A DNA stretch of 64,000 nt from Massalongia carnosa (Eukaryota). Positions 1-64,000 of this stretch are shown one piece after another. The notes below the pieces were generated by a model, which searched no databases, was not told where the DNA came from, and was given only the letters and a program-made list of their open reading frames with translations. Each line of letters begins with the position of its first letter. Position 1 is the first letter of the stretch. The DNA is taken from the NCBI GenBank assembly GCA_965645245.1, contig OZ287085.1, forward strand, positions 1,674,001 through 1,738,000. Reading direction: 5' to 3'. Position numbers and translations under genes: made by a program.

Positions 1-3
1 TGC

Positions 4-3000
4 CTATCATGGCCCTAAAGGCCTTGAACCTTGCTGGTGGTAGCGGCTTTGTCATCCCATCTGCTATCATTTCATTCGTTGAAATGTATGTGATGATTAT
101 CTTTCGGTCTAGTACAACTTCCCTTATCCAATGATGTCGTACGTCAATATGCTTTGTTCGTTTATGGAACTCTGGGTTAGCGGTAAGGTCAATCGCCCCC
201 TTGTTGTCTGCTCGGAGGTCTGCTGGTTGGTCAGGTCGTCTGTGCCCGAGGGCCTCGAGGAAGCGAGAGCACCATAAGGCCTCCTTCCCTGCTTCAGTGA
301 TCGCCATATACTCAGCTTCGCATGAAGACAGAGCGACGGTCGGTTGTTGTTTTGATTGGTGAGAAATTGGACAGCCCGCAAGCATCCAAACGTACCCACC
401 GGTCGACTTTCTTCCATCTACGGTCCCCGCCCAATCAGAGTCAGTGTATCCGATTAGTTCATCCGGAGAGTCAGCCGAAAATGTCAGTCCTATGGTCAGT
501 GTCCCTGCTAAATAGCGGAAGATTTGTTTGACTAGCTGTATGTGGGTGGGTCCGGGGTTGCTGCAATAGCGGCTGAGGACTCCCACAGAATAAGATATTT
601 CGGGTCGGGTATGGACTGCTGGCCACATCAGTGATCCAATTGCTGACTGATACCAGGCCACAGTGGCTTTGTCCGCCACCTGTTTTGAGGGTAGAAGGGA
701 GCTTGCTACTCCCGGATCCATTGGTATGGAGGATGATTTGCAGTCGGTCATTCCGAAACGTGCCAGAACCTTCTTAAGGTAGGTGGTTTGTCGAAGGGTT
801 ATGGTTTTTCCCACGTCAACGTCAATTTCCATTCCCAAATAGTGGGACACGTCACCCAGGTCCGTCATTTTGAATCGGTCAGAGAGTTCCTTTTGTATGA
901 ACTCGAGGCGGGGTATGTCCGCCCCAAAGAGTAGTAGGTCGTCGACATAAATTGCTATGAATTGCTTCTTGTCATCAGAAACAAATACTCCATGATCAAG
1001 TTCCAAGCGATGAAATCCTAGTTTCTTCAGGAAATCAACAAGGGTCTGGTACCACACTTGTAGCGATTGTTTCAGTCCCTAAAGTGCTTTGATTAGCTTG
1101 CAGACTAAATGGGGGGTGGTAATGAATAGATGAGGATGTTCAACATAGATCAATTCGTCGAGGTAGCCATAAAGGAAGGCAGTCACCACATCCATGTGAC
1201 GTACGATAAACCCTCGTTTGACCCCAACACCCATCATTGCTTTGTATGACATGGGCTTGACCACTGCAGCGAAAGTGTCTATTTAGTCTAGACCTTCTTC
1301 CTGCTTATAGCCATGAACCACCCATCGTGCTTTGTATTTTAGGATATTTCCATGTCGATCCTTTTTCAGTTTGAAAACCCACCGTCCGGTGATTACCCGT
1401 CGGTCTTTTGGTGCTTCGGTCAACTCCCACGTGCCATTTCGGTATGAGATTCAATTTCGGTCTTCATGGCCTCCATCCATTTGGGCCAATCAGGCCTAGC
1501 CATAGCCTCTTTGAGCGAGAGGGGTTCGTCTGGTCCTTCATTATCAATGTTGTTTGCAAGCATGGTTAGTGCCTTCATCATATGTATGTGGGATTTTGCC
1601 ACGTTTGTGCTAGTGAAGTTAGTTCGTTTCGGTAGCCTACCTGGTCCATAAAAAATTTCATCAGGATATTGTGCTCGTTTGACTGGTGCCCGCTTGGACC
1701 TTCTCAATGGAACATGGTCAGAGGTGGAAGAATTGTGGCCTTCCGAGGCCTCGGGGGCCTCGGGGTCGGTGGCCTCGGCCTCGTGGTTGGTGGCCTCGGG
1801 GTCGTGGGGCAGACTATCATAGTTTCCCGCTCCATAATTTTCTTCGACATTTCCCCCTTCTGACTTTGTTTGTTGTGAATCTCCCACTGAATTTTGGTGT
1901 GAATGTTCCCTGTTTTGAGGAGAACCGGGGGGTGTAGGTAGGTGAGGTTTATTTGACCGAGGAGTGTAATAGTCCTCGGGTTTGTTATTTCCCTCGTCGT
2001 CAAAATCGTCTGGATTTCCGAACTGATCATCGTCTGTTTGTGCCCATTCGTCATCAACAAGCTCGTTTGATTTGTAGGCTTTCCGGTCAAATAGGTTCCT
2101 TTCATCAATAGTTACGTCTCTAGTAACATGAACTTTGCCTGTGCAGGGGTCATATATCCGGTACTGATTGGTGCCTTCATAGCCCACATGGATGCTCTGC
2201 CAGGACCGTTCGTCTAGCTTCTTTCGCTTTTCCTTGGGAATATGAACCCAAGCACGTGCACCCAACACTCTTAGATGACCGAGGTTAGGCTTTTTATTGT
2301 TTAGTTTCTCATATGGTGTCACCCCGTCCGTGTTAGGACTTCTGTTCTTCAGATAACACACTGCTTTGATGATTTCAGGCCATAGGCCCTTCGGTAATTT
2401 CATTGCTGATAAGATGGACCGGACTGAACTCATCAGAGTATAATTCAATCGCTCGGCTTTTCCATTTTGTTCGGGTGTGTATGGGGCACTGCATTTCCAT
2501 CTGATGTGTTGTTTCTTAAGATAGTCCTGAAAGGCTTCATTGTCATATTCACCTCCCCCATCCGAATGGAGTGCTCCCATCTGCATGCCAGTTTCCTGAG
2601 ACGTCCATTCGATATATTCCTTTGCCTTCTCAAAGGCCTGGCTCTTTAGCTTCATTGGATAAACATGGTACGTTCCAGTGGCATCATCTTTGAAAGATAT
2701 GTAATATTGTAACCCGTTTCTGGAGGCCGGGTATGGGCCTCCCAAATCACTATGAACCTCTTCAAGGAATTTTGAAGCTCGGGGCATGGGAGTTCGTGAC
2801 GGCTTACGTTGCTGTCTACCCTTCATACAGGGTGTCATGGTGTGAGCGCGAGATGCTCTGCTAAGCGATACCTCCCGACACGCTAAATTATTTAGGTATC
2901 GCGTTAGCCTTAGTGGGGAGCTACCCGCATTCAGGTAAGGAAATGGGTTCCGGGAGTTACATGGAAAATCTCTGCAGCAATTGATGCTTTCTTCCTTGTG

Positions 3001-4700
3001 TTCGTCTTATCTATTAGTATAGTCATAGCTAGCAATGCCACCACCTTCACCACCTGAATAGGCCCCCCCCGTTGCCGCCTCGTCACACAGGGCCCACAAA
3101 TTTCCTCTGGGACCGGCCCTTTCACCTCAATTCCTTCAGCTATTTGTGGAAGTTTGAGGATGTTTCGATAACTAAGGTGGCCCATTCTTTGATGCCATAT
3201 TTCAATGGTTGGTTTAATTGCATTCACTACTGGTTTAGTGTTTGCGAAGTTCGTCTGCATAATCTCCGGGTTTTTAATCCGAAGAACATATTGTCGATTG
3301 ATAACGTCAGCTAGTCCGTGGATTTAGTTCTCATGAATTAATTGAGTAGGAACATTCGTACGTCTCAGGAACACCTCGAAACCTTTCATTACAAGGGGAA
3401 CTGTGCTCAGTAAATTGTGGCCTAGGGCCGGTGCCCAGCTTACATCTTTTACTGTCAGGACATTTATTGATCCGTCCTCCTTAATCATATTTAGGACTAC
3501 GTCACCATACCCGAAGGCAGGAAGAACTTGCCCCGAGCCCGTTTGGAACTCATGGTAGTACTCAGTGTAGGTGGTAAAAAAGCCTCGGTTTGAGAAGAAA
3601 TGGTCGGTGGCCCCAGAGTCTATGATTACGTAGGGGTTTAGATTTGGAATGACTGCGGCCACTGACTTACACGTCAAATGAAAGGCCCCCATTCCTTTCT
3701 TCTCTTCGACCTCATTGGTCGGTGTAATCGGTATGATCTTTCTGCTAAAGCAAGATAGCCCTTTGGTGGTTGCCTCTGGGGTGGTCGCCTCACTTTCCTG
3801 GTTCGTCTTGTTCTTTTTACAGAACTTCTTGATGTGGCCACGTTTACCATACCCATTACACTCCGCTTTGTCCATCCAGCAATCACCTTTTCCATGCGTT
3901 TTCTTGCACCTGGTGCAGACATATGTGTCTTTGCTGTCGGAAGTGTTATTGGATTTGGAGTTGGAGTTCTCCCCCGGCTTTTTCTTTTTACCGGAGTCCC
4001 CACCTTTCTTTCCTTTCTGCGTGTAGTTCGCGGTTGCTTTGTCCTGATTGGCTTGTCAAAACTCTTCATCCTCCAAGGCCTTTGCTAGGACCTCGAGTGT
4101 TGGAAGTTCTGCTTTCTCCCTCGACTCATGGCTGAGGATGGCCAGGTAGGACTTGAACTGAGTGTCTAATGAATTTAGGGTATGAATTATGACCGCCTCG
4201 TCCATGGTTATTTTTAGGTCACTTATTTCAGAGTTAATGTCCCTAATTTTACTGATGAACTCGGCCACGTTCTTGCAGTCCCGTTGGTGGATGGAGTGCA
4301 ACTTTCCGAGTGTATTCCATTTTGATGCCCAATTTTGTAACGTGTATCGCGATTGTAGGTGGTCCCATAGCTCTTTTGGAGTCTATCTAGCGAGTGTGTT
4401 TTTGGATAGGAATTCTTTCTGGACGGTCTCGGTGCACATTCGCCCAATTTTCGCTACCGTACGGCGCGAGTCATCGTTGAAGTATTTGATTTTAAGGGAC
4501 CGCTGGTAAATTCGTTCGGCCCTTTCTTCATCATCATTTGTGGTCGCTACCAATGTTGGAGGCGGAATAGCCGTTCCTAGAACATGATCCCATAGCTTAG
4601 CTTCCTCCAACGCAAAAGACATGTCGCGAGTCCATTGCTTGTAATTGATTGAACCGGTCAGCTTTTTAAAGCTATACTCATACTCTGCATCAGATCCCAT
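4..4700 (-). pseudogene. Copia gag-pol polyprotein, fragmented
   Basis: ORFs 4383-4760, 4056-4301, 3324-3875, 2931-3260, 1420-2838 (VHSDLGGP..SDGGGEY..TPEQNGKAER) and 1079-1264 (DVVTAFLYG). Confidence 0.92.
2833..3087. mobile_element. Solo LTR inserted in the Copia integrase Zn finger
   Basis: TGTCA..TCACA flanked by 5-bp TSD CAGGG (2828-32, 3088-92). Removing it restores EEICGPCMKGRQQ. Confidence 0.9.
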
Positions 4701-5024
4701 GGCTGCGGTACTGAAATATGATTGGTTCGGTCGGGTCTGGCCGATCTGGTGCGTCTGCACCGTTTGGTGGGGGTCGAAGCAAAAATTGACTGGCTGGTCG
4801 ACTATTTGCTTGTTTGGGGTCGCAGGAACGCTGACTGGTTGGTCAATTACCTGATTAGAATATATTCGTAGTGACTATGTAATTGTAATGCAGGTACGCA
4901 TCCGGGCTCATAACCTGTTGAAACTTGAGACGGTTGATTGTTCTATAGATGGAGAAGAGTGGCTAATATACATTCAGCTGACTAAGCATAGAAACTTCCA
5001 GAACTAGGGCAGTGCAATTCAACA

Positions 5025-5225
5025 TGTTGATGTTACGCTAAACATTAGCCTAACGGACAAGTGTCAGGCAGTTGGTGACTGCTGGGCCGGAATGGGCCTA
5101 GGGTAGTTTATCCGATATGGGTGCTCAAAAGGACCCACGATAGAATTAATCAAAACTATTCCTTCTAAATATTCGTACATGCACTATAGTGATCAACAAC
5201 TCACTTCAACAGGTTATGAGCCCGG
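5025..5225 (+). repeat. Copia 5' LTR of a second family (B), plus PBS
   Basis: TGTTGA..TCAACA at 5025-5211, followed immediately by GGTTATGAGCCCGG (complement of the tRNA-iMet anticodon arm). Confidence 0.85.
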
Positions 5226-5314
5226 CTTTGCGCTTTACCCAAATAACCTACGGCGGTTCCCTCATGAGTGCAATGCTCATGTTGTAACGGAAGACCTGCT
5301 GCGCTGCAGGCACT

Positions 5315-5553
5315 GAAAGACCTGCACGACCGCAGGCAACGAAAGTCCTGCAACGACCGCAGGCAACGAAAGACCTGCAACGACCGCAGGCAACGAAAGA
5401 CCTGCAACGACCGCAGGCAACGAAAGAGCTGCAACGACCGCAGGCAACGAAAGTCCTGCAACGACCGCAGGCAACGAAGACCTGCAACGACCGCAGGCAA
5501 CGAAAGACCTGCAACGACGCAGGCCACGAAAGACCTACGCACGGGTAGGCAAC
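5315..5553 (+). repeat. Tandem array, ~9 x 27 bp (GAAAGACCTGCAACGACCGCAGGCAAC)
   Basis: Directly visible. Each unit holds a CCTGC..GCAGG inverted repeat. No spacers. Confidence 0.95.
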
Positions 5554-5765
5554 AGACCAATCCCACAGCACTCTTTCCGATTTCTACCCACGTGGGAAAG
5601 GTGGTTTGGCCGGTTTTAATGAGGCTGTCAAGGGCAATAAGTCAAGGATGGGATTCGGGTTCAGAGGGAGCTACATCAGGAACTAAAGCATCAGAGGGAG
5701 CAGACTGCCATCGACGCCGGGATAGCTTCAGCGAGGTGAATAAGACCTATGGCAGTGAGAGGGAG

Positions 5766-5874
5766 TGTTGAATTGCACTGCCCTAGTTCTGGAAGTTTCT
5801 ATGCTTAGCCAGCCGAATGTATATTAGCCACTCTTCTCCCTCTATAGAACAATCAACCGTCTCAAGTTTCAACA
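5766..5874 (+). repeat. Family A LTR (3' type) preceded by a polypurine tract
   Basis: Reverse complement of 4916-5024 with 3 differences in 109 bp. GAGAGGGAG lies directly upstream. Confidence 0.92.
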
Positions 5875-6567
5875 GTAAGCAGTCTAGAACGTACTAACAA
5901 CTAATCCAAAGCTGTGTGGCAAGGTGGCGTTGTGGTAAGATAGCGTTCTGTCAAGGTGGCGATGTGGCAACCTCGACGGACTTCATACTACGGCTTGGCT
6001 CATGCTAGTTAATCCCGCATCCGCCCTAGGCGATCGTGTATCCCTCTAGCGCCATCCGTATTAAAATTGCCTCCCCTCTAGGACGCGAGCTCCGCCGAGC
6101 GTGTAGTGGATAGTAACGACACGTTAGGTGGGTGGTGTGATGTGTATCGCAGGCGGTGAAAAACCTCCTTCCTTGAATGATAGCAAGGAGGAAAACCGGC
6201 CTCCGAAGTCAATGAAAAACCTCCCAACCCAGTGGGAACTGATGAGGAAAACCGACTTGTCGAGATCGATGAAATACCCTAAAACCCTGATAAGACAACG
6301 GGAGAACATAGGGAAAACTGACTTCTCAAGATCGACGAAAAACCCTTAAACCCTGATAAGATAACGGGAAAACGAAGGGAAAACTTTTCCTAGACTCCAT
6401 AGCAGGTGGTAGGAGAGAAACCCCGAGGCTTCTACTTCTTCGCCTTCTCGCTCGGAGTGCTGGTAGCTGGTCGGCCGCGTTTCCGCTTGCTTTTAGGCTT
6501 AACGGTCGGCTTAGCCATTGTCGGTGCGGTGTCCATAGGAGGAGAGGTTGCTGTCGGCTTGGTGGGG

Positions 6568-9500
6568 TGTCAGGCGATTAGGGGTCACATGACCCACGAA
6601 CCCCTATGAGATATCCCTCAGTTAGCTAGCCTAGACCTCCCATAGATCAATACACACCACTCCTTTTCACCCATATTCCACATTAGCCCATACAGCTTGA
6701 TAGTTATGAGCCCGGAGAGCATAGGAGCTTCAATTCCTACTCTTTTATTTAGTTGAACAAAACCCTCTTCCCAAAACGATTCAACAAAACGATCAAAATG
6801 GAGGAGACCAACAAAGCAATGATGATCGCCCTAACTCCCAAGAATTATCATCTATGGATTAGGGAATTACAAGGAATATCCGAGAAAGCGAAGGTATGGC
6901 AATATGTTGAACCCAATGGTTCAAAACCGGAGCCCGAAGAGGGAGAATATCCGGAAGTTTCACAATATCAAGTCCCTATTCAAGCAAAGGAGCAGGTGGA
7001 ATTGCTTACCCTATTATAGAAGGTGGAGTTGTAATAGCCACGAAATCGGCTGAGAAATACGGCGATTTATCGGCTGAGCAAAAGGAGGACTATAAAATAG
7101 AGATATCAGCCTATAAGATGAAGGAAAAACAGGTGGAAAAGGTCGCCCAAGGACTCAGAATAGTAGACAATGCACTAAAGAGCTCCGCACGAGCATACAT
7201 CCCCCCCAATAAGATGGCTTCATCGGTTAGGGAAATAGTGAAAATTCTGGCTGCAAGATATAAGCGGTCAGATGACCAAGTCATAGAGCAATTGCATGAG
7301 CAATTTCTAGCCCTAAAAACCCCGCCCATTAAAGGTAAAATAGAGGCATGGGTAGCTGATTGGGAGAATATTAAGGGACAAATTGTTGAGCTCAATGTAA
7401 CGGGCCTATTTGGCTCCGAGACAATATTCATAAATGAATTTCTCCAATCAGGAAAGAAATCGGCGCCCAGTTTCTGTGAAAACTGGGTAATGCAGCATAG
7501 GGCTGCTAAGACGACGGTTGAATTTTACGAGACAACCAGGGAATATCGTTTAGTCGTGGAATCATTCTTGAATGAGGCACAATCAACGTCTAGAAATCAA
7601 GCTAATGCAGCCTCGGTGCAGGGGCAAATGCAAGACGAAAATAAAGGTCCGGGGCCTAGCCAATCAAGTCAATGGAATGGCCAATCAAAAGAGGCCAGAT
7701 TCAAGGATAGAAAGTGCGTATGTGGGAAAATACACCGGTTCAGGCTATGCCTATATATCGTCAAATCAGCTTGCACCCCTGCATAGAAGGAAGATAAAAC
7801 CGTACGCAATGAAATACGTCAGAAAATTCAGTCAAACATTCGGTTTTTCATGGCCATTAAGAAGGTCACCGACATCAACATACTAGATAGAATAACTGAG
7901 GAGTCAGTCAAAAAGAGCTCCAAAAAAGCAAAGAATGATCAAGATAATCAGGCAATCATATTGAATTGCCTAGTCAATCGTTCTCGTTTGCGAACGTTAT
8001 ATCTAGGGCAAATAACCCCTTGCATAAAAGCGTCATCTTTGACTCTGGATGCGATAACCCTCTGACCTATGATAAATCACGGTTTATAGGAGAGATAACC
8101 CCAACTTCGTCAGAAATGTGGGTGGACACCCCCGACGGGGAGATGAAAATCCATGGTCATGGCATAATGAGGGTAAATAGCCTATTGAATGGCCAGAAAG
8201 GGAGCTATTATTCGAAGGAACAGCTTATATTCCTGATTCATAAGTGACGTTGTTCGGCCAATAATTTGAAAAAACGAGGCTTTTTCGGGGATATGTTCAC
8301 TGATACCCTTATAGTTAAGGAGACAGGGCAACAAATATGTGAAATAAAGGAGCACTATGGGCTCTCAATCATAGAATATAACCCTGAATCCATAGATATA
8401 GGGTTTGCTAACTCAGTGCAGCCACGCGATACGTCAAAAGCAACTCCATGGAAATGGCATCTCGCCTCGGTCATTGCAGGCCAGAGGTGATTGACCAGCT
8501 AAAGAAGATCGATGAGGTTACAGTTTCAAAAGGCGTAGGGGGTGAAAACGAACCAAGGACAATTCAATGCGAAACGTGTGCAGTCTCCAAAATGCATAGA
8601 GTCATCAATAAAGCTCCGTCAGGGTGTGCCATCAAGCCATATCAGGTGCTTTATTTTGACCTAACCATCAATGATAAGGGCTTCGATGGAACGAGCTGTA
8701 TAGCTCATTTTACGGACGAATTTACCTCATATTTATCGGTTTATCCATTGAATGATCATAAGGAAAAGACCCTATTGCCCATCTTCAAAAGCTTGATCAA
8801 TCAATGCGAAAGAGCTGGCATTTCCGTTAATTCAATGGTAACCACGATTCGCACGGGGCAAGAAATATCAATAGGAAAAGCCCCAGAAGTATGGATCAGT
8901 CAGTAAGGCATAGAATGGTCATGGTCAGCAAAGAATACCCCTGTCATGAAACGGCTTCGAACCAAAAGGATCTCGGCCTTATCCCTAGTTGCCCCCTCTA
9001 TCCTGTCCCTACCTACCGTACCGCAGGTTCATTGGAGCTACCGCGGGTTAATTGGACCTAACGCAGGTTCATTGGACCTAACGCAGGTTCATTGGAACTA
9101 GCGCAGGTTCGTTGGACCTACCGCGGGTTCATTGGACCTACCACAGCTTCATTTGTCAGTGCGCGCTATTCCAACCTTTCTCGATGCGGTTAGATCGAGT
9201 ACGGCTCCGCCTCCGATCTTCGAAACCATAATTACCCGGTTCCCATTAGGTGTCTTCGTATTAACTTAGGAAAAGGAGATGAATAGGAGACATCGAAGAT
9301 CAAGGAAACAAAGGGGTAAGGAGGTGAGGAACAGATATAAAAGAAGGGGTCGAGTCTCGAAAGTTCTGGCTCCTTGTCCGACGTCTTGAATAGCCAATCT
9401 AACCTAGCTGTAGCTATAGACTTAGTCAATTAGAAAGCTTGACCATCCAATCCAGTCCCTTGATAACCCCTGAGCAAAATGGCGTTTCGGAGCGTTTCGA

Positions 9501-12377
9501 AGCCCTATTAACAGAAAAAGCTCGATGCATCAGGGAATATGCAAAAATGCCAAAAGACCTGTATCCGGAGTGCTATTTAGCTGCAGCCCCTCTGATGAAT
9601 CGAACCCCTAACAAAGCTCTGGAATGGGACTCCCTATTGGTCAAATTGCAGAAAGTGACCAATCCGGGTCAATCAGTCAGATACGAGCTGGCTCATCTAA
9701 AAGTGTTTGGTTGCAAGGCGTATCCATTGCTATAGGGGCCGATGGTCCTCCTAAAAGCAATAAGTTGAAACCTAGGGCATTCGTTGGCTAGTTGGTTGGC
9801 TATGATTCAACCAATATCTTCAGGATATGGAATCCAGAATAGGGAGATATCAGCGGTTATAGAGACGTCATATTCAACGAAGATGAGCTTTATAGCGCCT
9901 ATACGTCGAATAAGGAGCTATTGCTAAGGGAGACTGAAAAAGCGAGCTTTATAGAGTTTCATGTAGTTGAACCACGCCCCGTATTTCAGGAGATAGATAG
10001 TGAGGAAGAAGAATGGCTAGACTTATCAGTCAATAAGCGTATAGAGTAATTGACCATAGAAGATAACTCACCTAGTCAGGAGGAAATACAGGAGAAAATA
10101 ACTCGCTCATCAATGCCCATGCCACTGGAAACGCCGATAGAAACACCTGGACCAGATATCAGCTCTAATGTCTCCATAGATAAAAGAAGGGCCAAAAAGG
10201 TGAGGGCATCAACAATTGACCCTCCACAACTCCCGCAAACGGGCCGAACGCCCCTCAATGTGACGGAAATAGAGCAATCATCAGGAAAAAGGAGCGATGG
10301 GATAAATAAGGCAAACGTTATAGAGGGAAAACGTACTAGGAAACCAAACCCGAGATACGCTGCAAATAGAGCTTGGTCAGCAGAAGAAATGTCGAAATTC
10401 CCTCAATTTCATACAGCGTTTATGGCGGGGACGGCAAGAATGACTAATCAGCTCAGAACTGATAATTTGCCCGACCCCCCATCTCATTGGCGAGCTCTGC
10501 TAAGGCATCCCTATACAGATGAGTTCATGAAAGCAGCTAACGTTGAATGGGAGGCACTTTTCCACAAAGAAACATGGGAAATAGTTGATCAAGATGAGGC
10601 TATACAGCCAATAATGCCCCTCAAATGGGTTTTCACCTATAAGACTGATTCGGACGGCTATTTGGCAAAGTTCAAAGCCCGTCTAGTGGTTATAGGTGAC
10701 CTATAGCAAGATAATGCTCAAGATGTTTATGCAGCTACATTAGCCTTCAAGGTGTTTAGGGTATTAATGGCATTAGTTGCTGCATTCGGGCTGAAAACGA
10801 GGTAGTTGGACGCTATTAAAGCCTTTCTAAACGCACACAATGACGAGCATATTTACTGCTTTTCGCCTGATGGTTTTAAGCTTAGAAAGAAGGTGCTAAA
10901 AGTGAAAAAAGCGCTATATAGCCAAAGAAAATCACCCCTTCTATGGCTACGAATGCTAATAGGCAAATGCATAGAACTAGGGTTAAAACAGGTGCCAGGC
11001 GAACCATGCCTATTCTATACGGAGGGAATCATACTATTCTTCTATGTGGACGAAATAGTAATGGCGTATCGGCCCGAAAAAGAAGCCGAAGTCGAGGAAT
11101 ATGTGCAACGTTTCATGAAGATGATCGAAATACGGGATATGGGTCTATTAACCTAATTTCTAGGCCTAGGGGTCATTCATAAAATAAAAGAAAAGACGAT
11201 CCACTTGATTCAGGACTCCTATATGAACAAATTAGCCAAGGAATATGAAATAGATGAAAAGTCGGAGGCTAAAACACCTCTAACGCCCATATTTAATGAA
11301 GAACTGGCGCCATATGAGGGGGAGGTGGATCCGGCCAGAATGCATCTATATAGGAAGAAAGTTGGATCAATATGCTACCCAGCTATTATGACTCGGCCAG
11401 ATATAGCAAAATCAGCTTCAAAATTAGCTGAATATCTGACCAACCCGGGACCTAGTCATATGAGGGCTGCAGACCATTGCCTACATTATCTATATAGGAC
11501 GAAATATCTGGGAATCGAGTACTCGGCCAAAGGGGGCGGTGAAATCACTACTATTGCAAACCATGGACCGGTTCCGGCTAATAAGCAGGTTTTTGAGGCA
11601 ACCGCTGATGAATCCTATGCAAATAACCCAGATAGGAAAAGCTCCGAGGGCTATATATTCAAGCTTTTTTGGTGGGATGATTGACTGGGCCGCTAGGAAG
11701 CAACTGACCGTGACCACGTCAACAACTGAGGCCAAGTTATTGTCTATGCTTCATGCGGGAAAAGAGCTCATATGGTGGATACATCTATTTGAAAAGCTAC
11801 AATTTAACCCGGATCAAGATATAGTTATCTATAACGATAACCTACAGACAATTCGCATTTTAACCTCCGAAATGGGAAAAACTGACACTGAATTGAGGCA
11901 TATAGACGTCGCCCAAAGCTGGCTTAGGCAATCTGTGCAAAGGGGGGAATTATGTGTTGACTATGTGCCGACCAATCAGATGGTCGCAGATGGTTTAACC
12001 AAGATCCTACCTCCTCAAAAGCATCAACATTTCGTCAAGCTATTAGAGCTAGTCAATGCCATGGACCTGGTCAACAATCAGAAGAAATTGGCCAATCAGT
12101 AGAAGGGAAATACGGCCACAAATTGAATCGGCCAAAACCACTAGAAATCAAGGTAAAACATGGAAATTTTCACCTAATATAGGTTTTTCAGTCATGGCAG
12201 CTTTAGTCGAAGCTGGGGTGGTGTGTCAGGCGATTAGGGGTCACATGACCCGCCATGGGTCACATGACCCACGAACCCCTATGAGATATCCCTCAGTTAG
12301 CTAGCCTAGACCTCCCATAGATCAATACACACCACTCCTTTTCACCCATATTCCACATTAGCCCATACAGCTTGATA
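6568..12377 (+). mobile_element. Full-length degenerate Ty1/Copia element
   Basis: LTRs 6568-6702 and 12224-12377, TSD TGGGG, PBS GTTATGAGCCCGG. Fragments of gag, protease (IFDSGC), integrase, RT (FYVDE) and RNase H, with many stops. Confidence 0.95.
8942..9465 (+). mobile_element. Solo LTR (Gypsy G2-related) with an internal ~20-bp tandem array
   Basis: TGTCATGAAA..CTTGATA with TSD ACCCC. Removing it restores integrase NTPEQNG. CGCAGGTTCATTGGACCTA repeats at ~9020-9150. Confidence 0.9.
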
Positions 12378-13424
12378 TGGGGTTTCCCTCATGATAGGCT
12401 TTGACGATCTTCCGAAGGTTTTTGATCGCTGCCGCCGGTTCCCACATACTTTCATCCTCTGGATAGCCCTTCCAGGAGACAAGATAGTAGAGGCCTGGTA
12501 GGTGGCCAGCTTCTGACTCCTTGGCGTAGACCGCGCTATCCAAAATGCCTTCAACCTCGTACTCCTCATCGTTACCAGCTTTGAATTCCAGCTGCTCCAC
12601 GATCTTCTCGTCCACCCGCCCCTTCCTTGTGGTGTCCTGCTCCAGCAGTGATACATGAAAGACAATATGGATGCGCCACCGTTTTGGAAGCTCCAGCTTG
12701 TAAGCTTGCTTGCTCACTGGTTGCAAGACACGGAATGGCCCAAAGAACTTAGCCTCTAGCTTGCGATTACGTTCGGTCTTAATATACTTGCTTTTCAACC
12801 AAACTTTATCGCCAGGTGCATAGCTCCGTGGCTTGGTTCCTTTGTTGTGGGCCTTTGTCTAACCTATATGCTTAATTGCTAAATTGAATTGGGGGCCCCA
12901 TTCAATAAAACTGTTAGTGATTAGATTTACTTAAGCGGCGTACTTGTCATCTGGGGGGGCCCCATTCAATTAATTTCTACCCCCCCAATTCATTTACAAG
13001 AAGAGTCCGGATTTCTTTCAGAAACTTGGAATAGATAGCCTGCCCTCGAAATTGTAACATATGTTTTAAGGGAAAAATTCCGATCATTCCTTAATTTTAG
13101 AAAAATCGCGGCGTAAAGGGTGTTTGAGGAGGTTTTGAGCGGCAGAAGTACAGGAACATCAAAACTCGGCGCCGCTCAACATCAGCAGATGATGAGTACC
13201 GTGAAACATAGTGTATATATGAATTGTACAGTTTCACTCGGCGATTCCGAACATGCAAGAATTGACGTTGTCGCTTTAAAATGAAGTTGTCAATTCCATA
13301 AAACAATTCCACTCCATTCAACATGAGATCCCGCTTGCGCCGACTTTGCGAATAAGCGAGAGCCCATATCCCGAACTACACATAATGAAAAATCCCACCC
13401 CCGAATTGACTATCATCATCATCA

Positions 13425-13630
13425 TGAGCGCATTACCCATTGAGCATTTGAGCGAGTGGCGAATGACCGTGTGTCGCAAATGTCAACAAGCAATTTGGCC
13501 CGCTCAAGTGCAATCCCATTTTCAAGGCCCGCAAGCATCACATGAAAGGCAAGGAAGCCGCACAAATTGCGGAAACGGCGCAATCATGGCCCAATTTGAT
13601 CCAGCACCCCATAGAGTTAAACATTATCAA
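13425..13630 (+). pseudogene. N-terminus of the recombinase-helicase gene (DUF3505-like Zn-binding domain)
   Basis: MSALPIEHLSEWRMTVCRKCQQAIWPAQVQSHFQGP: a CxxC..H pattern I recognise from the N-termini of fungal telomere-linked/RecQ-like helicase genes. Cut by a LINE. Confidence 0.65.
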
Positions 13631-16600
13631 TCAAGTAAACCCCAGCTCTACCAACAGGAGCATGACACAAGCAGCTTCTAAGCAGGGAAAGACGAAACCC
13701 TCCTCGAAGGCTGTGGAGGTCTTGAGCGATAAGGAGAACGACGATAGTTCTTCAATGACCACCAGATCGGCAACCCGTCGCTTGCAGCCCAATACTCAGA
13801 CAGAAGAGGAACTATGAGTGAATACACCCACTATCTGTCCATACTTCAGTACAACTGCAACAAACCCAAGAACACTGTCATGGCGGACTTCCTTCGCAGG
13901 GAGGAAACCATGAAATACGGCATTCTGGCCATCCAGGAACCCTGGGCGGGGAACCCCTATCAACACACCACGCACAATCCGGTCAAAACCGTTTTTCACC
14001 TTCTCTATCCCCCCGAAACAGGAGAACAAGAGCTCCCTCCGAGAGTATGCATGTTCGTCAACAAAGACATAGCAGGCGCCTCTTGGAAGGTTACCTTCCA
14101 CTCTCCCGATCTGATGACTTTGCACTTGGAATTTCCTGGCGAAACCCAGCGAGTCATCAATATCCATAACATCTACAATCCTTCCCCCTCTCAGGGAAAC
14201 TACAGCACCTTGCCAGACCTAAGCAAGGTGCTAGAGGTGGAGGGAGAACACATAGTGGTAGGGGATTTCAATCTTCACCATCCCATATGGACTGGCGAAG
14301 ACTACCATCATCAACATCCGGAGGCAGACCAACTACTGGAGATTCTCGATCAAAGCGAGCTAGAACTTCTGCTCCCGCCTGGCACAATAACATACGATCA
14401 TAGATCAGCACAGAGCACGATAGACTTAACGTTCGCAGCCCCCGCAGTGGCTTCAGCCGTACTCATGTGCGATGTGAGAAGAGAGTTGGATAGTGACTCA
14501 GATCACTACCCCATTGGCACAGCATTCGATATCACCACAGTTAAGATTGCCATAAGGTCCTCTTGCATGTGGTCTAAGACTGATAGGAAAAGGCTGCTAG
14601 ACACGATGACAGATAAGCTCCCCGCACCTAGGATCGTGAGCACAGTTCAAGAACTCGACAACTTGGCCCATGAGTTAGTTGAAGCTATCCAGCACGCAGT
14701 GGAGACAGCAGTCCCACTTTCTAGAGGGTGCAATCATTCAAAACCTGGCTTTACCCCGGAATGCAAAGAGGCAGTCACCCTATGCAGACGTCTCAGGCGC
14801 AAGCATAAGGAAACGCGCTCTCTGGAAGACTGGGAAGGCTACCGAGAGGCGAGAAACAGCAAAAACAAAATCGTACAAAAAGCTCTCAAGACAACACATA
14901 GGGACAAGGTAGAGGAGGCCACCAGCACTCCAGATGGTCTCTGAAAGCTTGCGAAATGGGCTAAGAACAGGTCGACCGCATTCCAAGCCTTCACCCCAAC
15001 CCTAATGAAAAGCGATGGCTCCAAAGTGACGGAGGCCTCGGGCAAGGCTGAACTGCTTCGCAGACAGTTTTTTCCTATCCCGGACGCGACCAATCTTGAA
15101 GACATCGCCGATTATCACTATCCAGAGCCAATCCAATTAGCTCCCATCTCAGCTCGGGAAAAAACTAAAGCCATCACAAAGGCAGCACCACTCGCGGGCC
15201 CAGGCCCCGACGGACTGCCTAATAGAATCTTCAGACATGTGTTACCGCTAATCATACCCAGACTTGTAGCTCTGTATAACGCCAGCGGGGAACTGGGTCA
15301 TCACCCCAATGCTTTCAGAGAATCCACCACGGTGGTTCTCAGAAAACCAGCTAAGGCCGACTACAGTTTGCCGAATTCATATAGACCAATATCCTTGCTC
15401 AACACTTTAGGTAAGACTATGGAGAAGATCATTGCAACCAGAATCAATCATGCGGTGGAGACCGAGAGCCTACTCCCCAGACTCCATATAGACGGCAGGC
15501 GAGCTAGATCACCCGAACACACCCTCCATCTGCTCCTAGAGGCCATCCACGCAGCCTGGCTTAACAACGAAGTGGCCACAGTGGTCATGCTGGACATCTC
15601 GGGTGCTTACCATAACGTATCCCACGAAAGACTACTGCACAACCTACGGAAGAGAAGAATAGGCGGCAACATAGCTAAATGGATCGAAAGCTTCCTTCAG
15701 GAAAGGAAAACCACCATCGCCATGCCCGACTACACTCGCAACCATTTACCACGAACTTTGGAATCCCTCAGGGATCCCCTATATCTCCTATTCTTTATCT
15801 CTTCTACAACGCCGACCTTAGGAAGAGGAAGGGCCCAAAAAGATGAACTTGGGCTATGTCGATGACATATCCAAACTAGTTGTTGGAACTTCAGCAGAAC
15901 AGAACTGTAGAAATCTCGAAGCCTCGTTCATGAAGAGGGAGCATAAATGGGCGGACACACACGCCTCCAAATCTGCCACCGCCAAATTCCAGCTCTTGCA
16001 CTTTATCAAAGGACCCTCAGAGACGGATTTGAACCCCCCGGAGAGAGCTATCTCCCTAGCGGGCAAAACCATCAAGCCACAGCCTACCGCCGTCTACCTG
16101 GGCGCCACATTCGACGACAAGCTCAAATGGCACGCCCATTTAAGGAAACTGGAAGCCAATACCTCAAAGAGACTGGGGGCCCTAGGCATCCTTGCGGGAT
16201 ACACATGGGGTACCAATCTTGCGAGCCTTCGAAGGATCTATCAAGCCACCATACTACCGCAACTCACCTTTGGATGCTCTGCATGGTATGTTCCCGAGGG
16301 TGGATACGGGACTATCACGCAAGCAACCGCCGTGCTCAAAGCCGTCAGATCTATTCAGCGACGGGCGGCACTGATCATTTCAGGAGCATTTAGAACAGCC
16401 TCGGGCCCGGCCTTGGATATGGAGCTTCACCTCCTACCTGGCCGGCAACGCATGGAGCAGGCAGTGAACGAGTCACTACTGCGCATAGGTTCAAGCCCCC
16501 TTTACGCCATAATACGTGAGATCCGCGCCTGGACAAGCCAAGCGGACTCCCACTATCGATACTGGAGCCCTCTAGCTAAGCTAGAGTCCCGCTTAATGAC

Positions 16601-17565
16601 TTCGGGGAAATGCCCTCAACCTTGGCGGTTAGAGGTCATTCTTCCATTCATAGTGGAACCATGGTAGTCTCCCCCTGAAACGCACTTTGCATCCAGTAAA
16701 GAGGAAGCAATCAAAGAGCATGACAAGATGACATCAGAGCCGAACCAAATAGTCATATACACGGATGGGAGTGATAACCCCTTCGGAGTTGGTGCGGCAG
16801 CGGTCATCCCCAGCGACAACACACGGGTAGGAACCCGCCTCGGAACGAACAAAGAAGCCACAGTTTACCTCGCGGAACAAGTGGGCATCGACCAGGGACT
16901 GGCGGCGGCTAATGCACGATGGCAAGGGGATATAATAACGGTTTTTGCAGATAATTAATCAGCCATTAAATCAGTAGCCGACCCCGGAACTCAATCAGGT
17001 CAGTTCATACTAGGCGAGATCATTGGAAAACTCCACCTATGTCGGGAGATGTAGGCCAGAGTCAGACTCTGCTGGATACCTGGGCACATGGGAGTAGAAG
17101 GCAATGAGATAGCAGACCAAGCAGCAAAAGAAGCATCAGGCTGGTTAGAACCTGGCCATAGTCCCTCCTTCACCCACTTCGACTTCCTCGGACACACAGT
17201 GAAGTGGGCGATTAAACTCAACATGAGGACAATGACCAGCAAAGAACGGGCTGGGGATTGGGAGGCAGAAAAACGCGGACAGATGACGAAAAAGCTCCTC
17301 CCCCAGCCCACTAACAAGGTCTTGCAGCTCTACCAGGGGCTTCACAAGTCAATGAGTTCCACCCTGGTGTATATGAGAACAGGTAAGATTGGTCTCCGCA
17401 AGTATCTCTCAGGTATAGGCCGCACCGAAACGGGCGAATGTCCATGCGGCTTCGGTTATCAAACAGTTCACCATGTGCTTCTGGAGTGCGTCAGGCACCA
17501 TCGATTGCGCATGGAGACTATCTGGAAAGGCCGGAAGGTGTTCGATCTCCAAGAAATTTTTAATG
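13631..17565 (+). mobile_element. Tad1-like LINE, truncated at both ends, with RNase H
   Basis: ORF1 tail, then ORF2 from 13814: APE endonuclease (GDFNLHH, SDH), RT (YRPISLLN, YVDD), RNase H (YTDGS, WIPGH..GNE.AD) and CPCG..H..C knuckle. Stops and frameshifts present; ends approximate. Confidence 0.93.
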
Positions 17566-18892
17566 GTAGTTGTTCAATCGAACATGGAATCATGAGGAGG
17601 TGAAACGACGACTCGTTCAGCCCAAAGCCGAAATGCAATAGAATCGTAAGGGAATCGAGACGTACATGGCGCAGGTGATGGAATTTCGCGAGAAATTATT
17701 GGTGTTAATGCACATGGGCGGCGGACAGCCCGGACGAGGCCCCGAAATATTGAGTTGTCGACACAGCAACACGGCGCGAGGAGAGCAGCGCAGCATATTC
17801 GTGGAGCAGGGATTGATGGTGTACGTGACCCGATATCATATAGGATACGTGAGAAAAGGAGATGTCAAGGTGATTCATCGATATTTGCCCCGCGAGATCA
17901 GGGAGTTGTTGATGTATTACATATGGTTGGTATTGCCGTTTCAGCAAAATTGGAAGTCACGATTTGGGAGAAAGATCAGATGTCAGCGTTCATGTGGCCG
18001 TCCGACCCGGATGGCAAACGGTGGACGTCGCAGCGACTGCGGACGGTGTTGCAGCGCGAGAGTCGAATCGGCATGGTAGTGTCATTGGGAATTCAGTCAT
18101 ATCGGGAGATTGCCATGGGCATCAGTCGAAAGTACATGCGAGAGGCTTTGTCATTTCATGCCGACACGGAAAACGAGGAGACGGCAGACGATGGGTTCAA
18201 CGATATTGTGGACGTGCAGGCGGGGCATGGATCGCACGTGGCGGGCATGATATATGCACGATGTGGCCAGCAAGCGTCAGCGGTTTCGTCAAAGCAGTCA
18301 GGAATGGCATCGGTTTTAAGGATTTGCATCAGTCATGACAACGCACGAGTTGTCCAAACAGGAAACCAAACGCCGGTCGATATGGTGAAGAAGGGTAGTC
18401 GTGCGTGCTAATGGAAGGTAGTAGGACGTGATGATAGATGGCGAACTGAGCAGTGAACACAAAAACACAAACGTCTGAATGGACCTACGACTGCATAGAC
18501 ATGAAAAGATCTCGACGACTGAACGACTGAACGACTAATTGATACACGAAATGAACGTGTGTCGATGACTATGTGACACGACGATGATGATGACAGCGTA
18601 GGTGATAGAAGATGATGTCCGGAGATGATGAAGAAAACGCCAGCTAAAAACCCGTTTTATCCCCACACAGGCCTGCCATGTCACCTGACCATAGATGACA
18701 CATGTCGCCCCACCACAATGGGAAGGAGAGAATCAAGAGATTCGGATGCATCGATGGAAACGATTGCGTGGAGTGGACATTCAACAGCAGTTGGAGCGAT
18801 TGATTGGCGCCGGCAGTCAGTTCCGCGGGGTGCAACGGGTCACGATCGAGGCGATCATGGCCGGCGAAAGCCCGGTGATCACGGTGATGCCC
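17566..18892 (+). pseudogene. Tyrosine-recombinase-like domain and start of the helicase, copy 1
   Basis: GGGQPGRGPEIL..TRYH..LGIQSYREIA..QAGHGSHVAGMIYAR, then FRGVQ..GESPVITVMP. Split by solo LTR 18386-18717 and cut at 18892. Confidence 0.7.
18386..18717. mobile_element. Solo LTR-like insert with 4-bp TSD
   Basis: TGAAG..CCACA with TSD ATGG. Absent at the matching site of gene copy 2 (~39295). A second copy lies inverted at 36085-36419. Confidence 0.85.
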
Positions 18893-20305
18893 CATCGGGA
18901 AATCGGGAGGACCCGCGAATTGGTCAAATGGTCGACTAATAGGCTAGATTAGTCAATTAGCCGAAATGTTCTCGGTACTGCCGATTGCGCCCACGTTTGA
19001 CATGGGCGATCGACGAATAGTCGAACATTTGAAATATGTTAGGATTTTGGTGTAGGGAATATCTAGGAAAATTAAGATTTTGGAGTTTGAATGGTGGGGT
19101 CATGTTGGTGGCATGTGTTTTCATAAGCGAAATTGCAAATCATTTTGCATACGCTAATAGCAAGCATGTTTTGCTAATGCAGGGGATCTGTTTACGTTTT
19201 ATCTGATTTCTGACGGTCGCGGAAAGTGAAAACTCCTCAAGCTTTCAATATGGATCGAGATTGCGGCTATTGCGGCAAAAGGACAAAATCTTCCAGAGGA
19301 CTCGAGCAGCATATCAAACATTGTTCTGTGCGTTTCGGTACTAAATTACGGATCAGGCTACGCGAGGAAAATAGAGTTATCAAGGAGGATTTACCCCTAA
19401 GTCTCCCATTTTCTTCTATCGTTTGCGAGGGCGAGCATGTCCTTGCCGAGTCAAGAAGTATGCATGATAAAAATGTTGGGAGTAGTGCTGACGCTGGCGA
19501 ACATGAGTTTCAGGATACGTCCCTAATCGTTGGATTCAATGATAATTTCGTTAAGTCTTTCCCGTATGGCTTCGGTATACTTTCCACGTCTTCGTCGATA
19601 CGAATAGAAACTCCATCGGGAAATCGGGATGACTAATAGATCATGATGATTAAATATTCGACTTTTTGGTTTCTTTAGTCTTTATTCGTCAACCTTTAGT
19701 CAGTTGCCTTTATCTATTGTACGTCTTGTCGTCATATTAGTCAGTGCAACCTGCGACTCAACAAATAATCGTCGCTCTGTCTTTACTTCCTGTCTCGATA
19801 AGCTTTATTATTCTCTGTACCTTGACCTTTTATAATATTATCCACTCTATCCTATCTTTACGTCCTCTTTATCGTCGCAGAGTAATTTTGGTTGTTTAGC
19901 TGCGCTCTTTACATGTCGCATCGTCATACATTGACTTCGTTGCAGCTTTGGTATCTTGCGTATAACATATCTTTATAATACGCAACCCACCTTGCATGTC
20001 TTATCGAAGATAATTTTACGCACATCCAGTTCTCGAAGATCAACAGTATTCTACATCATTACGTGGTTGTGATTCTCATTATTCTTTGAATTGATAATTA
20101 TCTGTTACTTGATGACGAGAAAGCCTGCTTAATGCCTACAGAGCCCAAATCTTAGAAGACCAACTACTACCGCGACGACATATTAAGCTCAACTGTTCTG
20201 GAACAACAGTCCCTCTTAGACGGAAGCCCTTCCTTATCCTACCAAAAAGCGCATGCGTTTAGGAAACCAATTCTCTTTAATCCTAACATAACACAACAGG
20301 TTACG

Positions 20306-20475
20306 TGTGACGAAGCGAGATAGTGAATATATTTCTACCATTGCGCCACCTGTCCTCCCGACCAAAAGGCAAAACGCTTAGTCCACAGACCAAGCTCTAT
20401 TCTACTATAACTAGGACTCCTGCCATGTTCGCTTTAGGTCCTGCTGTCGAGACCACGCATTGTCGAACCGTTACA
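20306..20475 (-). mobile_element. Solo LTR (same family as the LTRs at 51902 and 57999)
   Basis: TG..CA with TSD TTACG. The same insertion is present in X1 at 35331-35500. Confidence 0.9.
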
Positions 20476-20899
20476 TTACGTTATAATCCCAAACATAAAC
20501 TAAACACCCAATCTATCAAGTCTAAAGTATTCAAGAGCACATGAAGGTCTAGATATATGGGACGTGCGATGGGGGGGCGCTCTGGGTCGTAATACAAATT
20601 CTCGGTCGCAATACGAATAGACTCGGTTGGTTATATTAACCTGAAAAATAGAGTGAGAGGTGGTCGTTATTTGAGGTTTTCATGTTTTGATGTTCCCGAA
20701 AACCGCGCTAAATCCGTCCGTCTAACAAACTTGCAAAAAACCTCGATTCGGTTTAACGTTGACTCGATGAGGTTTAGTGTCGATTATGTCAACATTATAA
20801 TTTTTTTGTTAACGCGATGCTACTTCATCATTTACTTAATCATCTGCTTCATCTATTTCATAATTTATTTCAATCATTATTAATTACTGGCTATTCAAT

Positions 20900-22280
20900 G
20901 ATGTTAGTGGTAGATACAAGGTGGTCTGGCAGGTAGACAAAAGGTGGTCTGGGTGAGGGACAAAAGGAGGTCTGGGTAATAGACAAAAGACAGTCTGGCA
21001 GGTAGACAAAAGGTAGTCTGGGTGATAGATAAAAGGTGGTCTGGGTGGCTGAGTGATGGACAAAAGTTGGTCGGGCAGGTGGTCTGGCAGGTGGTCTGGA
21101 GGATGATCAAAAGGTGATGTAAGTGATAGACAAAAGTTGGTCTGGCTGGTGGACAAAAGGTGATATTAGCGGTAGATAAAAGGTGATCTGGCAGGTAGGA
21201 AAAAGGTGGTCTGGGTGATAGACAAAAGGTGGTCTGGCAGGTGATCTGGATTATAATCAAAAGTTGATATGAGGCATGGACAAAAGGTGGTCTGGCAGGT
21301 GGACAAAAGGTAGTCTGGCAGGTGGTCTGGCAGGTGGTCTGGCAGGTGATCTGGCAGGTGGTCTGGATTATGATCAAAAGTTGATATGAGAGATGGATAA
21401 AAGGTGGTCTGACAGGTGGACAAAAGATGGTCTGGCAGGTGGACAAAAGGTGGTCTGGCAGGTGGACAAAAGGTAGCCTGGCAGGTGGTCTGGTAGGTGG
21501 TCTGGACGATGATCAAAAGGTGATATGAGGGGTAGACAAAAGGTGCTCTGGCAGGTGGACAAAATGTGGCCTGACAGGTGGACAAAAGGTGGTTTAGATG
21601 ATGGACAGAAGGTTGTCAAAAGGTGGTCAAAAGGTGGTCAAAAGGTGGTCTAGACGATGGACAAAAGGTGATCTAGGTGATGAACAAAAGTTGGCCTGAC
21701 AGGTGAAAAAAAGGTTATTAGTGGTGGACCAAAGATGGTCTGGGTTATGATTAGAAGTTGGTCAAGACGATGAACAAAAGATGATATGGACGATGGACAA
21801 AGGATGATATAGACGATGGACAAAAGATAATCTGACAGGTGGGCAAAAGATGATCTGACAGGTGGACAAAAGATGATATGGGAGGTGGAAAAAAGGGGAT
21901 CGGAATAGTGATCAAAAGGTAGTCTGAGTGAAGGTAAAAAGGTGGTCTTGCAGGTGGACAAAATTAGATATGAACGTTGGTCAATAGATGATATGAGTGA
22001 TGGACAAAAGATGATATGAATAGTGGTCAAAGAGGGTCTGAATGATGGACAAAAGGTGATCTTGGTGATGATTAAAAGGTGGTCTGGATGATGATCTGTC
22101 AGTTGATCTGGACGATGGACAGAAGATAGTTTGGAGGGTAGACAAAAAGTAATACGGGTGACAATCAAAGTGTGATCAGGGTAGTGGTCAAAAGGTGGTC
22201 AGGACGGTAATCAAGAGATGGTTTGGATGATTGACAAAAGGTGGTCTAGATGGTAGATAAACGGTGTTCTGGGTAGCAGA
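20900..22280. repeat. Degenerate minisatellite (GGACAAAAGGTGGTCTGGCAGGT and GGTGGTCTGGCA units)
   Basis: Directly visible. A shorter inverted counterpart lies at ~34910-35100. Confidence 0.9.
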
Positions 22281-22676
22281 CAAAAAAAATGTCGAGGTGG
22301 AATTTTCAGGGAAAAAAGGGAGGTTATTTGAAAAGTGGCAGAGACTATTTGAAGGCTATTTAGGAGCTAGATGTGGGGCCTTATTACAATCAGCGGAGGC
22401 TATCTGGGAGACTATTTGAAAGATGCTTTGACAGATACTTTGGCGGGTGTCAAGGAGGAGATGGCGCAGGGCCGTTGCGGAGTGAAGCGGAGCAGGTCCG
22501 GAGCAGAAATCCGAGATATTTTGAGATTCGCATGAAAAATTAGCAAGCCAAATAGCAAGCCAAATAGCAAGCCAAATAGTAAGAAAATGAAAAGTAGTAG
22601 CAAATTAATCTCAGGTCTGAGATGGCACAGTCTCGTACCTGGTAACTATTGTTACAGGTGAACGGATATCATTGTA

Positions 22677-22973
22677 CTATCCCCCCCCCTGAACAATCTT
22701 GAAAACATGGGATTTTGCAAGGGCGGTACGGGAGTATGTGCTAGGGTGAAAACGGGCGTGGATACAGGCTTGTCGCCAATCAGACAGTCGAATCTTCTGG
22801 ATATTTGGGGACGGAGGTAAAATCACTAAGGGATTCGCTGTAGGGCTGTACAGTAAAAAATATTTACATGTCCTGATTGGCTCGAAGCCCTGGTTTTCTA
22901 CCCATGTGCTGTCAAGTCATTACTCCCGTCCTCCCTTGCAAAAAACCCATAAGATTGTTCAGGGGGGGGATAG
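22677..22973. mobile_element. MITE, Tc1/mariner-like
   Basis: TIR CTATCCCCCCCC(C)TGAACAATCTT extending imperfectly to ~60 bp, TA on both sides, non-coding. Confidence 0.85.
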
Positions 22974-23295
22974 TAAGTATGAGGGGTTTTGAAATACTGA
23001 ACCTTTTACAGAGATGATCTACGGTAAGCTAACATTAACTAACCCTAATCTAACAGCTAACAAGATTTGCTTGATCTAACAGGGTTTTCTTGATCTAACA
23101 GGGGCTGTTTTAATCTAACAGGAACCGTTAGTATATCATAACAAGCTAAATTTGGGATCATTTTACTTTTCGCGTCGATCTCTTCTACTTTGCTCGTGTC
23201 CCAAATCCATAGGTATTGCATATTCCTTGTTGCTTCTTTTATTTCACTATGTCAACATCAAAGCAACCACTATCAAAAACCCACAAAGAATCACA

Positions 23296-25913
23296 ATGGT
23301 ACTAACCTCCCAGGATGTATAGAAACCAACACTTATCGGCTGACTTTGCTTTTCCTTCGAGAATTCTCAGGATTTTGATGATTCGCCTCCCGAAGAAGAC
23401 TTGCATACATTGACACAACTAAAACGCTCTAGTACACAATTTGATGGAAATAACACTTACGGAGACAACAAACGCTCACATCGCCTGTCTTCTGTGGACG
23501 AGTTGGCTGAATCTAGTACTGGCAACGACTCAAGCAATGCGAGTTTCCAGCCAAGTGTAAATAGTACAGTCATGAATGCATGTATCGGGTTCTGACTTAG
23601 AACAGAAAACGCCGATAACTAAGCATATGGCGAGGAAATTACGGGCCGGCGCAGGCCGCGGTATTCAATACAGATCAAGTTCTCCATGTCGATGGAGCTC
23701 CTTACGAAGGGAAACGTTCCCCTCGTCTCCACCTAGAAACCCTTCCCGCGCGCTGGATAATATCTTGTCGCCTTCACAAATACGCACTCGTCGGGGTTTG
23801 CCTGCGACACTCTCTTCGCAAACTCTCGAGATCTCAAAGGTCCTCCCGATCAAGTCTACTTCCGGCGCAAGGGCTGGCATAACGGAGGACGAGACAGTCT
23901 CCGAAATCCAAAAAAAAAGATGCTTATCGTTTACTCTAGGGTGACATATTAAGGCGAACCAAGTTCAACTCTAGCCCTGCTCATCACTAATACTAAGTGC
24001 CATGATTCCTTTTTTCAACACTCTGATAACGTCCGGACATGCGGTTGAATTATGTTCGCCTTGGGCGAACACACAGAAGCCTCGATTGAGCAAATTAATG
24101 AGTCGTAATTGGCAGGACCTTGTGAAGCGTCTCGGTAACCTTACTGGCAACCGGAACGTCGACGTAGCAGAGCTTCCCACCGCCAAAGAGGCTCTCAGGG
24201 TAGGTGAGGTCTTGCTTACAACGGATTTTTACATATAAAAACTAATCTGAGATAAGATTTATGATTCGACAACGGATTTTCGCTCTCAAATGTTGAGCAA
24301 AGTGAGATTGCTTGTGGCTAACGAATACCCGTTCTCAGTTCTGTCACGATTCTACACGGCACGACCTCGGCACTCGGCACCGCCTAGGGCAATCGTAGAT
24401 GGAACACGCAGGCGCTTTCGATTTCGTTCCCGCAGCTGCTAGAAGGTTCCATGACGACTATACCACATGGGTACTAGCGCAGTAGAGGATATATAGGGCA
24501 GGTTCTGGTTGTCGATTGTCTTTTTCCTTCTTCATCTTTATTGTATTCGTTTCTAGCATCCCTATGACTTGTCTCTATGTAGATCATAACAAGTTCAGAG
24601 CGACTGTCGAATATTCGCGTCCACTTTACTAGACGATCTTCATTTTCTGTACGAAGATTTATCAAAGGTTAATATTTCCTAGTTATCTTGATATAAAGTT
24701 TAACTAACTCGCGAGTAGGCTCCGAAAAAGCAGTTACTCGCGCCTATCTCGATAAAGGCAGTTACTCTGATATTCTTCAATAACGACAATGACTACAGTT
24801 ATGGACGCAATACCGATACTGCGCATTTGTTCAATCAACTTCGAGGAGAAGTGATCATATTGATAGCAACTCTGATTCAATATGCTATTGGAGAGTACGA
24901 ATACGGGCAATAAAAGGTACAGGCTTTTGATGGGTCACAGCGAGAGAGTAAGTTTGTATCAATATAATCTTTGCTGAGTTGAGGCATTAATACTGAAAAG
25001 CAATCCATACTCGAACGACGAACACCAGGAATCAACAGTCCTCGGAGAGAAAGATGTTGGTACAAAGAATCATTCATCGGCGGGTTTTGCGTCAGACTGG
25101 AGAAAGAGATGGGGACTTTTCGGCGGTCACAAAAGCTGTCCACAATCCATTTGCCACTTCTATTGACGATCTTGTAGATCTTGATGCGGGAGATGAAATG
25201 ACAAAGTCGGTCAGGTCGACAGCGCGGCTTTCTTCCTTGAAATCTTCGTGTAGAACTTCGATCGTTCGTTACAAGGAGGTGCATTCGGGTTTTTCGGTAT
25301 GTCTTGATTGGTATTATGCTTTGGAATTATCAGTAACAACAATAGAAGGAAACCTCTTCACCTAGACCGCCGCAGTTGACGAGCCACGAGGTATGCAATC
25401 TTATTAACCGCGTTCTAACGTGGTATTAACATCTCTCCTAGAGTTCTTCGCAACGTGGACCCTCACAATTAAAGCACAGCGCATCAAGTTTATCCTTCGT
25501 AAGTATTCGCTTTGTTTGTAGAATATCTGTTAGTCTAACAATTGCGTTGGAAACAGATTAACGATAAGATATTGTCAACTCCAACTCCACTCGCGCAAGA
25601 CGCAATCGTGACGACAGATTCGGGTCAGAAAGCTGCGGTAGATTACGATTTACGCATGGGGAAAGACTGGCGGATTCGGATAAGGTATAATGCAACGTGG
25701 TAGGACTAGCAGACTGCTGTGGGAATGAAAGATGGAGAGTCGTTCTGGTATAATCTACCAACAATTCCCGAGGCCGTATTGAACTTTGAGGAGGAATATA
25801 GTTCGTTTGTGGAACAGGTGCATAGAGTAATGATACGAAGAGGAAACTGGGCGCAATCTCAAGCAGATGAAGACTATGCGAGGGAGGAAGACAATATGGG
25901 AGAACTTACATAA
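23296..25913 (+). pseudogene. Decayed multi-exon gene of unknown function inside X2
   Basis: Successive + strand ORF fragments separated by short fungal introns (25297-25345, 25391-25441, 25499-25556, probably 24200-24256). Confidence 0.6.
24342..24797. mobile_element. Probable old solo LTR
   Basis: TGTCACG..CTACA with an internal TATATA. Flanks GTTC/GTTA match imperfectly. Confidence 0.5.
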
Positions 25914-28900
25914 TATTATTTAAACCAAATCTTGATAATATACTCGACTGGTGTGTCTTTATCGTCGAATCTTGCAGCATCAAGCGCTCGAAAAGGAAAC
26001 AATAGCAGTGCATTTTCACATACGCAAGATTTGTTACAATGTTACTAAAACAACAAGTTAATTAATGAAATTATTGCATTTAAATGCTTAAAATGACTCA
26101 AAAGAGTCATTAAAGCAATTATCATTATTGGACAAAGAAAGGTAAAGGTAATCAATAGTCAAAGAGCAGCTGTTTACAGGTCAAATATTCGATTATTCGT
26201 CAAGTGCCCATGTCAAACGTGGGCGCAATCGGCAGTACCTAGAACATATCTGCTAATTGACTAATGTAGCCTATTAGTCGACTATTTGACAAATTCGCGG
26301 GTCCTCCCGATTTCCCGATATTATCAAGATTAAACAAGAGGACTGCAGGTGAACCAGTAGAGACAACTGCTTATAAGACAACTGAAAATTATAATGACAT
26401 TTCACATGTACTCCATCAACCCTTTGCAAACGAGACGGACTATGCTCTGGCTATGTGGTTTCTGGAGGCCGAAAACACCAAAGGGGAGATAGATAAGTAC
26501 TTCTAGGATCATCGTCTAAGGCCATTGCATGCCCACTCAAGTTTTAAGAATGCTGACGAGTGGATTACTCTACTACATAAAATAACTCATGGTATATTGA
26601 ACGATGAATGGAGAACCGATGTTTTTCAGGTGAACCCGATATATGTTGATCAGAAACCTGTCCAGTATTCTATTAAATACAGAAATGCTATCGGTGCTCT
26701 ACAGTTCTTGATAGGTCATCCCCCATTAAGGTGACAGCTGGTGGTCAATTCAAGAACAGCTTCCTGAAAATGCAACAGTTGTGCCACTTCTCTTAGCTAC
26801 AGACAAAACAAGACTCACCAAGCATCATGGAGATCAGTCGACGTGGCCTGTTTATCTTAAGATTGGAAACTTAGATCGAAAGACTCGACGCCAGCCCAAT
26901 AGACCAGGTATCGTTTTGTTAGGTTTTATCCCTATCGTCAAGGAGAAGGAGAAGGGAGACGAACTGAAAGCTCAGGTCTATCATCATGCAATGAAAATGA
27001 TGCTCAGACGTGAGTTTCACTCACTGCTTATTATAAACGATAACTAACCATGACTTGAATGCCGTGCTAGCTATCAAACAACATTCAAAAAACGGTATCC
27101 TTTTGACTTGTGCCGATGGACATGTGCGACGATGTTATCTTATTATCGCCGGCTTCACTGTGGACTACGAAGAGCAGGTTTTGATTACGGGGATAAAATC
27201 TCAGCGTCATTGTAGCATTTGCCAGGTTCCCTCAAACGAACGAGAAATTTACTAAGAATATGGGATCCACGCACACATGAAACAACTCGAGCTCAAATCG
27301 CCAAAAAAGAGGGACAAGTAATTCCAAAGGCAAATGAAGCCTGGGTATATCCAGTGATCAATTTTGCCTGGAAACATCAATTGGTCAACATACACGGTGT
27401 AATGATAGTTGATATACTTCATTAACTGCTAAAGGGCATCTTAATGAATATGATAGAATGGACTCAGTTTCCTTATTGATGATATAACGCCAATCAAAAG
27501 AAAACGAAAATTGCACGAGGCTTTGATTGAGGAAGCGCCCATTGCTGCACAGCTTGACCATCGATTTGACGCTGTGCCTTCGATTTCTGATCTTCAACAT
27601 TTCTCGAAGTTTAGTAAGATAACATAATGGTCGGGGAACGAACAAAAGGATATACTAAGAATATTCGTTCCTGTTATTGCTCCATTTCTTACTGGCAAAT
27701 GTCCTGCTACTATGCTTTGCGTTCGAGCCATCTGCGATTTCGCCACAATGGCACAGTATCGTTCGAATGACGAAGAAACCCTCCGTTATCTAGAACATGC
27801 GTTGTATCGTATCGACAAGCTCAAAAGGGTGTTTGGAAAAAGTCGACCCAAAGGCGACGAAACCGGTCAACCCACCTTTAATTTTCCTAAGTGGCATGTC
27901 ATGACACATTATGTGGAGCATATCAAATAATTCGGCAGCGCAGATTGGATAGATACTTCTCACAGCGAAGCTGCTTATCGATATCTAGTTAAAACTTTTT
28001 TCGATAGGACCAACAAGAGAGACGGTTATTTAGATCAAATCGCACAACACAACACGCGACGTCTCAACTCCCTGGCAATGAAAGACATTGAGCTTTACAG
28101 GCAGAGCAGAAAGGGAAATCAAGTAGATAAAGAGATGACAGTGCAAGTGTCCTCGCTTACTCGAGCCCTCGATCTTTCGTCACTAGACTGGTCGTGGGAT
28201 GAGGAAGAAATGGATCAACTGCAAGCGGTCGGACGAAGTTAGAAAACATGCGAGAAGCTTTTCGTGTTGCGGACGTGCTTCATCTTCACGATTTCCTCGA
28301 CGCCTTGGCAGTATTCATCAGAGAAAGCCGATACAAGTTGGATGGTATCAGAACTAGCAATGCTAATTTATATTGACGAGAGACGGATTCTTCTTGGGCG
28401 GGCTCACATTTGATTTCGATACATAAAGGTATCAAATGCTGGATACGGGATGGCAAGGATTCATCGGACCTGGAGGCGCTCAAGTCCGAAATCATACGTT
28501 GCGCACCAAGCTGGATAAGGAGTAGAAACTGGAGACGAGATTACGTATGGGTTCAGGAAAATTCTGCAGGAGAGTGCCACGGAACTAGCAATTCTCGAGC
28601 TCTAGAGGGAAGATTGATAGGACATGTTCAATTGATTGTTACCATTATTGATCATGCCAGAAGAGACTCTCGAGGCAAACACCCGATGTATTCTGGTGTG
28701 TTTCGTGATCTTTTACGACCTCGGAACAATAGTCAACCGAACGAAATACATGGAATGTGTTGAATGGCGGTTGCGATTATGGTTATAATGGCTTGTTGGG
28801 CTCACTGCGTGGATAGCGGGTAGTCTAATCTTCTCTAGGAAGGTTTTAGGTTTAGCGTGCTTTGCCCTTTGGTGAAAAGTCTGCTCTTTTCCTTTCAGAT

Positions 28901-29014
28901 AGCTATATAGTCAATGCGATTACCTGCAACCAGAGTCTCCTTTTAACTGGTTATGAGCACGGTCAGCAACAAGCTTCCGAACATCAGAAAAGGATATAGC
29001 TCTTCGCAAATCGC

Positions 29015-29210
29015 TATCTCGGCAGCTCGACTACGATTCCTTTAGGTAGGAAGAATCAGCACCTCGGCAGCTCCTTACGATTCCTATGGTAGGATAAACC
29101 AGCACCTCGGCAGCTCCTTACGATTCCTATGGTAGGATAAACTAGCACCTCGGCAGCTCCTTACGATTCCTGTGGCAGGATAAACCAGCACTCCCGGCAG
29201 CTTGATACGA
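29015..29210 (+). repeat. ~43-bp tandem repeats in the Copia leader
   Basis: CGGCAGCTCCTTACGATTCCTATGGTAGGATAAACCAGCACCT, about 4.5 copies. Confidence 0.9.
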
Positions 29211-29241
29211 CGGATCCAACAAGCACAATCAAATATCAAAA

Positions 29242-31512
29242 ATGACAACAATCGCAGACGATCTAGCGAAAAGAAGACCCTTGCCCGTTCTGACAAGGGA
29301 GAACTATCAAAGATGGTTCGAGCTGGCCGAAATGCATTTCGAAGCGGAAGGCATCTTTCATACAATAAGCGAGCCACAGCCCAATTCCTCGTACCTTCAG
29401 CAGCGAATGGACAAATTAAGCCTTGATGGAAAAGGAATAGATAAATCAGACACACCCCTCACCCGGGAAACCCCAATTATCGATTCGGAAAGATGGAGAA
29501 AGGACAACGCTAAAGCATGCTATCTTATAACCATCTGCTTAAGCCAATTCGATCAAGAACGCGTAAGAGTGATGAAGACAGCGGCGGAAAAGTGGACCTC
29601 GCTGTTAAGCAAGTACAACAGCATCCTTCCCACTTCAGGAAGACATTACCTTCAAGAGCTGGTGTCATATAAAATGAAAGAGAACACCACCGTTCAGGAA
29701 GCATGGGGGGAACTTTTGTTGTTGAGAGACAAGGTCGTCATGGCCACACCCACACTTCGAGACGCATTTCCCACTCGGCAACTATTCCAATTACTCTTAC
29801 AATCTCTCCCAGCCGAGTACGCGGTCATTAGGGACGGAATTGATGCAATTGGGGGAGTAGATGCCAAAATTGGCATAACAAGGTTGGAAGACAAAGAAAT
29901 TCAGCTAACACAGGCGAAAGCAGATTTAGCCTTGCTCGCAAAGCAGAAAGAACAGCGAAGAGAGCAGCGACGGCCTCTCAACCCATCCAGAAGTCAAAGC
30001 ACATTCAACAACTCCAGGCAGGAGCGATCCAGACGGCACGAAAGGTCCTCAAGTGCAAAGAGAAAAACGAAAATCAAGGACAACTCGCAAAAGGGATGCT
30101 TAATCTGTGGAGAAGTCGGCCACTGGACCAAAGAGTGCGAATTCTTGGAAAGCACTCGCAGCCACGTCAGGAGCCTCGCGAAGAAGAAGAAAGAGGTCAA
30201 TAAAGACAAATCATCCGTCAAGCGCCATCGGAGCTATCTCGCTGGCGAGTCAGAAGAAGAGGACGAGAACGATAGCTTCTCATCAGGCGACAATGACGAT
30301 GATCTAGATGATCTCGAGGAAACTGCGGCCCTCTCCAGAGAAGCAGTCTGTAAGATTCCCAGATCAAAATGGGTAGCTGACTCTGGCGCATCATCCCACA
30401 TGACTGACAAGCTTCAGCTCTTTAGCGGACCTCTGACAAAGATTAGAGAAAGAAGAATAAAGGTCGGCGGGGGAGAATTGAGAGCATGTCATCGCGGTAC
30501 GTGCGTGATCAAGGATGGGCACGGAAATCAGGGATTTCTTTCTTCTGTCCTTTATGTCCCCAAGCTAGGGGTTAATCTCTTGTCTGGAAGGCGGATGTGC
30601 GAGAAGGGCCTCATCGGAAGTTTCGATCAGCACGGGCTGAAGATGCATGACAAACAAGGCAAGGAGATCATGGAGGCACAGCAGCGAGGGGGAGTATATA
30701 TCGTCGAGAAAATAGCAAAGGATCTCGATGAATTCGCATTTACCGCGTCCATGCATCATGACATTGCCTTTCCAAGCAAAGTTGATATTGCATCACTCTC
30801 GTCTTCATCAGAGGCGTTAAAGCCGCGCGGCGCGGGTTTAACATGTCCAACAACACATAACAATATGGAAATCGAGATTGAGTCAACACCCGCACTTAAC
30901 CCAACCAAGACGGACAAACACTCTGAAACGTACAGGCTATGGCATCGAAGATTCGCTCACCTAGGCCGAGAAAAGCTTCGTAACCTGCATAAGGTCACCA
31001 CCCTAGAAAAGCCTATTCCGGTCAGCAAAGAAGAGGATCACATTTGCGAGGTATGCGCGCTCACTAAGCTCACCAATAAAAGAGGCAAAGCGACCGAGCG
31101 AAAAACCTCACTTCTGGCTCTGGTCTCCATCGATATTTGCGGTCCTTTGCCTGCCTCTCGAGAAGGATACACATACTTTTTGGAAATTGTGGACAACTAT
31201 TCTAGAAAGATATGGTCCATTCCACTCAAAAAGCGAGACGAAGCACCAGGTGAATTGCGAAAATGGAGAATAAAAGTCGAATTACAAAGTGCACAAAGAC
31301 TATTGGCTGTACGGAGTGACAATGCCACCGAGCTGAAGGCTACTCTTGATGAATGGTGCTCCTCAATCGGTATTATTCCGCAATACACCGTTCCTCATAT
31401 GTCTATTCAGAACGGAGTCGCCGAGCGAGCAATTCGTACCACCGAGAACTCGGTGCGAGCCATGATAAAGGATGCAGAACTCCCAATTCTGGAAGGAAGC
31501 CATGGAAACTGA
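29242..31512 (+). CDS. Copia gag-protease-integrase (N-terminal part)
   Basis: CLICGEVGHWTKEC knuckle, WVADSGAS, WHRRFAH, SIDICGP. Frameshift near 31485. Confidence 0.92.
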   Translation: MTTIADDLAKRRPLPVLTRENYQRWFELAEMHFEAEGIFHTISEPQPNSSYLQQRMDKLSLDGKGIDKSDTPLTRETPIIDSERWRKDNAKACYLITICLSQFDQERVRVMKTAAEKWTSLLSKYNSILPTSGRHYLQELVSYKMKENTTVQEAWGELLLLRDKVVMATPTLRDAFPTRQLFQLLLQSLPAEYAVIRDGIDAIGGVDAKIGITRLEDKEIQLTQAKADLALLAKQKEQRREQRRPLNPSRSQSTFNNSRQERSRRHERSSSAKRKTKIKDNSQKGCLICGEVGHWTKECEFLESTRSHVRSLAKKKKEVNKDKSSVKRHRSYLAGESEEEDENDSFSSGDNDDDLDDLEETAALSREAVCKIPRSKWVADSGASSHMTDKLQLFSGPLTKIRERRIKVGGGELRACHRGTCVIKDGHGNQGFLSSVLYVPKLGVNLLSGRRMCEKGLIGSFDQHGLKMHDKQGKEIMEAQQRGGVYIVEKIAKDLDEFAFTASMHHDIAFPSKVDIASLSSSSEALKPRGAGLTCPTTHNNMEIEIESTPALNPTKTDKHSETYRLWHRRFAHLGREKLRNLHKVTTLEKPIPVSKEEDHICEVCALTKLTNKRGKATERKTSLLALVSIDICGPLPASREGYTYFLEIVDNYSRKIWSIPLKKRDEAPGELRKWRIKVELQSAQRLLAVRSDNATELKATLDEWCSSIGIIPQYTVPHMSIQNGVAERAIRTTENSVRAMIKDAELPILEGSHGN

Positions 31513-33910
31513 TGCATATCTTCGGAATCGCACGGGATGCGGACCGATCATCGACGGCTATGCTAGCACACCGGAAGAAGCCTTCACGGGCGTCAAGCCA
31601 TCCATTGATCACATTAGGGTATGGGGATGCAAATGCTATTCGTACGTCGATCCCAAATCGCTACCCGCGGAGGATAGAAGGGATAAGTTCATGGATAGAG
31701 GCAGAATCGGAGTCTTTATGGGATATGTAGAAGAGACCACTAAACAGTATCGTCTCTGGGCACCCGACATGGGAAAAATCATCAGAAGCCATGTCGTAAA
31801 ATTTGATGAAAATTTAAAAGGTGGCAGCGTTGATTTAAACTTGCGGAAGCAGACACCCAACGTGCTACCAGAAAGACGGCCAGTAGGAAGACCACAAAAG
31901 ACAAAAGAAACGAAAATCAGCGAACCCGCCAAATTAGTAGAAAGATTTTCGCATGTGGAGGTTTCTAGTCAACAGAATCAAACTCATGACCAACCAAACC
32001 CGAAAGATGATGTCACTCAAAACGTACCACCAATCCCAACTTCCGAAGAGTCGCCCATAGCGAATGATTCAATCCCAGCCGCAGCTGTGCCTAAGGCTAG
32101 CACTAGCATATTCTCTCATGTTTCAATCCCGAAGCGAAAGCGATCTGATGAAGACTCAGTTCCCGAAGAACCGGCTTTCAAAATACCGCGCGCTTTTCTA
32201 GCGCTGTTCGCCGACGATAATAACGAGGATGAAGATGGCTATCTCAAATTCGAATCTGCCCTATCGGCTGATGCTTCTTCATTTGAAAGAAACATACCCG
32301 AGCCTAAGTCTTACAAGGAAGCAGTAAATGATCCGGTGTGGGGGGAACTATGGAAAGAAGCAGTGAACACCGAGATCAAGGCGCTCATCGGTAATAAGAC
32401 TTGGAAAGAAGTTGTTCCACCTCCCAAAACGAACATCGTCACCTGCAAATGGGTGTTTAAAGTAAAAACCAACCTCGATGGCTCATTGGAGAAGTTTAAA
32501 GCAAGATTAGTCGCCCGTGGGTTTACTCAAAAATACGGCATCGACTATGAGGACACTTTCGCCCCCACGGTAAGATCAGATACCCTACGTGCAGTGCTTG
32601 CCATAGTAGCGATGGAAAACCTGGAATGTCATCAAGTGGACGTGAATAACGCATTTACCCAATCAACCTTGAAAGATGTCATTTACATGACCGCACCGGA
32701 AGGAGTAAACGTTGCCGCTGGTAGAGTTCTTCAGATTCTGCAAAGTCTATACGGTTTAAAGCAGTCCGCCAGAGAATGGAATAGCCGCTGTACAAATGAG
32801 CTGACCAAACTAGGCTTCATTCAATGCTCATCTGACCCATGCCTATTCACTCATCCTAAAAAGGGAATCATCATATTCATGCACGTAGATGACCTGGTGA
32901 TCGCCTCCAAAATGATGAAAGAGATCGATTGGTTCAAGAAAGAGTTCAATGCTGCCGTTAGCATCAAGGACCTAGGAGATGTGTCGAAGGTTCTGGGCAT
33001 ACGAGTAACCAGAGATCGGAAAAATCGAACTCTTCGAATGGACCAGACGCATTATCTCAAAGATGTGATGGAGAGAACACATATGAGCGCTGACAAACAT
33101 AGGCCTACCGAAATTCCAATGAACGGCTATGATTCATTGCGACCGGCTGGAAAAGATGATAAGCGCATAGATCAAAGAGAATATCAGCAAATTGTTGGAA
33201 GCCTGATGTACGCGGCAATTCATACGCGGCCAGATATAGCTTTTGCTCTTGGAAGGCTAAGCCAATATCTCAGTGATCCAGCTGCTCAACACGGTCATGC
33301 ACTAAAGACGCTGCTTAGATACGTTCGGTCTACCATTGACATCGGTATACTGTATGGGGCTGGGGGGAATCATGGCCAAGGCCTCATTGGGTATTCCGAC
33401 TCAGACTACGCAGCTGATAGGCTCGAAAGAAAATCGATCTTGGGATACGTGTACATGCTAGGGGGAGGGCCTATATCGTGGATGAGCAGAAAGCAAAAGT
33501 CGGTTGCTACGTCTACAACGGAGGCAGAATACATGGCCTTATCAACTTGTGCTAAGGAGGGTTTATGGCTCGTTCAGCTGATGAAAGACATAGGCTTCGA
33601 GAAATATTTCAGTCATAACGTCAATATTCGTGAGAACTTGACGCATCGAGCTGACTCCCCGATGCGGTTAAAAGGAGATAATCAAGCCGCTATACAACTG
33701 GCAAAAGATGCTCACATTCATGATAGATCTAAGCATATCGACGTTGCCTATCATCACATTCGGAACCTGCACAAGCGAAATCGAATTCAGGTCGAGTACA
33801 TACCCAGCGGAGAGATGATTGCCGACGGCCTAACCAAGCCTCTAAATAAGCCCATCTTCAATCGGTTCATTAGTCAATTGGGACTGCAAAAAATGGAAAG
33901 AGTAAGGTAG
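31472..33910 (+). CDS. Copia integrase C-terminus, RT and RNase H
   Basis: KARLVARGF, LYGLKQSAREW, HVDD, YSDSDYA, KHIDV. Confidence 0.93.
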   Translation: MQNSQFWKEAMETDAYLRNRTGCGPIIDGYASTPEEAFTGVKPSIDHIRVWGCKCYSYVDPKSLPAEDRRDKFMDRGRIGVFMGYVEETTKQYRLWAPDMGKIIRSHVVKFDENLKGGSVDLNLRKQTPNVLPERRPVGRPQKTKETKISEPAKLVERFSHVEVSSQQNQTHDQPNPKDDVTQNVPPIPTSEESPIANDSIPAAAVPKASTSIFSHVSIPKRKRSDEDSVPEEPAFKIPRAFLALFADDNNEDEDGYLKFESALSADASSFERNIPEPKSYKEAVNDPVWGELWKEAVNTEIKALIGNKTWKEVVPPPKTNIVTCKWVFKVKTNLDGSLEKFKARLVARGFTQKYGIDYEDTFAPTVRSDTLRAVLAIVAMENLECHQVDVNNAFTQSTLKDVIYMTAPEGVNVAAGRVLQILQSLYGLKQSAREWNSRCTNELTKLGFIQCSSDPCLFTHPKKGIIIFMHVDDLVIASKMMKEIDWFKKEFNAAVSIKDLGDVSKVLGIRVTRDRKNRTLRMDQTHYLKDVMERTHMSADKHRPTEIPMNGYDSLRPAGKDDKRIDQREYQQIVGSLMYAAIHTRPDIAFALGRLSQYLSDPAAQHGHALKTLLRYVRSTIDIGILYGAGGNHGQGLIGYSDSDYAADRLERKSILGYVYMLGGGPISWMSRKQKSVATSTTEAEYMALSTCAKEGLWLVQLMKDIGFEKYFSHNVNIRENLTHRADSPMRLKGDNQAAIQLAKDAHIHDRSKHIDVAYHHIRNLHKRNRIQVEYIPSGEMIADGLTKPLNKPIFNRFISQLGLQKMERVR

Positions 33911-35330
33911 TATCGCACCGCAGGGGGACTGTTGAATGGCGGTTGCGATTATGGTTATAATGGCTTGTTGGGCTCACTGCGTGGATAGCGGGTAGTCTAA
34001 TCTTCTCTAGGAAGGTTTTAGGTTTAGCGTGCTTTGCCCTTTGGTGAAAAGTCTGCTCTTTTCCTTTCAGATAGCTATATAGTCAATGCGATTACCTGCA
34101 ACCAGAGTCTCCTTTTAACTGAATGATAGAAATGAAGACTTGGTCCAGAACACACGCAAAATCCCCCCGAAATCTGAATAGTAGACGATTCTACGATCTA
34201 TCTATGATAATGCGTAGCGCACATTTGATACCATCGGGAATCAACTCAGACGTGTTTTACGTCAACAATTACATAGATTGGGATCAATTCAACATGTTAT
34301 AAGACGAGGAATTTCTGGCCAAAGGGATCCGGGCAGCAGATACGGCGGAAAAGCAGATATTAAACTAATCAAATCGAAAATAAAACATCGATAAGGACAT
34401 GCTAATCTTGCAAAACTGCTGTCATTCATCTAATAAGGGAACCCAAGATCTAACAGCAAAACGTGTCATCTATCAAGAGTTAGAAACATCTTATAACAGC
34501 TGACAGCATCTAACAGCGAAGGGTGTCATCTAACTGAAGTCTCTATTATCTAATAGCAAAGCGCGTTATCTAACAAAAGCTGGAAGCATCTAACAGCAGT
34601 GGACAACATCTAACAGCAAAGTTGATGTCTAATCCTTGTTATTAGCAATCTTTAGCAACGGTTAACATATAATGATATCGGTTAACCTGTAACAATAGTT
34701 AGCAGTTATCATAGAAGCGGCAACGAGTTCGTGGCAATTCAGACCTGAAGCGTTGAAGACGGCGGACATAGCAGAGGACAACAGTGTTCTTTGCGGAGAC
34801 GATAATACTAAATATAGTAAGCACCCCCGAAAAGCCTTATTCCTGCACCAGACCTGCTCATCGACGCTCCGCAACGGCCCTTCGCCACATTGTTCGTGAA
34901 CTGAATGTTCACCTCTTATACCACCTTTTGAACATCATCTAGACCATCTTTCGTCAACCATTTATCTACCATCCAGATCACCACCCAGATTATCTTTTGA
35001 CCACAATCCAGACTACCGTCTATGCCACCTTTTGACTATCATCCAAAGCACCTTCTTATCCACTATCGATACGATTATCCAGATTATCTTTGAGAACCGT
35101 CCATACGAAGGATGTTGTGGCATATATCCCGATGAATAAATCAAGTAGTGGACTCTATTTGTCAGGTTAATATAACCAACCGAGTCTATTTGTATTGCGA
35201 CCCAGAGCGCACCCCCATCGCACATCCCATATATCTAGACCTTCATGTGCTCTTGAATCCTTTAGACTCGATGGATTGGGTTTTAACTTATGTTTGGGAT
35301 TATAACTTAACGTTAGGGATTATAATATAA

Positions 35331-35500
35331 TGTAACGGTTCGACCATGCGTGGTCTCGACGGCAGGACCTACAGCGAACATAGCAGGAGTCCCAGTTATA
35401 GTAGAATAGAGCTTGTTCTGCGGACTAAGTATTGTGCCTTTTGGGCGGGAGGATAGGTGGCGCAATGGTAGAAATATATTCACTATCTCGCTTCGTCACA
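35331..35500 (+). mobile_element. Solo LTR shared by X1 and X2
   Basis: TGTAACGG..GTCACA with flanks TATAA/CGTAA. Confidence 0.88.
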
Positions 35501-36084
35501 CGTAACCTGTTGTGTTACGTTAGGATCGAAGAGAATTGGTTTCCTAAACGCATGCGCTTTTTGATAGGATAAGGAAGAGCTTCCGTCTAAGAGGGACTGT
35601 TGTTCCAGAACAGATGAGCTTAATATGTCGTCGCGGTAGTAGTTGGTCTTCTAAGATCTGGGCTCTGTAGGCATTAAGCAGGCTTTCTCGTCATCAAGTA
35701 ACAGATAATCATCAATTCAAAAAATAATGAGAATCACAACCACGTAATGATGTAGAATACTGTTGATCTTCGAGAACTGAATTTGTGTAACATTATCTTC
35801 GATGAGAAATGCAGGGTAGGTTGCGCATTATAAAGACATGTTATACGCAAGATAGAAAAGCTGCAACGAAGCCAATGTTTGACGATTCGACATGTAAAGA
35901 GAGCAGCTGAACAACCAAAATTACTCTGCGACGGATAAAGAGGACATAAAGATAGGATAGAGTGGATAAGATACGACTGAATTATTAAAAGGTCAAAGTA
36001 CAGAGAATAATAAAGCTTATCGAGACGAGAAGTAGAAACAGAGCGACGATTATTTGTTGAGATGCAGGTTGCACTGACTAATAT

Positions 36085-36419
36085 TGTGGTGGGGCGAAAT
36101 GTGTCATCTATGGTCAGGTGACATGGCAATCCTGTGTGGGGATAAATCAGGTTTTTTGATGGCGTTTTATTCATCATCTCCGGACATCATATTATATCAC
36201 TTACGCTGTCATCATCATCGTCGTGTCACGTAGTCATCGACACACGTTAATTTCGTGCATCAACTAGTCGTTCAGTCGTTCAGTCGTCGAGTTCTTTTCA
36301 TGTCTATGCAGTCGTAGGTCCATTCAGCCGTTTGAGTGTGTGTGTATGTTCACTGCTCAGTTCGCCATCTATCATCACGACCACCACCTTCCATTAACAC
36401 GCACGACTACCCTTCTTCG
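36085..36419. mobile_element. Solo LTR-like insert with 4-bp TSD
   Basis: Inverted copy of 18386-18717 with TSD ATAT. The empty site is preserved in X2 at ~19735. Confidence 0.88.
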
Positions 36420-36545
36420 ATATGACGAAAACACGTACAATAGATAAAGGCAACTGACTAAAGGTTGACGAATAAAGGTTAAAGAAACCAAAAAGTCGAA
36501 TATTTAATCATCAAGATCTATTAGTCATCTCCCGATTTCCCGATG

Positions 36546-38195
36546 CCACCGGGGGTGGCAAAAGCATGATATTCATGTTGCCGGCGTCGTGCGGGCACGG
36601 AGGGGTAAGCGTGGTGGTGTTGCCGTTGATCGCAATGCGACAAGACATGCGGCGACGGTGTAAGAGCATGGGCATCACATGCGCGGAGTAGAGCAGTCGT
36701 CGACCACCCGAGGTGGCATCGTTGGTGTTGGTCACGCCGGAGTTGGCGGTGACGGTGGATTTTCAGACATTTATCAATCGATTACGAGCCATGCAGCAGT
36801 TGAAAAGCATAGTCATTGACGAATTTCATGTCAAATTGACCGAACGATGAGATTTCCGTTCGCAGTTGCAGCATTTAGGGCGGTTAATCGGGGCAGCAAC
36901 GCAGATGATATTGTTGACGGCGACGTTGCTGCCCGGCAGGAGATGGAATTGTGTCGTCAGATGGGATTCGTACGAGACAAGGTGCGAATGTTTCGCAGCG
37001 GTATCAGTCGCGCCAATATCCGTTACTGTATCGTGCGGGGGATGAATAGCGGCAGGCAACAAATCGAATTTTTGACGGGATGTTGCGGAGTCGGGCGAGC
37101 GGAAAGATAATTGTGTACGCCAAAACAGTGTCGAATGTGCAGCGGTTGGCGCAAGCATTGGATTGCGGCGGCGCATATCATCATCATGCGACGGACAAGG
37201 ACGAGATATTTCAGGGGTTGATGCAGGGGACCCGTCGGGTGGTGGTGGCCACCAGCACGTTTGGGTTGGGGATTGATTTATCGAATATTCGGGTATTGGT
37301 GCACAGGGATGTCCCGCGCAGTATGGAAGAATATGTGCAAGAAAGCGGACGGGCGGGAGGAGACGGCGACATCAGCGAAGTTATCATCATTATTCGATCG
37401 GAGGCGCAGCAATCGAGCGATATGTTTCCGGATAGCGAATCCAGGCAAAACATCAAACGGTTTATCATAGCGATGGAACAAAATGAAAAGTCAACGAGTC
37501 ATACTGGATAAATATATGGATGGATGTTAAGATCGCGAGAGATGTGAAGCTAATGAAGAGTCATGTCAACGATGTCATGACATGCAGAACCGAAGACGAA
37601 AAGAAGAAGCAGACGAAGGTCATTGAAATGGGACAGGCAGTTCCCCGAAGGATTTACAATCGTCGTTGGAATTCGAGAAGCAACAACGATTACGCCGAGG
37701 ATTACGAGAGCGTCAAACGATGCAGAACAGTAAAGAAAGCAAGGAAATCGAAAGATTCACGCGACATTTGCAATTTTGGCAGCATCGATGCCCGGCATGT
37801 GAGTCGATCGAGAGGACGGATGACATGCGTGTGACGAGTTATTCGTTAACATAATGCGTTTCGGGCGAGATTTTGACGATACAAGAATTAGCGAAGGAAA
37901 TTGCATTGAAGATTCGATATGAGCGATATTCGTGTTTTTATCATTGTGAATTGCCACAGGGAATATGTCGTCGATATCAGGCCAAGCCGGAGAAGGAGGC
38001 CGGATTTTGGGTAGGGATTCCCGGGGCGGAATGTCATATTCAGAGGTGATTATATAGACATAGGTGGGATTGATATCGAAGTATCCGAAGGCCTTTGGAG
38101 ATCCGGCGGGGTAGCGAGTGCGGGCGGATAGCATTTCCGTTGAGCAAAAAGAGGAAGTTATTCAATGGCTGGGACGGCAAGTAATATGAGGAGGA
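36546..38195 (+). pseudogene. RecQ-type SF2 helicase core and Cys-rich C-terminus, copy 1
   Basis: PTGGGKS, VVLPLIA, VIDEFH, LTATL, TSTFGLGID, YVQESGRAG, then CPAC. Confidence 0.9.
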
Positions 38196-38199
38196 TTAG

Positions 38200-40510
38200 A
38201 AGGGTTATATTAAATTTGATTAGGGATCACATTTTGTGCAAAAATATTCAATTCAGCATACGGCAGTTCCGCAGCATGATTAATATAATTGTCACCGAAA
38301 CTCGACGCATGATAGAGGATTTATTGTTTTTTCCCCAATCAGGAGCAGTGCACAGCATAGAGTAGAATGTATTACGCTACAACCCCGGCGAAAACACGCC
38401 GGGATAGAATTTTATGCAGGACGAGCGAAATGAGTTCACGATAGATAGGGAATAGTTGTTGTTTAATCGAATATGGAATCATGAGGATATGAAACAACGA
38501 TTCGTTCAGCTGTGAGAAGAAATGCAATGATATCGAAAGGGAATCGGGACATATATGGCGCAGGTGATGGAATTTCGCAAGAAGTTGTTTGTGTTGATGC
38601 ATATGATCGGTGGAAAGCCCGGACGAAGCCCGGAAATATTGAGTTGTCGTCACAGCAACACGGCACGAGGAGAGCAAGGCAACATAATTTTGGAGCAGGG
38701 ATTTAAGATTTACATGACCCGATATCATAAAAGATACGTTATGAAAGGAGACGTCAAGATAACTCATAGATATTTGCCGCGAGGTTAAGGAGTTGTTGAT
38801 ATATTACATATAGTTAGTATTGCCGTTCCAGCAAGAATTGGAAGTTACCATATGGGAGAAAGATCATGTTTAGGCGTTACATGTAGCCATTCGATCCGGA
38901 ATAAAAAAAGTTGATATTACAGCGACTGCGGATGGTATTGCAACGCGAGAGTCACATTGGCATGGGCGTGCCGTTGGGCATCCAGGCTTATCGGGAGACT
39001 GCTATTGGAATCAGTTGGAAATACATACGTGGGTGTTTGTCGTTTACTGCCAACACGGAATACGAGGAGAAGGCGGACGATGGGTCGGATGACATCGCGG
39101 AAGTGCAGGCGGGGTATGGATCAAACGTGGCGTGAATGATATATGCAGGAGGCATTATGGAAGCCAGTGGGAAGGTGGCTAGCAAGAGATAGCGGGTTCG
39201 CGAAAGCAGTCAGTAATGGCACTGAGTTTTAGGAGTTGCATAAACCATGGCGACACACGAGTCGTCGGAAAATGGGAAAAAACGCAGAACGGCATGGGAA
39301 GGAGAGAATCACGAGATCGGTATGTATTAATGAAAACGGTTGCGTGGAGTTGATGTTTAAAAGCAGTTGGAGCGATTGATGGGCACCGGAAGTCAGTTCC
39401 GCGTTGTGCAAAAGGTCACAATTAAGGTAATCATGAACGGCAAAAGCCTCGTGATCGCGGTGCTGCCTACCGGGGGCAGCAAAAGCATAACATTTATGTT
39501 GCCGGCGTCATGCGGGCACGGAGGAGAAAGCATAGTAGTGTTGTTATCGATCGCATTGAGGCAAGATATGCGGCGACCATGAAGACATGGGAGTCACATA
39601 CGCGGAGTAGAGCAGTCGTCGAGAACCGGAGAGAAGTGGTTGGTGTTTGCCACGCCGTAATCGGTAGTGACGGGGATTTTCATATATTTATCAACAGATT
39701 TCGAGCGTTGCAGCAGTTGGAACGGATTATCATTGACGAATGTCATGTAACATTGACCGATCAATGGCATTTCCGACCGCAGTTGCAGCAATTAATGCGA
39801 TTAATCGGGGCAGAAACGCAGATGATATTGTTGATGGCGACGTTGCGGCCCTAGTAGGAGATAATATTGTGCCGTCGGATAGGATTCGTACGAGACGGGA
39901 TGGGATTCGTACTAGACGGGATAGGATTCGTACGAGACGAGGTGCGGATGTTTCGTAACTCCACGAGTCGAGCCAATATTTGTTAACGCACCGTGCGTGG
40001 GATAAACTACGGCAGACAACAAATGCAATTTGTGACGGATATATTGCAGAGGCGGGCGAGTGGAAAGATAATTGTGTACAAAAGCACGGTGTCAACAGTG
40101 CATCGATTAGCGCAAGCATTGAATTGCGGAGTATATTATTATCATACGGTAGACAAAGGGGAGATATTTCATATGTTGATTCAGGGGAGATATCGGGTAG
40201 TGGTGGCCACCAGCGCGTTTGGGTTAGGGATAAATTTATCGAAGATTCGAGTAGTGGTATACATGGATTTTCCGCGCAGCATGCGCAAGAAAGCGGATGG
40301 GTAGGACAAGACTGCAAAATCAGTAATGTATTTATCATGATTCGGCCATAGGTGCAGCCACCGAGCGAGGTATATTCAGAAAGCGAGTCAAGGCAGAGTA
40401 TGAAACGGTTTATTATAGTGATAGAATAGAACGTATATCAACGAGTCATATTGGATTAATATATGGAATTACGTCGAGACCGCGAGCAATATAAAAAGGA
40501 TAAAGAGTTA
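38200..40510 (+). pseudogene. Second, more decayed tandem copy: recombinase-like domain contiguous with the helicase
   Basis: GGKPGRSPEIL, TRYHK, LGIQAYRE, QAGY..MIYA, LPTGGSKS, IIDECH, MATL, TSAFGLGIN. Confidence 0.88.
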
Positions 40511-41054
40511 TGTGTGAGGCGAAGTACGAATATTGTGACTATATGGCTCTACATTAGTGGTAGGACAATAGAATAGGAGTCGCGAATGCAAACTGACGAT
40601 ACATTAATTCTAGCCAATGACATCTTTGCTACCAAAGAGGAAAAAGCCATCAAGGAAGCAAACATCAATCAGATCAACCTGGACACTTCCGAATGGGTAG
40701 AACGGGAGTTCAGAAAGGGTGCTGGGAATGAGGGGTAGGAATCGAGGCAAAGGGGTAAATTCCGGTCAAAAAGCGACTATTTTTTCCATCTTTCAAATAG
40801 TGCCCAGTGTAGGTACCAAAAGGGGGATTCCAGAAGGGGATTCTAGGGGGATTCTAGAAGGAAGGGGACTAGCCAGATAAGGCTAGAATTGAATAGATAG
40901 GAAGGGCTAGAACAAGCGGGCACGTGCTTATCACGTGTTCGCCCACTATAGATAGTAGCCCTTTCCAGATAGAATCCATTTATTATCTACCAAACCAAGC
41001 ACCAAGACGTAGTCATCGTATTACGCCAGGTGCAGGTAGGTAGACCCACAATTA

Positions 41055-41242
41055 GGATTCAGCGTAAAATTCTTCATATAATGAATATAATTACAAATTC
41101 CATTATACATCATCATACAATTCGGATAATTTTATATGAGGTTCGCTTATTTAAAATTTCTTCGATTAATCTCACATGCAGGAGAGGTCTCTTTAAGCGA
41201 ATTTCACACACGCTTTTTTTTTGGTGGCAGGAGACCTTCAAA
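41055..41242 (+). repeat. Unclassified ~190-bp dispersed repeat (second copy ~51245-51434)
   Basis: GATTCAGCGTAAAATTCT..GGCAGGAGACCTTCAAA occurs at both positions in the same orientation. Confidence 0.8.
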
Positions 41243-42158
41243 AATCAACAACTCTAATTATACAAGTGTCACTAGTCCTCAGCATCTCAACCCTCCACAC
41301 CACGTTATCATCTACGGAACGCACGTCTTCCCTCAACTACGTCAGTTTTGGGATACGTTCCGCCAAGACTTGACCTCTGAAGGTCCTTACAAAGTCAGCA
41401 TTGGTGGCATGAGGTTGAGGTTGCAGGAGTTGCAGGAGGAAGATACCCAAGCTCAGATGATCAGAGCAGAGAAGCTTGAAAAAATGGCTGGAAAAGCACC
41501 GAGGGGATTTTGCATTATCAAAGCCTGCCTTATGTCCCTGAGATCCTCAGAACTGAGCTAATCAGTAGGCATCATGATGATCCATTATGTCACGAAATCA
41601 GGTCGAGGGCAAGGGCAAAGGCAAGGTGGGTTGATGGTCAAGCTTATTGATTGAGTCTATAGCTATGAATCTAGGCTAGGCTAGGTTGGCTATTCAAGAC
41701 GTTCGACAAAGAATCAGAACTTCCATGATTCGGCTTCTTTCTTATATCTTTGTCCTCCCATATTCATCTTTCTAGGGTGGCGGCGAATGATGTCTAGTCA
41801 GTGCGATGATGAATGAGGGGCATTATAGCGGCAATAAGCACGATGGGGTCAGCGAGGAGACGGGAGATGTCAAACATCAATGCGAAGCTATTAGACATGA
41901 TAATAGTCGAAAGACGGGAATAAATCATCAATGCGAGGCTGATTAATGATCAGTAATCGGCGAATTCGAAGAATGATATGAGGGTCCCGAAGGCATGGCA
42001 CGACGTCCGTGAGTAGTCATCAGATCAAGGCACGTGATAGAGGCACGTGGTGAGGTCGGAGGCATTTCATGACAGTAGCTCCCCCTTCAAGGCAGAGCTC
42101 CTGCGATGCCATCTTATCTATGCCTCGTGGCATTGGCAACGGGGAATTTGACAGGGGT

Positions 42159-45100
42159 TTAGATGAGGCCGGCCGCATTGGGATAGGCTTGGTGGTATTC
42201 GTCTATGACTTGCTGACAATTGATGAGATAGTTGAAAGGCTCCCAGGTGGAAGGATGCCCTTCCCAATCCACTAGGTATTTCAGAAGCGGGGGTTGAAAA
42301 CGTCGGTCGAGCTTGGAATTCAATACCCTATTGACATACCATTCTCGTTGGCCATCTTCGGCGATGACGGGGTCTCTAGGCTCCGGTCTCTGCCCGGGGA
42401 GGGGGTCATTGGCATCATGCTGCAACAGATTGACGTGAAAGACGGGATGGATTTTGACGGTATCGGGAAGCTCCAGCTGTACGATCAAGGGGTTGGAAAA
42501 CACCTTGCTGACGCGGTAGGGGCCGATATTTCGGTCATCCAGCTTGACTGTGGGGCGAGCGGTTTGGATATTTCTGGTGCTTAGCCACACCATATCGCCA
42601 ACGAAATAGCGGGGGCAGGGACGTCGGTTAGCATTTGCAGTTGCTTCGTACGAAGCTTGGGCCATCAGCATTTCGTCTCGAAGATGAGTGTCGATATCCT
42701 GCATCTTATTCACGAACTGATTGGCTGCAACTAGGTTTGCTCTGCCCTGAGCGGTTAGGTCTTGCGGCAGGGGTTCCTCCGGTTCAAATCCCATGCGGGG
42801 ATGTTGCCCGAAGTTGGCTAGGAAGGGGGAGGCCAGGATACTAGATGAATCGGTGTTATTGCTGGCGAATTCGGCGCCAGGAAGCCATTGTGCCCAGTCA
42901 TCCTGCATGTAGTTGACATAAGCCCTTAGGTAGTGCTCCATGGTGGCGTTGGCTCGCTCGGTCTGCCCGTCGGTCTCCGGGTGGTATCCGGTGGATAGCT
43001 TGGCGTCGATTTTCAGCCTCTTGCACATGAGCTGCCAGAAATCGGAGACGAATTGGGGGCCACGATCAGAAACCATGGCTTCGGGAAGCCCATGTAGTTT
43101 CCAGACATTCTGATAGAACGCATCGGCGGCGTCTTCAACTTCCATGGACGTGATAGGAATGAAATGTCGCATCTTGGACAGGCGATCTATAACCACCAAG
43201 ATGTAGCGATAAGTGATTCCCATGAAGGTGCTGGGGGTCAGGGGGCCTACATAATCCATGGAAATATCCCGCCATCTGCGCTCGGGGGGGGGGAGTGGGC
43301 GTAGCCAGCCCTGATAGCGCTGGCGGGATGGTTTTGATCTTCTGCAAGTGTGGCAGTTTCGGATAAATCGCTTGATGGACTGATGCATGCTGGGCCACCA
43401 GTAGGATCGATTTACCAACTCATGGCATTTGGAACGGCCCGGATGTCCGCCGGCGACGCTATCGTGAGCGAGTTGAATGATACGAAGCCTCAGACGATCG
43501 GATCGAGGTACGTATTTCTTGTTTCGAAAATACAAGATACCGTCCCTATCTTCGCATTCGGCTAATTGGATTCGATTGTGATGCCTCTCGTTATTACGAA
43601 GGGCTTCCAGGACTTCGGGGGCGAATTGGTCTCGTGTCAGGGCTTGTTCCCAGAGGAGCTCCGTGGAGATATCCTCATCGGGATCGATGAGGTCCTCATC
43701 TAGCTGAGGTTCTGCTTCTTCGATATCTGCATCATCTAGGAAAGCTGGTGCCAGAAGAATGGATCGCAAATAACTTTTTGCGACTTCCTCATCCAGGTTT
43801 TCGGTTTTCAAAATGGTTTGGTGTTGAAATTTCCTTCGCTCGTCCGTATCATCCCCTTCTTTAGGAAGATCTCCCGATCGACGAGTTAGAGCGTCCGGTT
43901 TTCCTCCGGCTTTTCCTGGTCGATAGACTATCTTGAAGTCAAATCGAGAGAGAAATTCGCTCCATCTAGCTTGGCGACGGCTGAGCTGCTTGGTGGAGGC
44001 AAAATACTCCAGGTTTTTGTGGTCGGATATGACGCTGATGGGGAAGGCAGATCCTTCTAGTTCGGGTCGCCATTCTTCAAAACATCGAACGATTGCCATC
44101 AGTTCTTTGTCATAGATCTCGTAGTTGCACTCGGCGGGATTGTGCTTCTTTGAGAAGTAGGCGACGGGGTGAAGTATCCCATCATCGTCGTATTGAGAAA
44201 GAATGCCCCCCGAAACATAGTCGGAGGCATCGGTTTCGACGATGATGGGACGATCGGGGTCGAAATGCCTGAGAATGACATCGGAGGTGAAAGCTTTTTT
44301 CAGCATTTCGAATGCCAATTGGCATTTGTTAGTCCACAGGAATTCCGTCTCCTTCTTGGTCAGGTTGGTTAGGGGGCCAGCTATGTCGCTAAACCCATAC
44401 ACGAATCGTCTATAAAAGTTAGCAAAACCCAGAAAGCTTTGCACATCTTTCACATTGACGAGGTTTGGCCAATTGACGACGGTTTCCACCTTGGCCGGGT
44501 CCATTTTTATCCCTTCGGTGGTCACGATCATCCCTAGGTATGCAATTTCGGTGACATGGAACTTGCACTTGGTGATGTCGGCTTGCAGGCCTGCATCTCG
44601 GAGTCGAGACAGGATTTTTTTGACGTGGACCTCGTGCTCCAGCTCATTGTCACTGTAGATGAGGATATCATCTAGGTACGCAGTGCAAAAGTCAGCAAGA
44701 TACTCGTGAAGCGTATCGTTGATGAAGTGCTGAAATGAGGCGGGCCCGTTGCATAGGCCGAAGGGTAGGACCAAGGACTCGAAAAGGCCGAAACGAGTGC
44801 GAAAAGCGGTGAGTTCTTCGTCTCCTTCTCGTATGCGGAGCATATTGAAGGCGGCGATGATGTCTATCTTGGTGAATATCTTGGCTTTGATTAATTGGTG
44901 CAGGGTCTCGGCGATCAAGGGCAGCGGATAGCGATCCTTAATCGTGATGGCATTCAGAGCACGATAATCCACGCAAAATCGAAGTCCCCCACCTGGCTTT
45001 TTCACGAACATCACCGGGGAGGCGGCGTGGGAGCGACTAGCCCGAATAAATCCCTTGGCTAGATTTTCGTCGAGGTAGCGGCGGAGCTCCTCGATTTCGG

Positions 45101-46574
45101 TACGACTCATACCATACAGGGCCTGACTAGGGGCCTGCGTACCTTCTTTCAGGTTTATGGCATGATCGTAGGGACGGCGGGGGGGCAAGTCTTCGGATTT
45201 CTTCTTCGAGAAGACATCTAGGAATTCGTGGTATTGCTTTGGCAGAAGGGGGGCTGGGTCGACGTTCTTACTTTCTCGGTAAGCGTCTAACTCTTCACGA
45301 GTCACGGCGGTGGCTAGGGTTAGGGCCTTATTCATCTTAAATAAGGCTAGGTGGATTTCTTTCTCGTGCGGGCTTGCTCGAGATGGCAATGGTTGGTAGG
45401 CTGGGCTGGGTTTTTTGGCTTTTTCGATCAAATCGGGGGCTGAACTAGGTGAGGCTTTCATTACTAGAGGTTCGGGGTTGGTTTTTCCTAGAAAGAGGTC
45501 AATTTCTTTCATGGACAGGGCGAAACTATCGTGGTTTTTCTTCCGAGTCAGTCGATTGAAGGAGATAGCTCCGATTTCGCAGACATTCATCTGCGGGGTG
45601 GTTTTGCGTGCTGCTTGATGAGCACGTCTTTGGGTGGATGTCCGCAATTTGGACGGGCTTCGGTATCGGATTTTCGGGGGGGGAAGCCCTTGCTGGATTG
45701 CATTTTCAATGCGACTGGGTTCATCGGTGGGGTTTTGAGGCTGGGGTTCGGGTTCATTAATTTCGGGTTTGATTAAGGTGAAATCGCGCTGCGCGGTTTT
45801 GAACAAAGGGATGGATTCCTCGATTTTGACGGGATTGTCAGGAATAGAATTTTTGATTGTGGGAATTTCTTCCCCCTCTTCTAGAGAAGTTATCGACGTT
45901 CTGATAGACGTGTCTTGATTGATAACTTTTCCTAGGGCGTCTTCGAGGATCTCTTCATCCCAGATTTTTCGACTCTCGGCTGGGGTGAGGAATTCTTCCT
46001 CAACGGCTTGAAGCTTGACGGGGTGGGGGCAACAGTGAGTGAGGCAGTAGGGGGAGGCAAAGGTGAGCGTATTATGCCCAAAATCGGCTATGGCGTTATG
46101 CCGGCGGAGCCATGGATGGCCCAGGATAATGGGATAATTTTTTAACCCGGTGACATATAGAAAGAGTTTTTCTACATGACCTTCTAGATCCATGGTGATT
46201 TCGGCCACATGAGTGATATTGCCGGATAGAGCCCTTTGGCCGTCGAATCCTTCGAGCCGGCGGGGATATTTGAGAAGATGAAGGGGAATTTGGTTAGTAT
46301 GCGCAAATTTCTCATCGATGAATGAAAAGCCAGATGCACCACAATCAATTAGATTATACGTTCTAATCCTAGATCTAGATAATCGCAAGATACCTGTCAT
46401 CACCATGTGACTGTCTCTGAACGTCTTATCTGATTCAAACAGCTCCAAAGCGGAGGCTGCGGAAAATCGCGTATTGGATCTCAAAGAGGGGGAAAAACTG
46501 GCCATCAAACATGAGGAAATGAGAAGGGGGGGGAGTCCCTGCACGCGACGATGTGCAGAGACTAGGCTTTTCCC
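42159..46574 (-). CDS. Gypsy pol (PR-RT-RH-IN-chromodomain), entered by -1 frameshift
   Basis: LIDCGA, YLDD, TDAS, ISMDY..SDRG, GPY, WYVNRVL..YLVDWEG..TWEP. Confidence 0.96.
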   Translation of the reverse strand, partial: GKSLVSAHRRVQGLPPLLISSCLMASFSPSLRSNTRFSAASALELFESDKTFRDSHMVMTGILRLSRSRIRTYNLIDCGASGFSFIDEKFAHTNQIPLHLLKYPRRLEGFDGQRALSGNITHVAEITMDLEGHVEKLFLYVTGLKNYPIILGHPWLRRHNAIADFGHNTLTFASPYCLTHCCPHPVKLQAVEEEFLTPAESRKIWDEEILEDALGKVINQDTSIRTSITSLEEGEEIPTIKNSIPDNPVKIEESIPLFKTAQRDFTLIKPEINEPEPQPQNPTDEPSRIENAIQQGLPPPKIRYRSPSKLRTSTQRRAHQAARKTTPQMNVCEIGAISFNRLTRKKNHDSFALSMKEIDLFLGKTNPEPLVMKASPSSAPDLIEKAKKPSPAYQPLPSRASPHEKEIHLALFKMNKALTLATAVTREELDAYRESKNVDPAPLLPKQYHEFLDVFSKKKSEDLPPRRPYDHAINLKEGTQAPSQALYGMSRTEIEELRRYLDENLAKGFIRASRSHAASPVMFVKKPGGGLRFCVDYRALNAITIKDRYPLPLIAETLHQLIKAKIFTKIDIIAAFNMLRIREGDEELTAFRTRFGLFESLVLPFGLCNGPASFQHFINDTLHEYLADFCTAYLDDILIYSDNELEHEVHVKKILSRLRDAGLQADITKCKFHVTEIAYLGMIVTTEGIKMDPAKVETVVNWPNLVNVKDVQSFLGFANFYRRFVYGFSDIAGPLTNLTKKETEFLWTNKCQLAFEMLKKAFTSDVILRHFDPDRPIIVETDASDYVSGGILSQYDDDGILHPVAYFSKKHNPAECNYEIYDKELMAIVRCFEEWRPELEGSAFPISVISDHKNLEYFASTKQLSRRQARWSEFLSRFDFKIVYRPGKAGGKPDALTRRSGDLPKEGDDTDERRKFQHQTILKTENLDEEVAKSYLRSILLAPAFLDDADIEEAEPQLDEDLIDPDEDISTELLWEQALTRDQFAPEVLEALRNNERHHNRIQLAECEDRDGILYFRNKKYVPRSDRLRLRIIQLAHDSVAGGHPGRSKCHELVNRSYWWPSMHQSIKRFIRNCHTCRRSKPSRQRYQGWLRPLPPPERRWRDISMDYVGPLTPSTFMGITYRYILVVIDRLSKMRHFIPITSMEVEDAADAFYQNVWKLHGLPEAMVSDRGPQFVSDFWQLMCKRLKIDAKLSTGYHPETDGQTERANATMEHYLRAYVNYMQDDWAQWLPGAEFASNNTDSSSILASPFLANFGQHPRMGFEPEEPLPQDLTAQGRANLVAANQFVNKMQDIDTHLRDEMLMAQASYEATANANRRPCPRYFVGDMVWLSTRNIQTARPTVKLDDRNIGPYRVSKVFSNPLIVQLELPDTVKIHPVFHVNLLQHDANDPLPGQRPEPRDPVIAEDGQREWYVNRVLNSKLDRRFQPPLLKYLVDWEGHPSTWEPFNYLINCQQVIDEYHQAYPNAAGLI

Positions 46575-47704
46575 TGATCAATATCAGGGGCTTCGAGCTC
46601 CATGCTCCGAAGGTTGGTTCGCTTGTTGGGACAGTCAGTTGCTGACTTCCCTGGATGCTGCAATTTGCAGTAGAAACACAACTTCCAGTCTTCGCAGATT
46701 TTGCGGACCCCCTCGGTTTTGAGCGATTGGCCTTTCACCGCTGCCATGGCAGAGCTTAGGTCCATGGGGTCGCCAATGAGCAGCGCAGGGGAGGCGGGAG
46801 AAGCGACAGGTGCTTTGGCAGCGGGAGCGACTGTCGGGGGAAGTGCTGATAACGGGTTTGGCTTTTTCGGTGTCGGGGTGATAGTGGTGGTGTTCGCCTT
46901 TGGGGCAATGTGGCGGATCTGCCGAAGGCCACGATCTGTCTCCAACCACATGGTGACGTGCTCGTCGAAGGTGGTTGGTTGCCTTTGGGTTCCGGGGACC
47001 CTATACATTAGGGCTGCGGTCTGGGTTGAATAATTCACATTTGCCTTCATGGCATCGATCAGGCTGGCATCTTCCATCTTGGACCGGTCTTTTTTCTGCG
47101 CAAAAAGGTTGTAGTACTCCTCGAAGCTACTACTTCCCTGTTTGAGGATATCGCGAAGGTATTTGCGAGCATCCTCCTGCTCGTAGGGATTTCCGCATGC
47201 GCGGCGGAGGGCTGATCGCCATTCAGCAAATGAGGTGAGTACGCAAAGGCCATCGACCCTGTACGCATTCATTAGGTTATGAGCCTTTTTGCCTATGGTG
47301 AGTCGGCTTTCGGCATAGGCAATTTTGGCTTGATCGAACGGGTATCGATCATTGTTGACATGCATTCTTTGAATCAGGGACTGCTCCCACGCATCCAGCT
47401 TGACTTCTTCGCCCTCATACTCCGTGATGTCCGGGAGCTTTTCGGAGCGGATGAGGGAGTTTTTTGACGCCAGGAGCAGCTGCATCATGGCCATGATTTG
47501 CGGATCCAAGGTAGGGGGGGGTGGATTTGAGATAGGTATGGGCTCGGAAATAGAAGGGGTATTGGCATTGTTGCGAAGTTGGTTTACTTCGGCTTCTAGG
47601 TTGTCCATTTGACTCAGGAATTGCTGAGGGTCTGCCTGAAGACGTTCCTGAATGAATCGAATACGCTTATCCAGCTCGGAGAGGTTCTCTTCTGCTGAAG
47701 ACAT
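46562..47704 (-). CDS. Gypsy gag
   Basis: 380-aa ORF after the 5' LTR with a CFYCKLQH..C knuckle. Confidence 0.93.
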   Translation of the reverse strand: MSSAEENLSELDKRIRFIQERLQADPQQFLSQMDNLEAEVNQLRNNANTPSISEPIPISNPPPPTLDPQIMAMMQLLLASKNSLIRSEKLPDITEYEGEEVKLDAWEQSLIQRMHVNNDRYPFDQAKIAYAESRLTIGKKAHNLMNAYRVDGLCVLTSFAEWRSALRRACGNPYEQEDARKYLRDILKQGSSSFEEYYNLFAQKKDRSKMEDASLIDAMKANVNYSTQTAALMYRVPGTQRQPTTFDEHVTMWLETDRGLRQIRHIAPKANTTTITPTPKKPNPLSALPPTVAPAAKAPVASPASPALLIGDPMDLSSAMAAVKGQSLKTEGVRKICEDWKLCFYCKLQHPGKSATDCPNKRTNLRSMELEAPDIDQGKA

Positions 47705-50233
47705 GATTGAGGGGGAATGAGATAAAGGGAGATGAGGGAAAATGCTATGGAAGGCACTTTTGAATGTTGGTCGAACGTAATGTCACGAAATCAGGTCGAG
47801 GGCAAGGGCAAAGGCAAGGTGGGTTGATGGTCAAGCTTATTGATTGAGTCTATAGCTATGAATCTATGCTAGGCTAGGTTGGCTATTCAAGACGTTCGAC
47901 AAAGAATCAGAACTTCCATGATTCGGCTTCTTTCTTATATCTTTGTCCTCCCATATTCATCTTTCTAGGGTGGCGGCGAATGATGTCTAGTCAGTGCGAT
48001 GATGAATGAGGGGCATTATAGCGGCAATAAGCACGATGGGGTCAGCGAGGAGACGGGAGATGTCAAACATCAATGCGAAGCTATTAGACATGATAATAGT
48101 CGAAAGACGGGAATAAATCATCAATGCGAGGCTGATTAATGATCAGTAATCGGCGAATTCGAAGAATGATATGAGGGTCCCGAAGGCATGGCACGACGTC
48201 CGTGAGTAGTCATCAGATCAAGGCACGTGATAGAGGCACGTGGTGAGGTCGGAGGCATTTCATGACACATTAGAGGGACACTTCGGTATCGAAAAGACGC
48301 GAGAACTCATTACGAGAAAGTGCTTCTGGGAGACTCTCCGCCACGATGTCGAGAGCTATGTCAAGGGTTGCGACGACTGCTTATTCTAAAGCGGTCAGAC
48401 ACAAGCCTTACGGAAACCTACAGTTACTGCCAGTGCCAACTCATCACTGGAAAGACTTGTCTATGGATTTTGTGACGGAGTTGCCTGATTCTGCTGAGTA
48501 GAAGCGTGATAGCTACGATTCGATCCTGTTCATCGTCGACCGGCTTACGAAGACGGCGCACTATGAGCCAGTGCTGACAACGATCACTGCACCATGGCTA
48601 GCAGAAGTAATCATAGACGTGGTAGTTCGTCACCACGGCTTGCCAGACTCTATCGTCAGCGACCGCGGCTCAGTTTTCATTTTCAAGTTCTGGTCTTCCT
48701 TGTGCTACTTTTTAGGCATCAAGCGACGCCTCTCTACCGCGTTCCATCCACAGACCGATGGGCAGACCAAACGCCAGAACAGCACCATGGAAGCCTACCT
48801 TAGGGCGTTCGTCAACTAGGAACAAGACGACTGGGCGCGCCTGCTTCCGATGACTGAGTTTGCGTACAACAATGCGAAAAACGCGAGCACTGGGCATACG
48901 CCGTTCGAGCTCAACTGTGGTTACCACCCTCGTGTCTCATATGAGGAAGACATCGACCCCCGCTCCAGGTCCAAGTCAGCAGAAGAACTAGCTGCAGAAC
49001 TAAAGGACTTGATGGCTATCTGCAAGGAAACCCTTCAGCACGCACAAGAATGGCAGACAAAGGCCCACAACAAAGGAACCAAGCCACGGAGCTATGCACC
49101 TGGCGATAAAGTTTGGTTGAACAGCAAGTATATTAAGACCAAACGTAATCGCAAGCTAGAGGCTAAGTTCTTTGGGCCGTTCCGTGTCTTGCAACCAGTG
49201 GGCAAGCAAGCCTACAAGCTGGAGCTTCCAAAACGGTGGCGCATCCATGATGTCTTTCATGTATCACTGCTGGAGCAGGACACCACAAGGAAGGGGAGGG
49301 TGGACGAGAAGATCGCGGAGCAGCTGAAATTCGAAGCTGGTAACGATGAGGAGTACGAGGTTGAAGGCACTTTGGATAGCGCAGTCTATGCCAAGGAGTC
49401 AGAAGCTGGCCACCTACCAGGCCTCTACTATCTGGTCTCCTGGAAGGGCTATGCAGAGGATGAATGTACGTGGGAACCGGCGGCAGCGATCAAACACCTA
49501 CGGAAGATCGTCAAAGCCTACCATGAGGGTAACCCCACCAAGCCGACAGCAACCTCTCCTCCTATCGACACCGCACCGCCAATGGCTAAGCCGACCGTTA
49601 AGCCTAAAAGCAAGCGGAAACGCGGCTGACCAGCTACCAGAACTCGGAGCAAGAAGGCGAAGAAGTAGAAGCCTCGGGGTTTCTCTCCTGCCACCTACTA
49701 TGGAGTCTAGGAAAGGTTTTCCCTTCGTTTTCCCGTTATATTATCAGGGTTTAAGGGTTTTTCATCGATCTTGAGAAGTCTGTTTTCCGTATGTTCTCCC
49801 GTTGTCTTATCAGGGTTTTAGGGTATTTCATCGATCTCGACAAGTCGGTTTTCCTCATCAGTTCCCACTGGGTTGGGAGGTTTTTCATTGACTTCGGAGG
49901 CCGGTTTTCCTCCTTGCTATCATTCAAGGAAGGACATTTTTCACCGCCTGCCATACACATCATACCACCCACCTAACGTGTCATTACTATCCACTACACG
50001 CTCGGCAGAGCTCGCGTCCTAGAGGGGAGGCAATTGTAATACGGATGGCGCTAGAGGGCTACGTGATCGCCTAGGGCGGTTGTGGAATTAACTAGCATGA
50101 GCCAAGCCGTAGTATGAAGTCGCATTGCCGTCGAGGTTGCCACATCGCCACCTTGACACAACGCTATCTTACCACAACGCCACCTTGCCACACAATTTTG
50201 GATTAGTTACTACTACGTTCTAGACTGCTTACA

Positions 50234-51105
50234 GATCAAACACCTGTCGAGGCCGCGGTGGTAGATTGCCATTGAATGTAAGGCGAACTCCTGTGGACAC
50301 TAGCCATGAACTCTATATGGAATCTACTGGCCTCCTCGGATCTACTCGATCTCTTGATTGATCAAGATTTGTAGCAGGAGGCACGGCTAGCTGGACGCAC
50401 TTTGAGCTCAACCTCCCCGGTGTAAACTTCAGCTTCCACCTTTATTGCTACGCTGGTAGGGATGTCCGCTGAATGAACCTACATTGCCTTGTAGTCTAGA
50501 CCTTGTGTATAGAGGCAGGTCCGCAGTGTAGAGAGAGATTCAGTCGGAGGTAGCCTTCCACCGCTACGTTGGTAGTGGTGACGGCGAAATGAAGCTACAT
50601 AGCCTCGGCGTCTAGACTTTATATTTAGAGGCGGGCTAGCAATGTGGCGAGGGATCTAGCCGGAGGTAGAAGTGTTCTACCTTGCAAGGGAAGATCTAGA
50701 AGGCTGCTCGAGGCTGACTGGATGATTCAGTAAACGTCGAGTTCGTGGATGAATTCTGAGGTATGGTTGGATGTAAGGCGATAAGGTCAGAAGTGGGTTG
50801 CAAGGCTCCTAAGGTTCCAAGGCTCCAAAGGCTATAGGCTTAGGGTGAGTAGGATAAATACCAGAACGAATCCTGTAGCATTCGTTAGCAATTAGTCTTT
50901 ATTGTATGAACAACGTACGTTTGGGTCTCGGACGAGATCTCTTGGTCTAAGTACTTACCGTCTGCATCCAATGATGAATACGATCGTGTTCCATCAAGTC
51001 TGCGGTGTATAGAGTTACTTTGATCGCACCGCGCAGCTGGCTCAGCTCCACTTTCACGAGGAAGCAGGAAGATAGAACAGGTCGTAACGAAGTGTTTCGC
51101 TCTCA
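50234..51105 (-). mobile_element. Possible 5' remnant of another LTR element (LTR ~50874-51105 plus leader)
   Basis: TG..CA-bounded segment with AATAAA on the minus strand, followed by a leader with a ~110-bp duplication. No TSD or ORF. Confidence 0.3.
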
Positions 51106-51459
51106 AAGAAAATCAATGTTACTTGATGTTTCCCTCGGGTCCCGAGGGAAGCATTAACATTTGAAGCTGAAAATTCAAGGTAAACGTTATTATAATCGGC
51201 AATTACTTAGCCGTTGTTCGATTATTAAAATTCTTTCAGATTTTGATTCAGCGTAAAATTCTGCATATCATGAACATTATTACTTATTACGTTACAAATC
51301 ATCTCAGAATTTGGTTAATTTTATATGATGTTCGCATATTTAAAAGTTCTTCGATTAATCTCGCGTGCAGGAAAGGTCTCTTTTAAGCGAATTTCACATT
51401 CGCTTAATTTTTTTAGTGGCAGGAGACCTTCAAATCAAGAACCATGTATACAGATAATA

Positions 51460-51901
51460 ATGCTCACCCTTACTCTTATCCTCCTCCTTAATATCTCTCT
51501 CTTGCTTTTCGTTATTCTCAAACTTATCCTAATCATCTTTCTCCCGCTCATCCTTACCCTTTTTTTCTACCGTTATCCTTACTCTTCCATTTTTTTTAAA
51601 TCTTAACCTTACTCTTACCCCCATATTTTTCCTTATCTTTTCCCTTATCGTTCTTGTCATCTTTCCTGCATTCTTATTCTTACCCTCTTTTCCATTTTGT
51701 CCTATTTCTTATCCTTACTCTTCACTTTATTTTTACTTCAATTATACTTAAATTTCTACTTCTTTTTTATACTTCTACTCGAATCTTATCCTTACTTTTA
51801 CGTGAATTCTATCTTCTTTTTTAACCTCTAACTTAAATTTTTATATTATTCTTATCCAACGGCTTCTTTCTTTTAAATTCTTATTTATTATATTTTATTC
51901 C
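51460..51901. repeat. Pyrimidine-rich low-complexity tract (resumes at 58175-58223, 58447-58484 and 63764-64000)
   Basis: CTTATCCTT-like words and almost no G on the + strand. Confidence 0.85.
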
Positions 51902-54900
51902 TGTAACGGTTCGACCAAGCGTGGTGGGGACGGCAGGACCTACGGCGAACATAGCAGGAGTCCCAGTTATAGTAGAATAGAGCTTAGTCTGCGGAATAAG
52001 TATTGTGCCTTTTGGTCGGGAAGGACAGGTGGCGCAATGGTAGAAATCTATTCACTATCTCGCTTCGTCACAGAATACTTAGTCATCCATCGGTGTACTA
52101 GTCGTGAGTTCTATTTCTGACCTGAGTTCCTCGCTTTTTCGCCTTGCTTCTGTAATAGGGTAGGCCTAGTATGCGTTCGTTGAACGTAAGACTGGCCTAT
52201 GTGGCTATGTGGGATACGTAAAGCCAAAACAACCACCAAGACAATAAGGTCCCGCCTAACCCAGTTAGGCTTAGTGTGGGGACTTAACTTATTATGGAGG
52301 TGTTTTCGTAGTACACTAAGTATCCCCGCGCCTCGCCTCACCTCCCCTAGCTCGCCTGCCTAGTCTCATCTACCCGTGTCTTTCGGTGACCGAAGTATTT
52401 CGGTGACCGAAAATACCAGGTAGTATGGGCAAGGTACGGAAGAAGAGATTAGGTTGTGGATTGTCCTATTCTATATAGATGAATGATCAAGCACTTCAAA
52501 AGGGTAGCATTTAGTCTACCCTTTGTATTGTAATTGAAGCTCTGCTGGCATAGTAAAAAGCTCACTTTTGAAACGATTGATCTTTCTATCTTCCTATCTA
52601 AGGACCGTGTTTATATAGATAGAAAAACATGCCGAAAACCGTTCTCCCTATGACTCACCTTCCTACTTCCTGGAAATCTAAGATTGGTGATTGACTCATA
52701 TCCAATTTATGACTCGATGGGAATGTTCATAGAAGTTTTGCGGTGCTTCTCGAGGTCGTTATGTGTTGCCTAATGTTCTTACCAACGAACTAATCCCAAT
52801 GCGGTACTATGTGACTCTGAACACTTTACTAGGCATCAGCCGGGTGACTTTGCACATTACAACACTCCCACTGCAAAGTTGCCAGGTGAGTAATAATATC
52901 CTAAACGCCGGTTTCCAATCTGATTTTGTGTGGCCTATGTGGTCAATTTAAGTGGCCTTATGATGAAGCGTCCTCCATCTTCCTATGCCTCTCTTAGGCC
53001 TAATTTCTCGCGCAACTTTCGAAAGATAGGTGCCGCAAGTGGTTTAGTGAAGATATCTGCCACTATATCGTGAGTGGATACGTGCTGTATAGTGGCATAG
53101 TTGTCTTCAACGACCTCCCGAAGATAATGAAGCTGAATATCCATATGTTTGGACCGACTATGGTGCTCAGGATTTTTTATCAAATCGAGCGTACCCTGGT
53201 TGTCGCCATTTAGGATAATTGGTAGGTTCATATCTTTGGAGAAGTTCAACTCTCCGAACCATCTAGTTGCCCACACTATATCTTTTGAAGCCTGGCACAT
53301 GGAAGAATACTCTGCTTCCATGGTGGATGTGACGACTGACCGTTGCCTCTTACTGGCCCATATAACTGCCCCGTTTCCTAGCATCAGAACGTGGCCATAT
53401 GATGATTTTCTATCATGGTTATTACCATACGCTACATCAGCATAACTAGTGGGTCCGGTGTCATTGGGTTCGTAGGTAAGTCCCAAATTCGTGGTCCCAT
53501 TCAGATATTTTATGAGATGGTCTACCGCGTTTCGGTGCCTAATTGCTGGATCGTGCGTATATTGACTAAGCTTTCCAACTGCTTGGGCAATGTCTGGTCG
53601 TGTGTTGATCATCAAAAATATCAAACTCCCTATCCGTTCTTGATATTCTAATTGGTTTGTCCTAGGTTCGTTGACGATGAGGACTGCATGCATCATAGTT
53701 GATCATAGGGGTAAGGACTGAATTTGCTTTATCCATCTTATATTTCTGCAGGAAGCTGCGAATGTAAGATGATTGGTCAATCATTATTTTGTCTTTCTCG
53801 CGACGTATGCGAATCCCTAAGATGAACTTTGCTGGCCCTAAGTCTTTCATATTATATTCCTTTATTAGTAGACTTTTGAGCTCCTTTATGGCTGTCATGC
53901 TTTTGGAAAATATAAGAAAATCATCAACATAAAGGCTAATGATAACGTGGGTAGTGTGATTAACGAAAACACAATTGTCTCCTGAGAGCGCTTTGAAACC
54001 AATGGATGTTAGATAATTGGTTATCTTTTTATTCCATCCTCGGCCAGATTGTTTGAGACCATAGAGTCCTTTCAGAACGCGCAACACATGGTTCGTCAGA
54101 TGTGGGGGGAGCACCAAGCCTTGGGGAGGCTCCATATAGATTTCGTCATCTAGGGAGTTTGCAAGTATGCGTTTGGTGCGTCCATTTGCTCAATATGGAG
54201 GTTATATTTACATGCGAAATATAGGAGCATTCGTAAGGATTCATACCTTAGGGTGGATGAAAACGTGTCCCCATAGTCTGTCCCGGGGATTTGTTTGAAG
54301 CCCCTTGCTACTAATCGTGCTTTATAGCGGTCAACATGGTTAGTAGGGGTGTATTTCACTTTGAAGACCCATCTAGCGGTGATGATGTTCTTATCTGCTG
54401 GTCTTTCAACATATTTCCATGTATTATTGGCGGCGAGAGCATTTAATTCGTCTTGAATAGCAATTTTCCATTTGCGATGGTCAGTGCACTGCATGGCCTG
54501 ATTATATGACTGCGGCTCGTACACTTTGGATGGTTGTTTTGCTATATTTGCCCGGTCCCGGTCCTTTTTGTTTCCATAAGAGTTATCGAATTCGTATCGG
54601 TTATACACATCTTTCCTGCGGTTGGAACGTCTGGTAGGTGATGAAGACGGGGTCCTATTTGTCTCCTGAGTTTGGTTGTTTTGGTGCTGGGCACCTGCAT
54701 CATCTTGGTGCAGATTATCCTGAGCACCTGCATCATCATCCTGATGCTGAATACCATCGCCCTGGTGCTGATCACCATTAGTAGGAACTCCCACTTGATC
54801 AGTAGTAGAGTGGTTGGTTGGTGGTGACGATTCATTGTCATCGGAAGAGTCATCGTCATTTAGGACGACGGACAGGGATGATAGGCCTTTTGTAAGTAAG

Positions 54901-57900
54901 GATCCCCCCGGTCTTTTTTCATCAAACTTTATTGAAGTCTGAATTTCCACCTTTTTTGTTTCCACATTGTATAACCTATATTGATTGCTTGAATGATACC
55001 CGGTGAATATTGCCTGATATGACACATTATCTAGTTTGGAGCGTTTTTCCTTTGGGATATGCACAAAAGAGACGCATCCGAACGTACGAAGAGTGTTGAT
55101 GTTAGGTCTTAGCCCGGTCCAAGACTCATTAGGCGACGTGGTGTTGGTGGTAGGTAAGAAGTTTCTGAGGTGGTTTGCTGCTACTGCTGCTTCCCCCCAG
55201 AAAGATTGTGGCAATTTGGCCCATACCAACATAGACCTTACCATTTGAACAATGGTTCTATTGAATCTTTCGGCGACACCGTTCTGCTGGGGCGTGTATG
55301 CGGTGGTTGGCTCCATACGAATTCCTAATTGCTGAAGTTACTCTGCGAGATATTTATACTCTTTGGAATTATCAGCACGAAAGCGAATGATTTTGAGCCC
55401 CTTTTCCAACTCGACCATTGCCTTCCAGTCTTTTATGATGCGGTATATGTCTGCCCTACTTTTCATACAGAAGAGCCAAGATTTTCGGGTATAGTCGTCT
55501 ATCAAAGAAACGAAATAGGTATGCCCACCTAAACTGGCCTTCTTATATGGACCCCAAACGTCAGTATGTATTCTATCGAGTGGTCTATTTGCCTTCGAGA
55601 AAGGAATTTTGCTGATTGTACGGGTCATCTTAGTTAAATTGCAAATCTGGCACGGTAGGTCCAGAATTGCCTTTGAAAGTTTCTTCCCTGTTGCTTGTTG
55701 AAGTCGTATATCATTGGGGTGCCCCAATCGTGTGTGTCATAACCAATATTGGGCCTCATTGGTGGCCTCATTGGTGGTCTCTTTGGGTGCTCCCACTGGA
55801 TCGCTATCGATGCAGTCAGGGGTAATATGAGGAGGAGTTTTGGGTTGAATTTCGCCGGAGGAAAGCGAGGTCAGATATGTGGTTGATTTAAGGTTTGCCG
55901 GTGGTTCGGGCCATCTAAATCATCATTTTCATCATGGGCTTCGAGGGCCACATGAGATATGTGGAGGAAGTACGCCCGTCCCTTAAGAATTCCGGTAGCG
56001 ACCAAAGTACCATCCCTGAAAATCTCGACACCTCTCCGGTTAAATGAAACGTTCAAACCCTTCCGATTAAGGGCTGCAATTGATAGCAAGTTGACGTCTA
56101 GTTCAGGCACGAATAGAACGTCTGTCATCCGGATATTTTTCCCATCGATATTGGTGCAAATCGTACCTACTCCTACGGAGAAGAGTTTTTCGCCGTTTGC
56201 AATTCTAATGGTGGTCCGGTATGGCTTGATTTGGGTGAAGATCGATTTGTTGTATGTCATATGCCTGGAGGCTCCTGAGTCAATTACCCATCCAGGTGAG
56301 TGTTGATCATCTTGCGCCATCCACGCACTATCCCCACTATCACTATTCGATTCATCCTTTGCTGCTCGTGCTGCCCCCCTTCCTCTCGGTATGTTTTTGG
56401 ACTGCTTGTTATCACTCTTTGATTTTCGGTTATTTTCTAGTCTAGGTTTCACCTCATAAGGGTATTCTTTGACCCATTTTTTACCTTCATCTGTGTTGTC
56501 CTGCCAGTCCCAGCAATCATTGCTATTATGCCTCTTTGTGCAATGTGAGCATTTGGGGATTGCCTTACCCTTGTTAATGGCCTTATTGGCCGTCTCAGTC
56601 TCTTGCCCATCATTTAGTCGTTGCTCCACCCGTTTTAGGCTTTCCAGAGTCTTTTCTAATGTGGAATCACCAAGGTCTTCAAGGGTGAACTTCGCGGTGT
56701 CATAAGCTGGGTCCTTAATGGCGTTCATGAAGGTCATGGCCACAGACAGATCTGATGGCTGTTCTGAAGTCTTTATATCTGCGATTTCCATCGCAAGGTT
56801 CTGCAATTCATTGGCGACCTCATCGATGGGTTGATCGACTGACATTTCATATGTATAGAATTTTCTGTGAAGCACACATATTCTGCTTTTGGCTTTGACT
56901 CCATGGACGTTCCTCAATGCTGCCCAAACATCCTTGGCGGTCTCCTTGTTCCTAACAGTGACATATTGAGACTTTTCTATATTGCCTCTGATCCAGAGCT
57001 GTGCCTGAGTGTCATCAGTAAACCATTCCTCATAGTCTTTTGGATGGGTGACAGGGTCTGGAGAAGAAATGGCCCCGTTTACTATCCTCCACATCCTTTT
57101 AGATTTGAGAAGAAGTTGCATGTCATCGGCCCAGGTCAGCTAGTTGTTGGACCCAAGCTTCGGCTCTACTTTATAGTCTCCTTTTCGAATGGCTTTTGAA
57201 TATGATCCATCAGGGGTTGTGCCCTCTTTCGCAGGAGCTGCGGAATCGCTCTCTTTTCCAGACATGGTCCTATAATAGGAGAACTGATGGATGGAACGAA
57301 GAGAAGTATGGCTTCGTAACTTTGAAAAACAACAGAATAGATAGATTAATTTATGCGGAAGAAAAAATTGCTTTCCGGGCTCATAACCTATTGTAATTGA
57401 AGCTCTGCTGGTATAGTAAAAAGCTCACTTTTGAAACGATTGATCTTTCTATCTACCTATCTAAGGACCGTGTTTATATAGATAGAAAAACATGCCGAAA
57501 ACCGTTCTCCCTATGACTCACCTTCCTGCTTCCTGGAAATCTAAGATTGGTGATTGACTCATATCCAATTTATGACTCGATGGGAATGTTCATAGAAGTT
57601 TTGCGGTGCTTCTCGAGGTCGTTATGTGTTGCCTAATGTTCTTACCAACGCACTAATCCCAATGCGGTACTATGTGACTCTGAACACTTTACTAGGCATC
57701 AGCCGGGTGACTTTGCACATTACAACACTTTGACCCGACCCTACCTATTTTGTACCTCTATTGTGACCATCACGTTGTGTAGCCCCTGTGGATCCCATCT
57801 TCCAGTAGTGAATGCCTGCTGGGAGAAGGTCTCCCCGTTTCAGCTTCGACGGACTGAAGCTAGGACGAAACGGGAAAGCATTGGATAAAAACTCTCTAAT

Positions 57901-58169
57901 TCGGATCGGCGAGGGCCGTACGCTTAGAAGAGCCCATTCTTCGGGGCTAAGTATAAATGGAAGCGGCTAGGGGCTAGCCGCAGCTAGACGGGCGGTAGTG
58001 TAACGGTTCGACCAAGCGTGGTGCGGACGGCAGGACCTACGGCGAACATAGCAGGAGTCCCAGTTATAGTAGAATAGAGATTAGTCTGCGCACTAAGTAT
58101 TGTGCCTTTTGGTCGGGAAGGACAGGTGGCGCAATGGTAGAAATCTATTCACTATCTCGCTTCGTCACA
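51902..58169 (+). mobile_element. Non-autonomous miniature LTR element (TRIM-like, ~1.06 kb) split by a Copia
   Basis: 171-bp LTRs 51902-52072 and 57999-58169, TSD ATTCC, ~720 bp non-coding interior. Confidence 0.9.
52526..57727 (-). mobile_element. Full-length Ty1/Copia element with a few lesions
   Basis: 339-bp LTRs 52526-52864 and 57389-57727, TSD CTTTG, PBS GGTTATGAGCCCGG. ORFs 55871-57121 (gag/PR), 55338-55727 and 54150-55316 (IN/RT), 53662-54135 (YVDD), 52983-53696 (RNase H). Confidence 0.97.
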
Positions 58170-58223
58170 ATTCCTACTCTTTTTAGTTCTTCTCAAATTC
58201 TAAATCTTATTCATATCTTTATT

Positions 58224-58446
58224 TGTGGGTTTACCCCAACTCGTGGCACCAGACGTATGACTACGTCAGTGCTTGAGTTGGATGGTAAAGTTGTTCTATT
58301 AGCTAGTAGCGAGCGTGGGCTATATAGGCGTGTGTCCCTTTTCGGGGTCACGTGGCTGGCTAGGCGTCCCGTGCCTAACAGTGACGCGGGCCTTAATAGC
58401 CTCTAGTCGTGCCCACAGCCCGTTCTATCTACTAGTGCTACTAACA
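58224..58446. mobile_element. Solo LTR
   Basis: TGTGG..TAACA, TSD TTATT, internal TATATA. Confidence 0.85.
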
Positions 58447-58541
58447 TTATTCTTTCTTTTTATTATCTCTCTTCTTTGTTAAATACAGAAGGAGAATGAA
58501 ATTTCTCAAACGCCTTTTATCATTTGTTCTACTGTAAAAAA

Positions 58542-60200
58542 ATGACGCACGACGAAACTGAAAATGACCACGTGCAACGCAAGAATAATCATAGGAAAAC
58601 CAGAGACTCTTTACAAACCAGTATCGAATCGTACTTGAATCGTGTAGGAAACGTTAGCGGCCCGGACGCGTTACGTCTATTGCTTGAAGCAAGAAACGCG
58701 TTCCAAACGCAACAACAAATAGAAGACGACGAACCCTCCAACGAACAGGGCGACGTCTCGAGCACCCTGCGGGAGATAAAACAATCGCTAGAACGCATCG
58801 AGAAAGGAAAACCCATCGCGAAAAGCCCCCAAAGCTGTGCAGGCGCCGCCGCGGAGGGGGCTCGTAAAGAGAGCGACCGACGCGCAACGTCGACCACCGC
58901 CGGAAGTCGCAACAGGCCAGACCTCACGCAACGGGCAGTCAACGAAGCGATGCAGGCCAGGGTGTTCACTGTAACCATCCCGGTCGAGGAAGAAAAGGAT
59001 AAATTGAGACGACTATCGACCAAAGAATTGGTCGAAACGTTGCAGAGAAACGCTCCAGGAATACACGGAGTAACGAGACTCGCAAGTAGCGACATAAGTA
59101 TACACACCGAATCAGTTGAAGCCAAGAAGACTCTGAGCGAAAGTTCGGAGTTCTTAACCGGAATAGCCGCGTCAGCGATGGTCCAACGAAGAACCTACAT
59201 AGTGCAAGCAAGCGGCGTAAAGGTCGAACACGTTCAAACGAGCGATCAGGACAGAGCATTTCAATATATGCACACAGTAAACGCAAGATTACATCCGAAT
59301 CTGAAGATCGTGAAGATTTCCTGGTCCACCAAAGCAATCAGAGAAAAGAAACTGTATTCCACATTACGCCTGGAAGTCGCAACCCCAACGATGGCAAACC
59401 GCCTGATTACGGAAGGCCTACTGGTGGACTACGAAATCAAGCACTGCGAAATGCTTTCAAAGGGAAACAAACTGATGCAGTGCTTCAACTGCTACAAATA
59501 TAGACATAAAAGCAGATACTGCAAGCTTCCTACGAGATGCGGCCGCTGCGCCGGAGAACATCTGACGGACGAATGCAACGCAGAAATTACAGGCGGAGCC
59601 ACAGCCTACGCGGGCTGCGACTCGTGGGGGCACGTCGCGTGGTTCCCTTACTGCAAGGTGAGAATACTGGAGAAGAAAAAGATCGAAAAATCCAGAAAAA
59701 ACAAAGCATATCTGTACACCGTGGACGAGTCAACGCCGGTCCCCACTTTCGTCTTCACTCAAAACCCAACGATCCCACCTACCGCCCCGACGACACCACA
59801 AACCGTCAGCAATCCCACCCCGCCACCTATCACCCCAATCAAAGTAATCACGAACAAGAAGAGAAAGGTAGCTACCGCTGCCTCACCCACCACGCCCAAC
59901 CCCCGGTCCTCCGCCCCTCCCGGCCCCGTCCAAGGAGGAGCGTGGAAAGACATCGAGATCATGAAACCTAGCAATATGCAAAGACCGATGGCCAAGCCAA
60001 CTCTGGGCAGACCCCCAAACGTAGCAACCGCGCAGCAGGCTCCCGCCGCATCAGCAGCGCCGGAGACAGAAGCCACCCATCCCCCCCCCCGCGCCCCCTC
60101 TACGATTCCCCCCTCCCCTTCCTCTCCCCCCGAAGTCCCCCTCAATGTGGAACCGAAAACGATTCCCCCGCAAACGGAAAACATGGAAACTGATCTATGA
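58542..60200 (+). CDS. LINE ORF1 (gag-like, Zn knuckles)
   Basis: QCFNCYKYRH..C, CGRCAGEH..C and a Pro-rich tail. Confidence 0.88.
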   Translation: MTHDETENDHVQRKNNHRKTRDSLQTSIESYLNRVGNVSGPDALRLLLEARNAFQTQQQIEDDEPSNEQGDVSSTLREIKQSLERIEKGKPIAKSPQSCAGAAAEGARKESDRRATSTTAGSRNRPDLTQRAVNEAMQARVFTVTIPVEEEKDKLRRLSTKELVETLQRNAPGIHGVTRLASSDISIHTESVEAKKTLSESSEFLTGIAASAMVQRRTYIVQASGVKVEHVQTSDQDRAFQYMHTVNARLHPNLKIVKISWSTKAIREKKLYSTLRLEVATPTMANRLITEGLLVDYEIKHCEMLSKGNKLMQCFNCYKYRHKSRYCKLPTRCGRCAGEHLTDECNAEITGGATAYAGCDSWGHVAWFPYCKVRILEKKKIEKSRKNKAYLYTVDESTPVPTFVFTQNPTIPPTAPTTPQTVSNPTPPPITPIKVITNKKRKVATAASPTTPNPRSSAPPGPVQGGAWKDIEIMKPSNMQRPMAKPTLGRPPNVATAQQAPAASAAPETEATHPPPRAPSTIPPSPSSPPEVPLNVEPKTIPPQTENMETDL

Positions 60201-63200
60201 CGGACACACACTCTATCAACATATTACAGTACAACGTCAGAAATGACCGCGTAAAAATCATGATACCGTTATTAGCAGATCAGAGAGTACAAAATTACGA
60301 TATAATAGCGATTCAAGAGCCGCGGCGCAACCCCAACGGGCCGACCACGCTTAGTTCCTTTCAAAGTGGATTCCATCTTCTGTATCGCCCAGGTTGCGAC
60401 ACGAGAGTGTGCTTCTATATTATCGAAAAAATCGATCCGGAAAGCTGAGAGATTGAGTTTCCCTCGTCGGACATATGCACGCTGAAAATAAAATCAAAGA
60501 TCAAGAAAACGAGAAAAAATGCATGTACACAACGTGTATAATCCTTCTCCAATCTCCTATTCATCCATTGATAGCCCTTCGTCCATACCGATATTGAGTC
60601 GCCAACTCGCCGCCGAGGCGGAACACGTTGTGATCGGCGATTTCAATCTACCCACCCGCTCTGGAACGGCCCTACGAGGCCCACTCAACTCACCGCAGCC
60701 GACCATCTGCTAGATCTAGTAGAGAATCACGACCTATCGTTAACACTGCCCAAAGGCTCAGTGACGTGGGAAGCTCGGGGGTCGTTCAGCACCATAGATC
60801 TAGTATTCATGTCGGAATACTTAGCAGAAAAAATAGAGCATTGCAAGACGAGACCCGACTTGAATCAATCGTCAGATCACATCCCGATATCTACCCGCAT
60901 CCTACTAGGCTATGAGATACCTACGCCCATCAAACGCCGAGCCTGGAAGCTTCTGAACATGGAAAAGCTAAGAGAGGCTGAGCAAACCGCCCCCCCTACG
61001 AGTCACCCACGCTCGCGCGAGGAGATTGACGAATACACTCACACCATACAGAAGTTTCTTCAGCGGGTTATCGCCGCTTCCGTCCCGTGGGCGAAATAAA
61101 GCGCACACGCCAAACCCTTTTGGAATCCCGAATGCAACGACGCCACAAAGCAATCCCGCAGACTGCGCAGAATATGGAGCGCCACAAATCTCAGGGAAGA
61201 TTGGATAGCGTACATGAAGGCGAACGACAAAAAACAAAAGATAATTCAAAAAGCGAAAACGCTCTCGTTTCGTAAAGAGATAAGCCGCGCCACCGAATCG
61301 CCCCAGGGAATCTGGAAACTCGCCAAATGGGCCAAAAACAAGAGCAATGCAGGCCGCGAAGTACCGAAAATGCCATCGCTCGAATTCAACGATCAAAAAG
61401 CATTCACATTCGAAGAGAAATCCGAAATGCTTGAGAGCACTTTCTTTCCAGCACCGCCCCCGGCGGATCTACGCGACATACCCGGAGCGTTCTATCCCGC
61501 CGAAATCGAATGCCCAGAGAGAATAACGAGAGAAGAGGTTCTTACGATCATCCAACGAGTCAGTGCGGACAAGGCGTCCGGACCGGACGGCATTTCCAAC
61601 AGAATTCTAAAAGCATGCGCCGAGAAGCTAACGGACCTACTCACCCCACTGTATCAGGCCTGCGTAACGCTCGCGTACCATCCTCGAGCCTTCAAAATCA
61701 CAAACACAATTACGCTGAAAAAACCGGGCAAAGACGATTACACGACCCCGAAAGCCTATCGACCGATAGCGTTATTGAACACAATAGGCAAGGTACTAGA
61801 AGCAGTGATCGCAAGAAGAATCACCCACATGGCCGAGAGCAACAACCTGCTACCCGACATGCAGATGGGGGCTCGCAGAGGAAGATCCACCGAATCGGCA
61901 CTGGAACTTCTCACGGAACAGGTGCACACGGTCTGGGGCCAGGGTAACGACAAGGTGGCAACACAGCTCAGCATAGACGTAGCAGGAGCGTTCGATACCG
62001 TATCTCACCAAAGATTGATACACAATCCGCAATAGAGAAAGATTCCCAAATGGATTACCGATTGGACCGAGAGCTTCTTGAGCGAAAGAAGGACAACGCT
62101 TACGATCCAACGACGCACCACTGACGTATTCGATGTGAGAACAGGGATCCCCCAGGGCTCTCCCATTTCCCCAATCCTATATTTATTCTACAACGCAGAC
62201 CTGCTGGAAATATGTCAAAGACTAGGCACGAATACAAGCTCACTGGGCTTCGTAAACGACGTCAACGTTCTGGCATACGGCAAAAGCACCGAGGAAAACT
62301 GCAGAACGCTAGAAAGAATTCACAAGGAATGCGAGAGATGGTCCTTACGCCACGGCTCCGTGTTTGCCCCGAGCAAATACGAGCTTATTCATCTGTCCAG
62401 AAATCCGAAAAAATTCGACATGACGGCCACCATCAGGATAAGCACAAAAACGATCGAACTCAAACCGGATATCAGGGTGCTGGGTCTACAAAGCGACACC
62501 AAACTGAGATGGGGAGCCCATGTAAGGAAAACTCAAGAAAAAATGACGAAACAATCGGGTGCACTGACCAGGATCTCCGCGTCCACCTGGGGAGCCTCGT
62601 TCTCGAAGGCCAGACAGGTTTATATTGCGGTCGTTCGTCCGGCATAGACCTACGCATCCGCCGTATGGCACACACCGAAAGAAATAGGGAAAAGCAAAGC
62701 CGCGACGAGCTGGCGGTCATGCAAAACTAGTGCTTGCGAACAATAACGAGTGCATTTCGGGCCACCCCGATTTCAGTATTGGAAACCGAAACGCACGTGA
62801 CGTCTATAGAATCGCATTTGGAAGAATTACAAGTCAAAGCGAGATATCGCCAACGAACCGCGGGGCAAACGAGACTCATCTCGTCTTTCTGCAAGGAGAT
62901 AGAACGCAAGTTGCGCGGAAAAGCGGGCAAGAAAAGATCGCCGAAACCGACCCCAGGAATGCTCAAGCACGAATGGGCCAAAAACAAATTGATCAGCGCC
63001 ATACCCACCGCAGCCCCAACGCCGCACCCACCCTGGATCACGCCTACGGAGCAACACATGCTCACAGCCAATGCAGTAAGGATGAGTCGCAGCGCTCACA
63101 CGAAAGCCACAAAAGCGCATTACAAAACGAAATGGCAGACAACCTGGAAAGCATATCAAGATCGCGTACCCTTTCCCACCGAAGCACAGCGCGCTTCCTT

Positions 63201-63560
63201 AATTCCTTAACCAAAGGAAAAATCAAAATACACGACAATCTGGCAAAAGCGGAAAGCGCGTTAGCTACCCAAATTCGCACGGAAAAAATAGGTCTGGCAA
63301 GTTTTCTATTTAAACGACGAGTTCCCAACGTGACGACGGCGGCCTGCAGCTGTGGATGGCCCCAGCAAACGGCCAAACACGTAATCATGCACTGCCCATT
63401 AATGACGGGAAGACAAGAGCTGTTTCGGCGTATAAATAACAACGAGTATCGTACGATACTCCGAACATCCAAAACATTGAAACAGGTAACGAGATGGATT
63501 ATCGAAGCTGGCGTTTTGGCGCAATTTTCTTTATCGGCAAGCTTGCTATACAAGCAATAA
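60197..63560 (+). pseudogene. LINE ORF2 (endonuclease-RT-Zn finger), interrupted
   Basis: LQYNV..IQEP, GDFN, SDH, YRPIALLN, GIPQGSPISP, CSCG..H..C, with several stops and frameshifts. Confidence 0.92.
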
Positions 63561-64000
63561 TTTTCTTTTCATTCAAGGGACTCATCTAAAAAGCACACGA
63601 GCAGCACAGCTGGAGGTCCTTGGGACCTCGTACGCGCAGCGTTGGCATTGGGTTTTTATACCTCTTAAAGGTATTCCTGTAGCATAGTAGTCCATCCCGC
63701 ATGGGCCGGCCTTCGGCCGGTGACATATCTACGTAAGAATATATCTATCTATCTTTGTTAAATTCAAATTATTATTAGTATTTACCTTCTTTTCTTCTCT
63801 TATCTTCCTTCTATTCTCTCTTATATTTCGTATTCTTTTATTTATCTACTTTCCGTTTCTAATTATTTAATCGTTTTTTGATATTTGTTTTGTACTCTTT
63901 ATCTTTTTATTATTTTTATCCTTTTCTCTTCTTCAATTCTCTGCTTTATCTTATTGCTTAACCTTTCCTTCTATCTTATCTATATATTTTTTTATATAAT

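Follow-up and report, generated by a model that had tools for sequence, protein, structure and literature searches.

A 64,000-nucleotide stretch of Massalongia carnosa DNA (from here: the window) contains a helicase pseudogene whose two parts are separated by 17,653 bp of DNA with matching inverted ends. Between these ends lie the remains of a Plavaka transposase gene, a shorter reversed copy with the same type of ends and several LTR-type insertions. A tandem, uninterrupted paralog of the helicase follows downstream. The features are as follows.

17562-18890 (+): target, left part; pseudogene of a RecQ-like helicase (DEAD/Helicase_C) from a multi-copy family; 78-82% identity to the paralog at 38451-39467; the frame reads ...EAIMAGESPVITVMP
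18386-18717 (+): 332-bp solo-LTR-like insert (TG..CA) within the helicase gene; TSD ATGG at 18382-18385 and 18718-18721
18891-18892: left CC of the element 1 TSD (2 bp); bridging contigs, 4/4 runs
18893-36545 (+): element 1, read as a dead Plavaka transposon of the autonomous type; 17653 bp, or 5237 bp minus three nested insertions
18893-18909 (+): left TIR of element 1 ('A' end) with two ATCGGGA heptamers
19250-19611 (+): N-terminal part of the transposase gene; ATG at 19250; tblastn matches to P0001 aa 7-129, P0005 and P0007
19612-19613: left copy of the element 2 TSD, now TC where the target was TT; element-2-free contigs
19614-26320 (-): element 2, non-autonomous Plavaka copy of 6707 bp, reversed inside the element 1 transposase gene; TIRs, joint in 4/4 runs
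20306-20475 (+): 170-bp solo LTR (TG..CA) with TTACG as TSD, located in the B-end region of element 2; same insertion in element 1 at 35331-35500
20908-22272: minisatellite of ~23-bp units inside element 2
24342-24591 (+): 250-bp solo-LTR-like insert (TG..CA) inside element 2; 5-bp TSD AGTTC; contig joint
26321-26322: right copy of the element 2 TSD (TT); element-2-free contigs
26323-28752 (+): middle stretch of the transposase gene, encoding the catalytic domain (Plavaka, PF18759); many stops and frameshifts; tblastn match to P0001 aa 136-951
28758-34120 (+): young Copia-type LTR retrotransposon in the transposase gene; LTRs 100% identical (192-bp direct repeat); TSD GAATG at 28753-28757 and 34121-34125
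34126-34368 (+): C-terminal part of the transposase gene; stop TAA at 34366-34368; tblastn match to P0001 aa 935-1026
36085-36419 (-): another copy (335 bp) of the solo-LTR-like insert at 18386-18717, within the B-end region of element 1; flanked by ATAT as TSD; empty site in element 2 near 19737
36529-36545 (-): right TIR of element 1 ('B' end); 17-mer match
36546-36547: right CC of the element 1 TSD (2 bp); paralog alignment and contigs
36548-37520 (+): right part of the helicase pseudogene (TGGGKS...); TAG at 36689-36691 where the relative has Trp
38451-40467 (+): tandem helicase paralog, uninterrupted at the insertion site and used as empty-site comparator; 76-82% identity

Termini and target site of element 1

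A search of the window located the exact 17-mer CATCGGGAAATCGGGAG at 18893-18909 (+) and inverted at 36529-36545 (-). With up to three mismatches allowed, the window holds four matches, compared to a mean of 0.16 in 100 shuffles, none of which reached four. The heptamer ATCGGGA occurs twice in each TIR of element 1, 8 bp apart, and the termini read CATCG..CGATG, that is, CA..TG of the CMC type. Beyond positions 1-17, which are identical, the A and B ends diverge. Outside the two elements the window contains no further full TIR, only short matches to CATC[AG]G[GT]AA at chance level.

The element is flanked by ...GTGATGCCC on the left and CCACCGGGGGTGGCAAAAGC on the right. Cutting it out together with one CC restores the Walker A sequence MPTGGGKS, and the flanks joined in this way translate into ...VITVMPTGGGKSMIF.... 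In a gapless comparison with the paralog at 39370-39560, the joint minus 2 bp scored 186, whereas joints minus 0, 1 and 3 bp scored 179, 181 and 179, respectively. The uninterrupted relative protein P0011, which matches the Pfam families DEAD and Helicase_C, reads MAGESPVIAVMPTGGGKSITFMLPASCGHGGVSVVV at the insertion site. Moreover, contigs from four of four public runs connect position 18890 directly to 36546; they leave out 17655 letters, and 2 letters at the joint fit either side. These empty-site contigs reach only ~92% identity with the flanks (in record 1 of X1, 22 of 275 letters differ) and therefore come from paralogs or relatives within the multi-copy helicase family, not from an allele. 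Word shares were small for runs X2-X7, 0.26 for X11 and near zero for X12-X13; the joints given here come from four other runs. Neither an excision footprint nor an allelic empty site was seen for the element 1 locus in the paralog, the relative or the contigs of the four runs.

The first-pass annotation had proposed the pair of 17-bp TIRs, the doubled heptamer, the CA..TG termini, the CC duplication that restores MPTGGGKS and a reconstructable element of ~5 kb, and these proposals hold against the shuffles, the paralog scores, P0011, the contigs and the net length of 5237 bp.

The helicase gene is the target of the insertion and not its cargo. The possibility that it was cargo of a larger Plavaka element was considered and rejected, as helicase proteins gave no tblastn match in the 80 Plavaka loci described below and the window has no additional full TIR. 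The solo-LTR-like insert at 18386-18717 of this gene shares 92% identity with the inverted copy at 36085-36419, and the helicase paralog has an empty site with a single ATGG at the corresponding position.

The transposase gene and the nested insertions

Element 1 carries one dead gene, a Plavaka transposase of ~1,010 codons, which fills most of the space between the ends. By tblastn it is collinear with aa 7-1026 of the 1032-aa protein P0001 across the element 2 and Copia insertions, by which the gene is split. It is not an uninterrupted frame: the HSPs lie in frames 2, 2, 3, 1, 3 and 1 and contain 1-13 stops, and the central part alone needs frames 2, 3, 1 and 3, with stops inside the HSPs, to match P0001 aa 136-951. 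The Pfam Plavaka model, which the first-pass annotation had suggested as a check for its transposase, gave 94.3 bits at 26730-27044 and 54.7 bits at 27037-27252 (cut-off 26.3), confirming a Plavaka transposase between the TIRs; P0001 itself matches positions 1-325 of PF18759 with 274.9 bits. Compared with P0001, the motifs LLLATDKT, CADGH, RHCSICQ, WHVMTHY and SHSEAA are kept in the window copy. The D and E residues that are presumably catalytic were assigned from the description in PMC12730594. The N-terminal part has a zinc-finger-like CxxC...HxxxxC motif, with a weak zf-C2H2 match (E 0.005) below the Pfam cut-off. Among the 116 ORFs scanned against Pfam in 17000-41000, no transposase family other than Plavaka was found.

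Two further copies of the TIR, missing from the first-pass annotation, are located at 19614-19630 (+) and 26304-26320 (-), with one mismatch each. Because of these copies, the 17.65-kb span is a nest of elements and not one single element. Elements 1 and 2 have in common 139 bp of the A end (92% identity) and ~1040 bp of the B end (90-94%). Plavaka proteins gave no tblastn match inside element 2, and its ORFs of at least 65 aa had no Pfam match at E <= 0.01, with no TET/JBP gene seen in the Pfam search of the ORFs. Its 87 ORFs of 33-64 aa yielded only DUF6532 at 24719-24910 (22.4 bits, cut-off 24) and GerE (E 0.02). For the cargo of element 2, the Atlas gave no usable match and the homolog search was empty.

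In four of four runs, contigs join position 19612 to 26329 with TATCAAGA in between, and contigs lacking element 2 read ...GAAAC TT ATCAAGA.... This joint reads on as GAA ACT TAT CAA GAA..., translating into ETYQELNKRTAGEP in frame with ETYVESTGRPAGLP of P0001, and two extra letters are left over at the element 2 junction. The two TSD copies differ today (TC and TT), and the 2-bp reading at this site rests on the uninterrupted copies in the other contigs. Element 2 entered the element 1 transposase gene behind codon 121, in the opposite orientation and with TT as a 2-bp TSD.

Joints of the same kind were found for LTR-type inserts in four of four runs. For the Copia element, which has Pfam matches to gag, integrase, RVT_2 and others, position 28752 is joined to 34121 (5368 letters skipped, 5 fitting both sides); for the 250-bp insert of element 2, 24336 is joined to 24592 (255 letters skipped, 5 fitting both sides). 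The 170-bp solo LTR matches the LTRs of a Copia element at 51902-58169.

In its original form the element would have measured ~5.2 kb, with the first 17-bp TIR followed by a leader of 357 bp, the single gene (~1,010 codons), ~1.7-1.8 kb of 3' region and the second TIR. It was probably enlarged by a 6.7-kb non-autonomous relative, by a solo-LTR-like element in the 3' region and, most recently, by the Copia element. We assign a probability of about 0.93 to the reading that 18893-36545 is a dead PlavakaB-type DNA transposon (CMC/CMCT clade, DDE transposase), situated in Walker A codons 2-3 of a RecQ-like helicase copy with CC duplicated, and enlarged by three later insertions.

Two other readings concern the arrangement of the ends and the length of the duplication. 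The four TIR copies could stem from mis-assembly or mark a pair of units that overlap or were rearranged, one bounded by A ends (18893-26320) and one by B ends (19614-36545): subterminal sequence of the A type is indeed found at 18893 and 26320, that of the B type at 19614 and 36545, so that like ends face each other. However, the transposase reading breaks off at 19612 and resumes at 26323 with the order and frame of P0001 preserved, and the contigs of all four runs contain this region without the 6.7-kb block. Simple insertion cannot give two overlapping elements, whereas a reversed A..B copy within an A..B copy accounts for all four ends, making overlapping units or mis-assembly extremely improbable. 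Slightly less remote, though still very unlikely, is a duplication at the helicase site that was not of 2 bp, either a TSD of 3 bp, known from EnSpm and from some PlavakaB elements, of which one copy has mutated (CCC/CCA), or a chance CC without any TSD. PlavakaB families are reported with TSDs of 2 or 3 bp (PMC12730594), and a 2-bp match is expected by chance alone in 1 of 16 cases. Yet removal of 3, 1 or 0 bp instead of 2 breaks the frame besides lowering the score, P0011 has exactly MPTGGGKS, exactly two shared letters remain in the bridging contigs, and the independent junction of element 2 likewise shows two extra letters.

Association of the termini with Plavaka genes

The relation between the termini and the gene was addressed in a metagenome set of 80 Plavaka-encoding loci comprising 631,134 bases. 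The motif CATC[AG]GGAA[AT] occurs 32 times in these loci against ~4.8 expected occurrences and 6 for a reversed-motif control. All but one of the 32 matches point outward and lie outside the transposase match, and they are spread over 27 of the 80 loci. The terminal motif thus flanks Plavaka-like genes in many loci, and therefore the gene belongs to the TIRs and is not separately nested. One family is present in 14 copies, each with a right end that reads ...TTTTC[C/T]C[G/A]AT[G/A] at 504 to 739 bp past the transposase match, and in eight aligned copies the flanks diverge directly after the right end. Both CATCAGGAA and CATCGGGAA termini occur among the loci. Four loci have both candidate ends (L046, L055, L060 and L068); only one of them shows a matching dinucleotide (L060, CT/CT), and the others may be mispaired or decayed. 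The PlavakaA-type terminal motif matched seven times in the 80 loci, with only two of these matches placed as expected. No DNA-level relative of the element was detected in the 80 loci by blastn at E 1e-5.

Element 2 has the same TIRs without a transposase, demonstrating that such TIRs can exist without the gene, and the Plavaka gene might accordingly be a separate element nested within an unrelated TIR-bounded one, the outcome that the first-pass annotation had named as its refutation. Against this speak the gene itself, which occupies 19250-34368 of an element of 5.2 kb net length with no second set of ends around it, the outward-facing terminal 10-mer beside Plavaka-like genes in independent loci, and the published PlavakaB termini, which are of the same type (PMC12730594). 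The other TIR pair of the window is likewise flanked by a 2-bp duplication. A separately nested gene is hardly conceivable, and we keep to gene and TIRs as parts of one transposon.

Comparison with described families and possible mechanism

PlavakaB elements were described from Agaricomycotina with CATCA..TGATG termini and TSDs of 2-3 bp (Kojima 2025, Biology 14:1741, PMC12730594). According to the same source, PlavakaA has TGT..ACA termini and 2-bp TSDs, and EnSpm in its canonical form ends in CACTA or CAC..GTG and makes 3-bp TSDs. With termini and TSDs given for both PlavakaA and PlavakaB in PMC12730594 (December 2025), the earlier view of Plavaka as chiefly a protein family is outdated.

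With PlavakaB as presented there, element 1 shares the PF18759 transposase, the C(2)C and H(3)H motifs, 5'-CATC...GATG-3' termini, a 2-bp TSD and a size within 5-9 kb. The duplications found here, CC for element 1 and TT (one copy now TC) for element 2, agree with the 2 or 3 bp given for PlavakaB. The fifth base differs, being G and not A (CATCG..CGATG), so that four of the five terminal bases of this putative PlavakaB member match. Compared with the published elements, the TIR of element 1 has a clean tandem ATCGGGA repeat, and the Pfam search of its ORFs found no TET/JBP gene or other second gene. The published terminus of PlavakaB-1_SLL from Serpula lacrymans is CATCAGGAAATTGGTGAAAAT (PMC12730594, supplement Fig. 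S2); aligned as CATCAGGAAATTGGTGA with CATCGGGAAATCGGGAG, it shows few differences in the first 17 positions, two of them at CpG sites of CATCGGGAAATCGGGAG. PlavakaA belongs to the same Pfam family and also has a 2-bp TSD, but its TGT..ACA termini were not seen here. With CATCG ends and a 2-bp TSD, element 1 falls outside EnSpm/CACTA sensu stricto as characterized in that paper. A metagenome family of >13.6 kb (L002-L023) likewise has a Plavaka transposase and ends in CATCGGGAAA; it is larger and has extra genes, whereas element 1 is compact and single-gene.

The transposase would bind CATCGGGAAA-type termini, possibly via the two ATCGGGA repeats, excise the element and reinsert it with a 2-bp staggered cut, and non-autonomous copies such as element 2 would be moved in trans. 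We infer binding, excision and trans-mobilisation from the sequence. The first-pass annotation had seen direct structural evidence for CMC-like cut-and-paste behaviour at this locus: TIRs, TSD and DDE motifs fit, while the excision step is deduced, as none was seen and the empty sites come from helicase paralogs or relatives.

A wider reading is tentative and, in our estimation, rather unlikely as a whole. Plavaka lineages with transposases only 26-41% identical would have kept the first 10 bases, CATC[A/G]GGAA[A/T], as a common recognition site, and the ATCGGGA heptamers 8 bp apart would be two putative half-sites for an N-terminal zinc-finger module. The published 'CATCA' would partly reflect CpG decay of an ancestral CATCG, and the 6.7-kb copy in the transposase gene of its own family would be a parasite that disables its helper, as opposed to an insertion that struck a repeat-rich region by chance.

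The locus leaves existing knowledge unchanged, because PlavakaB termini and TSD length were published in December 2025 (PMC12730594). It does provide, in one window, two base-exact and independently checkable Plavaka insertion sites, one in a recognisable protein motif and one in a sister copy, and it presents autonomous and non-autonomous forms that have only their ends in common. It may thus serve as a reference when Plavaka ends are annotated in fungal genomes, and when TIR/transposase pairs are chosen for binding or transposition assays.

Terminal repeats and target site of element 1

The exact 17-mer CATCGGGAAATCGGGAG is located at 18893–18909 on the forward and at 36529–36545 on the reverse strand, and the left and right ends of this outer Plavaka transposon (element 1) are identical over exactly 17 bases and diverge from there on. 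Allowing up to three mismatches, the 17-mer has four matches in the window, compared to a mean of 0.16 in shuffled sequences and 0 of 100 shuffles that reached four. Each terminal repeat carries ATCGGGA twice, spaced 8 bp apart. Both the 17-bp terminal inverted repeat (TIR) pair and its doubled heptamer, as proposed in the first-pass annotation, were thereby borne out.

Element 1 is preceded by GTGATGCCC and followed by CCACCGGGGGTGGCAAAAGC, within a RecQ-like helicase sequence that exists in two tandem decayed copies (17562–18890 plus 36548–37520, and 38451–40467). The interrupted copy is a pseudogene; it contains TAG at 36689–36691, where the database relative P0011 has Trp. Close relatives, P0009–P0011, share 81–83% identity and are fragmentary gene models.

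Features in and around the nest
18386–18717 (+): solo-LTR-like insert of 332 bp with 4-bp target site duplication (TSD) ATGG, in the helicase target; paralog site empty
28758–34120: Copia-type LTR retrotransposon, LTRs 100% identical, TSD GAATG; joint 28752 to 34121 in 4/4 runs
36085–36419 (−): second solo-LTR-like copy, TSD ATAT; empty site seen in element 2
38451–40467: tandem helicase paralog, 76–82% identical to the interrupted gene and uninterrupted at the insertion site

When the flanks were joined after removal of 0, 1, 2 or 3 bases, alignment to the paralog yielded scores of 179, 181, 186 and 179, respectively, and only the 2-bp removal was gapless, with the translation ...EAIMAGESPVITVMPTGGGKSMIFMLPASCGHGG. 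P0011 (323 aa, DEAD and Helicase_C domains) reads uninterrupted MAGESPVIAVMPTGGGKSITFMLPASCGHGGVSVVV. Contigs from public runs showed the joint 18890 to 36546 in all four runs compared, with two letters fitting both sides; it skips 17655 letters, i.e. 17653 + 2. Three independent lines, the paralog, P0011 and the contigs, agree that the target duplication is 2 bp and that the Walker A motif is restored once the insertion is removed, as had been claimed. The empty-site contigs were only ~92% identical to the element 1 flanks (record 1 of the public run X1), and several distinct contigs per run covered single flank positions; therefore, they stem from other copies of the multi-copy helicase family and not from an allele of this locus. 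The helicase as a whole is covered by many distinct contigs per run and is itself a multi-copy family. Helicase as Plavaka cargo was also considered and does not apply at this locus.

Composition of the nest

The span between the ends of element 1 is a nest and not a single element. Self-comparison and two extra TIR copies delimit element 2, a reverse-oriented block of 6707 bp at 19614–26320. Its left end corresponds to the subterminal sequence at the right side of element 1 (~1040 bp in common, 90–94% identity) and its right end to that at the left side (139 bp, 92% identity). No Plavaka coding sequence was found within element 2, making it a non-autonomous partner with only the ends in common. 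It also lacks a convincing gene, the sole matches being a sub-threshold one to DUF6532 and one to GerE at E 0.02. The DUF6532 match (24719–24910, forward strand; Pfam, 22.4 bits, cut-off 24), for which a search returned no homologs, could be noise or what is left of a decayed passenger gene. Element 2 further contains a 1.35-kb minisatellite (20908–22272) of roughly 23-bp units (TGGACAAAAGGTGGTCTGGCAGG), with length variants visible as joints among public contigs, as well as one 170-bp and one 250-bp solo LTR.

In 4/4 runs, contigs were present that lack the element 2 block and keep the transposase sequence around it, with a joint 19612 to 26329 and TATCAAGA in between. Aligned to the window, these contigs give the empty site as GAAAC-TT-ATCAAGAATT. 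At the junction the window has two letters more, which amounts to a 2-bp TSD, TT, the left copy of which is now TC; seven bases downstream, one A is missing in the window. Without the insertion, the reading ETYQELNKRTAGEP keeps the frame of ETYVESTGRPAGLP in P0001, a 1032-aa full-length Plavaka relative. Exact ends, two 2-bp duplications and the empty-site forms of both targets are shown by these data.

The transposase is encoded by a single DDE-type gene on the forward strand, from ATG at 19250 to TAA at 34366–34368, collinear with residues 7–1026 of P0001 and spanning both nested insertions. Two of its ORF fragments matched the Pfam Plavaka model at 94.3 and 54.7 bits (cut-off 26.3), the outcome of a check suggested in the first-pass annotation, and P0001 matched the whole model. 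Repeated frame switches and in-frame stops occur in the aligned pieces, and this copy is dead. The motifs LLLATDKT, CADGH, C(2)C as CSIC, H(3)H as HVMTH, and SHSE are still readable, and an N-terminal CxxC...HxxxxC pattern is common to the gene and P0001.

The Copia element at 28758–34120 is probably the youngest insertion of the nest and possibly still active; it has two long open frames (29206–31509 and 31469–33907). The two solo-LTR-like copies are 332–335 bp long, begin and end with TG..CA, are 92% identical, have no TIR, and each has a 4-bp TSD and an in-window empty site; most simply, this insert is the solo LTR of some retrotransposon. Another full Copia element is located at 51902–58169 on the reverse strand (171-bp LTRs, 97.7% identical, 5-bp TSD ATTCC). 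Solo LTRs of its family (20306–20475 and 35331–35500, TSD TTACG) occupy equivalent positions in the two Plavaka copies, hence this insertion is older than their divergence. Subtracting three insertions (element 2, Copia and 36085–36419) and their TSDs leaves 5237 bp for element 1, or ~5.06 kb without the common 170-bp solo LTR, in agreement with the reconstructable element of ~5 kb that had been predicted.

Nearly all of what remains of the window is retroelement sequence (1423–4874, 10806–12858, 13748–17600, 41587–48267, 48502–49626 and 60575–63557): fragments of Copia and Gypsy, one complete Gypsy copy whose 488-bp LTRs share 99.8% identity, and a pair of LINE-like elements that contain endonuclease and reverse transcriptase. 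No ordinary housekeeping gene was found there among ORFs of at least 85 aa.

Association of termini and transposase

One TIR pair in the window encloses the transposase and the other bounds element 2. The gene belongs with these ends and is not a separately nested element, the situation that would have spoken against the earlier interpretation; the duplications are CC and TT. Among 80 metagenome loci encoding Plavaka relatives (631,134 bases), CATC[AG]GGAA[AT] had 32 matches, compared to ~4.8 expected by chance and 6 for the reversed-motif control. All but one of these (31/32, in 27/80 loci) point outward from positions beyond the transposase match, so that the terminal motif is linked to Plavaka genes at other loci as well. 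BLAST detected no DNA-level relative of the element among the 80 loci; accordingly, a recent shared origin of the entire sequence does not account for conservation of the motif.

In a 14-copy metagenome family with a transposase 35–41% identical to P0001, the right end of every copy is ...GCGAATATTTTCCCGATG or differs from it by one or two bases, 504 to 739 bp past the transposase match, and the flanks diverge directly after it in eight aligned copies. This family (L002–L007, L009, L011–L014, L016, L017 and L023) is longer than 13.6 kb; its transposase occupies the 3′ end, preceded by 10 kb or more of common sequence. The terminus CATCGGGAAATCGGGG in L047 (region 5190–12707) and L056 (region 1952–9468) agrees with the window TIR at 15 of 16 bases. 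In these regions it sits 328 bp from a 7.19-kb element with CACATACTG..CAATATGTG ends (16/17 bases) and GC/GC flanks, inside which lies a Plavaka-like transposase with 29% identity to P0001; these loci may be another Plavaka-in-Plavaka nest. Where both candidate ends were present, the flanking dinucleotide matched in only one of four loci (L060, CT), a result at odds with a uniform picture, the other three being possibly mispaired or decayed.

Proposed mechanism and relation to known Plavaka elements

The observation made in the first-pass annotation is confirmed and its interpretation supported. The transposase would recognize termini of the CATCGGGAAA type, with the two heptamers and its N-terminal zinc-finger-like module perhaps mediating the contact; it would have cut with a 2-bp stagger and may have trans-mobilized copies such as element 2. 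Excision itself was not seen at the locus.

According to Kojima 2025 (PMC12730594), Plavaka transposases are EnSpm-like and belong to the CMCT clade, mostly with CA..TG termini and 2–5 bp TSDs; PlavakaA elements end in TGT..ACA and duplicate 2 bp of the target, and PlavakaB elements end in CATCA..TGATG and duplicate 2 or 3 bp. A red-alga preprint likewise uses terminal motifs together with the length of the TSD to assign elements to Plavaka, and the portions consulted of PMC9674265, PMC5751038 and PMC8955403 contain nothing further on ends. The window element differs from strict EnSpm (CAC..GTG ends, 3-bp TSD) and from PlavakaA; it agrees with PlavakaB in TSD length and at four of the five terminal bases, with G instead of A at the fifth. 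The PlavakaB-1_SLL terminus CATCAGGAAATTGGTGAAAAT, as given in the Figure S2 text of PMC12730594, differs from the window TIR at several positions, two of which are CpG sites of the latter. The window element is a well-documented addition to a family with an end structure already in print.
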